From positions 1 to 61,840 of the forward strand of contig CALMML010000441.1 in the NCBI GenBank assembly GCA_937868485.1: a stretch of DNA of 61,840 nucleotides. Reading direction: 5' to 3'. A model generated the notes under the pieces. It was given only the letters and a program-made list of their open reading frames with translations, made no database searches and was not told where the DNA came from. The DNA is from an uncultured Myxococcales bacterium (GTDB lineage Bacteria; Myxococcota_A; Polyangia; Palsa-1104; JAEUJZ01). Of this stretch, positions 1-61,840 are shown in pieces; positions within the stretch are counted from its first letter, which is position 1, and every line of letters begins with the position of its first letter. Made by a program: the position numbers and the translations under genes.

Positions 1-2
1 TC

Positions 3-74
3 GGGCGTTTAACTCAGCGGTAGAGTGCAATCCTCACACGGTTGAAGCCGTTGGTTCAAGTCCAACAACGCCCA
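3..74 (+). tRNA. tRNA-Val (anticodon CAC); 3' CCA not encoded
   Basis: Acceptor stem GGGCGTT(3-9)/AACGCCC(67-73); anticodon stem CAATC/GGTTG around loop CTCACAC with CAC at 35-37; T-loop GGTTCAAGTCC; discriminator A74 followed by CAG. Confidence 0.95.
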
Positions 75-80
75 CAGAAG

Positions 81-116
81 AAGCCAGCTAGCATCCCTAG
101 CTGGCTTTTTTGTTTT
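81..116 (+). terminator. Rho-independent terminator after tRNA-Val
   Basis: Perfect 11-bp stem AAGCCAGCTAG(81-91)/CTAGCTGGCTT(97-107), 5-nt loop, followed by a T tract. Confidence 0.9.
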
Positions 117-166
117 CTGCGCATCGCTTGGCTCTACACACGCAGACTGAGCGACGGTGTTTCCCC

Positions 167-175
167 TGATACAAT
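167..175 (+). promoter_or_regulatory. Extended -10 promoter (TGnTACAAT), probably producing a leaderless mRNA
   Basis: TGATACAAT ends 6 nt before ATG 182; no SD. Confidence 0.5.
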
Positions 176-181
176 GCGGTC

Positions 182-820
182 ATGATTGAGTGGCTGATGT
201 TTCCGGGTGAGTTCACAGCAGAGCTACCGCGACGGCTGGCGAAGGTCTGGAAAGGATCGGCGCTGTGCTCGGTGCTGAGGCTACCCAAAGCAAACGTGGT
301 GACGGTCGTCGAGCCGCTCGATGTGCGCGCCGTGCGAGCGCCAAGCTGGCCCGATGTGCTGTCGGACTGGGTCGATATCCACGAAGAGCCGATGTTTCCT
401 TCTCCGCTCTTGCCCGTCGCTGGTGAAGTGCTGTCGGAGTCAGGCCCGGACGTGCTGTGCTTGTTCGCCGATCCCAGCCAGCCCGAGCGCATCCGTGGCG
501 GCATTGCCTTCTACGAGCGCGGCGGTCTGCGAGAGCTAGAACAGGTCGGACGAGCCGCCGTGGCGTGGCAAAAAGGACAGCCGCTGGGTCGTCCGCGCGT
601 GACGGACTTTCGCTCGCAGCTGTTTTCGTTTGGAAAAAAGATGGCGGACTCGCGACGCGAAAGTGATCTGTTCCAGCGAGCCGATGCAGCCCGAGCCGTC
701 ACCGCTGAGATGGTGGTCGCGCGCGCACTCCAGAAGGTGCTGGATATCGATCCGCCGTCGCTGCCTGACTTGGTGCAGGTGCTGGAACGAAGTGGCCGAG
801 CCAAGCTGACGATGCAGTAA
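182..820 (+). CDS. Hypothetical protein (212 aa)
   Basis: Globular-looking ORF with host-like codon use and a promoter directly upstream; no family recognised. Confidence 0.75.
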   Translation: MIEWLMFPGEFTAELPRRLAKVWKGSALCSVLRLPKANVVTVVEPLDVRAVRAPSWPDVLSDWVDIHEEPMFPSPLLPVAGEVLSESGPDVLCLFADPSQPERIRGGIAFYERGGLRELEQVGRAAVAWQKGQPLGRPRVTDFRSQLFSFGKKMADSRRESDLFQRADAARAVTAEMVVARALQKVLDIDPPSLPDLVQVLERSGRAKLTMQ

Positions 821-852
821 CCGCTTCCGCTTCGCGTCTCGGCAGAAGCGAA

Positions 853-1092
853 TTACATGTCGGTGCTGGACAGATCCGCAGGCTTGCTCATGTCGACAGA
901 CGAGGTCGAGCTGCCCGGCGCTTTGCAGAAGCCGCCCTGCGCTCGCGTGTTGCCAGCCAACTCGCAGTACAGACCTTCGCTACAGTCCTCGTCGAGCTGA
1001 CAGCGCTCGCCTTCACCTTGCTTACACGAAGCCGTCACGGCCAAAAACAAAAGCGCGAAAAAGACTCCGCAGCGACGCAGCTTGGTCATCAT
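853..1092 (-). CDS. Small Cys-rich lipoprotein (79 aa)
   Basis: Basic N-terminus, hydrophobic core, lipobox-like TASC, then GERCQLDEDCSEGLYC...GFC and a Ser/Asp-rich tail. Confidence 0.8.
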   Translation of the reverse strand: MMTKLRRCGVFFALLFLAVTASCKQGEGERCQLDEDCSEGLYCELAGNTRAQGGFCKAPGSSTSSVDMSKPADLSSTDM

Positions 1093-1235
1093 CCTAGGTT
1101 CTCTCTATGAGGCGATGGTTCCGCCGGTCGTCGGGACAGATACCGCACCGGCAAGAGCCGTCTACATAGCACGAGCCTTCTTATCTGTCGCGACCCGTTT
1201 TCGTGCCCAGGCCCGCGTTGAGTTACCATGCAGGG

Positions 1236-1463
1236 ATGAATCGACTCGTGTGGCTCCTCGGGGCCGTCGCCTTCGCCTACTTCGCCGTCACAGTGCCGAT
1301 CGGAAAACGCACGCTGTGGGGACATGTGGTGCGCATTGCCCGGACGCCGGAAGCACAAGATCTGGCCGACGGAGCCAAAGAGACCGCGCGGGATGTCGCA
1401 CGCAAAGCACAAAAAGAAATCGACGATCAGCGACGGGAAAAACCGGCACCACTCGCGCAGTAA
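1236..1463 (+). CDS. Small membrane-anchored hypothetical protein (75 aa)
   Basis: MNRLVWLLGAVAFAYFAVTVPIG N-terminal TM segment then a charged helix; TACCAT -10-like hexamer 6 nt upstream of ATG 1236. Confidence 0.7.
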   Translation: MNRLVWLLGAVAFAYFAVTVPIGKRTLWGHVVRIARTPEAQDLADGAKETARDVARKAQKEIDDQRREKPAPLAQ

Positions 1464-1587
1464 CGGCTCGTCGCAGCTCACTCGGTGGTGAGCCCAGCGA
1501 TCGTGCGATTGGATTTGTTGGAAGGAAGTGAGCCCGCAGCGGGCAGCGTGAAAGCCGCCGCTGCGAAGCGATCAGCCGATGGAAGCG

Positions 1588-4500
1588 TTACGACTGACGG
1601 ACGCGACCCATGGCGAGCAGCAGACCGGCGTGGTTCGGATCCAGCTCGAGGCCGCGCTCGTACATACCGACGGCCTTCGGACCTTCGCCGAGCTTTTCGT
1701 GGATCTCGCCGAGGTGCAGATAGACATCGGCGCGCGTGACTCCCGAGTTCGGGTCCAGGTTCTGAAGCAGCATCGATCGATAGATGCGACGCGCCTTTTC
1801 CCAGTCCGACTGGTGCATGTACAGCCGACCGAGCGCAATCAGCGTCGGCAAGTGACCCGCGTCGATGCTGTAGGCCGCGTTGTACTGCTCGAGCGCCTTC
1901 AGCAGCTCGCCTTCCTTTTCCGCAATCGAGGCCAAGCGGAAGTGGATGCGCGCCAGATCCTTGCTGCGACGACCCTTGGCAGTGCGCTCGACGAGCGTCT
2001 TATACAGCGGCAGCGCTTCCTTGGTGCGACCGGCGTTGTAGTAGATCTCGGCCAGCGGCTCGACGACCTGAATGTCGTCTGGAGCCAGCTTGTACGCACG
2101 CTGTAGCACCGGCAGAGCACCCTCGGGAGACTTCAGCTCGTTCACGTAGAGTCGGCCCAGCTCGATGAGCAGTTCCTTCTGCTTGGCCACGTCGAGCGAC
2201 TGCATCCGCTCTGCCCGAATTTCGAGCAGCGCCGCGACGCGACGGAAGTCACCACGCGACCGCGCCTGCTTTTCCAGCGCTTCAGCGACTTCGACGTTGG
2301 TCGGATCGGCCTGGAGCGCTCGCTCGTAGTACGGCTCGGCAGCGGCATCGCCCTGACGCTCGGCTTCCATTCGACCGAGCCGATAGTACAGCTCCGCCAT
2401 CTCCACCGAGGTCTTGGCCAGTCGCACCGCTTTTTCGAGCGTCGCCTTGCAGCGCGCCCAGTCGTGCTGCGACTCGTAGATCCGCGCGAGCGACATCAGC
2501 GCACGGACGTGGTTTGGATCAAGCTCCAGCACGCGCTCAAGCAGCTTCTTGGCCTGCTCGGGAGCCTGCACCTTGCCTTCCCAGATCTCGGCGGCACGCA
2601 GCAGCAGCGAGATTTCCTCGTCGAGCTTGTTCAGCTTGTGCGAGGCATCGGCGTGACGAACCAGCACGTCGACCAGCTCGTACCACTTTTCGCCCGCTTC
2701 GAGCAGTCGCTCCAGATCCGCTTGTGCGTCGGGATCGCCCGGCTGAAGCTCCAGCACCTGCTGAAGATGCGACACCGCGTCGTCCACCGACTGGAGTTTT
2801 TCCAGCGAGATCTGCGCGAGCTTACGCAGCACCGCGATCTTGTCCTTCGTCGACGGAACCGCCTTGAAGCGACGACCGAGCACTTCCTGAACCTGCGTCC
2901 AGTCTTCCCGACGAGCGTACAGCGACTCCAGCGCCGACAGCGCCTTGAGCGAGTTTGGCTGAATCTGAAGCAGCTCTCGGTAGACCTCGATGGCCTGCGC
3001 CGACTGATCCAGCTCTTCCGACAGAAGATCGGCGATCCGCGCCAGGATGTTGGCCTTGGCGTTGCCCGACAGAAGCCGCGACTGCGCCGTCAGAACCGAC
3101 ACCAGCTCCTCGAAGCGACGGCCTCGGTGATAAAGCTCTGCCAGCGACGACAGTGCTTTGCCATCCGTCTCGTCCAGCTCCAGGATCTTCTTCCACGCCT
3201 CGACAGCCTTGAACTCGTCGGCGAGCGGTCCTTGATACAGACCCGCAGCCTCGGTCAAAAGCGCCTTCCGCGACGCAGTGGTCTCTTCCAGGCTGGCACG
3301 TCGCAGCAGCATCTCGGCGAGCAGCGTCGAGTCACCACGCTGACGATAGATTCGCTCCAAGGCCGCCAGCGCTTCGTGGTTGTCGCCTTCCAGATCGAGC
3401 ACCGTCTGATAGCGCGTCTCGGCTCGCTGATCGTCCGACAGACGTTCCCAGATTCGCGCCGCCCGCAGACCGAGCGAGCGCTGCATCTCGGCAGCCATCC
3501 GACGACCGCTGTCGCTGGACTTCATGCCAAACGTCACGCGATCGAGCACTTCTTCCAGCTTGAAGGCCGCATCACTGTCGCGACCGCAGCCTCGGGCAAG
3601 TCGCTCCATCTCGTCAGTGAGTCGCGTATCGTCGGGCATCTCGATAAACGCCCGCGCCACCGCGTCGAAGGCCCGCGACGAGTCGCTTAGCTCTTTTTCC
3701 GCCAGGTTGGCAATTCGCTCGAGCAGCGCCGCGCGCTCTGGCTTGCCCTGCGTCACACCGACGCGAACTTCCAGAAGCTCGACGAGCTTGCCAAAGTCAC
3801 GCTCTTGCTCCGCCAGCGGCTCCAGCAGATCGAGCGCCGCCACCGCATGCGCCGGAGAGTTGATGAGACGCTCCACCGCCGCGCGTGCCGCCGTGTGCTG
3901 CGGATGTCGCTCGAGCGACTTGCGGAACGCTTGCAGCGCACCGTCGAGGTCATAGAGCGATCCCGTCTTCAGCTCACCGAGTCGATACAGGAACTCCGCT
4001 TGTTCCGTCGGTGCATCCGCGACTTCCGCCTCGCGTTCCAGCACTTCAGCCAGCTCGCCAAGCGCGCCGTTCTTGAGCAGCAGCCGATCGAGTGCCGCCA
4101 GCGCTTCCATCTCATCGCCGGGCAGCTCACGAACGCGACGATAGCGCTCGATTGCCTTGGTTTCGTCGGACAGGTGCGTTTCGTACAGACCCGCCAGCTT
4201 CAGCGCAAACACCCGCTGAACCTGCGGATCGCTTGCCGTTTCTAGCCGCTGCTCGAAGATCTGGGCCAGCTCGCCGTATTCACCACCGAGCCGCGCCAGA
4301 CGCTCCAGCTCCTGCACCGCTTGCTCGTCAGAGCCGTCCTCGGACAGGATCCGACCCCACGTCGCAAACGCGCTCGCTGCATCCGAGCGACCATTTTCCT
4401 GAAGCTCGGCAATCTGCGACAGAATCCGACGACGCTCACTCGGATCCGCAGCCGACGACAGCGACAGCTCCAGCAGCTCGATGAGCGGCTTCCACTCACG

Positions 4501-7500
4501 GTGCTTGCGATACAGAGGCTCCAGCACCGCCGCAGCCTGCGCTCGCGTCTCGGGCGACTGAACCAGCCGCTCCAGCGCCAGCTTCGCTTCCGCTTGCGTC
4601 GCCAGCACCGCAGCCTGCGCTCGCTTGCCCGCCGGCTCGAAGGTCAGGATCTGCTCGTAGCGACGAATCGCCGCGTCGGATTCCTGAATCTTTTCCTCGG
4701 TGACACGCGCCGCTTGCAGCCACAGGCTCAGACGCTCGCCGACCTGATCATTGGACTCTTTGAGCGACGCCAGCTTGTCGAGGATCTCCAGGTGATCCGC
4801 CCACTGGCTTTCGTTTTCGTACAGCCGACCGAGTGCAACCAGCGCCTCGGTGTCGCTCGGATTGCTCTCGAGCGCGCTCTTGTACGCACCCATCGCTTCG
4901 AACGAATCACCCAGCTTTTCTTCGTACACCCGAGCCATCGCAAAGCGCAGGCTCCGACGAACCGCATCGCTGTCCGCTTGCTCGATCTGCTGACCGTACA
5001 CCCAGGTCAGATCCCGCCACGCATCGCGACCTTCGTACAGCCGACCGAGTGCAACCAGCGCATTTCCGTCGTGATCATCGAGCGAGAGCACCTGACGCCA
5101 CGTCGCAATCGCTTTTTCCGGCGCGCCCAGCACTTTTTCATGCAGATCCGCCGCTGCATACAGCAGTCGCTTCTGCTCTTTTCCGTCGCTGACCAGCGTG
5201 AAGCGCTTTTCGAGCACCGTCACCAGCTCACTCGATCGCAGCTCCGCCGACAGCAGCCGTTCCAGGTTCTGCCACGCGCTGTCGTCTTCGTCGTGAACGC
5301 TCGTCACCTTGCGCCACGCATCGATCGCTTGGCTGCGATCCGACAGCTGCTCGTCGTAGATCCGCGCAATGCGAGCCCACACTCGAGCGACCAGCTCGAA
5401 GTCATACGAGCCTTCGACGGCCTTTTCCAAGATCGACACCAGCTGCGCAAAGCCCGAGGTCAGCCCCGCCAGACGGCAGAGTTCCTCGAACAGCGGCTGC
5501 TCACGCGACTCGCCTTCGCCCGCTTCTTCCAGCCACGCTCGCGACAGCGCTTGGAACGCCGACTGAGGAGCCAGACCGCGCGACTCTTCAATCGTCGCAA
5601 TTTCCCGCAGGATCTCGACGCGACGCAGCTTGTCTTCGACGAACAGAAGCTGAACTTCCAGAAGCTGCGACAGCTTCTGCCACGCATCTTGCCGACGGTA
5701 GATCGGGTCCAAAATCCGCGCCGTGCGATAACGCAGCGCTTCTCTCTCGGGCAGCGACGACAGCAGACGCTCCAGCGCCGACAGTGCAGGCTCGGACTGC
5801 TCGTCTTTGCTCAGCACTTCTTCGTACGCATCAATCGCCTTCGGCAGCTCGTCGAGCTTTTCTTCATACAGACCCGCGAGTCGCAGCTTCAGCTCGCTCC
5901 ACTTGCCAAGCTCCGAAGCGCCGCCCCGATCCGCACGCTCGATGCGACGGATCAGCAGCTCGGCCAGGTCTTGGTAGCGACCCAGCGTCGTATACAGCCG
6001 ATCGAGCGCCAGCGTCGCCTGCTCGTCTTCGCTGTCCAGATCCAGGATCTCGCGGAACGTCTCGATCGCCGCCGTCGGATCCTCGAGTCGCTCTTCCTGC
6101 AGCGCCGACACCTTGAATAGCAGCGACTTTTTGCGATCCAGATCCAGCGTGTCGCGAATCGCATCGCGATACACCGAGTACAGATCGTTCCAGCGCGCTG
6201 CCCGCAGCAGCATCGCTTCGAGCGGCTGGAAGGCCGCCATGTCTTCGGTATTGACGACGAGAAGCCGACGGTAGCACTCCTGCGCCTTCGACACCTGCGC
6301 AAGCCGCTGATCGTAGATTTCAGCCGCCGTACGCAGCACATCGATCGTCGCTGGCTCACTGTCCGCCGTCTGTTCATCCAGATAGCGCTGATACAGCTCG
6401 GCCAGACCTTGCCACGACGACAGAACCCCCGCGAGCCGTGCCAGCTGATCGCGCGTCCAGCCGTCGCCCGGCTGAAGCACAAACACCTTGCCGTACCACG
6501 CAAACGCTTGGCTCAGATCCGAGACTTTGTCCTCGTAGAGCGCCGCGATCGCCTTGGTAAACTCGATCCGCTTCTCGGTGTCGTCGGCGGCATACAGGTG
6601 AATCTCGTGGGTGCGAATCAGCTTCGCCCACGCTCCGCGCGACTCGTAGATCGGCTTGAGCACCCAAGCTGCCGTCACACGCTGATCCGCATCGTCGAGG
6701 AATCGCTCCAGCGCACCGATCGACGGCTCATGCTCCGCATCGACGGTAAGCGCCAGCCGATAGTTTTCGACCGCACGATCCGGGCTCTGTAGCTCTTCCT
6801 CGAACAGCACACCGAGCCGATAGCGCAGATCCACCACCTCGGAATCCGAGCCCGCGTACTTTAGCCGACGCTCCAGCAGGTCCGCCAGATCCGCCCAGCG
6901 CAGGCTGTTTTTGTACAGACGCTCGAGCGAAGTCGCCGACTCCGCATCCGCCGGGAAGAGCGCAAGCACTTGCTCCAACAGCGCAATCGCTTCACTCGGA
7001 CGAGCCAGCTCACGCTCACACAGATCCGCCGCCAGGATCAGATACTGACGACGCTGTCCGTCATCGCGACGATCTTCACGCTGCGCCAGCGAGGCCCGTC
7101 GAGCATAGATCTCCAGCAGCGACTCCAGCTCGCGACCTTCCGCGTAGATCTTTTCCAGCGCTTCGAGCGCCACCAAGTGATCGCTTACGTTGTCGAGCAC
7201 GCGACGGTAATAGTCTCGCGACACATCGCGCTCGCCGAGCGCATACGCTTCCTTCGCAATCTGAAGCAGCACACGCTCTTGCACTCGCGTATCGAGGATC
7301 TGATCCGCAACCTCGCGATACAGCTCGACGAGCTCGCGCTGCGCTTTGTGCGAGTCAACGTGCGTCTCGACGAGATCGAGCAGCTCCGGCAGCTCCGTCT
7401 CTGCGACGGCCAGCCGCACCGCTCGCGCCAGTGCTTCGAGCGCACCACGCGGATCGCCGAGCGTAATCCGCAGCTCCGCCACCTTGCGCAGACGCACGAT

Positions 7501-10500
7501 TCGCTCGTGAACATCGGCCAGGTACGTCGCAAACAGCTCGCTCAGTCGCTCCAGCGCCCGCAGATCGCCGTGCAGCGTGTAGATCGGCTCCAGCACTTCC
7601 GCCGCCCGCAGCCGCAGGCTGTCATCGTCGAGCATCCGCTCCAGACCCTCACGGGCAATCGAGCTACGCGCGTCGTCGATCAGCACCTCACGATAGGCTT
7701 CCAGCGCCGCATCATTGCGACGGAGCGCACCTTCCAGAAGCCCCGCCATCTTCAGACGCAGCGTCACCCGATCCGTCACATCCAGCGTCAGCGGCAGCCG
7801 TCTCTCGAGCATATCGAGCAGGTTCGAGTGCTGCTCCGCCGCTTCATACAGCCGACCGAGCGCATCGATCGCCGGAACGTCCTCGGCACGCTCGCTCAGG
7901 ATCACACCGTACGCCGTAATCGCCTCGTCGCGATCTCCGAGCTTGACCTCGATGACTTCCGCGATCCGCCACAGCAGATCCCGACGGCTCTGACTATCGT
8001 TTGCCAGATCCACCCGTCGACGCAGAATCCCGATCAGATCGGTCCACTGCTCCTTGGCGACGTGCAGCGACTCCAGGGCATCCAGCGCACGCACTTCCTG
8101 CGCGTCCCCGTCGAGAATCTCGCGATACGTCGCAATCGCCGCGTCGCTGTCATCCAGCAGGCTCTGCTGAATCTCACCGATGCGGAACAGCAACGACTTG
8201 CGCTCGTCGCCGTGCGACCACTCTGCCTGACGACGCAGCACGTCGATCAGATCGCGCCACTGCTCTGCCTGCTGATACAGACGAGCCAGCGCCACCGCCG
8301 CCGGACGCGCCGTATCGAGCGAGGTCGGGTCCAGATCGAGCAGCCGCTTCCACGCATCCCGCGCTCGCTCTGCGTCGCTGAGCTTGTGATCGTACAGCTC
8401 CGCCGCTCGACGAAGCAGCTCACCACGCAGCGCCAGGTTGTCCGAGTCCGTCGCGACAAACGCTTCTTCCCACGCCGCCGCCAGATCCTCGAAGCGACCC
8501 AGCGACGTCGCCACGCGCTCGACGTTGCCACGATGCTGCGGGTCCGCCGGATCCAGTCGCAGCGCTTCCCGATACGCACCCAGCGCACCGTCGGGCTTAC
8601 GCAGCTTCTCTTCGGTAATCCGAGCAATCCGCGACAGCAGCGCCGCCGCTTCGGGACTCCGCTCCATCGGCAGCGCTTCTCGCTGCACCGACAGAACCGC
8701 CACCAGCTTGGCAAAGTCGCCGTCTTGCTCAAACAAAGGCTCCAGCGTTCGCGCAATGCGCTGACGCAGGCCGTAGTTGTCCATCAAGCTCTCGAGCGTC
8801 CGACGAGCGCCCTTGTGCTTGGGCTGCTCCGACAGCGCTTCCTCGAGAAGCTCGCACGCACCATCGGGATCATCGAGCCGAACCGCGTGCAGCTCACCGC
8901 GACGGAAGCGAAGCTGCGCCCGATCGACCACCGAGTCCACATGCGGCACCGCACGCGCCAGCAAGTCGTCCAGCTCACGCCAGCGCTCTGCCGCCGTGTG
9001 AAGTCGTTCCAGTGCCTTAAAGGCCCGCGTGTTCGACGGATCCAGCTCCAGGATCTCAGCGTAGTCACGCGACGCAGCCTCTTCGTCTTCCAGCACACCT
9101 TCATCGAGATCGCAGATCTGGAACAGCAGCTCTTTGCGATCGCTCGGCTCGACGGCCAGATCCTTGCGACGCTCGAGCAACCGACGCAGCTCCGGGAACC
9201 GCTCCCCGGCGCGATAGATCTCTTCCAGCGCGCGCGCCGCACCTTCGTGCGACTCATCACTTTCGAGCACGCGAATGTACGCAGCCTCGGCCTTCTCGAT
9301 CTCGTGAAGCTGCTCACCGAAGAGCTGACCCAAGTCCCAGGCCAGATCGCGCGCCAGCTGATTGTCGCCCGCTCGACGAGCCGCCCGCTCCGCATCTTCC
9401 AGCAGCTCCGCGACCGCTTCCTGACGCTCCAGCGTCTCACCCAGCTCGATCAGCTCGTGCCGGTTGTCGTGATCGTAGGGAACGCGCTCGAACAGCCGCG
9501 CCGCAAACTTGTAGGCATTTTCGACGTCGCCCAGCTTGCGAACCAGACCCGCGAGCCGACGCAGAAGCTCCAGCTCCTCCGCCGCATCCACCGTCGCTGA
9601 CAGCACGATTTCCAGCGCCGCCGCCAGCTTTCGCGTGTCATCCGCCCGCTCGTACGCCGGCACCAGCAGCCGCGCCACTTCGACGCGCACCGGATTCGAC
9701 GGAACCAGGAATCGCTCCAGCGCAACCAGCGTCGGACGATGTCCCGCCGTCAGCTGAAGCACCTGACGATAGCGCTCCAGCGCTTTTTCCGGCTTGTCCA
9801 GATGCAGCTCGTACAGCTCACCGAGCTGGAAGCTGATCATGATCTGCGTCTCGATGTCGCGCTCCGACCGCTCGCTGCCCGACTGAGACTGCGCGATGTG
9901 CTGAAGCTGTGCCTCGAGCACTTCCGCCAGCGACTCCGAGTCACCCGACTGCGTATAGATCTTTTCGAGCGCTCGCAGTGCCCGCATCGTCGTCGCCATC
10001 GACGCATTCGACGCCGACTCGGCCAAGATTCGACGATACGTTGCCGCCGCTGCGCCTCGATCGCTCAGCTTGTTTTCTTCGACGCTGGCCATACGGAACA
10101 GAACGTCGGTACGTTTGCTCTGATCCGCCTGGCTCTCGACGCGCTTGCGATAGATGCCCAGCAGCTCGGGATACTTTTCCTGCGACTGGAAGATCTGCTC
10201 GAGCGCCGTCAGCGCTTCTTCGTCGAGCGGAATCTTGGCCAGCACCTGTTCCCAATAGCCGCGCGCCTCGTCGAGACGATGCAGCTTCTGCTGCGTCCAC
10301 TGACCGAGCAGCCGCAGACGAGCCAGCTTGTGCGCACCGTCGTCCAGCTTTTCCACCTGACGCGCGTAGATCGAAACCAGCTCGTTCCAGGTGTCCGCTT
10401 CGCCCGCCAGCCGTCGCAGCTCCGACTCCAGCTGCTGCCGAGGCCGACTGTCGAGCGACTCCGACTCACGCAGCGCATACGCCTTCGACAGCCACGAAAA

Positions 10501-13086
10501 CGCCAGCGGCTTGGCCGACAGCTTCTGCTCGGCCAGCTCCGCGATCTTGTGCATGTGCTGGATCTTTTCCGCGTCGCTCTGCGCGTGTCCCAGCAGCACT
10601 TCGTACATCGCCAGCAGCCGAGGCCACTTCTCCGTCGCCTGATAAATCGGAAGCAGTGCCGTCGCTGCCGCCAGATGCTGCGGCTCAACAACCAGCACCC
10701 GCTCAAACGCTTTTTGCGCCTTGTCCTGGCTCGCCAGCTGCGACTTGGCCACCCGCGCCGATCGCAGATACAGGTCAATTCGCGTCGCTGACTGCTCCGC
10801 ACGCTCGGCCAGCGCCAGCAGCACTTCGTACAGCTCGTCCCACTGCGCCTGCTGACCGTACAGCCGCTCCAGCTCGTCGTACTGACCGGCCTGACCGTAC
10901 AGCTCGCGCAGCGTTCGCATCGCCTTCTGATGCGTCGGCTGAAGTCGCACGATCTCGCGATAGACATCCACCGCCGGAGCCGCCGCCAGCAGCTTTTCCG
11001 CCAGCAGCGTGCCGATCTTTTCGAGCAGCGCCACCTGCGTCTTCACATCTTTGCTGCGCGACTTCTGACGGAGCAGCACCTCGATGAGCGCCACAAAGCG
11101 CTTTTCTTTTTCGTACAGGCTCGCCAGCGCCGACAGCGCACCTTCGTCGTTTTCGTCGATCTCCAGCAGCCGGTTCCAGATCCCGATCGCTTCGATGCTG
11201 TCGCCCAGACGATCCTGCGCCAGCTTCGCCAGCTCCGTCAGACGCGTCCGACGCTCTTTGAGCCACGCCTCGCTGCTCGGCAGCCGCTCGGGATGCGCTT
11301 CCAGCACATCGAGCTGACGACGTTCCAGGTCCAGCAGCGACCGCCACGACCGACGCTTGTTGTAGATGTCGCGCAGCCGCGTCACCGTCTCTGCATCGTC
11401 GGGATCGATCGCGTACAGGTCTTCCAGCGGCTTGACCGCCTGGTTGTGGTTCGAAAACTTGTCGATCCACAGCTGCGCCACTCGCTTGAGCAGCCGCGCC
11501 TGTTCCGCCCGCGACTCCGGCGACTTCGCCAGCAGATCCGCCTTGCGCTGCAGCACGCCGATCAGGTCGTTCCAGCGCGCCATCGCCTCGTACTTCTGGC
11601 CCAGCGCGTCGAGCGCCCCCAGATGCTCCGGCTTGAGCGCCAAGATCGCCGTGTAGGTGTTGATCACCATCGCGTCGAGCTTCAGACGATCGCGATAGAT
11701 CGCCACCACTTCCAGCAACCGCTCGATCCGCTGATCAAGCTGCGCCGGATCGTCCTTCGACAGCGACTCCGCCTGCTCCTTGAGCATCTCCAGCAGCGCG
11801 TTCCACTTTTCCGTCCGCGTATACAGCCGCTTGAGCGCCGCGCCCGCCTCGCCATGACCCGGCGACAGCTTCAGCACCGACTTCCAGATGTCGATCGCTT
11901 TGTCGAGCCCGCCCGGCGACGACTCTGCCACCTGCGCCATCTCGATACCGAGCGCCAGCCGTCGGCCCGCGTCGTTTTCGACCTTCTGCGCCTGCGTCAG
12001 CACCGCCAGCAGCTTGCTCGAGTCATCCGCCGTCGGCTTGCCCGTGCCTTTGCCGTCGTAGTACGAGCGATAAAAGTCCAGCATCTCAGGCTGCGCCGGA
12101 TCGACCTTGCGCACCCGCTGGTAGTACTCGCTCGCCTGCTCGTAGTTCTTCAGCTTGTGGAAATACAGCCGACCGATCTCGAGCACCGTCGGAAGCTCGC
12201 TCTCGGTACGCTGACGGACCTTCAGCGCCTGCTCATACAGCTTGATGAGCGACGAAAAGTCCTGCTTTTCCGTGTACAGCGACACCAGCGCCGACAGCGC
12301 CCGTCCGTTCGCCGGATCGATCTGCAGCGCCTTCTTGTGCGAATCCACCGCCGCGTCGTGGTTCTTGAGCTGCTTGCCGTACAGATCGGCCAAGCTCAGC
12401 AGCGCCAGCACGCGATCTTCCTTCGTCGCTGCGCTCTCCGATCGCTGCTCCAGCGTCTTGATAAGCTCCGGCCACTTCTTCTGCGCCCGGAACAAACGCT
12501 CAAGGTGCAGCGACGCACGACGATTGCGCGGCTCGACCGACAGCGCCTTGTACCAGTAGCTCTCGGCGTCGCCCGTCTGAGCGCTGTACTTTCCGTAGTA
12601 CTCACCGATGCGCGTATACAGGTCGGTGGTCAGCTGTCGCTCCGTCGAGCGCTTGGCTTCATCAAGCCACTTCTGAACCACCTTCTGCCAGTTCCCCTTC
12701 ACCGCCGAGAGCTGCTCCAGCGCATCTTGCGCCGACTCGCTCTCTGCATCCGCCGCCAGCGCTGCTTGATACGCAGCTTCTGCCTGACTTTCCGACAAGA
12801 GCTCGTCGCAGCAAACCCGGCCCTTTTCAACCAGGAGCTCCGCTCGCTCACTGGCCACCGTCACCAGGCCGGAATCGAGGAGAACGTCACACAGAGCGAG
12901 CCACAGCTCTGCATCGCCGCGCTCGCGATAACGCTTCTGGGCCTCGCGCACCGCCGTCTTGGCCTGCGCTGCCGCTTCACTCGAAGACTGGGCCGCAACC
13001 TTCGCTACCGCCACAAGCCGCTCTCGGGCTTGAGCCTGCGTCGGGTCGCTATCCAAGGTCGCGAGTGCCTGCACGATATCTGTCAT
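1588..13086 (-). CDS. Giant TPR-repeat protein (about 3830 aa), AgmK/GltI-like in size and architecture
   Basis: Uninterrupted ORF made of helical repeats (A..AYR.VL..DP....AL.AL.RLY); no signal peptide; start placed at MTDIVQ, 35 nt below a sigma70-like promoter. Orthology to AgmK not established. Confidence 0.9.
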   Translation of the reverse strand: MTDIVQALATLDSDPTQAQARERLVAVAKVAAQSSSEAAAQAKTAVREAQKRYRERGDAELWLALCDVLLDSGLVTVASERAELLVEKGRVCCDELLSESQAEAAYQAALAADAESESAQDALEQLSAVKGNWQKVVQKWLDEAKRSTERQLTTDLYTRIGEYYGKYSAQTGDAESYWYKALSVEPRNRRASLHLERLFRAQKKWPELIKTLEQRSESAATKEDRVLALLSLADLYGKQLKNHDAAVDSHKKALQIDPANGRALSALVSLYTEKQDFSSLIKLYEQALKVRQRTESELPTVLEIGRLYFHKLKNYEQASEYYQRVRKVDPAQPEMLDFYRSYYDGKGTGKPTADDSSKLLAVLTQAQKVENDAGRRLALGIEMAQVAESSPGGLDKAIDIWKSVLKLSPGHGEAGAALKRLYTRTEKWNALLEMLKEQAESLSKDDPAQLDQRIERLLEVVAIYRDRLKLDAMVINTYTAILALKPEHLGALDALGQKYEAMARWNDLIGVLQRKADLLAKSPESRAEQARLLKRVAQLWIDKFSNHNQAVKPLEDLYAIDPDDAETVTRLRDIYNKRRSWRSLLDLERRQLDVLEAHPERLPSSEAWLKERRTRLTELAKLAQDRLGDSIEAIGIWNRLLEIDENDEGALSALASLYEKEKRFVALIEVLLRQKSRSKDVKTQVALLEKIGTLLAEKLLAAAPAVDVYREIVRLQPTHQKAMRTLRELYGQAGQYDELERLYGQQAQWDELYEVLLALAERAEQSATRIDLYLRSARVAKSQLASQDKAQKAFERVLVVEPQHLAAATALLPIYQATEKWPRLLAMYEVLLGHAQSDAEKIQHMHKIAELAEQKLSAKPLAFSWLSKAYALRESESLDSRPRQQLESELRRLAGEADTWNELVSIYARQVEKLDDGAHKLARLRLLGQWTQQKLHRLDEARGYWEQVLAKIPLDEEALTALEQIFQSQEKYPELLGIYRKRVESQADQSKRTDVLFRMASVEENKLSDRGAAAATYRRILAESASNASMATTMRALRALEKIYTQSGDSESLAEVLEAQLQHIAQSQSGSERSERDIETQIMISFQLGELYELHLDKPEKALERYRQVLQLTAGHRPTLVALERFLVPSNPVRVEVARLLVPAYERADDTRKLAAALEIVLSATVDAAEELELLRRLAGLVRKLGDVENAYKFAARLFERVPYDHDNRHELIELGETLERQEAVAELLEDAERAARRAGDNQLARDLAWDLGQLFGEQLHEIEKAEAAYIRVLESDESHEGAARALEEIYRAGERFPELRRLLERRKDLAVEPSDRKELLFQICDLDEGVLEDEEAASRDYAEILELDPSNTRAFKALERLHTAAERWRELDDLLARAVPHVDSVVDRAQLRFRRGELHAVRLDDPDGACELLEEALSEQPKHKGARRTLESLMDNYGLRQRIARTLEPLFEQDGDFAKLVAVLSVQREALPMERSPEAAALLSRIARITEEKLRKPDGALGAYREALRLDPADPQHRGNVERVATSLGRFEDLAAAWEEAFVATDSDNLALRGELLRRAAELYDHKLSDAERARDAWKRLLDLDPTSLDTARPAAVALARLYQQAEQWRDLIDVLRRQAEWSHGDERKSLLFRIGEIQQSLLDDSDAAIATYREILDGDAQEVRALDALESLHVAKEQWTDLIGILRRRVDLANDSQSRRDLLWRIAEVIEVKLGDRDEAITAYGVILSERAEDVPAIDALGRLYEAAEQHSNLLDMLERRLPLTLDVTDRVTLRLKMAGLLEGALRRNDAALEAYREVLIDDARSSIAREGLERMLDDDSLRLRAAEVLEPIYTLHGDLRALERLSELFATYLADVHERIVRLRKVAELRITLGDPRGALEALARAVRLAVAETELPELLDLVETHVDSHKAQRELVELYREVADQILDTRVQERVLLQIAKEAYALGERDVSRDYYRRVLDNVSDHLVALEALEKIYAEGRELESLLEIYARRASLAQREDRRDDGQRRQYLILAADLCERELARPSEAIALLEQVLALFPADAESATSLERLYKNSLRWADLADLLERRLKYAGSDSEVVDLRYRLGVLFEEELQSPDRAVENYRLALTVDAEHEPSIGALERFLDDADQRVTAAWVLKPIYESRGAWAKLIRTHEIHLYAADDTEKRIEFTKAIAALYEDKVSDLSQAFAWYGKVFVLQPGDGWTRDQLARLAGVLSSWQGLAELYQRYLDEQTADSEPATIDVLRTAAEIYDQRLAQVSKAQECYRRLLVVNTEDMAAFQPLEAMLLRAARWNDLYSVYRDAIRDTLDLDRKKSLLFKVSALQEERLEDPTAAIETFREILDLDSEDEQATLALDRLYTTLGRYQDLAELLIRRIERADRGGASELGKWSELKLRLAGLYEEKLDELPKAIDAYEEVLSKDEQSEPALSALERLLSSLPEREALRYRTARILDPIYRRQDAWQKLSQLLEVQLLFVEDKLRRVEILREIATIEESRGLAPQSAFQALSRAWLEEAGEGESREQPLFEELCRLAGLTSGFAQLVSILEKAVEGSYDFELVARVWARIARIYDEQLSDRSQAIDAWRKVTSVHDEDDSAWQNLERLLSAELRSSELVTVLEKRFTLVSDGKEQKRLLYAAADLHEKVLGAPEKAIATWRQVLSLDDHDGNALVALGRLYEGRDAWRDLTWVYGQQIEQADSDAVRRSLRFAMARVYEEKLGDSFEAMGAYKSALESNPSDTEALVALGRLYENESQWADHLEILDKLASLKESNDQVGERLSLWLQAARVTEEKIQESDAAIRRYEQILTFEPAGKRAQAAVLATQAEAKLALERLVQSPETRAQAAAVLEPLYRKHREWKPLIELLELSLSSAADPSERRRILSQIAELQENGRSDAASAFATWGRILSEDGSDEQAVQELERLARLGGEYGELAQIFEQRLETASDPQVQRVFALKLAGLYETHLSDETKAIERYRRVRELPGDEMEALAALDRLLLKNGALGELAEVLEREAEVADAPTEQAEFLYRLGELKTGSLYDLDGALQAFRKSLERHPQHTAARAAVERLINSPAHAVAALDLLEPLAEQERDFGKLVELLEVRVGVTQGKPERAALLERIANLAEKELSDSSRAFDAVARAFIEMPDDTRLTDEMERLARGCGRDSDAAFKLEEVLDRVTFGMKSSDSGRRMAAEMQRSLGLRAARIWERLSDDQRAETRYQTVLDLEGDNHEALAALERIYRQRGDSTLLAEMLLRRASLEETTASRKALLTEAAGLYQGPLADEFKAVEAWKKILELDETDGKALSSLAELYHRGRRFEELVSVLTAQSRLLSGNAKANILARIADLLSEELDQSAQAIEVYRELLQIQPNSLKALSALESLYARREDWTQVQEVLGRRFKAVPSTKDKIAVLRKLAQISLEKLQSVDDAVSHLQQVLELQPGDPDAQADLERLLEAGEKWYELVDVLVRHADASHKLNKLDEEISLLLRAAEIWEGKVQAPEQAKKLLERVLELDPNHVRALMSLARIYESQHDWARCKATLEKAVRLAKTSVEMAELYYRLGRMEAERQGDAAAEPYYERALQADPTNVEVAEALEKQARSRGDFRRVAALLEIRAERMQSLDVAKQKELLIELGRLYVNELKSPEGALPVLQRAYKLAPDDIQVVEPLAEIYYNAGRTKEALPLYKTLVERTAKGRRSKDLARIHFRLASIAEKEGELLKALEQYNAAYSIDAGHLPTLIALGRLYMHQSDWEKARRIYRSMLLQNLDPNSGVTRADVYLHLGEIHEKLGEGPKAVGMYERGLELDPNHAGLLLAMGRVRQS
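4816..5061. repeat. Exact 30-bp duplication inside the giant TPR gene
   Basis: TTCGTACAGCCGACCGAGTGCAACCAGCGC at 4816-4845 and 5032-5061 (216 bp apart), encoding ALVALGRLYE. Confidence 0.9.
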
Positions 13087-13127
13087 GGGTATGGGCCTTT
13101 TGCGTAGGTATCTTTTTGGACCGCACG

Positions 13128-13157
13128 ATTCTAACTCTTGCCGCGTCAATTAGACAA
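13128..13157 (-). promoter_or_regulatory. sigma70-like promoter of the giant TPR gene
   Basis: Minus strand TTGTCT(13157-13152)-18 nt-TAGAAT(13133-13128). Confidence 0.55.
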
Positions 13158-13274
13158 GAAGCTTGGCCGCTTCTACCTGCAAGGAACCAAACAGGAATTT
13201 GGCAAATCGCCATCTTTATTCATGTGTTTTTCGGACCATGGAAACATCCTGTCACCTGGCCTTTGTGTGTCTTG

Positions 13275-13291
13275 AATTGGTCTGACCAAAA
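13275..13291. promoter_or_regulatory. FadR/GntR-type operator palindrome
   Basis: AATTGGTCTGACCAAAA; perfect TTGGTC-T-GACCAA palindrome, matching the TGGTCnGACCA FadR-subfamily core. Confidence 0.55.
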
Positions 13292-13437
13292 TCGATCACT
13301 CCGTACCTTCAGCAATAACTGTGGACCGTTTCGGTAAGGTGGATCGCCCCCCAAATCGACGAAAAACGGCACCTTGGGCCGCTGCTTAAATTTTAGGCGC
13401 TGACAAGAAAGTGCCTGCAAATCAGCCAGATCCGACC

Positions 13438-13738
13438 TGTGTACACACAGTTATTCACAGGTTGTCCATGATCCGGTGTGGAGCGCTGTGGCAGCAGGTA
13501 GCGCGTGGTAGCAGAAGGTCCGCACTGGCCGACAACACGCCGCAGCTCGCGACAATGTACGAACCGCTCTCCGTTCGCTTCCACGCTACGCACAGGTGGT
13601 TATTTGCCAGACAATCGCCTGACATGAAGTCAAAACGCACAATCATCAATACGCTGTGCGCAAGTGACTTCACTGTGCATTCAACGCACGCATCAGATCT
13701 TCACTATGTGGATACTACGCAGCGACTGTGTGGGATAA
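13438..13738. other. Cluster of DnaA-box-like sequences (candidate oriC or DnaA-regulated site)
   Basis: TTATTCACA (13451-13459) and TGTGGATAC (13707-13715) are each 1 mismatch from TTATCCACA; several weaker copies flank them, in a region of about 45-47% GC by spot count. Confidence 0.35.
13477..13521 (+). repeat. 10-bp-periodic direct repeats (GTGG/GTAG), MraZ-operator-like
   Basis: GTGGAG (13478), GTGGCA (13488), GTAGCG (13498), GTAGCA (13508), partial GTCC (13518). Confidence 0.6.
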
Positions 13739-13791
13739 AGAGAGAAATACGAGGACAGGCGAGAGCGAATCGAGCCGACTACGAGGCAGTC

Positions 13792-14910
13792 TTAGGCGAG
13801 ATAGCGCGGTGTGTTGCCGAGCGAAAACCACGGACGAAGCTGAACCACCGACTGCATCGGAACCATCCGCGACGCCGGATCTTGGTTAAAAAAGTCCGAC
13901 AGCAGGCCGTATAGCTCCGGGTGATGGCTGCGCAGCCGCGTCGAGTCTTGAAAGAAGCTCTCGACGGACACCGCGAACAGCTCTGCTTCGTTCTTCAGCC
14001 CATACGGATTGAGCACCGAGTTGCCGTCCATCAGACGCTCCCGCTCGATCGCAAGCTGCTGATGCCACTCTCGCTGCACACTCGGCGGCAGCAGCACCGG
14101 CACGCCCGTCGAGCGTCCTTGCTGACCCAGAAAGTCGAGGACGTGCGCAAACTCATGCAGCCCGACGTGCGACTGCGCAAACTGCGGCTGGCTCTGGAAT
14201 AGCCCACTTCCGTGCAGCCAGCTCTGACGACGAGGAAAGCTCTGCTCGATCGCCGCAATCGCAAACAGAATCGGACCTTGCGCGTGGACCATGCCAATCG
14301 CGTGCGCGTTCTGCTCCATCGAGTACGTCTCCTCGGCAAACGAGGTCGGATAGACCACGATGTCGCGATCCGTCGGCAGCCGCCAGTCCGGTCGTCCCAG
14401 AAGCAGGATCGCCGCGCTCGCCGCAATCAGCACGCGATGCTCGTCGGTCAGCTTCACCTGCGCCGCGTCGTCGCCGTCTTCCAGCCCACCGAGCGCATAG
14501 ATCCGCTGCTCCCCCAAAAACACCGCAACTTCCCCTTCGAAGCGACGCTTTTCGTCGTCGGTCAGCTGCACGTACAGCGGCACACGCTGACGGAGCACAT
14601 CGCGAAAGGCATCGGGAAACGGCGCGGCCAGCAGCTTCTGACGCAGTCGCTCTCGACGAGCAAAGATCAGATAGTACGCGACGCCCACCATCAGCCCGAG
14701 CGGCGCGACAAACACCGGCATCCTCGGAATCGCGGCCAGCGCCACCAGCGCAGCCAGACCGACCAGCGACGACAAGATCCGATAATCTCGCAGCGCCGTG
14801 CTGCCATCCGGGGTCACCGGAAACAGCTTCGCGGACCAATCAGCCAGCCAGGATGAAGAGCGACGCTCAGACGACGATCCAGCTTCAGCGGACTTGTGCG
14901 AACTCGACAT
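13792..14910 (-). CDS. Zinc-dependent peptidase, MtfA/M90 family, with N-terminal TM helices
   Basis: HVGLHEFAHVLD (HExxH), NPYG..N.AE.FAV..E.FF, HPELY.LL..FF.QDP, all typical of MtfA. Confidence 0.88.
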   Translation of the reverse strand: MSSSHKSAEAGSSSERRSSSWLADWSAKLFPVTPDGSTALRDYRILSSLVGLAALVALAAIPRMPVFVAPLGLMVGVAYYLIFARRERLRQKLLAAPFPDAFRDVLRQRVPLYVQLTDDEKRRFEGEVAVFLGEQRIYALGGLEDGDDAAQVKLTDEHRVLIAASAAILLLGRPDWRLPTDRDIVVYPTSFAEETYSMEQNAHAIGMVHAQGPILFAIAAIEQSFPRRQSWLHGSGLFQSQPQFAQSHVGLHEFAHVLDFLGQQGRSTGVPVLLPPSVQREWHQQLAIERERLMDGNSVLNPYGLKNEAELFAVSVESFFQDSTRLRSHHPELYGLLSDFFNQDPASRMVPMQSVVQLRPWFSLGNTPRYLA

Positions 14911-15007
14911 AAGGCCAATCTAAGCGCGCCCGGAGCTTCCGCAACGGCAGGTTTATCGCCTGCGCCCAAACCCCTGTGCGGCCTACGAAATCAGCCCATG
15001 GCGCGTT

Positions 15008-16114
15008 CTAGTGCCCGCTGCGCTGATATTTGTTCACCGCCGCCTGATGCTCATCCAGCGTCACCGAGAACTGGTGCGTTCCATCGTTGCGCGACACAAA
15101 GTACAGGTACGGCGTCGTATCCGGGGCCAGCACCGCCGCGAGCGCCGCTCGACCCGGATTGCTGATCGGTGCCGGCGGTAGCCCTTCGTGCGTATAGGTG
15201 TTGTACGGGTTGTCGGGATCTTGCAGGTGAATCCGCCGAATCCGACCTTGGAACTGCTTGCAGGCTTCGCTCTTTTCGACGGGAACCGTACAGCCGTAGA
15301 TGATCGTCGGGTCCGTCTCTAACCGATGCGGCTTAAACGTCGGCAGCCGCAGACGATTCAAGAACACACCAGCAATCCGAGGCCGCTCCTCGGGACGCGC
15401 CGTCTCTTTTTCGACCAAGCTCGCCATGATGATGATCTCGCGATCACCGAACTTGTACTGACGGTTGAGCACGCGCAGACCCTCGAAGTACTGCGTCTTA
15501 AGCTCGCCGAGCACCTTCTGTGTTCGCTTCACCAGCGCCGGCAGCACCCGCGTACACGGCACACCCGGCGGAAAGCGATACGTGTCGGGATACAGATAGC
15601 CTTCGAGCGAGCCTCCGCTCAGCCCGAGCGACAGCGCATAGCTTGGATCGCGCATCAGACGCTCTGCCTCGACGGCTTTGCAGATTCCCGCCTCTTCGAG
15701 GAGCTTTGCGATCTCCAGCATGTGCTTGCCTTCGGGAATCGTCACCGGCACTTCCGGCTCCCGCGCGCCCGACAGCAGCGTATCGAGGATCTGACGAGGC
15801 GACATCCGCGCCGACAGAGAATACGCACCCGCGCGAATCTTCGACGCCACGCCGCGCTCGCTCGCGTAAAAGCGAAACCACTCCGGGTGATTGATGATGT
15901 CTTTGTCGGCGAGCAGCCGCGAGATCTCCGACAGGCTCATGCCTTTGATGATCACGATGCGCGTGTCACCTGGCCCCGACGCGGGACCGGGCCGATCGGG
16001 ATAGCGCAGTGCTTGCCACACAAAGTGACCGCCAACACCGACTGCACCACCGACGGTCAAAAAGACCACCAGTGCAGCCAGTCGCTGTCGAGCAGCCAGG
16101 GAAAGCCGACTCAT
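15008..16114 (-). CDS. mltG: Endolytic transglycosylase MltG (YceG)
   Basis: LEGYLYPDTY, IMASLVEKET, IAGVFLNRL, LETDPT, YNTY...GLPPAPISNPG, YLYFVSRNDGTHQFS; ATG overlaps the ruvX stop (ATGA) and has an SD. Confidence 0.96.
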   Translation of the reverse strand: MSRLSLAARQRLAALVVFLTVGGAVGVGGHFVWQALRYPDRPGPASGPGDTRIVIIKGMSLSEISRLLADKDIINHPEWFRFYASERGVASKIRAGAYSLSARMSPRQILDTLLSGAREPEVPVTIPEGKHMLEIAKLLEEAGICKAVEAERLMRDPSYALSLGLSGGSLEGYLYPDTYRFPPGVPCTRVLPALVKRTQKVLGELKTQYFEGLRVLNRQYKFGDREIIIMASLVEKETARPEERPRIAGVFLNRLRLPTFKPHRLETDPTIIYGCTVPVEKSEACKQFQGRIRRIHLQDPDNPYNTYTHEGLPPAPISNPGRAALAAVLAPDTTPYLYFVSRNDGTHQFSVTLDEHQAAVNKYQRSGH

Positions 16115-16548
16115 AACGGCTCCTCCGACGAAAGCTGACTCGGACGCTGCGCATCCAGCCACGCCTGCAAGATCACCGCTGCGGCCAAGCGATCCACCAC
16201 TTCCTTACGTCGCGCTCTCGACAGATCCGCTTCCAGCAGCACGCTCTCGGCTTCCACCGTCGAATAGCTCTCGTCTTGATACTCAATCGTCAGACCCGCC
16301 GCCGCGAGCGCATCACCAAGCACACGCACCCGCTTGGCGCGATGACCTTCGTTGCCCTCACAGTCATACGGAAGCCCGACGACCACTTGCGAGACACCGT
16401 GCTTTTTACAAAGCTCCATCACGGTCTCGACATCTTTGCGCGTTCCCCGTCGCATCAGCGTCTTTTGAGGATGCGCACACAACAACAGCTCATCGCTCAG
16501 CGCGACGCCGATCGTCTTACTCCCCACATCCAGCCCGAGGATCCGCAC
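16111..16548 (-). CDS. ruvX: Holliday junction resolvase-like RuvX/YqgF
   Basis: RILGLDVGSKTIGVALSD, VVVGLP, QDESYST, VDRLAAAVILQAWLD; GTG start at 16548 chosen (the frame is open to 16641). Confidence 0.95.
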   Translation of the reverse strand: MRILGLDVGSKTIGVALSDELLLCAHPQKTLMRRGTRKDVETVMELCKKHGVSQVVVGLPYDCEGNEGHRAKRVRVLGDALAAAGLTIEYQDESYSTVEAESVLLEADLSRARRKEVVDRLAAAVILQAWLDAQRPSQLSSEEPL

Positions 16549-16626
16549 GCGGCGACCATGGACAGGCTTTGCCGCTTCGTCAAGTTTCCGCACACGCTTT
16601 CGCGAGGGCTGAAGTAGAAGAGGCGC

Positions 16627-17511
16627 ATGACCGAAGAACATCAGTCAGCGCTCGAGCTTGGAACCAGTGACTACTATCGCGACGTCGAGCTATACGATCA
16701 CGACTTTCAAAGCCGACGTCACGACATTGCTTGGTATCGGCAGCTCGCGGCGGATGTGGCGTCCGTCTATCAAAAGAGTCCGCACGCCACGCAGCCAATC
16801 GTCGAGCTGGGCTGCGGTTCGGGACGTCTGCTTGTGCCGCTGTGTCGCGACAAACATCGCGTCATCGGCGTCGATCTGTCCAAAGAGATGCTCGTGCGCT
16901 GTCAGCAGCGACTCGTTCGCGTCGGTGAAAAGGTCCGTGAGCGTGCCCAGCTGGTTCGCGCCGACTTTCGACAGCTTCCCCTCGACGTGCCACCGAGCGA
17001 GCGCTTTCGCCTGATCCTCTGTCCTTTTCATGGAATGCAGCACCTCTACACCCGAGGCGATCTCGAGCGCTTTCTATCTGAAGTGCGACGCTTGCTGCAT
17101 CCCGACGGACTGTTTGCCTTTGATGTGGTGAATCCCGATCCGCTGTGGCTGGCAAAGAGCGGCGACAAGCGTCTGTCGAAGACGCGCTTTAAGCACCCTG
17201 TCACCGGCGAGCCCTTCCTCTACAGCACCTGCCACGACTACGACCCAGAGAGCCAAGTGCTGTTCATTCGTCTCTTTTATGAGCCCGATCTGGAACGCTC
17301 TCGGAAGCTCGAGCGCGATCACGGACCGCAAAAACAGCCTTCGAGCCCGCCTCGGACCATTCATTTGACCCAGAGACAGCTCTATCCAGCCGAACTAGAA
17401 GCCCTTTTGCACTACAACGGCTTCTCGGTCTGGCATCGCTCAGGAGGCTTCGACGGACAGTCATTAAGCCCCGTCAGCGCAGAGCAGGTGATCTGCGCTC
17501 GCGTGCGCTGA
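16627..17511 (+). CDS. Class I SAM-dependent methyltransferase
   Basis: IVELGCGSGR motif I, VIGVDLSKEML, ADFRQL, LHPDGLFAFD. Confidence 0.9.
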   Translation: MTEEHQSALELGTSDYYRDVELYDHDFQSRRHDIAWYRQLAADVASVYQKSPHATQPIVELGCGSGRLLVPLCRDKHRVIGVDLSKEMLVRCQQRLVRVGEKVRERAQLVRADFRQLPLDVPPSERFRLILCPFHGMQHLYTRGDLERFLSEVRRLLHPDGLFAFDVVNPDPLWLAKSGDKRLSKTRFKHPVTGEPFLYSTCHDYDPESQVLFIRLFYEPDLERSRKLERDHGPQKQPSSPPRTIHLTQRQLYPAELEALLHYNGFSVWHRSGGFDGQSLSPVSAEQVICARVR

Positions 17512-17519
17512 AGAAAACC

Positions 17520-17563
17520 CCGTCTGAATCGCCGAAAATCGCCAAATTCCGCCATTCAGACGG
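17520..17563. repeat. 10-bp inverted repeat enclosing three 10-bp-spaced CGCC units
   Basis: CCGTCTGAAT (17520-17529) / ATTCAGACGG (17554-17563); CGCC at 17530, 17540 and 17550. Confidence 0.7.
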
Positions 17564-17656
17564 AAAAACGGGTATCTCCGACGATAATTGGTTTTCCCCC
17601 GAAGAGCAGCCGGTTGCGGTCGACGAAAAAAAGTGATCCTTTCCGCACAAAACGAA

Positions 17657-17686
17657 TTGACAGCCTCGTCGGGCCTCAAATAGTGT
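17657..17686 (+). promoter_or_regulatory. Strong sigma70-like promoter
   Basis: TTGACA-18 nt-TAGTGT; SD GGAGGA before ATG 17726. Confidence 0.7.
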
Positions 17687-17725
17687 CAATTCAAACCCAA
17701 CCCCTCTGAGAGATGGAGGAAAGTA

Positions 17726-18151
17726 ATGGCCGAGAAAGTTGCGAAGCTAAACATCAAGCGTGAGAACGGTTACCTGTACTTCCTTCGGGGCACCGAAGTG
17801 TGGAAGACCCCGATGAAGCGTGCGGGTCAGGCCTCGCCGGCTGGCAAGGCTGAGAAGGTTGCCAACGGCAGCTTCAACCGTGAGGAAGGCTACCTGTACT
17901 TCCTCGATTCGCACGGTGATGTGTCGCGTGCGAAGCGCGCGGTGGGTGGTCAGAAGCGCAAGAAGACCAAGGCTGACGCCAAGAAGCCGGCCACGAAGAA
18001 GGCTGCTCCGGCTGCCAAGAAGGCCGCTCCGGCTGCCAAGAAGGCTGCTCCGGCTGCCAAGAAGGCTGCTCCGGCGCCCGCCAAGAAGGCTCCAGCGCCT
18101 GCCAAGAAGCCGGCCGCGCCCGCCAAGAAGGCGCCCGCCAAGAAGAAGTAA
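17726..18151 (+). CDS. Histone H1-like Lys/Ala/Pro-rich protein with a duplicated N-terminal domain (putative nucleoid protein)
   Basis: Two AEKVA...RE.GYLYFL units followed by a KKAAPAA repeat tail; strong promoter, SD and terminator; biased codon use suggesting high expression. Confidence 0.85.
   Translation: MAEKVAKLNIKRENGYLYFLRGTEVWKTPMKRAGQASPAGKAEKVANGSFNREEGYLYFLDSHGDVSRAKRAVGGQKRKKTKADAKKPATKKAAPAAKKAAPAAKKAAPAAKKAAPAPAKKAPAPAKKPAAPAKKAPAKKK
17996..18079 (+). repeat. 4 x 21-bp coding tandem repeat (KKAAPAA)
   Basis: AAGAAGGCYGCTCCGGCTGCC units at 17996, 18017, 18038 and 18059 (last one diverged). Confidence 0.9.
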
Positions 18152-18177
18152 CTCGTCCTAACGAAGTGGTTCCTAAA

Positions 18178-18216
18178 GGGTCGGCTGCCATCGTGCAGTC
18201 GGCCCTTTTTGTTTTT
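18178..18216 (+). terminator. Rho-independent terminator
   Basis: GGGTCGGCTGC/GCAGTCGGCCC stem (with G-U pairs) followed by TTTTTGTTTTT. Confidence 0.85.
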
Positions 18217-18264
18217 GGAGCGATTCGTTCCCAGCAGCCGAACGAACACACAGCGCGACAAGCG

Positions 18265-18657
18265 CTACGCGGGCTGCTTCGGTGCAACTTTTCCCGTCGT
18301 CGCATTCGACAAGCTGCGCGCCGGTGCAGCATCCTGACGAGAGCTGACTTGCTTGGCGGATCGAGCAACAGGCTCACCGACGAAGCCCGGGTCCCCTTCG
18401 TACGCGGCTTCGCCAATCACCAGCGAGTTCAAAAACACCTCGCCACCAAGCTGCGCAATCTGGTTCCTCGTCTTGACGCGACCGCGCAGACCCAGCGAGT
18501 CACCCCCGTCAGACACCGCGCGCTCGACGTAGAACGCTTCGGTCAGACGGAACATGCGACCCAGCTCGGGCAGCGTCATCTGGTTGCCCTCGATTTGGAT
18601 GCGACCTTCTTCAGTCCACTGCTGCACACGCTTCTGGGAAACAAAGATCCGAGGCAC
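18265..18657 (-). CDS. Hypothetical protein (130 aa), myxobacterial type
   Basis: GTG start with SD AGGAG and a perfect TATAAT (18686-18681) upstream; globular composition. Confidence 0.8.
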   Translation of the reverse strand: MPRIFVSQKRVQQWTEEGRIQIEGNQMTLPELGRMFRLTEAFYVERAVSDGGDSLGLRGRVKTRNQIAQLGGEVFLNSLVIGEAAYEGDPGFVGEPVARSAKQVSSRQDAAPARSLSNATTGKVAPKQPA

Positions 18658-18681
18658 GACGACTCCTAGCAGTACTGCCGA

Positions 18682-21222
18682 TTATACATGAACCTTCTCG
18701 CGATCTTTCCGCGCGCCGAAGTACAGCAGCAAAAGCCAGCCCAAACAGCCAAGCAGCGACAGCATCACACCCAGACGAAGCCCGCGATCGCGATAGTGCA
18801 GCTCGATGCGATGCGTTCCCGGTGACAGCGCCACGCCGCGCAGTGCCAGGTTGACCGGATAGAGCGGCTGAGGTTGTCCGTCGACGTGTACGCTCCAGTC
18901 GGGATGATAGGAATCGGCCAGCACCAGCACACCCGGCGCCAGCGCCTCGGCGGACAGGACGATGCGATGTCGGTGATACTCGACGATCTGCGCCGATGAG
19001 TGCGCGCGTCCCTGGTTTTCGACGATCGGCGGCTGCGTGCCCAGCGAAGGCTTGCTCGGCTGTCCGAGGATGATCTCTCGGTGCGGATCAAAGTCTGACT
19101 TGGCCACCAATACCGCTTCGTCGGCCTGCGTCTTGGCCAGCTTCGCCTGATACGCGACAAACGCGCGCGGCATCACCTTCGTGTTTTCAAACACCGATAG
19201 CTGCGAATCCCAGTACGCCTCGAAGCGAGCGCTCGGCGGCTGACCTGAATCGGGACGGAAACGCTGCATCCAGTGCGGCCCCGGCGACGTAGTTCCAATC
19301 AGATAGCGCACATTGAGCATGTCGACGATCGGCGAATCGAGCCGCCACAGCATCGCCGCCGCCAGGTCTTCTTTCAGTCGCTGATGCGGATAGACCGTGC
19401 CGTGGTTGAGGATGTACAGCAGGTGCGAATAGCGCCAGAGCTGAATCGAGCCATAGCCGCTCGCGCTGGGCCGACCGATGGTTTCTCCGACGGCGAGCAA
19501 GCGAAACGGTCCACGCGGATCCGACACAAAGCGATCGTAGAGCGGCGGCGAGTCTTTGGGCAGCTCCGCCGGAGTCTGCCGATCGAGCAGCCACTGTACC
19601 GCCGCAAAGCGCTCGGTTCCGTAGGCATAATCGATCGGCTGCGGATGCAGATAGCCTCGGTCGATGGGCAGCTGATCCGCGATCGTCACAAGCGACAGCA
19701 GCACAAGCGGCATCGCGCCCGTCAGCCCGCCAAGCAGACGCACCGCCAGCAGCGCTGCGACGAGCGTCACCGGCAGCGTCGCGTGTGCTTTGGCCAACAG
19801 CGCAAGCTGCTTCGCCAGCGGTGCCACCGTCGCCAGCTTCACAAGCTGTCCGCGATACAGCACGCCAGCGACGATGATCGCGACAACAGCCAGTCCACCG
19901 AGGAGCATCCGTCGCAGCGTCTGTTTGTGCGAGCCCGCGAGCAGCAGCTCGGCCCCAACGCTGCCCAGGATTGGCACCGTGATCACCAAAATCGACAGCG
20001 ATCGCGACGGACAGCGCAGCGCGGCATACAGCGGAAAGTAGCGAAACAGCAAAGGATGCAGCGGTCCACCGTCGCCGAGCGCAATCACCAGCGCCGCAAA
20101 CGACAGAAGAAGCAGCAGCGGTCGCTCCAGACCTTGGACGTGCGAGCGCACACCATCCGCGCCGGTTTCATCGCTGGATTCGACCGGTTTCCGTCGCCAC
20201 ACCGCCAGGATCGAACCCGGAATCGCCAGCATCAGCGCCGCGACGCCTTGGTAATAGCCCGCGATCTCCCAGTGATTCCACTTGCCGACCCACGGCTCGC
20301 CACGCCATTCCCCGCGACCGAACAGATCGGGCATCACCAGCGTCTGCCAGTACTTCCACGCCGGCCAGGCATACGTCGACGCGAAGTAATAGTCCGTCCC
20401 AAGCGCGCGTCCCGTCAGTGGCATCTGAAGCAGCGTCGGAAACAGCGCAATCGCCCCGAGCAGCGCTCCCACCGTCGCAGCCATCGCCAACGAGCCCGTC
20501 TGAATCAGCAAATACCGGAGCCTCTGTCCAGGCGGCCTTTGCCAGGCAAAGGTCAGCAGCCTTCCGACGGCATACACGATCACGGGAAACAGCAAAAAGT
20601 GCAGCAGCGAGTGCGCGCCCGCCAGCAGCAGCAGCCCCGAACACAGCGCCGCGGCGGCCAAGCTCTTGCGCTTTCCCGTCTGAAGAAAGTATTCGATCGA
20701 CCACAGCAGCCACGGCAGCCACGCCACCGCTTGCACGAAGATGATGTGACGGATTCGCACCACCTGAAACGACGACAGCGCAAACGCCAGTGCACCGAAC
20801 AGCGCAGCCGACCAGGACACACGCCGTCGCAGCAGCCACAGCATCCCGAGCCCACCGATCCACATGTGCAGCGCCGCCGACAGCCCGAGTCCCGCCGGTA
20901 CGCCAGCCGAAATTCCCGACGGAGGCTCTCCGCTTCGCTGACCAAAATAGAACACCGCGTTGGGCGGATAGAAGTAGCCGTAATACGGGTCCGCGACGAG
21001 CGGCCAGCCCGACATCGTTGTGTTTTCCCACGACGGCAGGGTTCGCTCGGTCAGCGCTCGCTTGAACGCCACACGCGCCGGATAGTAGTTATCCGCCGCG
21101 TCGTCCATGTGATAGATCGCGCCGCCGAAGAGAACCTCGCGATGCAGCACGCAGGTGCAGATCGTCAACAGCAGCACCGAAAACAGCAGGGTGTAAATCG
21201 CCGAAGGTCGCCGAGAGCTCAT
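18682..21222 (-). CDS. YfhO-family (GT-C) polytopic membrane glycosyltransferase
   Basis: LPSW....MSGWPLVADPYYGYFYPPN, many TM segments, C-terminal GVLVLADSYHPDWSVHVDG...PVNLALRGVALSPGTHRIELHY; start at MSSRRP chosen. Confidence 0.85.
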   Translation of the reverse strand: MSSRRPSAIYTLLFSVLLLTICTCVLHREVLFGGAIYHMDDAADNYYPARVAFKRALTERTLPSWENTTMSGWPLVADPYYGYFYPPNAVFYFGQRSGEPPSGISAGVPAGLGLSAALHMWIGGLGMLWLLRRRVSWSAALFGALAFALSSFQVVRIRHIIFVQAVAWLPWLLWSIEYFLQTGKRKSLAAAALCSGLLLLAGAHSLLHFLLFPVIVYAVGRLLTFAWQRPPGQRLRYLLIQTGSLAMAATVGALLGAIALFPTLLQMPLTGRALGTDYYFASTYAWPAWKYWQTLVMPDLFGRGEWRGEPWVGKWNHWEIAGYYQGVAALMLAIPGSILAVWRRKPVESSDETGADGVRSHVQGLERPLLLLLSFAALVIALGDGGPLHPLLFRYFPLYAALRCPSRSLSILVITVPILGSVGAELLLAGSHKQTLRRMLLGGLAVVAIIVAGVLYRGQLVKLATVAPLAKQLALLAKAHATLPVTLVAALLAVRLLGGLTGAMPLVLLSLVTIADQLPIDRGYLHPQPIDYAYGTERFAAVQWLLDRQTPAELPKDSPPLYDRFVSDPRGPFRLLAVGETIGRPSASGYGSIQLWRYSHLLYILNHGTVYPHQRLKEDLAAAMLWRLDSPIVDMLNVRYLIGTTSPGPHWMQRFRPDSGQPPSARFEAYWDSQLSVFENTKVMPRAFVAYQAKLAKTQADEAVLVAKSDFDPHREIILGQPSKPSLGTQPPIVENQGRAHSSAQIVEYHRHRIVLSAEALAPGVLVLADSYHPDWSVHVDGQPQPLYPVNLALRGVALSPGTHRIELHYRDRGLRLGVMLSLLGCLGWLLLLYFGARKDREKVHV

Positions 21223-21305
21223 AAGCGGTCGGCATCTTAGCGACAAATGGGACGGTTTTTTGTCGCTTGCATCACTTGCGCGGTCGCATGCATGCTCTGT
21301 CCCGC

Positions 21306-21791
21306 ATGGCCGACAAGTACCCAATGACCAAGAAGGGTCTTACGACGCTGAAGGACGAGCTCAAGCACCGCAAAGAGGTCGAGCGGTTCAAGATCGTAAG
21401 AGCCATTGAAGAAGCCCGCGCACACGGCGATCTGTCCGAAAATGCCGAGTACAGCGCGGCCAAGGAAGCCCAGTCACACAACGAAGGTCGCATCAGCAAG
21501 CTGGAAGAGCTTGTTGCTCTCGCTGATGTCATCGATCCTTCGACGCTGTCCGGTAACAAAGTGGTGTTTGGTGCAACAGTCACCGTCGAAGACACCGACT
21601 CTGGAGAGCGCCAAACCTTCGCGATCGTCGGGGAGCACGAGGGCGACATCAAGGCTGGCAAGATGAGCCTGACCTCGCCGCTCGCCCGGGCAATGATCGG
21701 TCACCGCGCCGGAGAAACCGTCCAAGTCAAGACGCCGCGCGGCAACCGTGAATACGAGATCGTGACCGTGAAGTTCCTCGCGATCGAATAG
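21306..21791 (+). CDS. greA: Transcription elongation factor GreA
   Basis: EARAHGDLSENAEYSAAKE, V.FGATVTVED, SLTSPLARAMIG. Confidence 0.97.
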   Translation: MADKYPMTKKGLTTLKDELKHRKEVERFKIVRAIEEARAHGDLSENAEYSAAKEAQSHNEGRISKLEELVALADVIDPSTLSGNKVVFGATVTVEDTDSGERQTFAIVGEHEGDIKAGKMSLTSPLARAMIGHRAGETVQVKTPRGNREYEIVTVKFLAIE

Positions 21792-21805
21792 CCGCAGCTG
21801 GCTAC

Positions 21806-21949
21806 ATGAATCCCTTACGCGCGCCGAAGTCCGTCGCCACAGCGCTCCTGGCCGATCTTGGAATGGGCCTGGGCATCGCGATCGTGATCGTGATCTTGCT
21901 GCTGTGTTCGGGCGCGGAAGATCAGGGCTTCATTTACGTTGACTTTTGA
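21806..21949 (+). CDS. DltX-like single-pass microprotein (47 aa), not in the ORF track
   Basis: MNPLRAPKSVATALLADLGMGLGIAIVIVILLLCSGAEDQGFIYVDF*; one TM helix and a C-terminal FIYxxF motif; starts 14 nt after the greA stop. Confidence 0.65.
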   Translation: MNPLRAPKSVATALLADLGMGLGIAIVIVILLLCSGAEDQGFIYVDF

Positions 21950-22006
21950 GCGACTTCTGGCACAAAAACAGCCTTCATTCTCGACGAGAACTAGTTAGGA
22001 GAGTCC

Positions 22007-23176
22007 ATGTCTAGCTTCATCTTTACCTCGGAGTCAGTCACCGAGGGACATCCCGACAAGCTGTGCGATCAGGTCTCTGATGCGGTGCTCGACGCGGCAC
22101 TGGCGCAAGACCGGACTTCGCGTGTTGCTTGTGAGACGCTGACCAAGACCGGCTTCGTGCTGCTCGCGGGTGAGATCACCACCAAAGCGGTCCTCGACTT
22201 TCCGACGATCGTCCGCAACACCGTCAAGGAGATCGGCTACTCCGACTCCGACATGGGCTTCGACTACAAGACCTGCGGCGTCATGGTTGCCGTCGAGCAG
22301 CAGTCACCTGACATCGCGCTCGGCGTCGATGGACACGGCGTCTACAATCCCGAAGAGCAAGGCGCTGGCGACCAAGGCATGATGTTCGGCTTCGCGTGCG
22401 ACGACACCGAAGAGCTGATGCCGATGCCGATCTCGCTGTCGCACAAGCTGTCGCGTCGTCTCGCGGCGGTTCGCAAAGATGGCACCCTGCCCTTCCTTCG
22501 TCCCGACGGAAAATCGCAGGTCTCGGTGCGCTACGAAAACAATCGTCCCGTCGCTGTTGAGACAGTGGTTGTGTCGAGCCAGCACTCGCCGGACGTTGCG
22601 CACAAGACGCTGACCGACGCGATCATCGAAGAAGTGGTGCGCAAGGAAATCCCGTCGCACCTGTTCGACAAAAACACGCGCTTTCTGATCAATCCGACCG
22701 GACGCTTCGTCGTCGGTGGTCCGATGGGCGACTCGGGTCTGACGGGTCGCAAGATCATCGTCGACACCTACGGCGGCTGGGGACGTCACGGCGGCGGCGC
22801 GTTTTCGGGCAAAGATCCGAGCAAGGTCGATCGCTCGGCTTGCTACTACGCGCGCTACATCGCCAAGAACATCGTCGCTGCGGGCCTGGCCAATCGCTGC
22901 GAAGTCCAGGTTGCCTACGCAATCGGCGTCGCGGCTCCGGTCAGCATCCACGTCACCACCTTCGGCACGGGCAAAGTCTCCGACGACTCGCTGGAAAAGC
23001 TGGTCCGCGCGCACTTCGACTGCCGTCCGGCGGCGCTGATCCGTGAGCTGGACCTGCTTCGTCCGATCTACAAGCCGACGGCTGCGTACGGTCACTTTGG
23101 CCGCACCGAGTCGACGTTCTCGTGGGAAAAGACCGACAAGGCTGCCGCGCTCAAGGAATCCGCCAAGTCCGTCTAG
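22007..23176 (+). CDS. metK: S-adenosylmethionine synthetase
   Basis: [58 protein letters not shown]; SD AGGAG. Confidence 0.99.
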
Positions 23177-23183
23177 CCCGCTT

Positions 23184-23209
23184 CGCTCCGTCTTGGCTTC
23201 GACGGAGCG
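23184..23209. terminator. Hairpin between convergent metK and the TetR gene
   Basis: CGCTCCGTC/GACGGAGCG 9-bp stem, 8-nt loop, pyrimidine run downstream. Confidence 0.55.
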
Positions 23210-23243
23210 CATCCTTCTTCCCCGCTTTCTCGTCGCTCGCTCG

Positions 23244-23951
23244 TCACTTTTGCGCAATTCCGCGCAGCAGCACATCCATCAGCTCCCGAAAGCTCGGATC
23301 TTTTTCCGTCGGTAGCGCCATCATTCCCGACGCCCAGCCGAGCAGCCGCATAAAGTGACACGCGAACACGCTGCTCGCTGCCGTCTGAAGCGGCAGATCG
23401 GCGCGTACATCACCGCGAGCCTGACCGTCGCGAAGCAGCGCCGAAAGCCGTGACATAAACGCAAAAGTGAGCGCGTTCACTCGATCTGCATTCGGACCCC
23501 GCGCGCCCGGCAGCGTGGCAATGAACGCCATCGCCAGCGCCGGTGGCTGCTCTGCGTACATTCGATACAGCACACAGAACAGGTGGATCAGCTGATCGAT
23601 GAGCGGAGCCTTCGTCGGCAGCGTCGCAAAGGCTCGGTCCGTCGCATCCGCCAAGCGATCGTGCATCACCAAAAACAGCAGATCGACCTTGTCGGTGGCG
23701 TACAGAAACAGCGTGCCACTCGCCACGCCCGCCCGCGTCGCCACCTGCCGCGTCGTCGTGCTGTCAAAGCCTTGGCTGATGAACAGCTCCCAAGCCGCTT
23801 GACGAATGCGATCGCGCTTTTCCAGCTTGTTGCGCTCTCGTCGGCTGCGCTCTTCGGGATCCGCATCCTGCGCGACCTGCGCTGGGCTGACGACACGCTT
23901 GCGATGACCCGACTGCGAGCGTGTACTGTTGGACTTGTTGTTCTTGGTCAT
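23244..23951 (-). CDS. TetR/AcrR-family transcriptional regulator
   Basis: RIRQAAWELFISQGFDSTTTRQVATRAGVASGTLFLYATDKVDLL HTH; start at MTKNN chosen. Confidence 0.93.
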   Translation of the reverse strand: MTKNNKSNSTRSQSGHRKRVVSPAQVAQDADPEERSRRERNKLEKRDRIRQAAWELFISQGFDSTTTRQVATRAGVASGTLFLYATDKVDLLFLVMHDRLADATDRAFATLPTKAPLIDQLIHLFCVLYRMYAEQPPALAMAFIATLPGARGPNADRVNALTFAFMSRLSALLRDGQARGDVRADLPLQTAASSVFACHFMRLLGWASGMMALPTEKDPSFRELMDVLLRGIAQK

Positions 23952-24022
23952 TTTTGTGCGGAGTGTGGGCTGCTTCTTCTGAAGCTGTAGCGACTCATTT
24001 GACAGGATGCAAGCTTCGCGGT

Positions 24023-24046
24023 AAAAAATGAGCATGCTCATTTTTT
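24023..24046. promoter_or_regulatory. Perfect 24-bp palindrome, probable TetR operator
   Basis: AAAAAATGAGCATGCTCATTTTTT between the divergent TetR and Coq4-motif genes. Confidence 0.8.
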
Positions 24047-24069
24047 GAGTTACCAAGGAGAGAGCAGCC

Positions 24070-24690
24070 ATGACCGTGATTCACTACGACCCTTCACTGA
24101 CGATGCGCGAGGCTCGGGCCGAATACTTCGCCGCCAATCACTTCGGCGCGGACGGTGGCTATAACGATCCGTGGGTGGACTTCAAGATCGGGCCGGTGCC
24201 GCTGCCGTTTCCCAACAGTGCGTCGAGGGTGCGCGCGCTGCGCTTCCACGACATGCACCACATCCTGACCGGCTACGACACCACGTTCATCGGAGAGCTG
24301 GAGATCGGCGCGTGGGAGCTGGCCGCTGGCTGTCACAACGAGCCGTTCGCTTGGTTTATCAACCTGTCGGCGATGGGCGCGTTTTTGGCGTCGCCGCGTC
24401 GGATCTTTCGCGCCTTTGTCCGCGGCCTGCGCAGTCAGTCGCTGTACGGTCAAGATGCCGAGTCGCTCTTGTCGATGCAGGTTCGCGACGTGCGGACCAA
24501 GCTCAGCGTGCCGAGCGGCGAAGTCACGTCTGTGAAAATAAGTGAGCTTGCTCAGTTTTGCATCGCAGTCGGCGTGGGCTTTGTGGTCGGTCTGGCTGCG
24601 CTCGCGGTCTTTCTGCCGCTTTCACCGATCGGCATCGTGGTGCTGAACCTGCGTCGTCGGGCGGCCAGCAAGGACGCGCTCGCTACCTAG
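24070..24690 (+). CDS. Coq4-like metal-binding membrane protein
   Basis: HDMHH-ILTGYDTTFIG-E equals HDxxH-x11-E; C-terminal TM helices; SD AAGGAG. Confidence 0.7.
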   Translation: MTVIHYDPSLTMREARAEYFAANHFGADGGYNDPWVDFKIGPVPLPFPNSASRVRALRFHDMHHILTGYDTTFIGELEIGAWELAAGCHNEPFAWFINLSAMGAFLASPRRIFRAFVRGLRSQSLYGQDAESLLSMQVRDVRTKLSVPSGEVTSVKISELAQFCIAVGVGFVVGLAALAVFLPLSPIGIVVLNLRRRAASKDALAT

Positions 24691-24801
24691 TCGCTCGTCC
24701 GTCGGAATCGATGCCCCGACAAGGCAAAAAACTTTTGCTAGAGTGCCTGCCTCGCGGCGCCGCACAAGCCGCAAGTCATTCGCAAAGAGGCAGATCGATC
24801 C

Positions 24802-25425
24802 ATGGCGCGCATTGTCACGCATGCAGAAGTAGCCCAAGTTCCCGACGGTGGTGAGCTGTTCATCGAACCCGGTGCAGAGCTTACCCCGCTGGCCAAAGAG
24901 CGCGCGACGGCGCGAAAAATTCGGGTGTCCGTTGGCTCACCCAGCGTCGGAAGCGACACGCTCCAGGTTGCGGCGCGCGTCGCAGAACAGATCCTGGTTC
25001 GTCTGGGCAAGACCGATGAATCGGTGGTCGAAAAGGTGGCGAGCGAGGTGATGGCCGCGCTCGGTAGCACGACGGTGACAGAGACTGCGCCGGGCTTGCC
25101 GCCGAGTGCCGACTACTGCTCGACGTATCTGGAGTCGGAGCGCAGCCGCGCGCGTCGCAAGGTCGTGATCACCGCGACGGGACGCAACCAAAAAGGCGTG
25201 GTCGCCAAGCTGACCGCGATCTTGGCGGAGCTGGGCGGTGACATCCTCGATATCTCGCAGACGCTCGTCGGAGACTATTTCACGATGCTGGTCATCGTCG
25301 ACATTGCCGAGATGCAGGTGGACTTTGCGCAGCTCAAGACCGCGCTCCAGCAGGCCTCTGCGTCGATGGGCTTTCACGTCATGCTGATGCACGAAGACCT
25401 CGTGCGATCGCTGCACCGCGTCTGA
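24802..25425 (+). CDS. ACT-domain protein (UPF0237 type) with an N-terminal extension of about 115 aa
   Basis: C-terminal [32 protein letters not shown]...YFTM...[12 protein letters not shown]; extended -10 TGCTAGAGT at 24736-24744. Confidence 0.88.
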
Positions 25426-25438
25426 CGGGAGAATCGAC

Positions 25439-26818
25439 ATGATCTTCGACTTGGAAGAGACGCGCGCCATCCTGCGCATGATCGAGACAGAGCACCTCGA
25501 CATTCGCACCGTGACGCTTGGAATCAGCCTGCGCGGCTGTGCGACGTCGGACATCACCGAGACCAGCCGTCGCGTCTACGAACACATCATGCGCAGCGCC
25601 GAGCGCTTGGTCCCGATCGCCAAAGAAGTGAACGCGACGTACGGCGTGCCGATCGTCAACAAGCGCATCGCGGTGACGCCGATCGCGCTCATCGGTGAGC
25701 CGACGGGAGCATCGAGCTACGTGCCGCTCGCGCAGGCGCTCGATCGCGCCGCTGAGGAGCTGGGCATCGACTACATCGCGGGCTTTTCGGCGCTGTGTGA
25801 AAAAGGAATGACGACGGGCGACTCGGTGCTGCTGGAGTCGATTCCCGAGGCGCTGGCGACGACGGGGCGCGTCTGTAGCTCGATCAACGTGGCGACGACG
25901 CGCGCGGGCATCAACATGGACGCGATCGCGCTGATGGGTCATGTCATTCGCGCGCTCGCGCAGGCGACGGCGGATCGCGGTGGCATCGGCTGCGCCAAGC
26001 TGGTGACGTTTGCGAACATGCCCGAAGACAATCCGTTCGTCGCGGGAGCCAATCACGGCATCGGCGAAGGCGATCTGACGCTGAATGTCGGCGTAAGCGG
26101 TCCCGGCGTGGTGCTGTCGGCGCTGCGTCGGCTGCGAGAGTCGGGAAAGAAGATCAGCCTCACCGACGTGGCCGAGACGATCAAGCGCATGTCGTTCAAG
26201 GTCACGCGCGCCGGAGAGCTGATCGGTCAAGAAGTGGCGCGCAGGCTCGGCGGAAAGGTACGCTTTGGCATCGTCGATCTGTCGCTGGCTCCAACGCCTG
26301 CGATGGGTGACAGCGTCGCGGAAATCCTGGAAATCCTGGGCCTAGAGCGCACCGGCTGTCACGGCACCACGGCGGCGCTGGCGCTGCTGACCGATGCGGT
26401 CAAAAAAGGCGGCGCAATGGCGACCAGCAGCGTCGGTGGTCTATCGGGAGCCTTCATTCCAGTGTCCGAAGATCACGACATGGTCGCAGCGGTCAAGTGT
26501 GGCGCGCTGTCGCTCGACAAGCTGGAAGCGATGACGGCGGTGTGCTCGGTTGGCCTGGACATGGTTGCGGTGCCAGGTGACACGTCGCCAGCGATGCTGT
26601 CCGCGATCATTGCCGACGAGATCTCGATCGGAACGTTTAACAACAAGACCACCGCCGTGCGAATCATTCCGGTGCCGGGCAAAGGTCCGGGTGAGACGGT
26701 GGACTTTGGCGGGCTGCTCGGGCAAGCGATCGTGATGCCGGTGTCCAAGTATCAGCCCGACGGGTTTATCAGCCTGGGCGGACGGATTCCGGCGCCGGTG
26801 ATCTCGCTGCGAAACTAA
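25439..26818 (+). CDS. PFL-family protein (UPF0210/DUF711)
   Basis: [82 protein letters not shown]. Confidence 0.93.
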
Positions 26819-26839
26819 GCGTTCCTTCTGCGGGTGTGG

Positions 26840-29800
26840 CTAGCCCAGACAGAGACACAGCGCGTACCACAGCGGCTGCGTCGCTGACTTGTTGTAGAGC
26901 ACGGTCAGACGACGCAGCGGTCCCGCTGAGCGAATGGAAATGCCAAGCTCTGCGACGGACACTTCGAGCACACTGCGTCCGGTCGTACTTTCCTGACTGG
27001 CATAGCCAATGCGCGCGACGGATGAGCGACGGTGCCCGACATCGAAGTGCCCTTGCTTTTCCGTCGGAAGCAGCGTCAGACAGTCGAGTCGCGTGCTTGG
27101 CTCGCGGACATCGTGATACAGGCTCGGACGATCGCGGCCACGGCCTGGCTCGGTCAGCTCGAGCTGAATCGTCTCACCGCTGAGGAGCAGCGACAGCTCG
27201 GCAGGCAGCGCATCGGGCGGCTCGACGAGAGAAAGCGGCAGCACCGACGGCTGCTGACCCGACAGCAGCGGCAGCGTTCGCAGGCTGATCTCTTCGCCAC
27301 TTGGCAAGCGCTGACGCAGCGTCTCACCCGACGAAGGCAACAGCAGCGCCGACGATCGCGAGGCCACCACATCCATCGGTGGGCCGCTCGGCGAGCTGGT
27401 CAGCAGCGGTGCCAGTTCCTCGGCGGTCAGTCGCTGCGCGGGCTCGGGACGCAGCGCCGCCAGGATCGCATTTTCGATGTGTGGCGGCACGCCTCGCTGC
27501 GGCGGCAAGCGCGGAACGCCCCGTCGAGAACGCAGCGCTTGGGTGAGGATCTGCAGATCGCCGCCGAGCATTTCGTAGGCCAAGGCTCCGACGGAAAACA
27601 CGTCGCTTTTGTGGCTCTGCGGTGCGCCGCCATAACACTCGGGGGCCAGGTACGGATCGAGCAGCAGTGGTCTTTCCATTCCCGGCGGAAACAGCGGCTC
27701 GCCGAGAATCAGCTCGAGACAAAAATCGAGCAGCACCGGCGCGTCGGTCGCAAGACACAGGCCAATGCTCGACGGACGAATCGAGCCGTGGACGAAGCGC
27801 GGATCGCTGCGATGTAGCTCAGTCAGCGACGAAAACAGGCGCTCAACCAGCTTGAGACGCTCGGTGGTCGAGAGCTGTCCGACGGTAGGCAGACGACGTT
27901 CCCACAGCGGCATGACGACGAAGCTGGCACCGCTTCCGTCAGGATCGGTGTCGTCACGGGTCTGCACCGTTCCGCTCGAGAGCATCGGCAGCAAAATTTT
28001 CTGTTCAGCCTGGATCTGGCGCGCGTCCACAAAGGCAGCGAGCTTGGCCTTTCCCGTCGGTGACAAGGGCTGAAGCTTGGGACCACGACCGCACACCGCA
28101 ACCGCGACGTGACCGCCGCGCAGGATGCCCGCATCTCGCGATCGCTTTTCGCCGGGACCGTCGCTGAGCAGCTCGGCCTGAAAGTACAGCTTGGGATACA
28201 GCGCCTCTCGCTTGGGCCCCGAGCCAATGAAGCGCAGCAGTCGATAGCGATCACCCAGGACCAAGCCAGCCAAGCGATGGGGCTCGTCGGCGAGCGGACA
28301 CAACAGAGCCAGGTTGGTGCGTCCTGAGCCTGGACTTCGTCGCGGATCGACGGTCCACAGAGGCACTCCGTCGCTGGAACGAGACGCTTGCTGAAACTCT
28401 CCCGAGCGAATGGCGCGATCCTGTGACTTGGACGTGCTGGGCAGCGCATCGGACGATCGGCCCGAGGCTGGACGCGCGCTGACGGAACCAAACGACTCGT
28501 CGGCGAGCGCTTCTTCATCGACAAACTCTGACGAGCGATCGTCGCGCTTGCGGCCATACAGGGCCTTGGGAACTTCGTGAAGCAGCGACGGGGGAGCCGC
28601 TTGCAGCGCGATCCCGTGCTCTGACAAAAAGCGACCGATCGCCCCGATGCTGGAAAAGCGACCGCCCGCTTCTTCGACAACCTTGTCGAGGTCTTGGCAC
28701 AGCTCGGCAGCGCTGCTGTAGCGATCGCCCAGAGGCCGCGCGAGCGCTTTGTGAACGACCGCTTCCAGCAGCGGCGAGGCCTGCGGACACACCTTGTGGA
28801 GCGGTGTAATCTCGCCGCGCACAATGGCGTAGAACGTCGCTGCTGTGTCATCTCGTGCGAACAGGGGCTGACCGCTACACATCTCGTACAGGACCACACC
28901 CAGGGCAAACACGTCCGAGCGCGCATCGAGCGGCTGAAGCATGATCTGCTCGGGCGACATGTACGCTGGCTTACCTTGTAGACCTTCTTCTTTGCGCAGC
29001 AGGCGGGTGTCGGCGCGCGCGACGCCGAAGTCGATGACCTTGACCAGACCTTCGGGCAAGACCATCAGGTTCGACGGGCTGACATCGCGATGAACGACGT
29101 TGAGCAGCCGTCCGTTGCTGTCGCGAAGCTGGTGCGCGGCATGCAGTCCAGCGCACGACTGAGCGATGATGGCAGCCGCGAGGTCGGGCGGCATCGTCTC
29201 ACCGCGACGGAGAAACTGACCAATCAAGCTGGCGACGGTGACACCGCGTAGGTATTCCATCGCCAAAAAGAGCACGCCGTCTTGCTCACCGACGTCGAAG
29301 ATCTTGACGACGTTGTGGTGGTTGATCTCGGACGCGATGCGCGCTTCGTCGAGAAACATCGAAGAGGCATCGACGATCTCGAACATCTCGGGCTGAATGA
29401 GCTTGAGCGCGACGGGACGAAACAAGCCGCCGAGTCCGGTCTGACGAGCCAAAAAGACCTCGGCCATGCCGCCGCCGCCGAGTCGTCCCGTGAGCAGGTA
29501 GCGACCAAAGGGCAGCGCGGTGCCGACGCCAATCAGACAGCGCGGTGAGGTAGCCGGTGGCCCGAGAGAGACTTCGACGGTGCCAGTCGCAGGAATTGGA
29601 ATCTGATTGATCCGCTGTCCCGTCGACAAGTCGTACATCCCTGCGGTCGACCCTTGATCGGAAAGCAGATAGCTGTCGTCGGTCTGACGGGCAATTACGG
29701 CATGCTGACGAGAGGCAACCGCGTCGGGAATCAGCACATCAGCGGTGGGATGACGACCGATGCGGACTTCATTCGCGTCGAAGAATAGCTGCTGCTCGCC

Positions 29801-29854
29801 GGCCCTTCCGCCGCTGAGGATGCGGACTTCAAGAACCGTCTTCGCCTTGCTCAT
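26840..29854 (-). CDS. FHA + Ser/Thr kinase + pseudokinase protein (1004 aa)
   Basis: FHA (IGRHP..D, SRQHA); kinase 1 with GGGGMAEV, VALK, HRDVSPSN, DFG, YMSPEQ; second kinase fold with HGSIRPSS, DFC, LAPE, SDVFSVG. Confidence 0.92.
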   Translation of the reverse strand: MSKAKTVLEVRILSGGRAGEQQLFFDANEVRIGRHPTADVLIPDAVASRQHAVIARQTDDSYLLSDQGSTAGMYDLSTGQRINQIPIPATGTVEVSLGPPATSPRCLIGVGTALPFGRYLLTGRLGGGGMAEVFLARQTGLGGLFRPVALKLIQPEMFEIVDASSMFLDEARIASEINHHNVVKIFDVGEQDGVLFLAMEYLRGVTVASLIGQFLRRGETMPPDLAAAIIAQSCAGLHAAHQLRDSNGRLLNVVHRDVSPSNLMVLPEGLVKVIDFGVARADTRLLRKEEGLQGKPAYMSPEQIMLQPLDARSDVFALGVVLYEMCSGQPLFARDDTAATFYAIVRGEITPLHKVCPQASPLLEAVVHKALARPLGDRYSSAAELCQDLDKVVEEAGGRFSSIGAIGRFLSEHGIALQAAPPSLLHEVPKALYGRKRDDRSSEFVDEEALADESFGSVSARPASGRSSDALPSTSKSQDRAIRSGEFQQASRSSDGVPLWTVDPRRSPGSGRTNLALLCPLADEPHRLAGLVLGDRYRLLRFIGSGPKREALYPKLYFQAELLSDGPGEKRSRDAGILRGGHVAVAVCGRGPKLQPLSPTGKAKLAAFVDARQIQAEQKILLPMLSSGTVQTRDDTDPDGSGASFVVMPLWERRLPTVGQLSTTERLKLVERLFSSLTELHRSDPRFVHGSIRPSSIGLCLATDAPVLLDFCLELILGEPLFPPGMERPLLLDPYLAPECYGGAPQSHKSDVFSVGALAYEMLGGDLQILTQALRSRRGVPRLPPQRGVPPHIENAILAALRPEPAQRLTAEELAPLLTSSPSGPPMDVVASRSSALLLPSSGETLRQRLPSGEEISLRTLPLLSGQQPSVLPLSLVEPPDALPAELSLLLSGETIQLELTEPGRGRDRPSLYHDVREPSTRLDCLTLLPTEKQGHFDVGHRRSSVARIGYASQESTTGRSVLEVSVAELGISIRSAGPLRRLTVLYNKSATQPLWYALCLCLG

Positions 29855-30125
29855 GACAGGTCATCTCTCGCTTGTGCTTCGACTGAAGGTTGGCCCACAC
29901 GAAACGCTCGGCAGTGTAGGCAAGACCACAGTGCCAGCGCAAGGAATCGGACGTAGCCCAAGCAGCATGCCGCGAGACAGCGCGCAGGAAAAGCGCAAAG
30001 AAGCACCGCCGGTTGCGTCGGTTTTGCGGCAAGTCCTGATGGAAAAAGGACTTTGTGGGCTACGAAAAAAATCCATGGTACGGTAATCGGGCGGCAGTCC
30101 TGACCCTGCCGACAGAGTGTGGTCA

Positions 30126-33100
30126 ATGGCAGAACGAAAAGATCCGCCCGCAACCCAAAGTCCCGACGCTGAGGCGCTGCTTGCTCGCGCCAAGTCCCAG
30201 CGTGGCGTGGAAGCCGCCGAGACGCTACGTCGCGCAGCGGAAAAGTTCCGTGCGCAAGGCGATGTGGAACAAGCGTTTACTTCCTATGAACGAGCGCTGG
30301 CTGAGCTGGCGGATCAGATTGGATCTCCGCCGGCAGCCAAGCTGGGTGCGTCGCTGGAGTTCGAGCTGGGCAAGCTGTGCGAAGAAGACTTGGGCCGGTT
30401 TGAGCAAGCGCTGCTGCACTATCAGCAGGCGTTCAAGCTGCGACCCGACTTCATGGAGCCGCTGCGTCGCGGGCGCGTCATCTATCAGTCGCTCGGCGAC
30501 ATGGACATGGTGGCGCGGCTGATTGAGCTGCATCTGGCGAATCTCGTCGCGGGGGAAGCCCAGCAAGGCGTGGAGCTGGCGCTGGAGCTTGGGCACCTGA
30601 AGCTGCGACTGCATGATCCGGCGGGAGCCGTCGATGTGCTGCGTAGCGCGCTGCGGATGCACAACGAGCTGAGCGAAGACACGGAAGTTCCCGAGCAGCT
30701 CCTATCGACGCTGGCTGAGTCGTATATGTCGCCCGACTATCAGCCGGGCATCAGCGAAAAAGAGCAGGCTCGTCGCAACGCGAGTGACATCTTTTTGGGC
30801 TTGGCGAAGCGGCATCTCGACGAAGAGCTGCTGCAAATCCTGGAAAAGCTGCGGCAAGCGGAAGAAGAAGAGGGAAATTCTTCGCCGCTGTCCGTCGAAA
30901 ACTTGCTCAAGAGCAAGGACAAGCCGCTCGCGGAGCAAGACAAGCTGGCGCTGGGCTTTTTGAAGCGGGCGCTGGAAGCGGACATTCGCAATGTGACGGC
31001 GGCGGTGCTGGTCGAAGCGCTGTATCTGCGGACGCCAGCAGCGACGGGACTTCCTGAGCTGATCAAGCTGTATCGCAGCGGTGCGCGGGTGACTCGTCGG
31101 GGTCCGAAGCTGCTGAAGCTGTACGAACAGACGGGAAGTCCAGACTATCAAGCGGTGGCGGATGCGTGCCGAGCGGGTCTCGACGCGGTCAGCTCGATGG
31201 ATGAGTGGCACGAGACGCGGCAAGTGCTGGTCGATGTGCTGAAAAAAGCGAGCGATCAGCTGGGACTCGGTCAGCTTCGGGAAGAAGACGCGCTGGAAGC
31301 GGCGCTGCCCGAGGAGCGCGCCGAGCTGATGATGGAAGCCGCCGACTATTACAACCGAGGCGGTGACACCGAGCGATATATCGCGTGCCTCAAGCAAGCG
31401 TTTCACGAGCTGCCGCTGCACAGCGAAGCGTTTCGGAAGCTGTCGGACTACTACAAGAGCCGTCGCGACTTCATCGGGCTGGCGGTGATTCAAGAAAACC
31501 GCATGGCGGCGCAGTTTGAGACGGCGCGGCTCGATCTGCAAAGCTATGCCAAGCAGCTCGAAGACCTGGGTGAGCTGTACGAAAAGAAGCTGCAAGACGT
31601 GGTGTCGGCGGCGGCGATTTGGCGACGGATTGATGAGCTACTTCCGTCGCTGCGTTCGCAGAGTGAGCGCAAGCGTCTCGGGCAGCGTCTGACGCGAACG
31701 GAGATGCAGATCAACGAGCTGATCGTCGAGCTGGAGCGAATGGAGCCCGACGATGTAACGCGCGTGGAATATCTGCGACGGCTGGCGCAGCTGTATCGAG
31801 AGATCCACGAGCCGAAGCATGCAGCGACGGTGCTCGATCAGCTGTTGCAGCTTGCGCCGGGTGACTTGCCGTCGATCAAAGTGCTGATCGAGCTGGCCGA
31901 GCAGAGCGGTGACACGTCGCAGCAGCTAGAGCTTTTGCGACAGCAAGCGGGTCTGGCGAGTGACAAAGCCGAGCGACTGGGCATCTTGCGACGGATGATG
32001 ACGCTGTGCGATCAGCGACTTCTGCGACGGGATGAGCAGTTCGACGGGCAAGACAGCATCGAGATGATGGTGTGGGTGTGTCGCAGCCTGCTCACGGAGC
32101 TGCCGTCGGATCGTGACGCGCTCAAGCGGCTGGCGGATGCGCTTCAGCTCGTCGGAAGCAAGAACGAGCTGCTCGAAGTGCTGGAGTCGTATCTGCGGGT
32201 TGCGCCGACGCCGCGCGAGAAGCTGACGCTGCATCGTCGGATTGCCAAGATCGCGGAAGACTGTGGGGATCTGACGCGATCGGTGTCACACCTGGAACGC
32301 GCGGTGCGCATCTGTCCGCCCGGTCCCGAGGCGGAAGAAGTGCTGTGCGAGCTGGCGCGGGTCTATGGCGCGCAAGGTCGGCTGGAGCTGGCGGTTTCGA
32401 CGCTGGATCTGGTGCAAAAGCAGAGCAGTCGGAGCGGTCCCGAGATTCATCGGCTGCTCGGACGGCTGACGCTGCAAGCGGATGATCCGCAGCTTCTCGA
32501 CAAGAGCTTGCGGGCGTTTCGGGAAGTGCTGGCGCGTCTGCCGCAAGACGGGGAAGCGCTGGCGGCGCTGCAAAAGATTCATCGGACGCGCGGCGAGTGG
32601 AAAGAGCTGGAGCAGGTTCTCCGCAAGCAGCTCGAGCCGATGGAGCCGCCGCTGCCACCGAGAGAGCGTCTGTCGTTGGCGCTCGATCTGGCGGAAGTGC
32701 TCGGGCAGCACATGGAAAATCCGCGTCAGGCGGCAGCGCTGCTGGAAAAAGTGCAGGCCGAGACGCCGATCGTCGATCTGCGGGTTCACCGTCACTTGCG
32801 CGGTCTGTACGAAGAGCTGGGCGACGTGCGTGCGGCGGTGTCGTGTGAAGAACGCGAGCTGCTGCTGACGGAAGATCCGGTGGCTCGGATCGAGCGAGCG
32901 ATTGAGATTGCTCGTCTGTGGCAGTCGCGCGGAAAAGACGCGGGTCGCGCCTATCTGTCGTATGAGCGTGCGGTGCGGATGGCGCCAGAGCTTCCACCGG
33001 ACAGCGTCGAAAGAGCGGCGGTTCGTCGTCTGATCACGCAGGCGCTGGAAGCGATGAGCCAGATGTCGGCGCAGCGCGGACGCTGGGACGACGTGGTGGG

Positions 33101-36100
33101 AATTGGTCAGCAGCGACTGAACATCGCGGTCGAGCAAGATGAAGCGATGCAGGCTGCGGCAATCCTCGTCGAGATGGCGCAGGTGTACGAAGAAAAGCTG
33201 GGTCAGCCGATCGACGGGTTCGCGCTGCGGATTCAAGCGTTCGAGCTGGCACCGGACCTGATGTCGATCGATCAGCTCGCGGGCATTGCGGAAAAATACG
33301 GTCAGTGGAAGCCGCTGGCGGATCTGCACGTTCAGCGCGTCGAGCGAGCGCTGGCCGCGAAGATCGATGTTCCGCTGGACTCGGCGCTGGCTGCGTCGAC
33401 GACGTTGGAGCAAAAGCTCGCCGATCCGATTCAAGCGTTCCGTCTGCTGAAAAAATCGCTGCCGATTACGGTCAGCGCAGCGATGGCAGCGACGGACAAG
33501 CGCAGTCCACAAGGACGTCTTCTGTCGGAAATGGATCGGGTGGTGCGATCGCTGCACAAAAAAGGCGGCGAGCAGAGCAGCGAGCTGGCGCTGGAGTCGG
33601 TGTCGCTGGCCCGAGAGCTGGCGCACGTCTATCACGCGCTCGTCGATGAGCTGGTGCGAATGACCGACGCTGGCATCGAAGAAACGTCGCTGCGCATTCA
33701 CAAGCTGCTCGGGGAATCGGCCAAAGTTCGCGAGCAAGTGCTGTTCGATCCGGCGGGTGCGCTGGGGGAACGACTTCACGCATTTACCGTCGGTGGCGAG
33801 CGCGATCACAGCGAAGACTTGGTGGCCGACGAGGTGTTTGCCGAGACGATCGCAGAGATTCATCGTCTGGCGCTGCTGAGCGGTCAGATCAAAGAAGCGG
33901 TTGCCGTCGATATGCGTCGGCAAGATCGGGCGCAGAGCGATCAGCGTCGACAGCAAGTTGCGTGCGAGAGCGCGGGCTGGCTCGATGATCATGGCAACGA
34001 TCCGCAGCGAGCGCTCAAGGCCTGCATCAAAGCGCTGGGTCTGTGTAGCGAAGGCAGCGACGCGCAAGCCGAGATGCGTGGTCGTCTGTTCCGCATCGGT
34101 CAGAAGCTCGGGCTGCTCGCGTGGGACGAAGTGGTGCGCGCCGAGCGAGCGCTGGTGGCGAGTCAGCCGAAGCTGCTCCGTCAGAAGATGCTGTATCTTG
34201 CGTCGCTGTGGCAGCAAGGTGCGTCGGACTCGGTGCGCGCAGTCGATGCGGCGGGTCAAGCGCTGCGAATGACGTATTTCCCGGCGGGCGTTCCGACGAG
34301 CAGCAAGTCGGCGCAGCCGCTGTCAGAGCTTCTTACGCCGCAGCTTACGCCGGAGCTTGTCGCTGAGCAGCAGCACATTCGCAGCGTCATCGACGCAATC
34401 TTGCGCGCGGCACAAGGCGAAGCAGAGCCAGCGGCGAAGCTGGTGACGGTGCTCGACAACCTGGCCAATCAGCTGACGGAAGCGGGCGCACCGCAGTGGG
34501 CGGCCAAGGTGCTGATCGACGCTGCGCAGGCGGACGAAAAGCGCGGACGCTTCGGTCAGGCCGAGCGACGGTATCAAGAAGCGCTCAAGCAGAGCGATGT
34601 CGCCGACGAAGCGATGTCGGGTCTGGAGCGTGTGTATCGACAACAGCGACGGCTGGCGGATCTGGCGACGCTGCTCGAAAAGCGACGGGCGCTGCTCAGT
34701 GACTCGGCGCTGCTCAAGCTGCTCATCGAGCTTGCCGAGGTCTATCGCGAGATCAACAAGCATCAGCTGGCCTTGAACGCGCTTCAGCAAGCGGTGGCAA
34801 TCGATGACAGCGACGCGGGACCGCACCTGTCGATGGCCAAGCTGTTCGAGGCGCAGAAGTCGTTTACGCGTGCGATTGAGTCGTATCGCAGCGGTGCGCA
34901 GCGCTCGCAGTCGGCGGTGGATTCGGCCAAAGCGCTGCTCGTGGCGGCGGATCTGCTGGAACGCAAGCTCAATGAGTCCGACGAAGCGCTGACGCTGTCG
35001 CTGCAAGCACTGCGCAAGACGCTGGCGGCGCAAGGTCAGCGTCTGCAAAGCGGAGAGACGATTCCCGTCGGAGATCCGCTGCGTGAACAGCGTGATGCGG
35101 CGTGGAATACCGTCGAGCGACTGCTCGGCAAGCTACAGCGTCAAGAAGAGATGGACGGGCTTGTGACGGAGCGACTGGCGGTGACAACCAGCGCGCTGTC
35201 CGACGAAAAAGAAGCGCTGCTGCGCCGTCAGTACGAGCTGATCAAGCAGAAGCTGCAAGCCCCGAGTGAATCGACGCCACGCGACGGGGAAGATCCGCAG
35301 TCACCATCGACGGCGCTGCGCGACAAGCTGCTGGGACTTCTCGAGGAACTCAGTCAGCTTCGACCCAGCGACGACGCACTGCTCGCGGAACAGCAAGCGC
35401 TGCTGCTCGGCAAAAATGAGCAAGCGAAGGCGCGCACCGTCGCAGCAAAGCGGCTTGCGCTGCTGGAAAAGACCGACGCGGACGCGACAAAGCGCAACGA
35501 TCTAACGCTGCAAGTGGCTCGGCTGGATCTGGAGCTGGGACGATTTGCCGAGGCCGAAGCGGCGCTTGAGCGAATCCTTCATCAGACGCCAGGCTCGGCG
35601 GAAGCGATCAAAGCGCTGGTGGATCTGCATCAGCGAAGTGGCAATCACACCGGACTGGTCGCGGCACTTCAGCGTCTGTCGTCGCAGCAAAACGATCTGG
35701 AAGCAGCGGTGGCGGCGCTTCGTCAAGCGGCGCAGATTACGCTCGCGGCGCAAGAAGACACCGAGGGTGCGAAGCGACTGCTGCGTGATGCACTGACGCG
35801 GGTGGATGCAGCTCCGACGGTGACTCCGGCGCAAAAAGCGCTGGTTCGACGGGCGCTCGGGCAGGTGCTGGTGTCGCTGTTTGAGCTGGCGCAGCGGGAA
35901 GGCAACGTCGACGAAGCACAAGCGCTGGCACAGCGAGCGATTCACGAGGCGGATCTCGTCGGGAGTCGAGCCGCCGATCTGCAAGTTCACCTGGGACACA
36001 AGGCGCTGTCGGAAGGAAAGACCGACGAGGCGATTCGCTTCTACGACGCAGCACTGGCGGCTTCACCGGGACTTCTGGAACCAACGCTGTCGCTGCTCGA

Positions 36101-38357
36101 TCTTCTGTCGTCGAGCACGGATCAGGCACGGATTGATCAGCTGATCGAGTCCGCTCTGACGACAGCAGCGACGACGAACTCGCTGCTGCCGGACATTGAG
36201 CGCGCACGGCTGCTAAGAACCCAAGCGCGGGCGCGGCAAGCGCTGGGACATCTCGACGGAACGCTGACGGTGCTAAAAGAAGCCGAGCGGCTGATTCCGG
36301 GTACGCTGTCCGACAAGCTGTGGCTCGGAGAGACCGCGTTTGCGCAAGAAGACTTCGAGACGGCACTTTCACACCTGGGTGCGCTGACGAAGTACATCGA
36401 ACAGCGAGACGCGCTGCCGACGCCACTGACGATCGAAAAGCTCGCGGACTCGCTGGATGCGGCGGGTCAAGCGGCGCTGGCACTCGGCAAGCTCGACGAG
36501 GCACGGACGCTGTGGCAGTCGGTCCTTCAGCTTGCGCCAGAGCATGTCTCGGCGACGAGTCACTATCTGGATCTGCTGCTGCTCGGCAAAGAGAGCGGCG
36601 ATGCAGAGCAAGCGCTGACGATGCTGACGCAGCGAGCAAGCCAGGCTGCCAGCGTCGGACAAGTGCAAGCAGCTCGACGGGATTATCAGCGCGCGGCAAC
36701 CTTGGCGTCGAGCCAGCTTGGGGAAAGCCTGCGGGCGCAAGGACTGCTGAAAGAAGCGCTCGCGCTGCTGCCGCCACTTGGGGAAGACAGCGACGACGCA
36801 CTGCGTCACGAGTGGAGCACGCTGCTCGCGTCGGTGTACGACAGCGCAGAGCAGCTTGGCGAGCTGTCCGACGCACGCGGTTATGCCGAGCGTCTGGCGG
36901 AGCTGGCCGAGACAAACAAAGGTCAGAGCGCGTGGCAAAAACGGGCGGCACAGTGCGCGCTCCGAGGCGGAGACAGTGCGGGAGCCAAAGCGCTGCTGCT
37001 TGCGGCGCTCGGGAAGACTCCGGCGCAGCTCGGTCTGATCGGTGAATATCTTGAGCTAGCCAGCGACGAAGAAGCGAGCGAAAAGCTGCCCCAGCTTTTG
37101 CACAATGCCAGCTCGACAGAGAGCAGCTCGACGACGCCGCGAGGACCGGAGTGGCAGACCCAGCTCAAGGATCTGTGGATTCGTTCCGCGACGATTCACG
37201 CCAAAGTGGGTGCGGGATCGCTGGCGGCTGAAGCGTACGAGCGTGCGCTGTCGGTGCTGCCGGAGCTCGATCCGAACGAAGCGCTGGGTCTGCGACGAGC
37301 GGTGCTGGAAGTGCTGCCCGAAACCGAGCTGGATCGCGCACGCGGACACTTGCATGCGCTGCTCGCAAGCGCGCCCAAAGACATCGCGCTGCTTGGCAAG
37401 CTTCAGTCGGTGGAAGAGCGCGCAGGCAACAAAGGTGCGTCGTGGCGACTTCAGCAGCTGCTGCATCTATACGACGAAAGCCAGCCGGTTCCGCCCGCGC
37501 CGACGCTGCCACCCAAGGATGTCAAGCTCGACGATGCGGATCATGCGCGGCTCGCGGACGCAGATGCCCGAACCATCGCCGAGCTGCTGTCGGCGCTGTG
37601 GGAAGGTGTGTATGCGACCAAGGCTCCGACGCTGGATGCGCTGGGCGTGCAAGGAACCGATCGCTTGCAAGGCAATGAGTCTTCGCCCGACGAGCTGGCT
37701 CGAGCGTTTGCACTGACCAGTCGCGTGCTCGGCAATCAGCGCGCCGGTCTGTATCGTCCCGCAGGACACACGCTTCAGCAGCCTCGGCTGCTCGCAAAGC
37801 TTCCGACGGCGGTGATTGCGTCGCCGCAGCTTGGCAAGCGTCCCGTCGGAGAGCTGCTGTTCCTTTTGGCTCGCGCCGTCGAAGGTCTGCGTCCCGAATA
37901 CATCCTGCCGCTGTCGATGCCCGCGTCGGAGCTGGTGAAGCTCGGTCAGCTTGCGGTCAAAGCGTTCGGTCCACAAAAGACGCCGAAGCTGCCCGACGAT
38001 GTCTCGACGTGGAAGCGAGAGCTGCCCTATCGCGCCAGCAAGCGCCTGCAAGATCTGCTGCGTGATCAGACGGAGTTTGACTCGTCGGCAGCCAGCTATC
38101 GGGTCGCGATTCGCCGAGCCATTGCGCGCGCAGCGCTGCTTGTATCGGGCGATCTGCTGGCAGCGCGCAGCGTGCTGTTTGGTGTCGACGTACCAGCCTC
38201 GCAAGATCCAAGCACCGCGCAGAGCGGCTATTACCTGCGACTGGGCGAAGCCGAACTGTCAGCCCACGCCGAAGCAGAAGCCGATCTGGCCGATCTGTGC
38301 GCGTTTTTTATCGCTCCGCAAAACGCCGCGCTGTTTGACCGTCTGCATCCTCGCTAA
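30126..38357 (+). CDS. Second giant TPR-repeat protein (about 2740 aa) with a non-TPR C-terminal domain
   Basis: Long helical-repeat ORF; the last 300 aa or so (ELLFLLARAVEGLRPEY...RAALLVSGDLLAA) differ from the repeats and resemble C-termini of other myxobacterial giant proteins. Confidence 0.88.
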   Translation: MAERKDPPATQSPDAEALLARAKSQRGVEAAETLRRAAEKFRAQGDVEQAFTSYERALAELADQIGSPPAAKLGASLEFELGKLCEEDLGRFEQALLHYQQAFKLRPDFMEPLRRGRVIYQSLGDMDMVARLIELHLANLVAGEAQQGVELALELGHLKLRLHDPAGAVDVLRSALRMHNELSEDTEVPEQLLSTLAESYMSPDYQPGISEKEQARRNASDIFLGLAKRHLDEELLQILEKLRQAEEEEGNSSPLSVENLLKSKDKPLAEQDKLALGFLKRALEADIRNVTAAVLVEALYLRTPAATGLPELIKLYRSGARVTRRGPKLLKLYEQTGSPDYQAVADACRAGLDAVSSMDEWHETRQVLVDVLKKASDQLGLGQLREEDALEAALPEERAELMMEAADYYNRGGDTERYIACLKQAFHELPLHSEAFRKLSDYYKSRRDFIGLAVIQENRMAAQFETARLDLQSYAKQLEDLGELYEKKLQDVVSAAAIWRRIDELLPSLRSQSERKRLGQRLTRTEMQINELIVELERMEPDDVTRVEYLRRLAQLYREIHEPKHAATVLDQLLQLAPGDLPSIKVLIELAEQSGDTSQQLELLRQQAGLASDKAERLGILRRMMTLCDQRLLRRDEQFDGQDSIEMMVWVCRSLLTELPSDRDALKRLADALQLVGSKNELLEVLESYLRVAPTPREKLTLHRRIAKIAEDCGDLTRSVSHLERAVRICPPGPEAEEVLCELARVYGAQGRLELAVSTLDLVQKQSSRSGPEIHRLLGRLTLQADDPQLLDKSLRAFREVLARLPQDGEALAALQKIHRTRGEWKELEQVLRKQLEPMEPPLPPRERLSLALDLAEVLGQHMENPRQAAALLEKVQAETPIVDLRVHRHLRGLYEELGDVRAAVSCEERELLLTEDPVARIERAIEIARLWQSRGKDAGRAYLSYERAVRMAPELPPDSVERAAVRRLITQALEAMSQMSAQRGRWDDVVGIGQQRLNIAVEQDEAMQAAAILVEMAQVYEEKLGQPIDGFALRIQAFELAPDLMSIDQLAGIAEKYGQWKPLADLHVQRVERALAAKIDVPLDSALAASTTLEQKLADPIQAFRLLKKSLPITVSAAMAATDKRSPQGRLLSEMDRVVRSLHKKGGEQSSELALESVSLARELAHVYHALVDELVRMTDAGIEETSLRIHKLLGESAKVREQVLFDPAGALGERLHAFTVGGERDHSEDLVADEVFAETIAEIHRLALLSGQIKEAVAVDMRRQDRAQSDQRRQQVACESAGWLDDHGNDPQRALKACIKALGLCSEGSDAQAEMRGRLFRIGQKLGLLAWDEVVRAERALVASQPKLLRQKMLYLASLWQQGASDSVRAVDAAGQALRMTYFPAGVPTSSKSAQPLSELLTPQLTPELVAEQQHIRSVIDAILRAAQGEAEPAAKLVTVLDNLANQLTEAGAPQWAAKVLIDAAQADEKRGRFGQAERRYQEALKQSDVADEAMSGLERVYRQQRRLADLATLLEKRRALLSDSALLKLLIELAEVYREINKHQLALNALQQAVAIDDSDAGPHLSMAKLFEAQKSFTRAIESYRSGAQRSQSAVDSAKALLVAADLLERKLNESDEALTLSLQALRKTLAAQGQRLQSGETIPVGDPLREQRDAAWNTVERLLGKLQRQEEMDGLVTERLAVTTSALSDEKEALLRRQYELIKQKLQAPSESTPRDGEDPQSPSTALRDKLLGLLEELSQLRPSDDALLAEQQALLLGKNEQAKARTVAAKRLALLEKTDADATKRNDLTLQVARLDLELGRFAEAEAALERILHQTPGSAEAIKALVDLHQRSGNHTGLVAALQRLSSQQNDLEAAVAALRQAAQITLAAQEDTEGAKRLLRDALTRVDAAPTVTPAQKALVRRALGQVLVSLFELAQREGNVDEAQALAQRAIHEADLVGSRAADLQVHLGHKALSEGKTDEAIRFYDAALAASPGLLEPTLSLLDLLSSSTDQARIDQLIESALTTAATTNSLLPDIERARLLRTQARARQALGHLDGTLTVLKEAERLIPGTLSDKLWLGETAFAQEDFETALSHLGALTKYIEQRDALPTPLTIEKLADSLDAAGQAALALGKLDEARTLWQSVLQLAPEHVSATSHYLDLLLLGKESGDAEQALTMLTQRASQAASVGQVQAARRDYQRAATLASSQLGESLRAQGLLKEALALLPPLGEDSDDALRHEWSTLLASVYDSAEQLGELSDARGYAERLAELAETNKGQSAWQKRAAQCALRGGDSAGAKALLLAALGKTPAQLGLIGEYLELASDEEASEKLPQLLHNASSTESSSTTPRGPEWQTQLKDLWIRSATIHAKVGAGSLAAEAYERALSVLPELDPNEALGLRRAVLEVLPETELDRARGHLHALLASAPKDIALLGKLQSVEERAGNKGASWRLQQLLHLYDESQPVPPAPTLPPKDVKLDDADHARLADADARTIAELLSALWEGVYATKAPTLDALGVQGTDRLQGNESSPDELARAFALTSRVLGNQRAGLYRPAGHTLQQPRLLAKLPTAVIASPQLGKRPVGELLFLLARAVEGLRPEYILPLSMPASELVKLGQLAVKAFGPQKTPKLPDDVSTWKRELPYRASKRLQDLLRDQTEFDSSAASYRVAIRRAIARAALLVSGDLLAARSVLFGVDVPASQDPSTAQSGYYLRLGEAELSAHAEAEADLADLCAFFIAPQNAALFDRLHPR

Positions 38358-38428
38358 CGTCCCAAATCGACGCCGCTGTCCGCACGGTTGTGTATCCTCC
38401 TTGGCACACAGTAGCCAGGAAGTCACCC

Positions 38429-39043
38429 GTGCGTTTCCATCCAAAAACCAGCTCTCTGTCCGTGTTTTCTCGTCTGCTGCTTGGACTTGGTCTCAGCCTG
38501 CTCGTGTTCTCAGGCTGTCGCGAGCTAGACGAAACCGGCGCGCCAGTCCGCGATGCTGGCTCCGATCTCGCCACGATCAGCGACGGAAGCCTTCGCGATG
38601 GAAGCGCCAAAGACCAAGCCGCGAGCCCGGATCTGTCTTGGCCTGCGCCGATGCCACCGCCAGCCAGCTGTTATCAGCGCTCGTCGGGAGTCACCGGCAT
38701 TCAAGTCGTGCTTCGCGTCGACCAGTACATCGGTGTAAAGACGGGCCGAAACGGTCCACACGAGATCGTCCACGGCACGATCATCAACACCCCATGGGTC
38801 TACAAGTCATCGATCGTCGACACCACCAACGTCGAGGTCGCGATGAACATCCAGACCGCCACCGACATGACCGGCTTGCCCAAAGAAATCCCGGTTCGCG
38901 CCGGGGAACAGATCGAGCTAGAAGGCGAATACATTCCCAAGGCAACCGCGAACGCAACGACTGCGCTCGGACCCGCCGCCGTCCTGCACTTCACCCATGA
39001 GCCGTGCGGCTACGCGGTCCTCGGTGGCGTGAAGTATCGCTAA
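38429..39043 (+). CDS. Lipoprotein with a DUF3465-like C-terminal domain
   Basis: Lipobox FSGC, Asp/Ser/Pro linker, C-terminal GEQIELEGEY...LHFTH.PCGY..LGG.KY resembling DUF3465; GTG start with SD AGGAAG. Confidence 0.65.
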   Translation: MRFHPKTSSLSVFSRLLLGLGLSLLVFSGCRELDETGAPVRDAGSDLATISDGSLRDGSAKDQAASPDLSWPAPMPPPASCYQRSSGVTGIQVVLRVDQYIGVKTGRNGPHEIVHGTIINTPWVYKSSIVDTTNVEVAMNIQTATDMTGLPKEIPVRAGEQIELEGEYIPKATANATTALGPAAVLHFTHEPCGYAVLGGVKYR

Positions 39044-39063
39044 CCGTCGCGCCTCGTCGATTT

Positions 39064-40230
39064 CTACGGCACCGTATCCAGCCACGCCGACACCGCCATC
39101 AGCTCATCTTGCGTGAGTGCGCCCGCGCCTTTCGGAGGCATCGGCGACGGAGTCATCTCCACCACACGCTTGCGCATCGCGTCTTTGCGCGCCACCCACG
39201 ACTTGTACGTCGACAGATCCATGTTGGCGCTGCCACCCGGCATGTGACACAGACTGCACAGCCTCGTGAACACCGGCTGCACCGTGTTCTTCCACTGATC
39301 TTCCGACGCACCACCGCCCGTGTCTTCGCCAAAGCGCTTGAGAGTTCCTTGCGACAGCACCCAGACATCGCCCGTCGACGAGCTGATCAGCTTGCCATCG
39401 GCAGGAATCATCCCCGCTTGCGCCCGTCGCACTTCCGCTTCGTCGAGCACCGCCAGCGTATCGCCGATCTGCACCCACACCACACCGCTTGATAGCACCA
39501 GCCCGCGAATCGGCGCATCCGACGATTCATACAGCTTCGCCAGCGAGCTTCCCGACTCTCGATACAGCGCGTTTTCCGTCGCCACCACCAGCCGTCCCGC
39601 CGTATCAATCAGCGTTCCGACCGGCGCGCTCACGTCAAAGCGAGACTGATCTCCGCTGCGTGCATCAAATGTTCGCACCGATCCATCGACGATGCCCGCC
39701 ACCCGACCACTGCCACCGCTGATCTGGGAAAACGCCAGCGGATAGCGCGTCACCTTCGCACCGTCTGATACAGCCAGCTCCGCGCCCAGCGAAAACGCCG
39801 TTCTCGTCGTCGGATCGACAGCAACCACATCGCTCACATTGTCGAGATTGAGCCCATAGCGATCCGACACGTCTTCCATCAGCGAGCGATCGCGCAGACG
39901 ACGAACTTTGCCCGCTCCGTCGACGCCCATCAGCCAAGATCCCGCCAGGTTTCCCGCCGGAACCACCGTCGCGGACTTCCAGCTCTGAACCGCTGCGTCG
40001 GTGTACAGCGGCAGTCCGGCGGTAAACACCATCGCGCCCAGGCTCGAAAACACCACCGTGTCTTCGTTCAAGTCTGCGACGGCAAACACCGTTCCAGTGG
40101 ACACCGACTTGGCGTTCCACTGCACGGTCTTTAGCTGAAGCGCCTGTTCGCCGAGCAGGGAATCAGACCCCGACTGGCAGGCGCCAAAGAGCAAGGCACA
40201 GACGGACAGCACTCGGGTCAGCTTTTTCAT
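39064..40230 (-). CDS. Lipoprotein: beta-propeller-like domain plus C-terminal c-type cytochrome
   Basis: Lipobox FGAC; beta-rich repeats; QPVFTRLCSLCH (CxxCH) and SPMPP distal Met. Start uncertain (40230-40257). Confidence 0.8.
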   Translation of the reverse strand: MKKLTRVLSVCALLFGACQSGSDSLLGEQALQLKTVQWNAKSVSTGTVFAVADLNEDTVVFSSLGAMVFTAGLPLYTDAAVQSWKSATVVPAGNLAGSWLMGVDGAGKVRRLRDRSLMEDVSDRYGLNLDNVSDVVAVDPTTRTAFSLGAELAVSDGAKVTRYPLAFSQISGGSGRVAGIVDGSVRTFDARSGDQSRFDVSAPVGTLIDTAGRLVVATENALYRESGSSLAKLYESSDAPIRGLVLSSGVVWVQIGDTLAVLDEAEVRRAQAGMIPADGKLISSSTGDVWVLSQGTLKRFGEDTGGGASEDQWKNTVQPVFTRLCSLCHMPGGSANMDLSTYKSWVARKDAMRKRVVEMTPSPMPPKGAGALTQDELMAVSAWLDTVP

Positions 40231-40341
40231 AGACACCATCATTTGCCGCCCGGCCAAGGTGCGTCAACCGACTTCACCGCACGTTCTCCGTCGACCAGCT
40301 AACTGCCGCCAGCGTCCCCGGATTTCGCTGCGGACCATTTA

Positions 40342-41265
40342 CTACTTGTAAATGTCCATGATGTCTTCGAGCAGCTTTTTGCCCTGTGCGAACGGTCGCT
40401 GGAACGAGTTGCGACCGATGATCGATCCGTAGCCACCGCCATCGCGAATCGCTCGGATGTCTTCCAGAACCGCCTCGTCGCTGTCTTTGGTCTCACCGCC
40501 GGAAAAGATGATGATGCGTCGGCCATTGAACGTGCAGTTGACGACGTGACGAACCCGCTCGGTCAGCGTCGCACGCGCTGGCTTTTGCGCGTCATAGACC
40601 TTTTGCGCTTCGGCCTGCTCGATCCGATCCTTGGGCAGCTTCACCTTGATGATGTGCGATCCAAGCTGCGCCGCGATGTGCGCCGCATACGCCGCCACGT
40701 CGAGCGAAGTCTCGCCCTCTTTGGACAGGTTGGTGCCGCGCGGATAGCTCCACGTCACGACGACCAGACCCGCCGCTTTGGCTTCTTCGGTCAGATCGCG
40801 AAGCTGCCGATACATCTCGTTGCGCGACGACGAGCCCGGATAGATCGTAAAGCCAATGCCGACACAGCCGAGCCGCAGCGCTTCCTTCACCGATCCCGTC
40901 AGCGCCGAGCACGGCTCCAGCTTCGACAGCGAGTCACTATTGTTCAGCTTCAAGATGAGCGGAACCTGACCCGCGAACTTGGCCGCGCCCGCTTCCAAAA
41001 ATCCAAGCGGAGCCGCGTACGCTGCACAGCCCGACTCGATTGCCAGCCGAAAGTGATACTCCGGGTCCATCGCATCCGGGTTCATTCCGAAGCTGCGATA
41101 CGGGCCGTGCTCGAAGCCTTGATCGACCGGAAGGATCACCATCCGTCCCGTTCCCGCCAGGCGGCCATGCATCATCAGGCGCGCCAGGTTGGTCAAGGTT
41201 CCAGGGTTATCCGACGAATAGTACGAGAGGATCTGTTTTACACGCTCGGTAACAGCCAGGGTCAT
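40342..41265 (-). CDS. fbaB: Class I fructose-bisphosphate aldolase (DhnA type)
   Basis: ILPVDQGFEHGP, YAAPLG, LILKLN, WSYPRG, AAQLGSHIIKVK, FSGG, GSIIGRNSFQRP; SD AAAGGAG. Confidence 0.95.
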   Translation of the reverse strand: MTLAVTERVKQILSYYSSDNPGTLTNLARLMMHGRLAGTGRMVILPVDQGFEHGPYRSFGMNPDAMDPEYHFRLAIESGCAAYAAPLGFLEAGAAKFAGQVPLILKLNNSDSLSKLEPCSALTGSVKEALRLGCVGIGFTIYPGSSSRNEMYRQLRDLTEEAKAAGLVVVTWSYPRGTNLSKEGETSLDVAAYAAHIAAQLGSHIIKVKLPKDRIEQAEAQKVYDAQKPARATLTERVRHVVNCTFNGRRIIIFSGGETKDSDEAVLEDIRAIRDGGGYGSIIGRNSFQRPFAQGKKLLEDIMDIYK

Positions 41266-41470
41266 AAGGGACTCCTTTGGGTGCAAATCCGTAGGGACTG
41301 GTGCGCAGGCTCGTTAGAGAAAGCGCCGACGCGCGGAGAGCATGCCCCACAGGCCCTGTTTCTGACAAGGCTCGGCAAAAGGGGAAAACGGTTGCTGAAG
41401 CGGTGGGCTGTGTGGTAAGCGTCGGCGCGCGAGTGCCAAGGAGGAAGCGATCAGCGACAACAAACAGAGC

Positions 41471-41683
41471 ATGTGGCTCCAGGCAGCCAGCCTGAGCTAT
41501 CTCGGCATCTTCTTTGGCGTTTCTCTCGTCATCGGAGCAGCTGTTGGCTCTTTTCTTGATCGAAAATGGGGAACCCATCCGTACCTGATGATGGTCGGTG
41601 TTGTCCTCGGGATCGCGACCGGATTTAACGAACTGTGGCGACTTGCCAAGCGCTACCAGAAACAGCTGAAGCAGAAACCGTGA
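41471..41683 (+). CDS. atpZ: AtpZ/AtpI-family protein
   Basis: GAAVGSFLDRKWGTHPYLMMVGVVLGIATGF; first gene of the atp F0 cluster. Confidence 0.85.
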   Translation: MWLQAASLSYLGIFFGVSLVIGAAVGSFLDRKWGTHPYLMMVGVVLGIATGFNELWRLAKRYQKQLKQKP

Positions 41684-42090
41684 ACCAGCCTTCCGTGACA
41701 GAGAGCCGTGGCGCTCACCTTCGGGCCATCGAGAAAATCTCCCTCGTGTTGGGAGTCCTGCTCGTTGTCGTCGCGATCGCAGGGTTTGCGCTCAAGATTC
41801 AGCTCTCGCTGTCGTATGGAGTCCTGCTGAGCCTGTTTAACGCGCGTGCGATTCGCTTCTTTGGCGATCGCTTGGCGCGGCTCAAGTCCGTCGGTCTGCT
41901 CGTCGTGCTGTTTCAGCTCAAGCTGTTCTTCATCGGCGCGCTGATTTACCTCGGCCTTACGCTGTTTTCTCTCGACGGAATCGGCCTGTGTGTCGGCCTG
42001 TCGATCCTGCCGCTCGCGATCGTCGTGCGAGCCGTACAGTGGGGAATGTCTGCTCCCAATTCCAATGGAGAAGTAGTGAGCAATGGGTGA
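41680..42090 (+). CDS. atpI: ATP synthase subunit I (4 TM)
   Basis: Four hydrophobic helices; GTG overlaps the upstream stop; lies directly before atpB. Confidence 0.8.
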   Translation: MNQPSVTESRGAHLRAIEKISLVLGVLLVVVAIAGFALKIQLSLSYGVLLSLFNARAIRFFGDRLARLKSVGLLVVLFQLKLFFIGALIYLGLTLFSLDGIGLCVGLSILPLAIVVRAVQWGMSAPNSNGEVVSNG

Positions 42091-42922
42091 GGAATCCACC
42101 TGGTTTGATTTTCTGCCTGGGCTGGCCAACCTGGTCGCTTGGGCGAAGCAGTATCTTGGACGTGAAGATCCGTCGCAGGGCTTCTTTTTCCAAGGCGGAC
42201 CCTTCGTCGAGTCGCACTTCAACCTGACGCACGTCTTTTCGGCGCTGCTCGTCTTCGCGTTCGTTGCCTTCGGTGCGATGAGCTTTTCGTCGGCGATGCG
42301 CAAAGGCGGCGACGATGCGATTGTGCCGCCGCCGCAGTTTTCGCTGCGCAACCTCTTCGAGGTGCTGGGCGACGCGCTGTGGAACCTGACCCGCAACATC
42401 ATGGGTGAGACCAACGGTCGCAAGTACCTGCCGCTCATCGGAACGCTCGCGTGCTTCATCTTCTTTAGCAACGTCCTGTCGCTGATTCCCGGCATGGTTC
42501 CACCGACGGCAACGCTGAAGACCAACGTCGCGCTGGCGCTGACCGTGTTCGTCATCACCCACGTCGAAGGCATCCGCGCGCAAGGCATCGTGTCGTACCT
42601 CAAGCACTTCGCGGGTCCGATCTGGTGGCTGGCGTGGATCATGATCCCGATCGAGATCATCGGTCACCTGGCTCGTCCGCTGTCGCTGTCGATGCGTCTG
42701 ATGGGCAACATGGTGTCGGACCACAAGGTCGTCGGCGTCTTCTTCTTCTTGGTGCCGCTGCTTGTGCCGGTGCCGTTCCTGATCCTCGGAACCTTGGTCG
42801 CTGTCATCCAGACGCTGGTGTTCTGTCTGCTGTCGATGGTCTACATCAACATGGCGGTCACGACGCACGAACACGACGACCACGGCCACGAAGAACACGG
42901 CGAGCACGCTCACTCGCACTAA
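42083..42922 (+). CDS. atpB: F0F1 ATP synthase subunit a
   Basis: [49 protein letters not shown]; His-rich tail. Confidence 0.97.
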
Positions 42923-42954
42923 CCAACGCCCGGCGCACGGCCGCCGCGGTTGAC

Positions 42955-42978
42955 CCCGTTTCCGTACGCGGGAATGGG
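42955..42978 (+). other. Intercistronic RNA hairpin between atpB and atpE
   Basis: CCCGTTTCCG-TACG-CGGGAATGGG, 10-bp stem with two G-U pairs and a UACG tetraloop. Confidence 0.6.
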
Positions 42979-43047
42979 AAGATTGATTCACAAACGCAAG
43001 ACCGTTACAGAAAACCAAACGCTGTTTTTTCAGGAGGAACTCGAAAC

Positions 43048-43389
43048 ATGACCACCAAGCTCTCCAAGTACATGCTCGCGGCGATGGCTGCGCTCGTGAC
43101 CCTGATGGCTACTTCGGCTGCGTACGCTCAGGCGGCCTCGCCGGAAGTTGCCAAGGCGGAAAACTCCCGCTGGTACGCCATTGCTGCGGCGCTCGGCCTC
43201 GGCATTGCGGCATTCGGTGGCGCGCTCGGTCAGGGCCGCACCGCGACGGCAGCTCTCGACGGCATCGCCCGCAACCCCGGCGCGTCGGACAAGCTGTTCA
43301 CCCCGATGATTCTCGGCCTCGCCCTCATCGAGTCGCTGGTCATCTACTCGCTGCTCATCGCCTTCCTGCTCTACGGAAAAGTCAGCTAA
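43048..43389 (+). CDS. atpE: F0F1 ATP synthase subunit c with an N-terminal signal-like extension
   Basis: GGALGQG...IARNPGA...[16 protein letters not shown]; SD CAGGAGG; N-terminal [27 protein letters not shown]. Confidence 0.97.
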
Positions 43390-44156
43390 GCAGTTGCTTT
43401 GCCGTGACGGCCTTCGCCCTTCGCAAAGGCCGTAGCCCCGCTCTCCGTCTCTCCCGACAAAATCGTCTGCATTCCTAGCTCAAACTCTCGACGCAGTGCT
43501 TGCTGCATGGGCAGAGGCTCGTCAAGCTGAAGCAGCGTCGCCATGCGATCACTGCGCAGACAGCCCTGCGGCAGCCGCGCCAGCTCTTTGGCCAACAGCT
43601 CCGCGCTCTGACGAGCCATTCCCGTCGGAACCACGCGACTGACCAGCCCCATCGCCAGCGCCTCGCTCGCCGTCACCGCCCGCCCGGTCAGGATCAGATC
43701 GAGCGCCCGTCCGAGCCCAATGATCTGCGGCAAGCGAACCGTTCCACCGTCGATGAGCGGCACACCGAAGCGTCGACAAAACACGCCAAGCACCGCGCTT
43801 TCTTCCGCCACCCGCAGATCGCAAAAGCAGGCCAGCTCCAGACCTCCCGCGACGGCATAACCCGAAATCGCAGCGATCACCGGCTTCTGAAGTCGCATCC
43901 GCGTCGGCCCCATCGGACCATCGCCCTCGACGCTGAGCTGATTGGGCTGACCTTGCGCCACCTGCTTGAGGTCCGCGCCCGCACAAAAGTGTCCTCCGTC
44001 GCCAAACAAGACGGCAACCCGTGCTTCGGGATCGCGATCAAAGTCAGAAAACGCCGCTGTCAGTGCCGTCGCTGTTTCACGATTGACCGCATTTCGTGCC
44101 TCGGGCCGACGAAGGATGATCGTCCACACCTGCGCTTGCTTTTCGACCAGTACCAC
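43386..44156 (-). CDS. Enoyl-CoA hydratase/crotonase-family protein
   Basis: [53 protein letters not shown]; GTG start with SD GAGGAG. Confidence 0.93.
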
Positions 44157-44258
44157 GGGGATCTCCTCGCGAAAAAATGTCACCAATGAGCAGCTAACTA
44201 CGCAACTTTCGTTTGGGGCTGCCGAACATCACAAGCCACCACTGGTTAGGAGTCCTGC

Positions 44259-45044
44259 ATGTTCGCTTGTAGCTCAACGATTCGTGAATGCCTGTGCCTC
44301 ACTCTGCACATCCACCGAGCAAGCCAGCCTCGGTCCGTGCGTCCACCTCACGTCGTGCTCCGTCCGCACCCGCTGCGACTGGCGCTGTTCGCACTGCTGC
44401 TTGGCGTTTCGTCGCTCATCCGTGTGGCCGTCGCGGCTCCCAGCCCAACCGATCGCAGCATCGAGCAAGCCGCGCTGGAAACCGCCGAGCTGACTTCGTC
44501 GCCCACACGATCGCTGCGTCTGCGACTGCACCTGGCCCAGCTTCTCCCGCAGCTTCGCGTGACGTTTGGCCGAGGCTGGCAGCTCACCACCAGTCGCGAC
44601 TACCTGATCGATACACCGCAGACGGATAACGATCGGGTGAACTATGCGCTCAGTGCCAGCTGGGATCTGGCACGTCTGATTTCTCCTCACGGCGAGCTGT
44701 CACTGCTCAAAGAAGAACAGTCGCGAGCGCAGCTTCGTCACAGGCTCCTCGAGCGAGTGGCTCAGCTCAGCAGTGAGCGCTGCGTGCTGGCTCAGCGACC
44801 ACGACCCCTATCACGCAGCGACGAGCAGCGACGGCTGACCGTTGAGGCAACGCTCTCGATCTTGACCGGCGGCAGAGTCTCGCTATCGACCCGTAGCGAT
44901 GAATACTGTCCCGCATCACCCGAGAGACAGAGCAGCGCAGCCCCGACACAGGTGCGAACCGGCACACGACCGACTGCGAGCGAGGAAGAGTCCGTCGAGG
45001 ACAGTCGTCCAAGCATCGATCCAGATCGCATCACCGACGAATAG
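44259..45044 (+). CDS. Hypothetical exported protein
   Basis: Hydrophobic signal-like segment (LRLALFALLLGVSSLIRVAVAA), then LLPQLRV...ASWDLARLI and a coiled region; start uncertain. Confidence 0.6.
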   Translation: MFACSSTIRECLCLTLHIHRASQPRSVRPPHVVLRPHPLRLALFALLLGVSSLIRVAVAAPSPTDRSIEQAALETAELTSSPTRSLRLRLHLAQLLPQLRVTFGRGWQLTTSRDYLIDTPQTDNDRVNYALSASWDLARLISPHGELSLLKEEQSRAQLRHRLLERVAQLSSERCVLAQRPRPLSRSDEQRRLTVEATLSILTGGRVSLSTRSDEYCPASPERQSSAAPTQVRTGTRPTASEEESVEDSRPSIDPDRITDE

Positions 45045-45080
45045 CCAGGCTGACGGCTCGTGTGTTAGATCTCTGTGGCG

Positions 45081-45452
45081 ATGATCGTGGGTGTTGGACT
45101 GGATCTATGCCTGATCTCTCGAATGGAACGGGCCCTGTCGCGCAGTGACGGACGCTTCGCCGCTCGCGTCTTCACCGACGGAGAGCGACAGTATTGCGAC
45201 GGAAAAGCCAGTCCCAGTCAGCACTATGCTGCGCGCTTTGCCGCCAAAGAAGCGATCCTCAAAGCGCTGCACGTTCCCGACGGACTTAGCTGGCACGAAC
45301 TGGAAGTCATCCAGGGATCCCACGGCGGTCCCGCGATCGCGCTACATGGCGCAGCGCGGCAAGCGGCGGAACGACTGGGCGTCAGCAAGCTTCATGTCTC
45401 GCTGACGCATCAAGGTGACTCCGCCAGCGCCGTCGTCATCGCCGAACGATGA
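45081..45452 (+). CDS. acpS: Holo-ACP synthase
   Basis: MIVGVGLDLC, RVFTDGE, AARFAAKEAILKAL, HVSLTH. Confidence 0.96.
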   Translation: MIVGVGLDLCLISRMERALSRSDGRFAARVFTDGERQYCDGKASPSQHYAARFAAKEAILKALHVPDGLSWHELEVIQGSHGGPAIALHGAARQAAERLGVSKLHVSLTHQGDSASAVVIAER

Positions 45453-47125
45453 GGAGACAAGCCCCGATGCTGCTACCTACCGCCGCGCAGATGCGCGCGC
45501 TCGACGAAGACACCATCTCTCAAGTCGGCATTTCCGGCGGTGTACTGATGGAAAGCGCAGGTCGCAGCGTCGTCGAAGTCCTGGTTTCACTCAACCGCAG
45601 TGGACGCCTGTTCTTCGATCGGGCTCGCATTGTCATCGTCGCTGGCCCTGGCAACAACGGCGGCGACGGCATGGTCATCGCGCGCTACCTTCAAGAGCTG
45701 GGTCTTTCGTTCGAGCTATGGATCGTCGCGGATCGTGCACGCATCCGGGGCGATGCACTGCTTCACCTCGCTGCGGCGGAGCGAGCCGGTGTCACACCTC
45801 GATTCTGCGACGGAGCATCCGAAGAGCTGCGCACACGGCTTGCGTCCCTTTCGTCCGACGATGTCGTGATGGACGCACTGCTTGGCACCGGCTTACAGCG
45901 CAGCGTCACCGGCGGCTTGGCTTCGGTCATCCGTCACATAAATGCCAGCCGAGCCTGTACGATTGCCATCGATCTCCCGTCGGGACTCGATGCGGATCGT
46001 GGCATCCCAGTCGATGCGCCCAGCGATCCACTCATCGTGCAAGCGGACTTCACCGTCACGCTCGGCTTTCCCAAGATCGGTCTGGTTGGCTCCCCCGGCT
46101 TTCTGTTCGCTGGCGAAGTCTTCGTCGCTGACATTGGCATTTCCGCCGCACTCGGTCCGCGTCATCAGGTCTGTGCTCGGCTGCTCGATGCCTCCGCGCT
46201 GGCCAGGCTTGCCGCACCAAGATCTCCCGTCGGACACAAAGGCAGTCATGGTCACTTGATGATCGTGGCTGGCTCATCGGGAAAGGTCGGCGCCGCGCTG
46301 CTGGCCACCGAAGCAGCGCTTCACGTCGGAGTCGGACTGTGCACGCTGGCGCTGTCCGAAGATGCCGCCGACGGATCGCTGGGTAGTCGCTGTCCCGAAG
46401 CGATGACCCTGCCCTATCGGCTCGCAGCGACCCCCGATTCGCAGCTCCTGGAAGGTCTGGCAGGCAAGAGCGCGCTCGCAGTGGGACCGGGACTCGCACC
46501 GACCATGGAGACGAAAGCGCTCCTTCGGACACTCGTCGCGCACTGTGAGCAGCCGCTGCTGCTGGATGCCGAAGCACTGAATCAACTGGTCGATGACAAA
46601 GTGCTGCTGCGGACACGCGCACAGCATGGACGAGCGACGATCTTGACCCCGCATCCGGGCGAAGCGGCGCGACTGCTTCAGACGACATCTGCCGACGTTC
46701 AGCGGGATCGGGTCGGTGCGGTGCAAGCGCTGGCAGAACAGACAGGGGCGGTCGTGCTGCTCAAAGGTGCGCGAACGCTGATTGCGGAACCACCGAAGCA
46801 CAACGAAACGACAGCGCCCCGGCTGGCAGTCGTTCCTACCGGCAATCCAGGGATGGGCTCGGGAGGAATGGGCGACGTCCTGACCGGAATGATTGGCGCG
46901 CTGCTGGCCGCAGGCTGGTCCGTGTTCGATGCGGCCTGTGCCGGTGCGTACTGGCATGGACTGGCCGGAGACGTGGCTGCATCACAGCGGGCAGCGGGCA
47001 GCATTGTGCTCGCTACGCAAGTCACTGCGGCGCTCGATCAAGCCAGAGAGTTGGCGGGAAAGGTCGCAAGCGGGCCCAGGCCGTGGCCGATTGTGCCGCT
47101 TGCGTGGATGCAGGGACGCGGGTAG
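45449..47125 (+). CDS. nnr: Bifunctional NAD(P)H-hydrate epimerase/dehydratase
   Basis: LMESAG, GPGNNGGDG, DALLGTG, IDLPSG, HKGSHG, AVGPGL, LDAEAL, LTPHPGEAARLL, GGMGDVLTG. Confidence 0.95.
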   Translation: MRRQAPMLLPTAAQMRALDEDTISQVGISGGVLMESAGRSVVEVLVSLNRSGRLFFDRARIVIVAGPGNNGGDGMVIARYLQELGLSFELWIVADRARIRGDALLHLAAAERAGVTPRFCDGASEELRTRLASLSSDDVVMDALLGTGLQRSVTGGLASVIRHINASRACTIAIDLPSGLDADRGIPVDAPSDPLIVQADFTVTLGFPKIGLVGSPGFLFAGEVFVADIGISAALGPRHQVCARLLDASALARLAAPRSPVGHKGSHGHLMIVAGSSGKVGAALLATEAALHVGVGLCTLALSEDAADGSLGSRCPEAMTLPYRLAATPDSQLLEGLAGKSALAVGPGLAPTMETKALLRTLVAHCEQPLLLDAEALNQLVDDKVLLRTRAQHGRATILTPHPGEAARLLQTTSADVQRDRVGAVQALAEQTGAVVLLKGARTLIAEPPKHNETTAPRLAVVPTGNPGMGSGGMGDVLTGMIGALLAAGWSVFDAACAGAYWHGLAGDVAASQRAAGSIVLATQVTAALDQARELAGKVASGPRPWPIVPLAWMQGRG

Positions 47126-47143
47126 CGCCCCGGCGAAGGAAGG

Positions 47144-48463
47144 TTAGCCGCGCTTGCGCTCGTACTCGAACGGGTTCGAGCGGCCTGCGGGATAGTCACG
47201 ACGGTCTTGGCCAGTGTAGATCTGACGCGGACGGGCGATCTTCTGCTCGGAGTCGTCGAGCATTTCACACCACTGCGCCAGCCAGCCCGAAGTACGCGGA
47301 ATCGCGAACAGCACCGGGAACATGTCGACGGGGAAGCCCATGGCCTGGTAGATGAGGCCCGAGTAGAAGTCGACGTTCGGGTAGAGCTTGCGCTTGACGA
47401 AGTAGTCGTCCTGCAGCGCGATGCGCTCCAGCTCGATGGCGATGTCGAGGAGCGGGTTGCGACCCGTGACTTCGAACACCTGCTCGGCGAGACGCTTGAT
47501 GACCGTGGCGCGCGGATCGTAGTTTTTGTAGACCCGGTGACCGAAGCCCATCAGCTTCTTTTCGCCCTTGCCTTCCTTCACTTCCTTGACGAAGGCCGGG
47601 ACGTTCGAGAGGCTGCCAATCTCGGCGAGCATGCGCAGAACCGCTTCGTTCGCACCACCGTGCAGCGGACCGTAGAGCGCCGCCGAAGCAGCCGCGACCG
47701 CCGAGTACGGATCAACCTGCGAGCTGCCCGTCGAGCGCATCACCGAGGTCGAGCAGTTCTGCTCGTGATCGGCGTGCAGGATGAACAGCACGTCGAGCGC
47801 GCGCTCGAGGATCGGGTTCGGCTTGTAGCGCGGCTCGCTCATCCGCTTCATCATCGCCAGGAAGTTACCGGCGAAGCTCAGCTGGTTGTCTGGATAGACA
47901 AACGGGAAGCCCTGGCTGTGACGATACGACCAAGCCGCAATCGTCGGAACCTTGGCAAGCAGCCGCACGACGTTGAGCATGCGGATCTTCTTGTCATAGA
48001 CGTGCTTGGCTTCTGGATAGAACGTCGACAGCGCGCCGATCGTCGCCAGGAACATGCCCATCGGGTGCGCGTCGTAGCGGAAGCCCTCGATGACCGTCTT
48101 GACGTTTTCGTGGACGAAGGTGTGCGTCGTGATCTGCTCGATCCAGTTCGCCAGCTGCGTCTGATCCGGCAGCTCACCGTGGAACAGCAGGTACGCCACT
48201 TCGAGGTAGCTCGACGTCTCGGCCAGCTGCTCGATCGGGTAGCCACGGTAGCGCAGGATGCCCTTGTCGCCATCGATCAGGGTGATAGCCGACCGACAAG
48301 ACGCAGTGTTGAGGTAAGCAGGATCGTAGCCCATCAGGCCGAAATCCTCGTCGCCCGCCTTGATTTGACGCAGGTCGACAGTGCGGATCGTTCCGTCGGT
48401 GATGGGAAGCTCGTAGTTCTTGCCGGTTCGGTTATCGGTGATGGTCAGCGTGTTCTTCGACAT
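47144..48463 (-). CDS. gltA: Citrate synthase
   Basis: YDPAYLNTASCRSAIT.IDGDKGILRYRGY, ILHADHEQNCST, GPLHGGANE, GFGHRVYKNYDPRA, YPNVDFYSG. Confidence 0.98.
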   Translation of the reverse strand: MSKNTLTITDNRTGKNYELPITDGTIRTVDLRQIKAGDEDFGLMGYDPAYLNTASCRSAITLIDGDKGILRYRGYPIEQLAETSSYLEVAYLLFHGELPDQTQLANWIEQITTHTFVHENVKTVIEGFRYDAHPMGMFLATIGALSTFYPEAKHVYDKKIRMLNVVRLLAKVPTIAAWSYRHSQGFPFVYPDNQLSFAGNFLAMMKRMSEPRYKPNPILERALDVLFILHADHEQNCSTSVMRSTGSSQVDPYSAVAAASAALYGPLHGGANEAVLRMLAEIGSLSNVPAFVKEVKEGKGEKKLMGFGHRVYKNYDPRATVIKRLAEQVFEVTGRNPLLDIAIELERIALQDDYFVKRKLYPNVDFYSGLIYQAMGFPVDMFPVLFAIPRTSGWLAQWCEMLDDSEQKIARPRQIYTGQDRRDYPAGRSNPFEYERKRG

Positions 48464-48824
48464 GGTCCCTCTTGAGGCTCAAAGGGCTGAAAACGGATGT
48501 TCGGGCCGCGCTGGCGGCGCCGGGCACAAGCAGCGTCACCTTGGGCTAGCCTGGCCAAAAAGCAATCGGCGGGCAGTCTAGCGAAAGGGCTCACGGTCGT
48601 CACTAATCTTGCGTCATCTTTTGCCACGAATCATCCGCTTTTGCGCACCGAGGACGAACCAGCATATGGCGCGCTCAGCTCTGTGGTTTTAGCGTTCGAT
48701 GCCACCGCTGCGATCGCTGCGGCCAGCCATTCGATTACCACAGAATTGTTCTATGTAATGACGCGCCGCGCCAAGTAGTCGCTCGTGACCGCCGCTGGGC
48801 TTGCGAAAGCGCCGCACATGCACG

Positions 48825-51158
48825 ATGTTTGCCCGACCGATGTCGAGCCTTGAACCTTCCCCGCCGTCCACGCTGTCGCCTCCGACTTCGCAGCCCAACT
48901 GGCTGTCTGCTCTGTCGCGACCCGGTCCCGCGCTGCTGCTGGTGCTGCTCTTTTCGACGCTGCTGCTGATTCCCGGTCTGAGCAGCTTCGGTCTGTGGGA
49001 TCCGCATGAGGTGCGGCTTCTCGAAGGTGCGAGCGAGCCGATTCCCGCTGCGGAGCTGTGGAAGCCGTCGAGCGCGGTCAGGCCCAGGCTGCCGCTTCTA
49101 CCGATCAAGCTGGGTCTTGCGTGGTTTGGCCCAGGAGAGCTGGGTGCGCGGCTGCCGATTGCGATGCTGGCCGTGCTGCTGCTGTCGACGCTGGTGCTGC
49201 ACGGATCGATGCATCGACGGGTTCGCGCGTCGCTGCTGTCCGCGCTGGTGCTGGCGACGACGCCCATGCTGTTTCTGTCCGGTCGCCAAGCGAGCCTAAA
49301 CCTGCTGCCGATGCTCGCGCAGCTTCTGTCGGTGACGGGACTGTTTGCGCTGTGCTGGCCTCGGCCAGATCGGAAAGCGATCGATGTGCCGGTCGGTGTG
49401 CTGCTGTCGATCTGCGGGCTGGGACTCGGGCTTCTGACGACAGGAAGCCTGATCGGGCTGGTGGTTCCGGCGCTGGCCTTGGCCGCTTCGCTGTTTCTGG
49501 CGCGTGGTCCCGTCGCGGGAGAGCTTCTTTCGTCGCTGATTGCGGGCTTTGGCCTGATCATGCCGGTTCGTCAGCTGCTGGTTGTCGCGCAGGTAAAGCC
49601 GTCGCTGGTGCTGATCGGTGCGGGCTGTTTGCTCGTCGTGGGACTCTGCGGAGCGCTGCTGAGCCGTCGTCCGCTGTGGCTGCTTCTATCGCTGCTCGGG
49701 GTCGGACTGTTTCCAGCGCTGCCGTCGAGCATCAATGGCTATTCGGGCCATCTCGCCGGGGTTCCACACTGGCCAGCGCATCGAGAGTTTCAGGCGGACT
49801 CGCTGCTCAAGACGATCGGCTTTGTGATGTTCCCGTGGGTGGCGCTCGTGCCGGTCGCGATCGCGCAGATTTTTTCAGATCCCGCGACGGAAAGCGCGTC
49901 TGAACCAGCGTCGAGCGATCCAGAAACTGAGCGTGCTCAGGTTCATTCCTTGGTCCTTGTGGCGTGGCCGGCCGTCGGGTATCTGCTGCACACGCTTCAG
50001 TCGGCGCTGGTCCAAGACGCACCGTTTGCCAGCCTGCCTGCGCTGGCACTTGTCGTCGGTGGCTACATGGATCGAGTGCTGGATGGTAAAAAGCCGTCGC
50101 TGGCTGCGCTGCTCAGCACCGGGCTGTTTGCGCTGTTCGTCGCACGCGACTTCTTCTTCGGTCCCGAGCAGTATCTGTCGGCTCAGCTCACCGAGACGCT
50201 GCGCTGGCCAGCCGTCCAGCCGGGCACCGATCAGCTGATTGGTCACGGCGGACAAATTCTGAGCACGCTCGGAATTGCGGTGGCGGCGCTGTTTGCCCTG
50301 GGGCTGTATCTGGGCCGATTGAAGTCGCTGATCCTGCCCGGTGCGGCGCTGGCGATGGCGCTGTTTACGATGCACGGGCTGGTTCCGGCGGTGACGCGGC
50401 ATGTGTCGTATCGCGGCATCTACACCAAGTACGAAAAGCTCGGCGGTGGAGAGCTGGGTCTATACGGACTTCAGCGCTCGTCGGCGCGTATCTACGGACA
50501 GCACAGCGTCGAAATTCCGTCGCTCGAAGAGCTGTTTCAGTTCCTGAACAAGACGCCGGGCAAGCGCACCTTTGCGATCGTCGGAGCGAGCGAAGTGGCC
50601 GCGCTCGATGTTCACTCGTTTCAAAAGAACCTGCCGTACTACGTCGTCGACGATAGCAACAGCCAGTTTCTGCTTCTGTCGAACCAGCTGGGACCGGGCG
50701 AAAAGGATCTCAACCCGCTGCGTCGCTTTGTCACGACGGAGCCACCGAAGCCGCAGACGGAAACGCACATCTCGTTTGACGATCGCGTCGAGCTGATTGG
50801 CTACGACATCCCGACGGAAGTGCAGCGCGGCAGCGAGTTCGTGATTCGTCTGTACTTCAAGGTGCTCCAGCCGCTCGGTGGCAACTATCGGGTGTTTCTG
50901 CACTTCGACGGAACCGGCGCGCGCATCAACGGCGATCACATCCCGCTCGGTGGCAAGTACCCGACCAACTACTGGACCAAAGGACAGTACATCACCGACG
51001 AGCATCGCATGAGCACCTCGCGCCTAAACCAAAGCGCCGGGTATTATCAGGTGTTTACTGGGATGTGGCCGGGCGGCGACGGGACACGACTGCGAGTCAC
51101 CCAAGGACCGCACGAGCCGGACAACCGAGTCCGCCTATCGGCGATCAGGGTCAAGTGA
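48825..51158 (+). CDS. GT-C (ArnT/PMT, GT39-like) membrane glycosyltransferase with a C-terminal beta-sandwich domain
   Basis: GLWDPHE near the N-terminus, G..ELGARLP, many TM segments, C-terminal DRVELIGYD...GDHIPLGGKYPT..W.KG..I.DEH; start uncertain (48801-48840). Confidence 0.8.
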   Translation: MFARPMSSLEPSPPSTLSPPTSQPNWLSALSRPGPALLLVLLFSTLLLIPGLSSFGLWDPHEVRLLEGASEPIPAAELWKPSSAVRPRLPLLPIKLGLAWFGPGELGARLPIAMLAVLLLSTLVLHGSMHRRVRASLLSALVLATTPMLFLSGRQASLNLLPMLAQLLSVTGLFALCWPRPDRKAIDVPVGVLLSICGLGLGLLTTGSLIGLVVPALALAASLFLARGPVAGELLSSLIAGFGLIMPVRQLLVVAQVKPSLVLIGAGCLLVVGLCGALLSRRPLWLLLSLLGVGLFPALPSSINGYSGHLAGVPHWPAHREFQADSLLKTIGFVMFPWVALVPVAIAQIFSDPATESASEPASSDPETERAQVHSLVLVAWPAVGYLLHTLQSALVQDAPFASLPALALVVGGYMDRVLDGKKPSLAALLSTGLFALFVARDFFFGPEQYLSAQLTETLRWPAVQPGTDQLIGHGGQILSTLGIAVAALFALGLYLGRLKSLILPGAALAMALFTMHGLVPAVTRHVSYRGIYTKYEKLGGGELGLYGLQRSSARIYGQHSVEIPSLEELFQFLNKTPGKRTFAIVGASEVAALDVHSFQKNLPYYVVDDSNSQFLLLSNQLGPGEKDLNPLRRFVTTEPPKPQTETHISFDDRVELIGYDIPTEVQRGSEFVIRLYFKVLQPLGGNYRVFLHFDGTGARINGDHIPLGGKYPTNYWTKGQYITDEHRMSTSRLNQSAGYYQVFTGMWPGGDGTRLRVTQGPHEPDNRVRLSAIRVK

Positions 51159-51982
51159 TGCAGGTTCAGTCGCTGGCAGAGATCGAGCTTCGAGACGCAA
51201 TCCAACCGCTCAACCGCAGCGCACCGTCGAACTTTGGACCGGCGCTGCGCACGCCAGCGCTCATCCGCGAGCTGGTCGCACTGGGTGTCGTCGATGCGTC
51301 GCTGTCGAAGGTGCTCGTGCTTTCGGGCAAGGTGCTAGGCGGCTGTCTGGTCGAGCGGGTGCCCGGTGGTGGTCTTCTGTCGGCGCTGAGCATCGAGCCG
51401 CTGGCGCAGCAGCGTGGTGGTGGACGAGCGCTCCTCGAAGAAGTGATCAAAGCGGCGCGGACCGCCCAGCTTGCGCAGCTTCGGATCGAGGTGAGCGAAG
51501 GCGACACAGCGCATGAGTCCCTGATCGGTGCGCTGCACTTTGTGCGCGTCGAGACCCTACATCGGCTGGCGCTACAGAAAGCACCGAATCGATCGCTGTT
51601 TCCGACGGAAGAGTTCGATCTTGTGACGGAAGTTTCGATCGAAGAAGCGATCTCGCTGCTGTCGGCGCAGACCACTTGGCAGCCCGCACCGTCGGCCCAG
51701 CCGGACATGGTTCGGAAGCTGACGAAGCGACTGAGCGCGCTCACTTTGGTCCAATCGGATCGGCGCGCGACGCTGATCTTCGACAAAGAGCGAAAGCTGA
51801 TCTGGACGCTCGGCGGAGACCCGACGCGGATGGCGCAGCTTGCGGTCTGTGTGGCTGCCAAGCATGGCGCGGCGTTTGTGGACTCGCTGCGCGACGAAGA
51901 TCCGGCGATCTCCGCGCTTGTCGAGGCGGGCTTCACCAAGCTGGCCGTGCGCGCAGCCCATCAGTTGACGCTCGAAGGCTAG
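51158..51982 (+). CDS. GNAT-family acetyltransferase
   Basis: LSIEPLAQQRGGGRALLEEV acetyl-CoA motif A; ATG overlaps the upstream TGA. Confidence 0.75.
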   Translation: MQVQSLAEIELRDAIQPLNRSAPSNFGPALRTPALIRELVALGVVDASLSKVLVLSGKVLGGCLVERVPGGGLLSALSIEPLAQQRGGGRALLEEVIKAARTAQLAQLRIEVSEGDTAHESLIGALHFVRVETLHRLALQKAPNRSLFPTEEFDLVTEVSIEEAISLLSAQTTWQPAPSAQPDMVRKLTKRLSALTLVQSDRRATLIFDKERKLIWTLGGDPTRMAQLAVCVAAKHGAAFVDSLRDEDPAISALVEAGFTKLAVRAAHQLTLEG

Positions 51983-51991
51983 GAACGTCCG

Positions 51992-53587
51992 ATGTCTTTT
52001 CGTGGATTTCGTACATCTTTCCGTCTGCTGGGGTCGCTGTGCGTGGCGCTGTGGGTGGTGCTGGCGACGCCGCGAATCGCGTTCGCCGACGCAGACACTG
52101 AGTCCGGTGAAGCCGATACGCCCCGTCGAGCCATCGAGCGATTTTTGGGTCAAACGGCTGCCGGTCGCTATGCCGAAGCCGCCGAAGATCTAGAGATTTA
52201 TCCGCATGAGCCCGTCGATCGGCAGCGACTCGCGAAGCTGCTCGGCGCGGTGATCGATCGTCGTCTGTCGGCAGATCCAGCGTGGCTGAATCAAGTCTCG
52301 GATGCACCGACGGGAGACACCAAAGACGGGATCGCGCCGGATCAGGACGAAGTCGGACGCATTCCAGCGACGCCAATTGCCGAGCCGGTTCGCATGCGTC
52401 GCGTCTACGTGCGTGAGCGAGGGGAACATCGCTGGCTGTTTTCCCACAAGACGGTGCAGCGCGTGCCGGGCTGGTATCAGCGTCTCGACGACGTGTGGCT
52501 GCGCGAGCACCTGCCCGACCGACTGCTGCGCAAAGGGCCCAAGGGCTTTGTGTGGTGGGAGTGGCTGGCGCTGCCGGTGGTGCTGGGTGCAAGCGGAGTC
52601 GTCGCGTGGCTGCTCACGCTGCTGCTGGAGATCCTGATTCGTCCGCTGCTTCGTCGCAGCACGACGCGCTGGGATGAGCTGCTGGTGAGGCGCCTGCGTC
52701 GTCCGGTGCGAGTGCTGCTGGCGGTGATGCTGTGGGGTCTGGCGATGCCGTATGTGCTGATCACCGGCTCGGCGGAGCGGATCGTCACAAACTTTGCGCG
52801 CGTCGGGTTTCTGCTCGGGCTGTTCTTCTGCATCTGGCGCTGCGTCGCGGTGAGCGTGCAGCTGATTCGAGAGTCCGAGTGGATGAAGGCGCATCCGTCG
52901 GCGATGGCGGTGATTCCGCTTGGCTACCGGCTGGCAGAGATCACCGTCGCTGCACTCGCGGTGGTGACGACGCTGCAAGAGCTGGGCTATCCCGTCACCA
53001 GCCTGGTCGCCGGTCTGGGAATCGGCGGCTTGGCGGTGGCACTGGCGGCCCAAAAGACCGTCGAGCACGTCTTTGGCGGTGTGATGCTCAGCGTCGATCA
53101 GCCGATGCGCGTCGGAGACCTTGTGCGCGTCGATGATGTGATCGGCAACGTCGAGCAGATTGGCCTGCGCTCGACCTCGATTCGGACGATCGATCGATCG
53201 CTGGTGACGATTCCGAACGGCAAGCTCGCCGACATGAAGATCGAGTGCATGCAAGCGCGCGATCACCTGCGGCTGTTTTTTCAGCTCGGCATCACGTACG
53301 ACGCGAGCGTGGAGCTGCTCGAAAAGCTACGCGACGCGCTGTCGGTCTACGTCAAAGGTCATCCCAAGATCTGGTCCGAGCTGCCGGTGCGCGTTCACCT
53401 GACCGGCTTTGGCGAATCGGCGCTGACGCTCGAGATCATGGCGTGGTTTGATGAAAGTGACTGGGATCGTTTTTTGGAAATCCGTCACGGCGTGATGCTG
53501 CAAGTGATTCGGATCATCGAGCAGCACGGCGCACGGATCGCGTTTCCGACCCGCACGCTTCACCTCGTGTCGTCCGCAAAAAACTGA
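51992..53587 (+). CDS. MscS-family mechanosensitive channel with an N-terminal periplasmic domain
   Basis: SLVAGLGIGGLAVALAAQKTV, DQPMRVGD.V, G.VEQIGLRST.IRT.D...VTIPNG, IAFPTRTL. Confidence 0.93.
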   Translation: MSFRGFRTSFRLLGSLCVALWVVLATPRIAFADADTESGEADTPRRAIERFLGQTAAGRYAEAAEDLEIYPHEPVDRQRLAKLLGAVIDRRLSADPAWLNQVSDAPTGDTKDGIAPDQDEVGRIPATPIAEPVRMRRVYVRERGEHRWLFSHKTVQRVPGWYQRLDDVWLREHLPDRLLRKGPKGFVWWEWLALPVVLGASGVVAWLLTLLLEILIRPLLRRSTTRWDELLVRRLRRPVRVLLAVMLWGLAMPYVLITGSAERIVTNFARVGFLLGLFFCIWRCVAVSVQLIRESEWMKAHPSAMAVIPLGYRLAEITVAALAVVTTLQELGYPVTSLVAGLGIGGLAVALAAQKTVEHVFGGVMLSVDQPMRVGDLVRVDDVIGNVEQIGLRSTSIRTIDRSLVTIPNGKLADMKIECMQARDHLRLFFQLGITYDASVELLEKLRDALSVYVKGHPKIWSELPVRVHLTGFGESALTLEIMAWFDESDWDRFLEIRHGVMLQVIRIIEQHGARIAFPTRTLHLVSSAKN

Positions 53588-53603
53588 GCAGGTTCAGTCT
53601 GTT

Positions 53604-54485
53604 CTACGCGAGACGCTCGCGAAGGTCGCGTCGCACTTCCAGGTTGTCGATGAGCCGCGTCGATCCCAAGTGAGCCGCCGCCAAGATCACCAAGTCTTGG
53701 CAGGTTTCCGATGGTGGCTGAAGATCGTGCTGCCGACGCACTCGCACGTAGTCGGGTCGCCAGCCGTGAGCAATCAGCGTCGCCAGTGACTCTTGTTCCA
53801 GCGTGCCCGGATCGCGAGATCCCGTCCGCAGCTGCGCGGCCAGCGACTGAAGCGTCTGATACAGCCGAGGCGCTTCCGCTCGCTCGCTCGTCGACAGATA
53901 GCCATTTCGCGACGACAAGGCCAGCCCATCTTCAGCGCGCGCCGTCTCACCCGCGACGATCTCAACCGGCAGCGCAAGCTGACGCACCATGTGACGGATC
54001 ACCTGAAGCTGCTGATAGTCTTTTTTGCCAAAGACCGCGAAGTCGGGTCCGACGATGTGAAACAGCTTGCTGACGACGGTGGCAACGCCGCGAAAGAAGC
54101 CGACGCGAAACTCGCCTTCGTGCAGCGATCCGAGCGGACCGGGATCGACAACGCAGGTCTGTGGCTCGGGATACAGCTCGGTTTCCGTCGGACAAAACAC
54201 AAAGTCGACCCCCGCCGTCGCCATCAGCTCACAGTCGCGCGCAAGCGTTCGCGGATAGCGATCAAAGTCTTCGTGCGGCGCAAACTGCAGGCGATTGACG
54301 AACACGCTGGCGACGACACAGTCGGCTCGCTGTCGCGCGATCCGCATGAGCTGAATGTGTCCGTCGTGCAGGTTTCCCATCGTCGGGACAAAGCCAATCG
54401 TGCCTCGGCCTCGCAGCGCGTGACGAAGCTCCGACTGCGTTGGACAGAGCGTGGGCATCTTCGGTGTAAGAGCGGTCTGCGTCAT
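53604..54485 (-). CDS. panC: Pantoate-beta-alanine ligase
   Basis: [42 protein letters not shown]. Confidence 0.97.
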
Positions 54486-55300
54486 GGGCTGCTCACGGAG
54501 GCGGAGTCGGGATCGGTCTGCGATCGCACGGGCTCACTGCGACGATCGGCACTGTGGGATGGCGTCTGTAAGTACAGCACGAACTCTTCGTTGCCAGCGG
54601 GACCGCGAATCGGCGACGGAACGACACCGAGCACACGACAGCCCAGCTGCTCTGCCGAGCGCATACAGCGTGCGATGGCTTGCTCGCGCAGCGCCGGATC
54701 ACGCACCACACCGCCTTTGCCGACCTGACCTTTGTCGACCTCGAACTGCGGCTTGACCAGCGTCAGGATCGGACTGTTCGGCGCGAGCAGCGAAACCATC
54801 GTCGGCAACAGCAGCGTCTGCGAGATAAACGACGCATCACACGTCGCCAGATCGGGCACAAACGGCAGGCTGGCTGGTTCCAGATAGCGCGCGTTGCAGC
54901 GATCGAGCACGGTGACACGCGGATCTTGGCGCAGCTTGTAGGCGAGCTGTCCGTAGCCGACATCGACGGCAATCACCCGCGCCGCACCAGCCTGTAGCAG
55001 ACAGTCGGTAAAGCCGCCGGTCGATGCACCAATGTCGATGGCGCTTCGATCGTGGACATCGACGGAAAAGTAGCTGAGCGCATGCGACAGCTTCAGTCCG
55101 CCGCGCGAAACAAACGGCAGCGGATCTCCTTTGAGCGTCACGTCCGCAGCGTCGGCGACTTTTTGACCGGCTTTGGTGACGGCGTGGCCATCGACCAGCA
55201 CCGAACCGGCCATGATCAGCGCTTGGGCTTTTTGACGACTTTCACACAGTCCGTCGCGCAGCACTCGCTCGTCGAGACGACAGGCTCCCAATTGAGTCAC
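54482..55300 (-). CDS. tlyA: TlyA-family RNA methyltransferase
   Basis: S4 domain, [49 protein letters not shown]; GTG start at 55300 chosen. Confidence 0.95.
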
Positions 55301-55349
55301 GCGTAAGTCCTTTCGTGGGGCAGCAAGGTCTTGGTAGACTGCCGCCACC

Positions 55350-57176
55350 ATGATGAATTTTCTAGCCTCTTACTCACGGACTCACTACGCGGGCGAGCTG
55401 CGCAAAAGCCACGTCGGACAGCAAGTCGTTCTCCTCGGCTGGGTGCAAGGACGCCGCGACTTGGGAGGCCGCATCTTCATCGATCTGCGGGATCGCTCGG
55501 GCCTCAGCCAGCTGGTGTTTGGACCGGATCTTGGCACCGAAGCACACACCGAAGCGGACGCGCTGCGCAGCGAGTTTTGCATCGGCATCGTCGGCACCGT
55601 GAAGCTGCGAACCGACTCGGGAGGCCAGGCCAACCCAAACCTTCCGTCGGGTGAAATCGAAGTGGAGTGCAGCGTGCTCCACATCTTTTCCAAAGCAGAC
55701 ACGCCGCCGTTTCAGATCGAAGACGATGTCGAGACGCGCGAAGAAGTGCGGCTCAAGTATCGCTATCTGGATCTGCGCAGGCCAAAGCTTCAGAAAAATT
55801 TCCAGCTGCGCAGCACGCTGTATCGAGCGACGCGCGACTACTTTCACAGTAACGGCTTTTGGGAGTTCGAGACGCCGTTCATGGTGAAGTACACGCCGGG
55901 CGGAGCGCGCAACTTCCTGGTTCCCTCGCGGCTCAATGCGGGCAAGTTCTATGCGCTCGCGGAGTCGCCGCAGATCTTCAAGCAGCTGTTCATGGTCGCG
56001 GGCATGGATCGCTACTTTCAGATCGTGCGCTGCTTCCGCGACGAAGATCTTCGTCAAGATCGGCAGCCGGAGTTTACGCAGATCGACGTCGAGATGTCGT
56101 TTGTGACGGAAGAAGGCATCCAGACGATGATGGAAGGTCTGGTTGCGCAGATCTGGAAGGACACGATCGGCTACGACGTGCCGCGACCGTTCCAGCGCAT
56201 GCCGTACAAGGAAGCGATGGGCTCGTACGGCGAAGACAAGCCGGATCTGCGCAATCCGCTCAAGCTGCACGACATCACGCAGCTTGTGAAAGCGCACGAC
56301 GGTGGCGGAGTGCCTCTGTTCAAGAGCACGGTCGATTCCGGTGGCATTGTGAAGCTGCTGCGAATTCCGGGCGAAGCGGCGCAGAAGCTGTCAGGAACCG
56401 AGACGCGCAAGCTGGAAGACTCGGTGAAGGGACTCGGAGCCAAGGGTCTGGGAACCGCGCGCCTCGAACCAACCGCAGCGACGGGAGTTTCTGCCGCCTG
56501 GACGCAGAGTCCGTTTGCCAAGACGCTCTCTTCGACGCTGCGAGAAGCCATCGCGCTCGAAATCGGCGCGACGCCGGGCGATCTGCTGCTGTTCCAGTTC
56601 GGGAGTCCGAAGCTGTGTAACACCGTGCTCGCGTCGCTGCGTCAGCAGATGGGCAAGCGCCTGGAGCTGATCTCGCCGGGCTGGCGCTTTCTGTGGGTCA
56701 CCGACTTTCCGATGTTCGAGCTGGCGGAAGGTGACAAGTGGGTCGCAGCGCACCATCCGTTTACGTCGCCCAAGCCCGAGCATGTCGAGCTGCTCGGCAA
56801 GGACAACGGAGCCGTGCTCGCGCGCGCCTACGACCTGGTGCTAAACGGCAACGAGATCGCGGGCGGATCGATCCGAATCCATCAGCGCGACGTGCAAGCG
56901 AAGGTGTTTGCGGCGCTCGGACTGACGGACGAAGACTTCCGCGCCAAGTTCGGATTCCTTCTCGATGCGTTCAAGTACGGACCGCCGCCGCACGGAGGCA
57001 TTGCCTTTGGTGTCGATCGCTTGGCGATGCTGCTCACCGGAGCGGAGTCTCTGCGTGATGTCATCGCGTTCCCCAAGACGCAGCACGGAACCGATCTGAT
57101 GAGCGACTGTCCGACGGAAGTATCGAACAAGCAGCTTGAAGATCTGTTCATTCGCCTCGCGCCGCGCGTGTCCTAA
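55350..57176 (+). CDS. aspS: Aspartate-tRNA ligase
   Basis: [80 protein letters not shown]. Confidence 0.98.
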
Positions 57177-57251
57177 CCGAAGGCCGGGATGCTCTGTCTC
57201 GGCCCGCGCGATCGTCCCTTCTTCTTTCCTTCACGCCCAAGGAATCTGATC

Positions 57252-57641
57252 ATGACCACCGAACAACCGACGCAAGACAACAAGCTGATCTGGGCTGGAC
57301 GAATTCTGTCCGCGCTTCCGGTGCTCGCACTGCTGGGAAGTGGTGTGATGAAGATCTCGCAGAGCCCGCAAGTGCTCGAAGGATTCGCCAAGTTCGGATA
57401 TCAGCCCAGTCAGATTGCGCCGATCGGAGTGCTCGAGATCCTCTGTACGATCGTCTATCTGATTCCGCAGACCTCGGTGCTGGGCGCGATTCTTTTGACC
57501 GGATATCTTGGCGGAGCGACGGCAACTCACGTTCGCATCAGCGACGCATTCCTCGCGCCAGTCCTCATCGGCATGATGGTCTGGGGCGGCCTGTTCCTTC
57601 GCGATCCGCGCATCCGCGCGCTGATTCCGCTGCGTCGCTAA
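57252..57641 (+). CDS. DoxX-family membrane protein
   Basis: SGVMKI, GY.......IGVLEILC..VYLIPQTSVLGAILLTGYLGGATATHVR. Confidence 0.9.
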   Translation: MTTEQPTQDNKLIWAGRILSALPVLALLGSGVMKISQSPQVLEGFAKFGYQPSQIAPIGVLEILCTIVYLIPQTSVLGAILLTGYLGGATATHVRISDAFLAPVLIGMMVWGGLFLRDPRIRALIPLRR

Positions 57642-57719
57642 GCGACTCCCTTCCGACTCCCTTCCGACTCCCTTTCGATTCCCTTTCGATTCCCTTCCGA
57701 CTCCCTTTCGCGTCGCTAA
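57632..57719. repeat. 6 x 11-bp tandem array (CGAYTCCCTTY) flanked by a 10-bp direct repeat GCGTCGCTAA
   Basis: Units start at 57643, 57654, 57665, 57676, 57687 and 57698; direct repeats at 57632-57641 and 57710-57719. Confidence 0.92.
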
Positions 57720-59278
57720 AACGAGTTCTTCTTGCATTCCCAGTGCAGCCCGGACGGAACCACCAGCTTGTCTTCAGAGTCCGAAGGCTTCTGCGCCAGC
57801 GAGTCCACCACCGTGCTCCCCGGAAGGAGTCCGCCCGGAACCAGCGCATCTTTGTCCGCCGACATCGGATCGCTCAGCTTGGTCTTTTCCACCACGCCTT
57901 TGACAAACCAGCACATCCGCGCAAGCTCTGTGTCGGACAGCGTCTCTCCAGCGAGCACTTTCTGAGTCACATCCGGCAGTCCGTTAAACTCTTTGTCGCG
58001 CTGTCCGGTCACTTCGTACGGACCCATAAACACACGCTGCCGAGGCCCCGGATTCGTCGCGCGCGCCAGCTCCTGAATCAGTGCGCGCGTTGCCAGCTCA
58101 TCGCCTGGACCTTTGGGATTGATCGAGACTCCGACCGACGTATTGTCGGTGCCATCAATGTCCAGCTCGATCGTCGGAGTGGCGTACACACCACGATGAA
58201 TCTGATCAAAGATGCGCGTATAAATCGGCATCCAGTTTTCGTAGATCGATCCGATGCACGTTGGAAAATACGATCCTGCGCTGTCTTTGCAGCCAGACTT
58301 TACGTCGTTTGCAAACGTCCAGACTTTCGGATTCCTCGTCGGATTCTGCATCATCAGCTGATCGATGAGCTTTACCGAGCGCTGCGTGTTTCCGATGTGC
58401 GCAATCACCTCCACACCGGATTCCCACATCAGCCGCGTCAGGTATTCCTCTCGGTAATACTTGACCCCTGATCCGACGGGATATTCATACGTTGGGCTCG
58501 TGTTTACATCGAACCAAAAGCCGATGTGACGGACTTCCACTTTGATCGCAGGATTCACAGACTGCGCACCCAGCGTAAACGCATTCACATCGCGCACGCA
58601 GTCTGGATTGATGAACGCGCTGATGACTCCGAGGCGCGATCTTCCCGTCGCTGCAACCTTTCCTGCGATGTACCAAGCCTGCTCTCTGTGAACCCAGTAC
58701 GTAGAAAAATTCGGCGTCGATCCGTCATACGTATAGCGAACACCATCGTTTACAACCAGGAACCGTTTGTCAGGAAAAGCCTTCGCTGCGTTCACAAAGT
58801 CATCGCCATAATCCACCGTGTTTCCGACGATGACTTGATTCCGACTGGCCAGATCTTTGACTTCCTTCGCAACGCTTCCGGGCGTCAGTCCAAACAGCTT
58901 TTCCAAGCGCAGATAGCCGAGCAGATCACTGGTTGCTTGCAGCGCGTCATTGTGTGCAACCGTCCAGCCTTCCAGCTCTCCTGGGAATCCGGTCATGGCC
59001 ACACCGACGTTCATCGCGAGCTGACACTGCTGCTTGATGCACAGCGAGGGACTTGGACACTCCTCGTTGGCTGCGCAGCGGATGGAACAGACTCCGTTTT
59101 TGTCTTCGGGCTCGATGCTGCTCAGCAGACACTTGGCAGCCTGACAATCGGAGTCCGCGATGCAGCTCTCTCCGATTCCTTTCTTGACGCTGGTATCCAC
59201 AGCCAAGGAACACGCAGCGTGAAAGAGCACACAGCCTGTCAGCAGCAAAGTTCTCGTGTTGATTCGGCGGGAGGACAT
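57716..59278 (-). CDS. BMP/PnrA-family substrate-binding lipoprotein with an N-terminal Cys-rich module
   Basis: Lipobox HAAC; 8-Cys module; GWTVAHNDA, A.AFPD..F, YIAGKVAA, FINP.C.RDVNAFTLGAQSVNPAIKV.V...G.WFD; SD AGGAGAGG. Confidence 0.85.
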   Translation of the reverse strand: MSSRRINTRTLLLTGCVLFHAACSLAVDTSVKKGIGESCIADSDCQAAKCLLSSIEPEDKNGVCSIRCAANEECPSPSLCIKQQCQLAMNVGVAMTGFPGELEGWTVAHNDALQATSDLLGYLRLEKLFGLTPGSVAKEVKDLASRNQVIVGNTVDYGDDFVNAAKAFPDKRFLVVNDGVRYTYDGSTPNFSTYWVHREQAWYIAGKVAATGRSRLGVISAFINPDCVRDVNAFTLGAQSVNPAIKVEVRHIGFWFDVNTSPTYEYPVGSGVKYYREEYLTRLMWESGVEVIAHIGNTQRSVKLIDQLMMQNPTRNPKVWTFANDVKSGCKDSAGSYFPTCIGSIYENWMPIYTRIFDQIHRGVYATPTIELDIDGTDNTSVGVSINPKGPGDELATRALIQELARATNPGPRQRVFMGPYEVTGQRDKEFNGLPDVTQKVLAGETLSDTELARMCWFVKGVVEKTKLSDPMSADKDALVPGGLLPGSTVVDSLAQKPSDSEDKLVVPSGLHWECKKNSF

Positions 59279-59301
59279 GGTTCCTCTCCTTTTGCGAGAC
59301 G

Positions 59302-60435
59302 TTAAGGAGTCGGGTTCGGAATCGGATTGGGAGCCGCACTGGGAGCCTGCATCGCCCCCGGAGTCAACACCGGAGTCGGATTGGGAGTCAGGCTAGGAAT
59401 CGCCGAAGGAGCCGTTGAACTCGTCGCTGGCAGCGTCGGAATGCTGTCGATCGACTGCTCTGTCTGCGCGGGCTTTTTCACCAGCGATACAATCGTGGTC
59501 ACAGCGATCGTCGCCACACCCAGCGGAATCAAGACATCGGTTGCATAGCCCAGTCCGCGCGTTCGACGCTGAAGCGCAGGAAGACTGCTTGCATCAAGCG
59601 ACCCCGAATACGTGGTGGACTGCAGCGTATTTGACGAAACCAGCGCACCAATTCCTGTCCCAATTCCGCCAAGGATAAGCACGCCACCAACTGCAAGTCC
59701 GCCATAAAAGAGGGGTCCGAGTCGCGAAGCAGACTTGCCACTTCCTGATCTCGCTTGCTGCACAGACAGCGGCACAAGGACCGGCGCAGCGAGCCCAGCG
59801 CCCTTGCTGCCATCCGTCGCAGAACTGCCTGCTGCACCATGTTGCGAACCATTCGCAAGATCGACAGGGGCCCCTTGTTGCGGACCCGTTCCCGTCGGAG
59901 GCAGGTTTCCTGGCCCACTCCCTTTGTCCGCTGCATCTCGGTGATCCGGTTCCTTTGCAGGTTCCTTTGCGGGTTCCTTTCCTGCATCCGGTTCTTTGGG
60001 AGCCTGCACAGGACGACTCGCCAAGTCTGTCTGTGCATCGTGAAGGAACTGCTCTGCCTTCTGCCGCAGATCTGCGCGAATTTCCTTTTCAGCCAAGAAG
60101 CGCTGGTAGTTGTGAATCGCTTCCTGCGTCCGTCCCAGCTTGTGCTGCGACCGCCCAATGTTGATGAGCAGCCACGAGACTGGCTTGCGACGGAATGCCG
60201 ATTCATACGCATCCAGAGCGCCTTCGTAGTCGTCCTTCTTGGATAGCTTGCGCGCTCGGTTGTAGTGCGCGCGACAGATGGCATCGGACATACAGGGATC
60301 GCTGGCCCCGGCGTCCTCTTTGTCCGTGGATTCAGCGCTCGCAGAGGAACCCATCAGCAGGGTCAGCAGCGCCGCCCCAGCCAAGACGCTATTCCTCGAT
60401 CTCGAACTGGGGCTTTTTCTTCTTTTTGTTCGCAT
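59302..60435 (-). CDS. Exported TPR protein with a Pro-rich linker and C-terminal membrane segments
   Basis: Signal-like VLAGAALLTLLMGSSASA, TPRs (YEGALDAYESAF, LLINIGRSQHKLGRTQEAIHNYQRFL), hydrophobic C-terminal region, PNPTP tail; overlaps the kinase 3' end by 47 bp. Confidence 0.82.
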   Translation of the reverse strand: MRTKRRKSPSSRSRNSVLAGAALLTLLMGSSASAESTDKEDAGASDPCMSDAICRAHYNRARKLSKKDDYEGALDAYESAFRRKPVSWLLINIGRSQHKLGRTQEAIHNYQRFLAEKEIRADLRQKAEQFLHDAQTDLASRPVQAPKEPDAGKEPAKEPAKEPDHRDAADKGSGPGNLPPTGTGPQQGAPVDLANGSQHGAAGSSATDGSKGAGLAAPVLVPLSVQQARSGSGKSASRLGPLFYGGLAVGGVLILGGIGTGIGALVSSNTLQSTTYSGSLDASSLPALQRRTRGLGYATDVLIPLGVATIAVTTIVSLVKKPAQTEQSIDSIPTLPATSSTAPSAIPSLTPNPTPVLTPGAMQAPSAAPNPIPNPTP

Positions 60436-61840
60436 CGCCTTTGAATGCCTTTGGCTGCCCCTTTCCCGTCGGGACCACAGCAGCAGCAGCGCCAGCTTCC
60501 GGTAGCACATCGAGCGTCACCGTCTGCTGCTCATCACGACTCCTATCGAGCACCACCAGCTTGTTTACATAGCCCGGCGCAACGATTCGCAGCTCCTCTG
60601 TCCCCGTAGTCAGTGGCTGTTCGCCCTGCCACGGAGTCCGTCCCAGAATCGCACCGTCGGACACCCGCAGGATCTCTGCATGTACCGGAGTCGTCAGGAT
60701 CTGCCAGTGAACCCGACGCGGCGGCTCGACTTTCTGCGGAATCACCGGCATCACCTCCGGCGGCATCGCAGGCATCACCGTCGGTTTCTGACGACCGAGC
60801 ATCAGCCATCCGACGACGCCCAACCCCAGCACCAGCGGCAGCATCGCCAGCGCCCGATAGCGCTTCTTGGTGATAATCCGCGACGATGGCGAGCTGTTCT
60901 CACTCGCAGCCAGGTTCATCGTCGATCGATAGCCCACCGACGCAGAGTCCTCGCTACCAATCACCCGCAGCGGCGCCGTGCTGCCCGGCGTCTGCGGCGT
61001 CACCGGTGTCGCCAGCGGCGCAAACTGAAGATCCATCGGCAGCAGCGGTCTTACCGTCGCCGAGTCAATCGTCGCCGCTTCGTGCTCATCATCGTCGGAC
61101 TCACCGGGATCGGGCGCCATCTGCGGCAGCGACGGCTGAACAAAGCTCGCCAGCGCGGACTGCAGCGCACCGATGCCCTGATCGACCTCACTCATCGACG
61201 GACGCTGCGCCGGATCTTTGCTCATCATCACTTGGATGAGATCGACCACCGACGCGGGCAGATACGAAGCCAGCGACGAAAGCGGCGTCGGCTGCTGAAA
61301 CTGATGCATCCCCAGCAGCTCGCCACCGCCCGTCGCCACAAACGGCAGTCGCCCCGCCAGCAGTCGATACAGAATCACCCCAAGCGAGTAGACATCGGCG
61401 CGATCGCTCACCTCGACGCCGCCCTTGCACTGCTCCGGCGACATGTACGCCGGCGTCCCGAGCAGCGAGTCCCCCTTCGTCAGCCCCTTGCGCAGGTTCG
61501 GATCACGCAGCTTCGCAATGCCAAAGTCGAGCAGCTTCGCTCGCTCTCCCCCCGCCACCGCCGGGTCCGCCACCAACATGATGTTGTCTGGTTTGAGGTC
61601 ACGGTGGACGATGTTTTTTGCGTGGGCGGCGGAGAGCGCGTTGGCCACCTGTCGCACGATCGCCAGCGTCTGCAGCAGCGGAATTCGACCGCCTAGCTTA
61701 CGCATTCGCGCGCCGACCGTCTCTCCGTCGAGCAGCTCCATCACGATGTACGCAGTTCCGTCCGTGAGACGACCACAGTCGAAGATCTGCACAATGCTCG
61801 GATGCCCAATCCGATTCGCCGCCTTCGCTTCGTTGAAGAA
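60389..61840 (-). CDS. Membrane Ser/Thr kinase with a C-terminal PEGA-like domain (5' end outside the window)
   Basis: Frame open to the window edge (FFNEAKAANRIGHPSIVQIFDCG); HRDLKPDN, DFGIAK, GTPAYMSPEQ; TM helix; ILTTPVHAEI...GRTP PEGA-like region. Confidence 0.93.
   Translation of the reverse strand, partial: FFNEAKAANRIGHPSIVQIFDCGRLTDGTAYIVMELLDGETVGARMRKLGGRIPLLQTLAIVRQVANALSAAHAKNIVHRDLKPDNIMLVADPAVAGGERAKLLDFGIAKLRDPNLRKGLTKGDSLLGTPAYMSPEQCKGGVEVSDRADVYSLGVILYRLLAGRLPFVATGGGELLGMHQFQQPTPLSSLASYLPASVVDLIQVMMSKDPAQRPSMSEVDQGIGALQSALASFVQPSLPQMAPDPGESDDDEHEAATIDSATVRPLLPMDLQFAPLATPVTPQTPGSTAPLRVIGSEDSASVGYRSTMNLAASENSSPSSRIITKKRYRALAMLPLVLGLGVVGWLMLGRQKPTVMPAMPPEVMPVIPQKVEPPRRVHWQILTTPVHAEILRVSDGAILGRTPWQGEQPLTTGTEELRIVAPGYVNKLVVLDRSRDEQQTVTLDVLPEAGAAAAVVPTGKGQPKAFKGDANKKKKKPQFEIEE

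What the first reader, a model, noticed from the sequence alone, without database searches (positions are those of the whole stretch)
13438..13738. 640-bp lower-GC intergenic region with DnaA-box-like sites: candidate oriC or DnaA titration locus not next to dnaA
Seen: the TPR core promoter ends at 13157, leaving about 630 bp unexplained (45-47% GC in spot counts). It holds TTATTCACA (13451) flanked in tandem by degenerate GTACACACA (13441) and TTGTCCATG (13462), plus TGTGGATAC (13707), TGTGGGATAA (13729), TGTGCATTC (13674), the palindrome TGTGTACACA (13438) and five GATC sites. Established: oriC, datA and DARS are DnaA-box clusters and need not sit next to dnaA. Limits: only two boxes are within one mismatch, and no canonical DnaA-trio run beside a box was found.
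Basis: partly seen in the sequence, partly recalled or inferred. Interest (0 to 1): 0.62.

Follow-up and report, generated by a model that had tools for sequence, protein, structure and literature searches.

The report
Secondary DnaA-box site, not an origin
This stretch is not the chromosome's replication origin, which lies in front of dnaN on another contig; it is the control region of a giant TPR gene and carries one deeply conserved pair of probable DnaA-binding sites of unknown role.

Summary
The window is a contig of an uncultured Polyangia (Myxococcota) genome. All quoted strings sit at the stated coordinates. Only two are within one mismatch of TTATCCACA, none has exactly two, GATC is at genome average, and overall GC is 51-52%.

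The oriC reading is refuted:
- The best DnaA-box cluster in this genome lies directly upstream of dnaN (contig C488:760-990), with 8 boxes plus a GATC cluster. It is conserved in relatives.
- In two relatives the GC skew changes sign there. It stays negative across 211-346 kb around the homologue of this locus.
- The boxes at 13674, 13707 and 13729 are not conserved even in the closest relative.

One part is real. The box at 13451 is the core of a 14-mer (AACCTGTGAATAAC on the minus strand). This 14-mer occurs exactly once per genome in 12 of 23 family genomes, always between the M90-peptidase gene and the giant TPR gene.

The syntax TGTGNATAA-N3-TGTG occurs only three times in the 6.36-Mb genome: at the dnaA promoter, at the dnaN-proximal oriC, and here.

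My best reading is a conserved secondary DnaA-binding module, regulatory or titrating, about 250 bp upstream of the conserved TPR-gene promoter. DnaA binding itself is untested.

The parts
13087..13791 (.). Non-coding gap between the giant TPR gene start (ATG 13086, minus strand) and the M90-peptidase stop (13792, minus strand); 51.4% GC
13128..13157 (-). Core sigma-70-type promoter of the TPR gene: -35 TTGTCT (13157-13152), 18-bp spacer, -10 TAGAAT (13133-13128). TTGnnn-N18-TAGAAT is conserved across 5 genera, apart from TATTAT at the -10 in G014
13087..13121 (-). Inferred short 5' leader, nearly invariant in the genus, with no obvious Shine-Dalgarno sequence
   Evidence: the transcription start is inferred from the -10 position
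13181..13201 (.). Genus-conserved direct repeat (C/A)AGGAAC-N4-CAGGAAT about 60-80 bp upstream of the inferred start; candidate activator site
   Evidence: function inferred
13277..13289 (.). Genus-conserved palindrome TTGGTC-T-GACCAA; candidate operator
13380..13492 (-). Distal module. About 90 bp is conserved family-wide with fixed internal spacing. Its distance to the promoter is variable (about 200-500 bp between genera)
13384..13398 (.). Near-palindrome GCCTAAAATTTAAGC (family consensus CnGCCTAAnTTTTAGGCAG) at the promoter-proximal end of the module
13451..13459 (+). DnaA box TTATTCACA (fits TTATNCACA), the core of the invariant 14-mer at 13450-13463 (AACCTGTGAATAAC on the minus strand)
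13439..13447 (+). Tandem partner box at 12-bp pitch. It has decayed here (rc TGTGTACAC) and in G007 (TGTGTGTAC). It reads TGTGGG(C/T/A)nn in the other 10 of 12 genomes that carry the 14-mer
13476..13484 (+). Oppositely oriented half-box TGTGGAGCG (TCCACA core). TGTGGA is invariant in the genus only
13674..13738 (.). TGTGCATTC, TGTGGATAC and TGTGGGATAA: not conserved even in the closest relative (G007); chance matches

Best explanation
This region is not an origin of replication. It is the upstream non-coding region of a 3832-aa TPR-repeat gene and has two conserved parts.

(1) A sigma-70-type core promoter (TTGTCT-N18-TAGAAT, 13157-13128) with a short leader.

(2) About 250 bp further upstream, an autonomous module of roughly 90 bp (13380-13492). 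Its core is a tandem pair of DnaA boxes at 12-bp pitch, TGTGAATAA-ctg-TGTGGGnnn on the minus strand. The second box has decayed in this genome. The module ends in a near-palindrome.

Inferred mechanism: DnaA binds the strong box and cooperatively binds its neighbour, as it does at the identically built tandems in the genus's oriC and dnaA promoter. The site would then either couple transcription of the neighbouring giant gene to DnaA status or act as a small secondary DnaA sink.

Shown: the anatomy, the conservation, the shared syntax, and the location of the real oriC upstream of dnaN.

Inferred: DnaA binding at this site and any effect on transcription or DnaA availability.
For: Evidence that this is not oriC:
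- dnaN-upstream cluster. C488:760-990 holds 8 boxes in both orientations plus 4 GATC in 30 bp. It is conserved in G001, G003, G004 and G007, and G001 has 4 perfect and 5 one-mismatch boxes.
- dnaA promoter. TTATCCACAccTGTGGATAAgtcTGTGGATGG sits about 100 bp upstream of dnaA.
- GC skew at dnaN. The skew turns from negative to positive at dnaN in G007:C37. The cumulative minimum is in the 100-110 kb window of G004:C31, which holds dnaN.
- GC skew at this locus. It stays negative in 31 of 34 windows (G003:C51, 346 kb) and 17 of 21 windows (G007:C48, 211 kb) around the homologue. It is negative on both sides of 13.4 kb in the window itself.

Evidence for a real DnaA-type site:
- The exact 14-mer occurs once per genome in 12 of 23 family genomes, with 0 hits for the reversed control. 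It always lies between the M90 gene and the TPR gene.
- CCTGTGAATAACNNTGTGG with <=1 mismatch, searched in 42 genomes of the order, otherwise hits only tandem DnaA boxes directly upstream of dnaN (G001, G010) or of dnaA (G003), plus one identical string in G002 whose context I did not check.
- In this genome TGTGNATAA-N3-TGTG occurs 3 times (0.22 expected): at the dnaA promoter, at oriC, and here.
- Only 20 TTATNCACA sites exist in 6.36 Mb, against about 62 expected.
- G010 has TGTGAATAA in a box tandem about 240 bp upstream of its dnaN.
- G001 has lost the module sequence but keeps ATATCCACA at the corresponding place.

Evidence against a coding or structured-RNA element: there is no conserved ORF, no Rfam hit and no conserved RNA fold.
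Against: - There is no binding or expression data.
- In this genome the partner box has decayed, so only one good box remains.
- Invariance covers 14 nt, more than a 9-bp box needs, so another or an additional factor may be involved.
- The module is absent from 11 of 23 family genomes. Seven of these belong to genus g3. A separate set of upstream regions of TPR-gene homologues about 60% identical (L017-L020, L022-L024), not shown here to be g3, also lacks it.
- Its variable distance to the promoter (about 200-500 bp) is unusual for a classical activator or repressor site.
- Two similar palindromes, GCCTATTTTCTAGGC, lie between two ORFs that appear to converge at C224:23784 and 23819 (ORF calls only). 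This hints at a hairpin or RNA-level role for that part.
- With a PWM built from the oriC boxes, the site scores 13.8 bits, and about 140-440 sites in the genome score 12-14 bits or more. The single 12-mer alone is therefore not rare.
Confidence: 0.55

Rival explanations
1. The module is a chromosomal DnaA-cycle control element of the datA/DARS type. DnaA oligomers would form on the boxes, helped by an accessory protein bound at the palindrome, and would change DnaA's nucleotide state or titrate it.
For: - It is an autonomous module with fixed internal spacing but a variable distance to both flanking genes.
- There is one copy per genome across at least 5 genera.
- The box syntax is shared with oriC and the dnaA promoter.
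- In the genus, two tandem boxes plus one oppositely oriented TCCACA half-box recall the DARS core, where box I is opposite to boxes II and III (PMC5742627).
Against: - Only one high-quality box is universally conserved.
- The opposite half-box is confined to the genus and matches 6 of 9 positions.
- No IHF or Fis site can be called.
- The module is absent from 11 of 23 family genomes.
- Its position relative to oriC is unknown because the assemblies are fragmented.
Confidence: 0.13
2. The resemblance to DnaA boxes is coincidental. The module would instead be bound by another transcription factor, or act at the RNA level as a conserved 3'-UTR, small RNA or terminator element downstream of the M90-peptidase gene.
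For: - Invariance extends over 14 nt plus a further 8 nt, beyond a 9-bp box.
- The module ends in a hairpin-capable palindrome that resembles two palindromes between ORFs that appear to converge on C224.
- The module lies 100-410 nt downstream of the M90 stop codon.
- Substitutions in G008 keep the hairpin through G-U pairs on the sense strand only (my reading of the alignment).
Against: - Consensus RNA folds are weak (-3.4 and -2.8 kcal/mol) and show no covariation on either strand.
- There is no Rfam match.
- No U-tract follows the hairpin in the genus.
- The box-tandem pattern is otherwise found only next to dnaN or dnaA, apart from one G002 hit not checked.
Confidence: 0.27
3. The region is the chromosomal origin (oriC), or a second origin.
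For: - It is a long non-coding region with lower GC than the genome.
- It has two boxes within one mismatch.
Against: - The skew does not switch here in the window or across 211-346 kb of relatives.
- There is no box excess at <=2 mismatches.
- GATC is not enriched.
- Half of the boxes are not conserved.
- A canonical oriC with 8 boxes, a GATC cluster and a skew switch lies upstream of dnaN.
- No parS or parB is on this contig.
Confidence: 0.02

Closest known systems
DnaA-box promoters and operators outside oriC (DnaA acting as a transcription factor, for example dnaA autoregulation)
   Same: One strong box plus a weaker neighbour in non-coding DNA upstream of a gene. The tandem syntax is identical to that at this organism's own dnaA promoter.
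   Different: It sits about 250 bp or more upstream of the promoter, at a distance that varies between genera. The target is a giant TPR gene with no known link to replication. No expression data are available.
E. coli DARS1/DARS2 (DnaA-reactivating sequences)
   Same: A non-coding, single-copy, conserved site away from oriC. In the genus there are two tandem boxes and one opposite half-box, as in the DARS core (PMC5742627).
   Different: The third box is weak and confined to the genus. No IHF or Fis sites can be identified. No activity has been tested. The lineage is unrelated (Myxococcota).
E. coli datA, and the DnaA-box clusters of Bacillus subtilis and Streptomyces
   Same: A DnaA-binding locus away from oriC that could titrate or inactivate DnaA.
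   Different: Minimal datA needs three same-direction boxes plus an IHF site (PMC5742627). The clusters in B. subtilis and Streptomyces hold several good boxes (my own knowledge). Here there are at most two.
oriC upstream of dnaN in the same genome (C488:760-990)
   Same: It shares the box tandem CTGTG(G/A)ATAAC-NN-TGTGGG.
   Different: oriC has 8 or more boxes in both orientations, a GATC cluster and the skew switch. This locus has none of these.

Membership tests
oriC | Cluster of several DnaA boxes, more than chance would give | tested here: not met
   There are 2 boxes at <=1 mismatch and none with exactly 2. Shuffles give 1.7 at <=2 mismatches. Only one box is conserved.
oriC | GC-skew sign change at the locus | tested here: not met
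   The skew is negative on both sides in the window and across G003:C51 and G007:C48. The switch lies at dnaN instead.
oriC | AT-rich unwinding element, or DnaA-trios, or a GATC cluster next to the boxes | tested here: not met
   GATC is at the genome-average density. The 100-bp window next to the conserved box reaches 65% GC. DnaA-trios were not formally scanned.
oriC | Unique best box cluster of the genome | tested here: not met
   Better clusters lie at C488 (dnaN) and C237 (dnaA).
DARS | Core of three DnaA boxes, with box I opposite to boxes II and III (PMC5742627) | tested here: inconclusive
   The genus has a tandem pair plus an opposite TCCACA half-box that matches 6 of 9 positions. Other genera lack the third box, and this genome's second box has decayed.
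DARS | Promotes ADP release from DnaA | not testable with these tools
   This is a biochemical assay.
datA | Three essential same-direction boxes plus an IHF-binding site (PMC5742627) | tested here: not met
   There are at most two same-direction boxes, and no IHF consensus could be called.
DnaA box (single binding site) | Match to TTATNCACA | tested here: met
   TTATTCACA at 13451 is one of 20 such sites in the genome. The same variant occurs in a box tandem about 240 bp upstream of G010's dnaN.
DnaA box (single binding site) | Evolutionary conservation of the box | tested here: met
   It is invariant in 12 genomes from at least 5 genera.
DnaA box (single binding site) | Bound by DnaA | not testable with these tools
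   This needs ChIP, a gel shift or footprinting.
Structured non-coding RNA | Conserved secondary structure with covariation, or an Rfam match | tested here: not met

The most novel reading that the evidence does not exclude
The roughly 90-bp module (tandem DnaA boxes, a fixed spacer and a palindrome) is a DARS/datA-like chromosomal element in Polyangia that controls the DnaA nucleotide cycle or DnaA availability, with the palindrome binding an accessory protein. That would be a DnaA-cycle control site outside the few lineages (E. coli and relatives, Bacillus, Streptomyces) in which DnaA-control or titration loci away from oriC have been described.
Probability: 0.12. Interest if true: 0.65.

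Novelty: new member of a known kind. Interest (0 to 1): 0.3.

Why it matters
The main claim, an origin or large DnaA-box cluster away from dnaA, is wrong. The record should instead place oriC of this genus directly upstream of dnaN, which is unlinked to dnaA.

What remains is modest but real. A single-copy non-coding module conserved across the family shares the tandem-box syntax of oriC and the dnaA promoter. If DnaA binds it, it links replication status to a giant TPR scaffold gene, or it provides a secondary DnaA site in Myxococcota, where control of initiation is little studied. It is a cheap target for a gel-shift or ChIP experiment.

Tried and rejected
- Rfam scan of 12900-14000 at E<=10: only noise.
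- Small-ORF hypothesis: there is no ORF with a conserved frame across species. A recurring peptide simply mirrors conserved DNA and is broken by a stop in G006.
- RNA structure on both strands, at genus and family level: energies are weak and there is no supporting covariation.
- Second promoter near the module: I inspected it by eye for sigma-70, sigma-54 and ECF-type promoters. No conserved hexamer pair with workable spacing was found, and the scanner finds only the core promoter on the gene strand.
- dif site: rejected, because there is no XerC/D-type inverted arms and no skew switch.
- Recurrent regulon motif: the 14-mer and the 48-bp block are unique in the genome.
- GC skew on G001:C1 was too noisy to place the origin, with the minimum about 25 kb from dnaN. 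G004:C31 has an unexplained positive stretch at 1-40 kb.

Full report
**Context.** The window is the whole of contig C441 of a 514-contig, 6.36-Mb, 61.3% GC genome. Homologous contigs in public records are labelled Myxococcales or Polyangia MAGs. The finding lies in a 704-bp non-coding gap (13087-13791). On one side is the start of a 3832-aa all-TPR protein gene on the minus strand (1588-13086). On the other is the stop of an M90/MtfA-family peptidase gene, also on the minus strand (13792-14910). This gene order is kept across the family.

**Checking the observation.**
- The gap is 51.4% GC overall, which puts it in the lowest 0.6% of 700-bp windows in the genome. The 42-47% values hold only for some 100-bp spots.
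- GATC is not enriched: 7.9 per kb here against 8.2 per kb genome-wide.
- Only TTATTCACA (13451) and TGTGGATAC (13707) are within one mismatch of TTATCCACA.
- No site has exactly two mismatches, so all the 'degenerate' boxes have three or more. The count at <=2 mismatches (2) equals the shuffle expectation (1.7).
- Two near-consensus boxes are locally unusual (P about 0.007). Genome-wide there are 22 such pairs within 500 bp against about 16 expected.

**Where the origin really is.**
- dnaA is split between contigs C237 and C498, and dnaN is on C488.
- The best box cluster in the genome lies directly upstream of dnaN, at C488:775-857. The next best sits about 100 bp upstream of dnaA and reads TTATCCACAccTGTGGATAAgtcTGTGGATGG.
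- The dnaN-upstream region (C488:760-990) carries eight boxes in both orientations, followed by four GATC sites in 30 bp. It is almost invariant in four relatives, and one of them (G001) has four perfect boxes at 12-bp pitch plus five one-mismatch boxes.
- dnaA and dnaN are on different contigs in all four relatives checked, at least about 19-25 kb apart.
- In G007, the closest relative, the skew is negative for 0-20 kb and positive from 20 to 113 kb, with dnaN at 19.5 kb. In G004 the cumulative minimum falls in the 100-110 kb window that holds dnaN.
- The contigs carrying the homologue of the finding show negative skew throughout: 31 of 34 10-kb windows in G003:C51 (locus at 156 kb) and 17 of 21 in G007:C48 (locus at 158 kb).
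- In the window itself the skew is negative on both sides of 13.4 kb.
- parB is on C112 and three parS-like sites are on C63. Neither is in the window.
- G001's skew was too noisy to use.

**What is conserved.** BLAST against 40 relatives finds the first ~405 bp of the gap (13088-13492) in most species of the genus. The rest (13493-13791) matches only partly, and only in the closest relative. Identity to the six genus members by segment:

| Segment | Identity |
|---|---|
| Promoter and leader (13087-13160) | 82-95% |
| Spacer (13161-13379) | 52-83% |
| Distal module (13380-13492) | 66-90% |
| Box tandem (13443-13464) | 91-100% |
| Beyond 13492 | 19-71% |

The boxes at 13674, 13707 and 13729 fall in the unconserved part and are absent even from G007. 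The core promoter TTGTCT-N18-TAGAAT (13157-13128) is conserved across five genera as TTGnnn-N18-TAGAAT, except that G014 reads TATTAT at the -10.

**The conserved box.**
- The exact 14-mer AACCTGTGAATAAC (minus strand, 13450-13463, containing the 13451 box) occurs once per genome in 12 of 23 family genomes from at least 5 genera. The reversed control gives zero hits.
- In all cases it lies between the M90 gene and the TPR gene. It is 100-410 nt downstream of the M90 stop and 314-603 nt upstream of the TPR ATG.
- The family alignment shows a module of about 90 bp with fixed internal spacing: AACCTGTGAATAAC-YR-TGTGGGC, about 40 nt containing GnACTTTG, then CnGCCTAAnTTTTAGGCAG. A spacer of variable length and no conservation (about 200-500 bp) separates it from the promoter.

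**Is it a DnaA site?**
- The element reads as two boxes at 12-bp pitch, TGTGAATAA-nnn-TGTGGGnnn. This is the arrangement of boxes 1 and 2 of the genus's oriC (TGTGGATAAcatTGTGGGTAA) and of the dnaA promoter.
- I searched 42 genomes of the order for CCTGTGAATAACNNTGTGG with up to one mismatch. Besides this locus, it hits tandem DnaA boxes directly upstream of dnaN in G001 and G010 and directly upstream of dnaA in G003. It also hits one identical string in G002, whose context I did not check.
- In the window's own genome TGTGNATAA-N3-TGTG occurs three times against 0.22 expected, with 0 hits for the reversed control: at the dnaA promoter, at oriC and here.
- TTATNCACA is rare in this genome: 20 sites against about 62 expected from composition.
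- G010 has the same TGTGAATAA variant in a box tandem about 240 bp upstream of its dnaN.
- G001 has lost the module sequence but keeps ATATCCACA at the corresponding position.

There are caveats. In this genome and in G007 the second box has decayed (TGTGTACAC and TGTGTGTAC). The invariant stretch is longer than a 9-bp box. With a PWM built from the oriC boxes, the single site scores 13.8 bits, a level reached by more than a hundred sites in the genome.

**Alternatives examined.**
- No ORF is conserved, there is no Rfam family match, and consensus RNA folds on either strand are weak and lack covariation.
- I found no conserved second promoter near the module, by eye or with the scanner.
- The terminal palindrome resembles two copies of GCCTATTTTCTAGGC that lie between two ORFs that appear to converge on C224 (ORF calls only). 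This keeps an RNA-hairpin role for that part open.
- The datA and DARS definitions were taken from PMC5742627. datA requires three same-direction boxes plus an IHF site, which is not met here. The DARS core has box I opposite to boxes II and III. That arrangement is only loosely mirrored in the genus by a TCCACA half-box at 13476-13484, and not at all in other genera.

**Verdict.**
- This is not oriC (about 0.97 sure). The origin of this genus lies upstream of dnaN.
- The most likely function is secondary DnaA binding with a regulatory or mild titrating effect (0.55).
- Another factor or an RNA-level role is the main rival (0.27).
- A genuine datA/DARS-like role is possible but weakly supported (0.13).

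Noticed in passing
Genome contig C488:760-990 (locus L003:760-990), not in the window: Likely oriC of this genus, directly upstream of dnaN. It has eight DnaA boxes in both orientations, then GGATCTATAGATCTAGAGATCCAGATC (four GATC in 30 bp), and is nearly invariant in four relatives. dnaA is on other contigs in the four relatives checked, so dnaA and dnaN are unlinked.
   Followed up: partly
Genome contig C237:2646-2677 (locus L002:1393-1424): The dnaA promoter carries TTATCCACAccTGTGGATAAgtcTGTGGATGG, one box opposite to two tandem boxes. The inverted pair is conserved in G003, G004 and G007, while the third box differs slightly between relatives. The dnaA gene itself is split by a contig break (C237/C498).
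   Followed up: partly
Genome contig C63:5248-5363: Three parS-like sites (TGTTCCACGTGGAAC[GA]) at exact 50-bp spacing. parB is on a different contig (C112:64112-64639).
   Followed up: no
window 13277-13289 and 13181-13201: Genus-conserved palindrome TTGGTC-T-GACCAA and direct repeat (C/A)AGGAAC-N4-CAGGAAT between the module and the core promoter. These are probable operator or activator sites for the TPR gene. Neither is conserved in other genera.
   Followed up: partly
Genome contig C224:23784-23833 (locus L119:2785-2834): Two copies of the palindrome GCCTATTTTCTAGGC, 35 bp apart, between two ORFs that appear to converge. They resemble the palindrome at 13384-13398. They may be hairpin terminators or sites for a shared binding protein.
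   Followed up: partly
L101 (G008:C1, about 1758130-1758200), just upstream of the module: In genus g2 the module is preceded by a tandem array of about 11 bp units (GGGACACCCAG-like).
   Followed up: no
window 13087-13121: The leader of the giant TPR gene is nearly invariant in the genus and has no recognisable Shine-Dalgarno sequence.
   Followed up: no
whole genome: TTATNCACA is about 3-fold under-represented: 20 sites against about 62 expected from base composition. Further isolated perfect boxes in low-GC surroundings are at C67:5751, C123:19197 and C379:8715, and could be other DnaA targets.
   Followed up: no

Follow-up and report, generated by a model that had tools for sequence, protein, structure and literature searches.

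A 47-codon gene lying between greA and metK in DNA from the Polyangia encodes a conserved single-pass microprotein whose C-terminal hexapeptide matches the FXYXXF motif of bacterial acyl shuttles. The gene, here called X, was analyzed within a stretch of 61,840 nucleotides (the window). In the published systems, the FXYXXF acyl shuttle forms the external C terminus of DltX and the C terminus of PatA and other bacterial MBOATs, and its tyrosine ferries an acyl group from the MBOAT to an SGNH transferase (PMC12148441; PMC13653941). A 2025 study of PatAB states that a DltX-like microprotein is lacking in non-Dlt pathways, where the motif is on the MBOAT itself (PMC12148441). Our full-text literature search turned up no earlier account of an orphan microprotein resembling DltX. 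We tentatively favor, at a little under even chances, the reading that X is a DltX-type acyl-tyrosine shuttle that would work in trans, with its enzyme encoded elsewhere.

Table 1. Coordinates of X, its parts, its neighbors and two further ORFs of the window
Feature	Position	Strand	Description and basis
YfhO-family membrane protein gene	18682..21324	-	Pfam; divergent from greA
greA	21267..21791	+	Maximal ORF; probable start, 21288 or 21306; Pfam GreA_GreB_N and GreA_GreB
Microprotein gene X	21806..21949	+	47 aa plus stop, ATG start; encodes MNPLRAPKSVATALLADLGMGLGIAIVIVILLLCSGAEDQGFIYVDF
N-terminal segment of X, residues 1-9	21806..21832	+	Variable; predicted cytoplasmic; alignment, charge counts
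TM helix of X, residues 10-37	21833..21916	+	Hydrophobic core ~14-32; AlphaFold2, conserved columns, hydropathy
Acidic tail of X, residues 38-47	21917..21946	+	EDQGFIYVDF; AlphaFold2 coil; predicted periplasmic
C-terminal hexapeptide of X	21929..21946	+	F42-I43-Y44-V45-D46-F47; matches the FXYXXF acyl-shuttle motif
X-metK spacer	21950..22006	+	58 nt; strong Shine-Dalgarno sequence AGGAGAG; possible metK promoter or leader
metK	22007..23176	+	Pfam, three S-AdoMet synthetase domains
785-aa ORF	48801..51158	+	~13 predicted TM segments, soluble C-terminal domain
305-aa ORF following the 785-aa ORF	51065..51982	+	Weak GNAT acetyltransferase matches, E ~0.0015

A microprotein gene in the greA-metK interval

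X starts 14 nt past the greA stop codon and ends 58 nt ahead of metK, and its translation is exactly that implied by the sequence-only reading that had singled out the ORF. The GC contents at its first, second and third codon positions (0.60, 0.40 and 0.73) follow the same pattern as those of the neighboring genes. No recognizable Shine-Dalgarno sequence precedes its ATG. Short ORFs are plentiful in this DNA of 62% GC, where they number in the dozens. Because an ORF of 47 codons is within chance at this composition, the case for X was built on comparative evidence.

A word-indexed search retrieved four close relatives, two of which are only 61 to 63% identical to X and share an identical C-terminal GAEDQGFIYVDF. 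When 1.84 billion representative proteins were searched exhaustively with an HMM, 16 clusters came back at E of ≤0.001, every one of them of small proteins, and a 20-member profile returned 62 clusters. All but one of the latter are proteins of 29 to 129 amino acids that end in FIYVDF (44 clusters) or FIYIDF (17 clusters). The exception (P0062, from a 712-kb ENA contig) is a gene call of 155 residues that fuses the end of X (...LLLFAGTEDQGFIYVDF) to the N terminus of MetK, reflecting loss of the X stop codon, a frameshift or an assembly error on that contig. The matches of the exhaustive search included no long protein and no MBOAT with an X-like C terminus. At all loci X was a separate ORF with start and stop codons of its own, unlike the MBOAT-fused form of the shuttle.

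Six alignment columns are invariant in the family (G21, F42, I43, Y44, D46 and F47), and seven are nearly so (A25, L32, L33, G36, E38, D39 and G41). Relative to the window sequence, dN/dS over the whole ORF ranged from 0.13 to 0.58, with dS from 0.56 to saturation; over the last nine codons of X, pS was 0.46 versus a pN of 0.063. The motif codons of distant loci vary between TTT and TTC, ATT and ATC, TAC and TAT, and among GTT, GTC, ATC and ATT, and these synonymous changes argue for constraint on the peptide rather than on the DNA. Start, frame and stop were retained in 27 loci, indels being in frame, and the TM helix has diverged in sequence among relatives while keeping its hydrophobicity. 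Judged by these comparisons, X is a genuine conserved protein-coding gene.

The sequence-only reading had named conservation of the ORF and of its terminal motif as a check on its proposal; both held, in that all 61 clusters end in FIY[VI]DF. Its view of X as a real single-pass microprotein is likewise borne out by these homologous clusters, the dN/dS values and the predicted helix described below. The description of the ORF as hidden applies only in part, as several gene callers already annotate it in public data under the label "hypothetical protein."

The named sources of X are metagenome-assembled genomes (MAGs) labeled Polyangia, Myxococcales or Deltaproteobacteria, in which the protein is described only as hypothetical. 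A scan of one genome per species over 185,579 species yielded 11 X loci, in MAGs labeled Myxococcales or Polyangia apart from two labeled Pseudomonadota, and a metagenome scan added 6 further loci. By its occurrence in these searches, in which all 61 clusters came from MAGs or metagenomes of Myxococcota/Polyangia, the family is confined to a single uncultured lineage of the Polyangia.

In 27 of the 27 loci examined, greA lies directly upstream of X, usually at a distance of 8 to 32 nt and at most 147 nt (L007). Downstream, metK follows X after 55 to 230 nt in all loci with enough DNA save one (L010), where X is followed by a gene in the opposite orientation yet keeps its DRGFIYVDF end. Scans of positions 21000 to 22200 revealed no sigma-70 promoter and no intrinsic terminator, and thus none among greA, X and metK. 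greA and X are probably cotranscribed, and the three genes form an apparent transcription unit; the place of X in such a unit, with no terminator-like site, only suggests the constitutive expression proposed in the sequence-only reading. The simplest view of the strict greA-X(-metK) linkage is that X is carried in a housekeeping transcription unit.

As a neighbor of X, the divergently oriented YfhO gene occurs solely in the clade nearest to the window. Its place upstream is taken by a gene for a Ser/Thr kinase of ~1,000 aa in L007 and L018, a radical-SAM gene in L010 and a methyltransferase gene in L019. The earlier suggestion that YfhO is a functional associate of X was rejected on synteny, since YfhO is missing from the distant loci.

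Architecture of X and its resemblance to DltX

With the family alignment as input, AlphaFold2 predicted a single helix of residues 10 to 37 (pLDDT 90 to 97) followed by a 10-residue coil tail; together with the ORF translation, this confirmed the single TM helix and FIYVDF-ending tail that had been read from the sequence at the outset. The invariant G21 and the nearly invariant A25 are four residues apart and form a GxxxA (small-xxx-small) helix face, a feature that is typically a mark of helix-helix packing. An LLL-x-x-G pattern occupies the predicted periplasmic end of the helix. In relatives, the segment N-terminal of the helix is free in both length (~5 to 95 residues) and sequence, with means of 2.6 K+R and 2.1 D+E, while the family tails comprise 10 to 15 residues with means of 2.7 D+E and 0.85 K+R. 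From this charge bias, X is predicted to be a single-pass inner-membrane protein with its N terminus in and its C terminus out.

The unconstrained N terminus argues against direct dealings of X with the GreA or MetK protein and suggests that function resides in the helix and the predicted periplasmic tail. Taken with the conserved tail, it places the function of X, by prediction, outside the cytoplasm. The pattern of conserved columns indicates that selection acts on the TM helix with its GxxxA face and on the acidic tail.

In architecture and motif, the likeness of X to DltX is strong. Both are proteins of ~45 to 50 aa (47 aa for X) with one TM helix and a tail of 10 to 15 residues, external in DltX and predicted to be so in X. 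DltX of Bacillus thuringiensis has 48 aa, of which 11 are cytoplasmic, 22 are in the TM segment and 15 are external, and ends in FIYNEF (PMC5541007), as does DltX of Lactiplantibacillus plantarum (PMC13653941). The C-terminal F-I-Y-x-(D/E)-F is thus common to DltX (FIYNEF) and X (FIYVDF), and in both an aromatic residue and a glycine mark the outer end of the helix (LLWLYG in DltX; LLLLFAG in X, where this end is predicted to be the outer one). The two differ in that DltX is encoded in a dltXABCD operon, whereas X lies between greA and metK with no DltA, DltB, DltC or DltD gene nearby. Moreover, the host of X is a diderm myxobacterium without teichoic acids, and the tail is rich in Thr and Asn in DltX but acidic (EDxG) in X.

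A second likeness is to the shuttle hexapeptide of PatA and other MBOATs, in which the same FXYXXF stands at the extreme C terminus after a TM helix in the periplasm of Gram-negative bacteria; in Neisseria gonorrhoeae PatA the sequence is FIYANF (PMC12148441). In those enzymes, two additional TM helices join the hexapeptide to the MBOAT, whereas X is a free 47-aa protein. Acylation of the PatA tyrosine has been assayed by [14C]acyl-CoA labeling with a Tyr-to-Phe control (PMC12148441), and the presence of the shuttle hexapeptide in MBOAT-SGNH pathways other than PatA is a published inference.

We examined the relatedness of X to DltX with profile methods. The X protein of the window had no Pfam match at E of ≤10 and no NCBIfam match. 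Thirteen of 20 family members matched the Pfam DltX family, PF12459, with 13 to 16 bits (best E, 0.0042), every score being below the gathering threshold of 25 bits, and PF12459 was the only Pfam family matched by more than one of the 20. NCBIfam gave isolated noise matches only with these 20 members. The PF12459 alignments placed profile positions 18 to 43 of 43 in register with the C terminus of the X family; the positive control, B. thuringiensis DltX, scored 75.7 bits (2e-21). Scrambling the hexapeptide, replacing Y by F, shuffling the TM residues or making the TM segment polar each abolished the match, which tolerated a two-residue C-terminal extension. These losses indicate that the resemblance extends beyond the motif to the end of the helix.

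BLASTP produced no alignment between X and B. thuringiensis DltX. When hhalign was run against a narrow alignment of DltX from the B. cereus group, the final 14 columns came out in register (P = 0.007; probability, 5%). In a PDB sequence search, the X profile returned TM noise only and the DltX profile no entry. The data are suggestive of homology between X and DltX, at scores below threshold. The initial label "DltX-like" is supported by the FXYXXF end, the architecture and the recurrent in-register PF12459 match, and is weakened by scores under 25 bits, the lack of a match for the window protein itself and the empty BLASTP result.

Possible roles of X

As the most likely mechanism, we propose that of a DltX-type shuttle working in trans. 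The helix of X would dock on a polytopic acyltransferase, of the MBOAT type or similar, that has no C-terminal shuttle of its own. Tyr44, the candidate acyl acceptor by analogy with DltX and PatA, would lie at the mouth of the enzyme funnel and take up the acyl group there, forming an O-acyl-tyrosine ester. The tail, being flexible, would then swing over to a periplasmic SGNH-type transferase, which would place the acyl group on an envelope polymer. The shuttle gene would be unlinked from those of its enzymes and carried in the housekeeping greA-X-metK unit. We infer acyl carriage by X, and the existence and identity of such partners, from the likeness to the known shuttles.

Neither in the scanned ORFs of the 61.8-kb window nor within 10-kb flanks at the other X loci did a search for partner enzymes reveal an MBOAT, SGNH, DltD, AT3, D-alanyl carrier or adenylation gene. 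The absence of an MBOAT nearby, remarked upon in the sequence-only reading, was thus confirmed over these regions; the accompanying proposal that X serves distant MBOAT systems is purely conjectural. The only polytopic products of window ORFs are YfhO, ATP synthase subunit a, MscS and one unassigned 785-aa protein. Considered as a possible hidden acyltransferase, the last was rejected: it had no Pfam match, its PDB matches were insignificant (E ≥ 0.12), and on visual inspection it resembles a glycosyltransferase of the GT-C type. The ORF that follows it is listed with its weak matches in Table 1.

Several observations weigh against a shuttle role. The statistics of the DltX comparison are below threshold, no partner gene is present in cis, and X has no recognizable Shine-Dalgarno sequence. 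To our knowledge, all characterized systems either encode the shuttle within the operon or carry it as a fusion to the MBOAT. In addition, the linkage to greA and metK is without obvious envelope logic.

A bolder version, which we regard as possible but doubtful, would make X the first acyl-tyrosine shuttle outside the Dlt pathway to stand free and act in trans. The C-terminal shuttle of an MBOAT would have split off in a diderm lineage, its gene being kept in the greA-X-metK operon far from the enzymes, and it might serve more than one acyltransferase/SGNH pair. For the Polyangia, this would be a hitherto undescribed arrangement of envelope acylation. If X is a shuttle, this would depart from the published model in which a separate shuttle microprotein occurs in the Dlt pathway only (PMC12148441). 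The acyl shuttle could then be regarded as a portable module, and a TM helix followed by a C-terminal FIYxDF would provide a sequence handle for tracking down further shuttles concealed in small ORFs that lack annotation. Such a shuttle would also suggest that the Polyangia, which are abundant in activated sludge and soils, acylate an envelope polymer not yet recognized. Even without a shuttle role, X represents a family of microproteins that is strongly conserved, is modeled by neither Pfam nor NCBIfam, and has its gene between two core genes.

The alternative that survives best, although we consider it rather unlikely, is that the periplasmic tail of this small membrane protein has a role unrelated to acyl carriage and that its likeness to FXYXXF is convergent. 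The tail could offer a PDZ-domain protein or another periplasmic protein a tethered C-terminal ligand, or X could belong to a membrane complex as an accessory subunit. I-Y-V-D-F alternates hydrophobic residues and ends in Phe in a predicted periplasmic location, and an aromatic-x-F carboxy terminus is akin to the beta-signal of outer membrane proteins and to the YxF peptides that activate DegS. The GxxxA face suggests docking on some membrane partner, which would suit this role as well, and it is further favored by a DltX homology that is statistically below security and by the absence of an acyltransferase gene from every X neighborhood examined. Against it, invariance extends to the Ile and to each of the four positions that define the shuttle motif, and not merely to the last three residues, and the PF12459 match needs both the Tyr and the TM residue order. 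PDZ ligands, moreover, are usually variable at positions -4 to -6.

Far less probable is a cis-acting role, with X as a leader or arrest peptide that controls metK in the manner of TnaC, SecM and MifM. Those are small ORFs upstream of a regulated gene that encode a conserved C-terminal peptide, as in X, and SecM and MifM share with X an N-terminal hydrophobic segment. The near-constant presence of metK 55 to 230 nt downstream would fit such a leader. So would the DNA-level conservation seen in the close clade, where the last ~45 nt of X with its stop codon (21905-21949) and the 58-nt spacer are almost invariant, and the retention of the rare A/T-ending codons ATT, GTT and TTT despite a GC3-rich genome. 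However, X is conserved with an intact motif in L010, which has no metK downstream, and in distant loci the spacer sequence is unrelated and the motif codons differ by synonymous changes. A leader has no need of a conserved TM helix with a GxxxA face, and the helix of X ends ~10 residues before the stop, too close for force sensing. An exact FXYXXF match in an arrest motif would have to be a coincidence.

No RNA switch is evident either. Rfam searches of positions 21200 to 22200 (E ≤ 10) returned nothing but a chance sRNA match within greA, and thus no riboswitch. RNAalifold on the 3' end of X and the metK spacer gave no compensatory pairs, so that an RNA element as the cause of the DNA-level conservation is not supported. 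Finally, the idea that X is no gene, but a chance ORF in a conserved noncoding greA-metK spacer, draws on the abundance of short ORFs in GC-rich DNA and the missing Shine-Dalgarno sequence and is effectively refuted by the comparative data, namely, start, frame and stop kept in 27 loci with in-frame indels, a helix that has diverged yet stayed hydrophobic, dN/dS of 0.13 to 0.58 at dS up to saturation, and GC3 periodicity as in real genes.

Spacer, promoter region and remaining genes of the window

The X-metK spacer may be a promoter, operator or leader of metK. It holds TGGCACAAAAAC, reminiscent of the -24 element of sigma-54 promoters, and a CTCGACGAG palindrome. Reading TGGCAC-N5-nnGC as a sigma-54 promoter was rejected as unproven, since L001 and L003 do not retain the -12 GC.

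Taken at their maximal length, the ORFs of YfhO and greA share a head-to-head overlap of 58 nt. Gene calls for homologues are shorter, at 854 aa for YfhO in L008 (639 aa in L009, where it is apparently truncated) and 161 to 167 aa for GreA. The true starts of both genes are therefore expected inside these ORFs, and the divergent promoter region between them would be very short.

Between metK and the ACT/DUF711 pair, positions 23244 to 24690 of the window carry a gene for a TetR-family regulator on the minus strand and a divergent one for a 206-aa protein with a weak Coq4 match. This gene pair is present also in L011 to L013 and in L022 and L023, is absent from L008 and L009, and was negative by tblastn in L024, a distribution that points to a clade-specific indel. 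The block conserved across the close clade comprises genes for a giant TPR protein, an M90 peptidase, YceG, RuvX, a methyltransferase, YfhO, greA, X, metK, ACT, DUF711 and an FHA-kinase. Two giant ORFs, at 1588 to 13149 on the minus strand (3,853 aa) and 30117 to 38357 on the plus strand (2,746 aa), flank the region in the window; their counterparts in L008 and L009 gave faint or weak TPR matches only.
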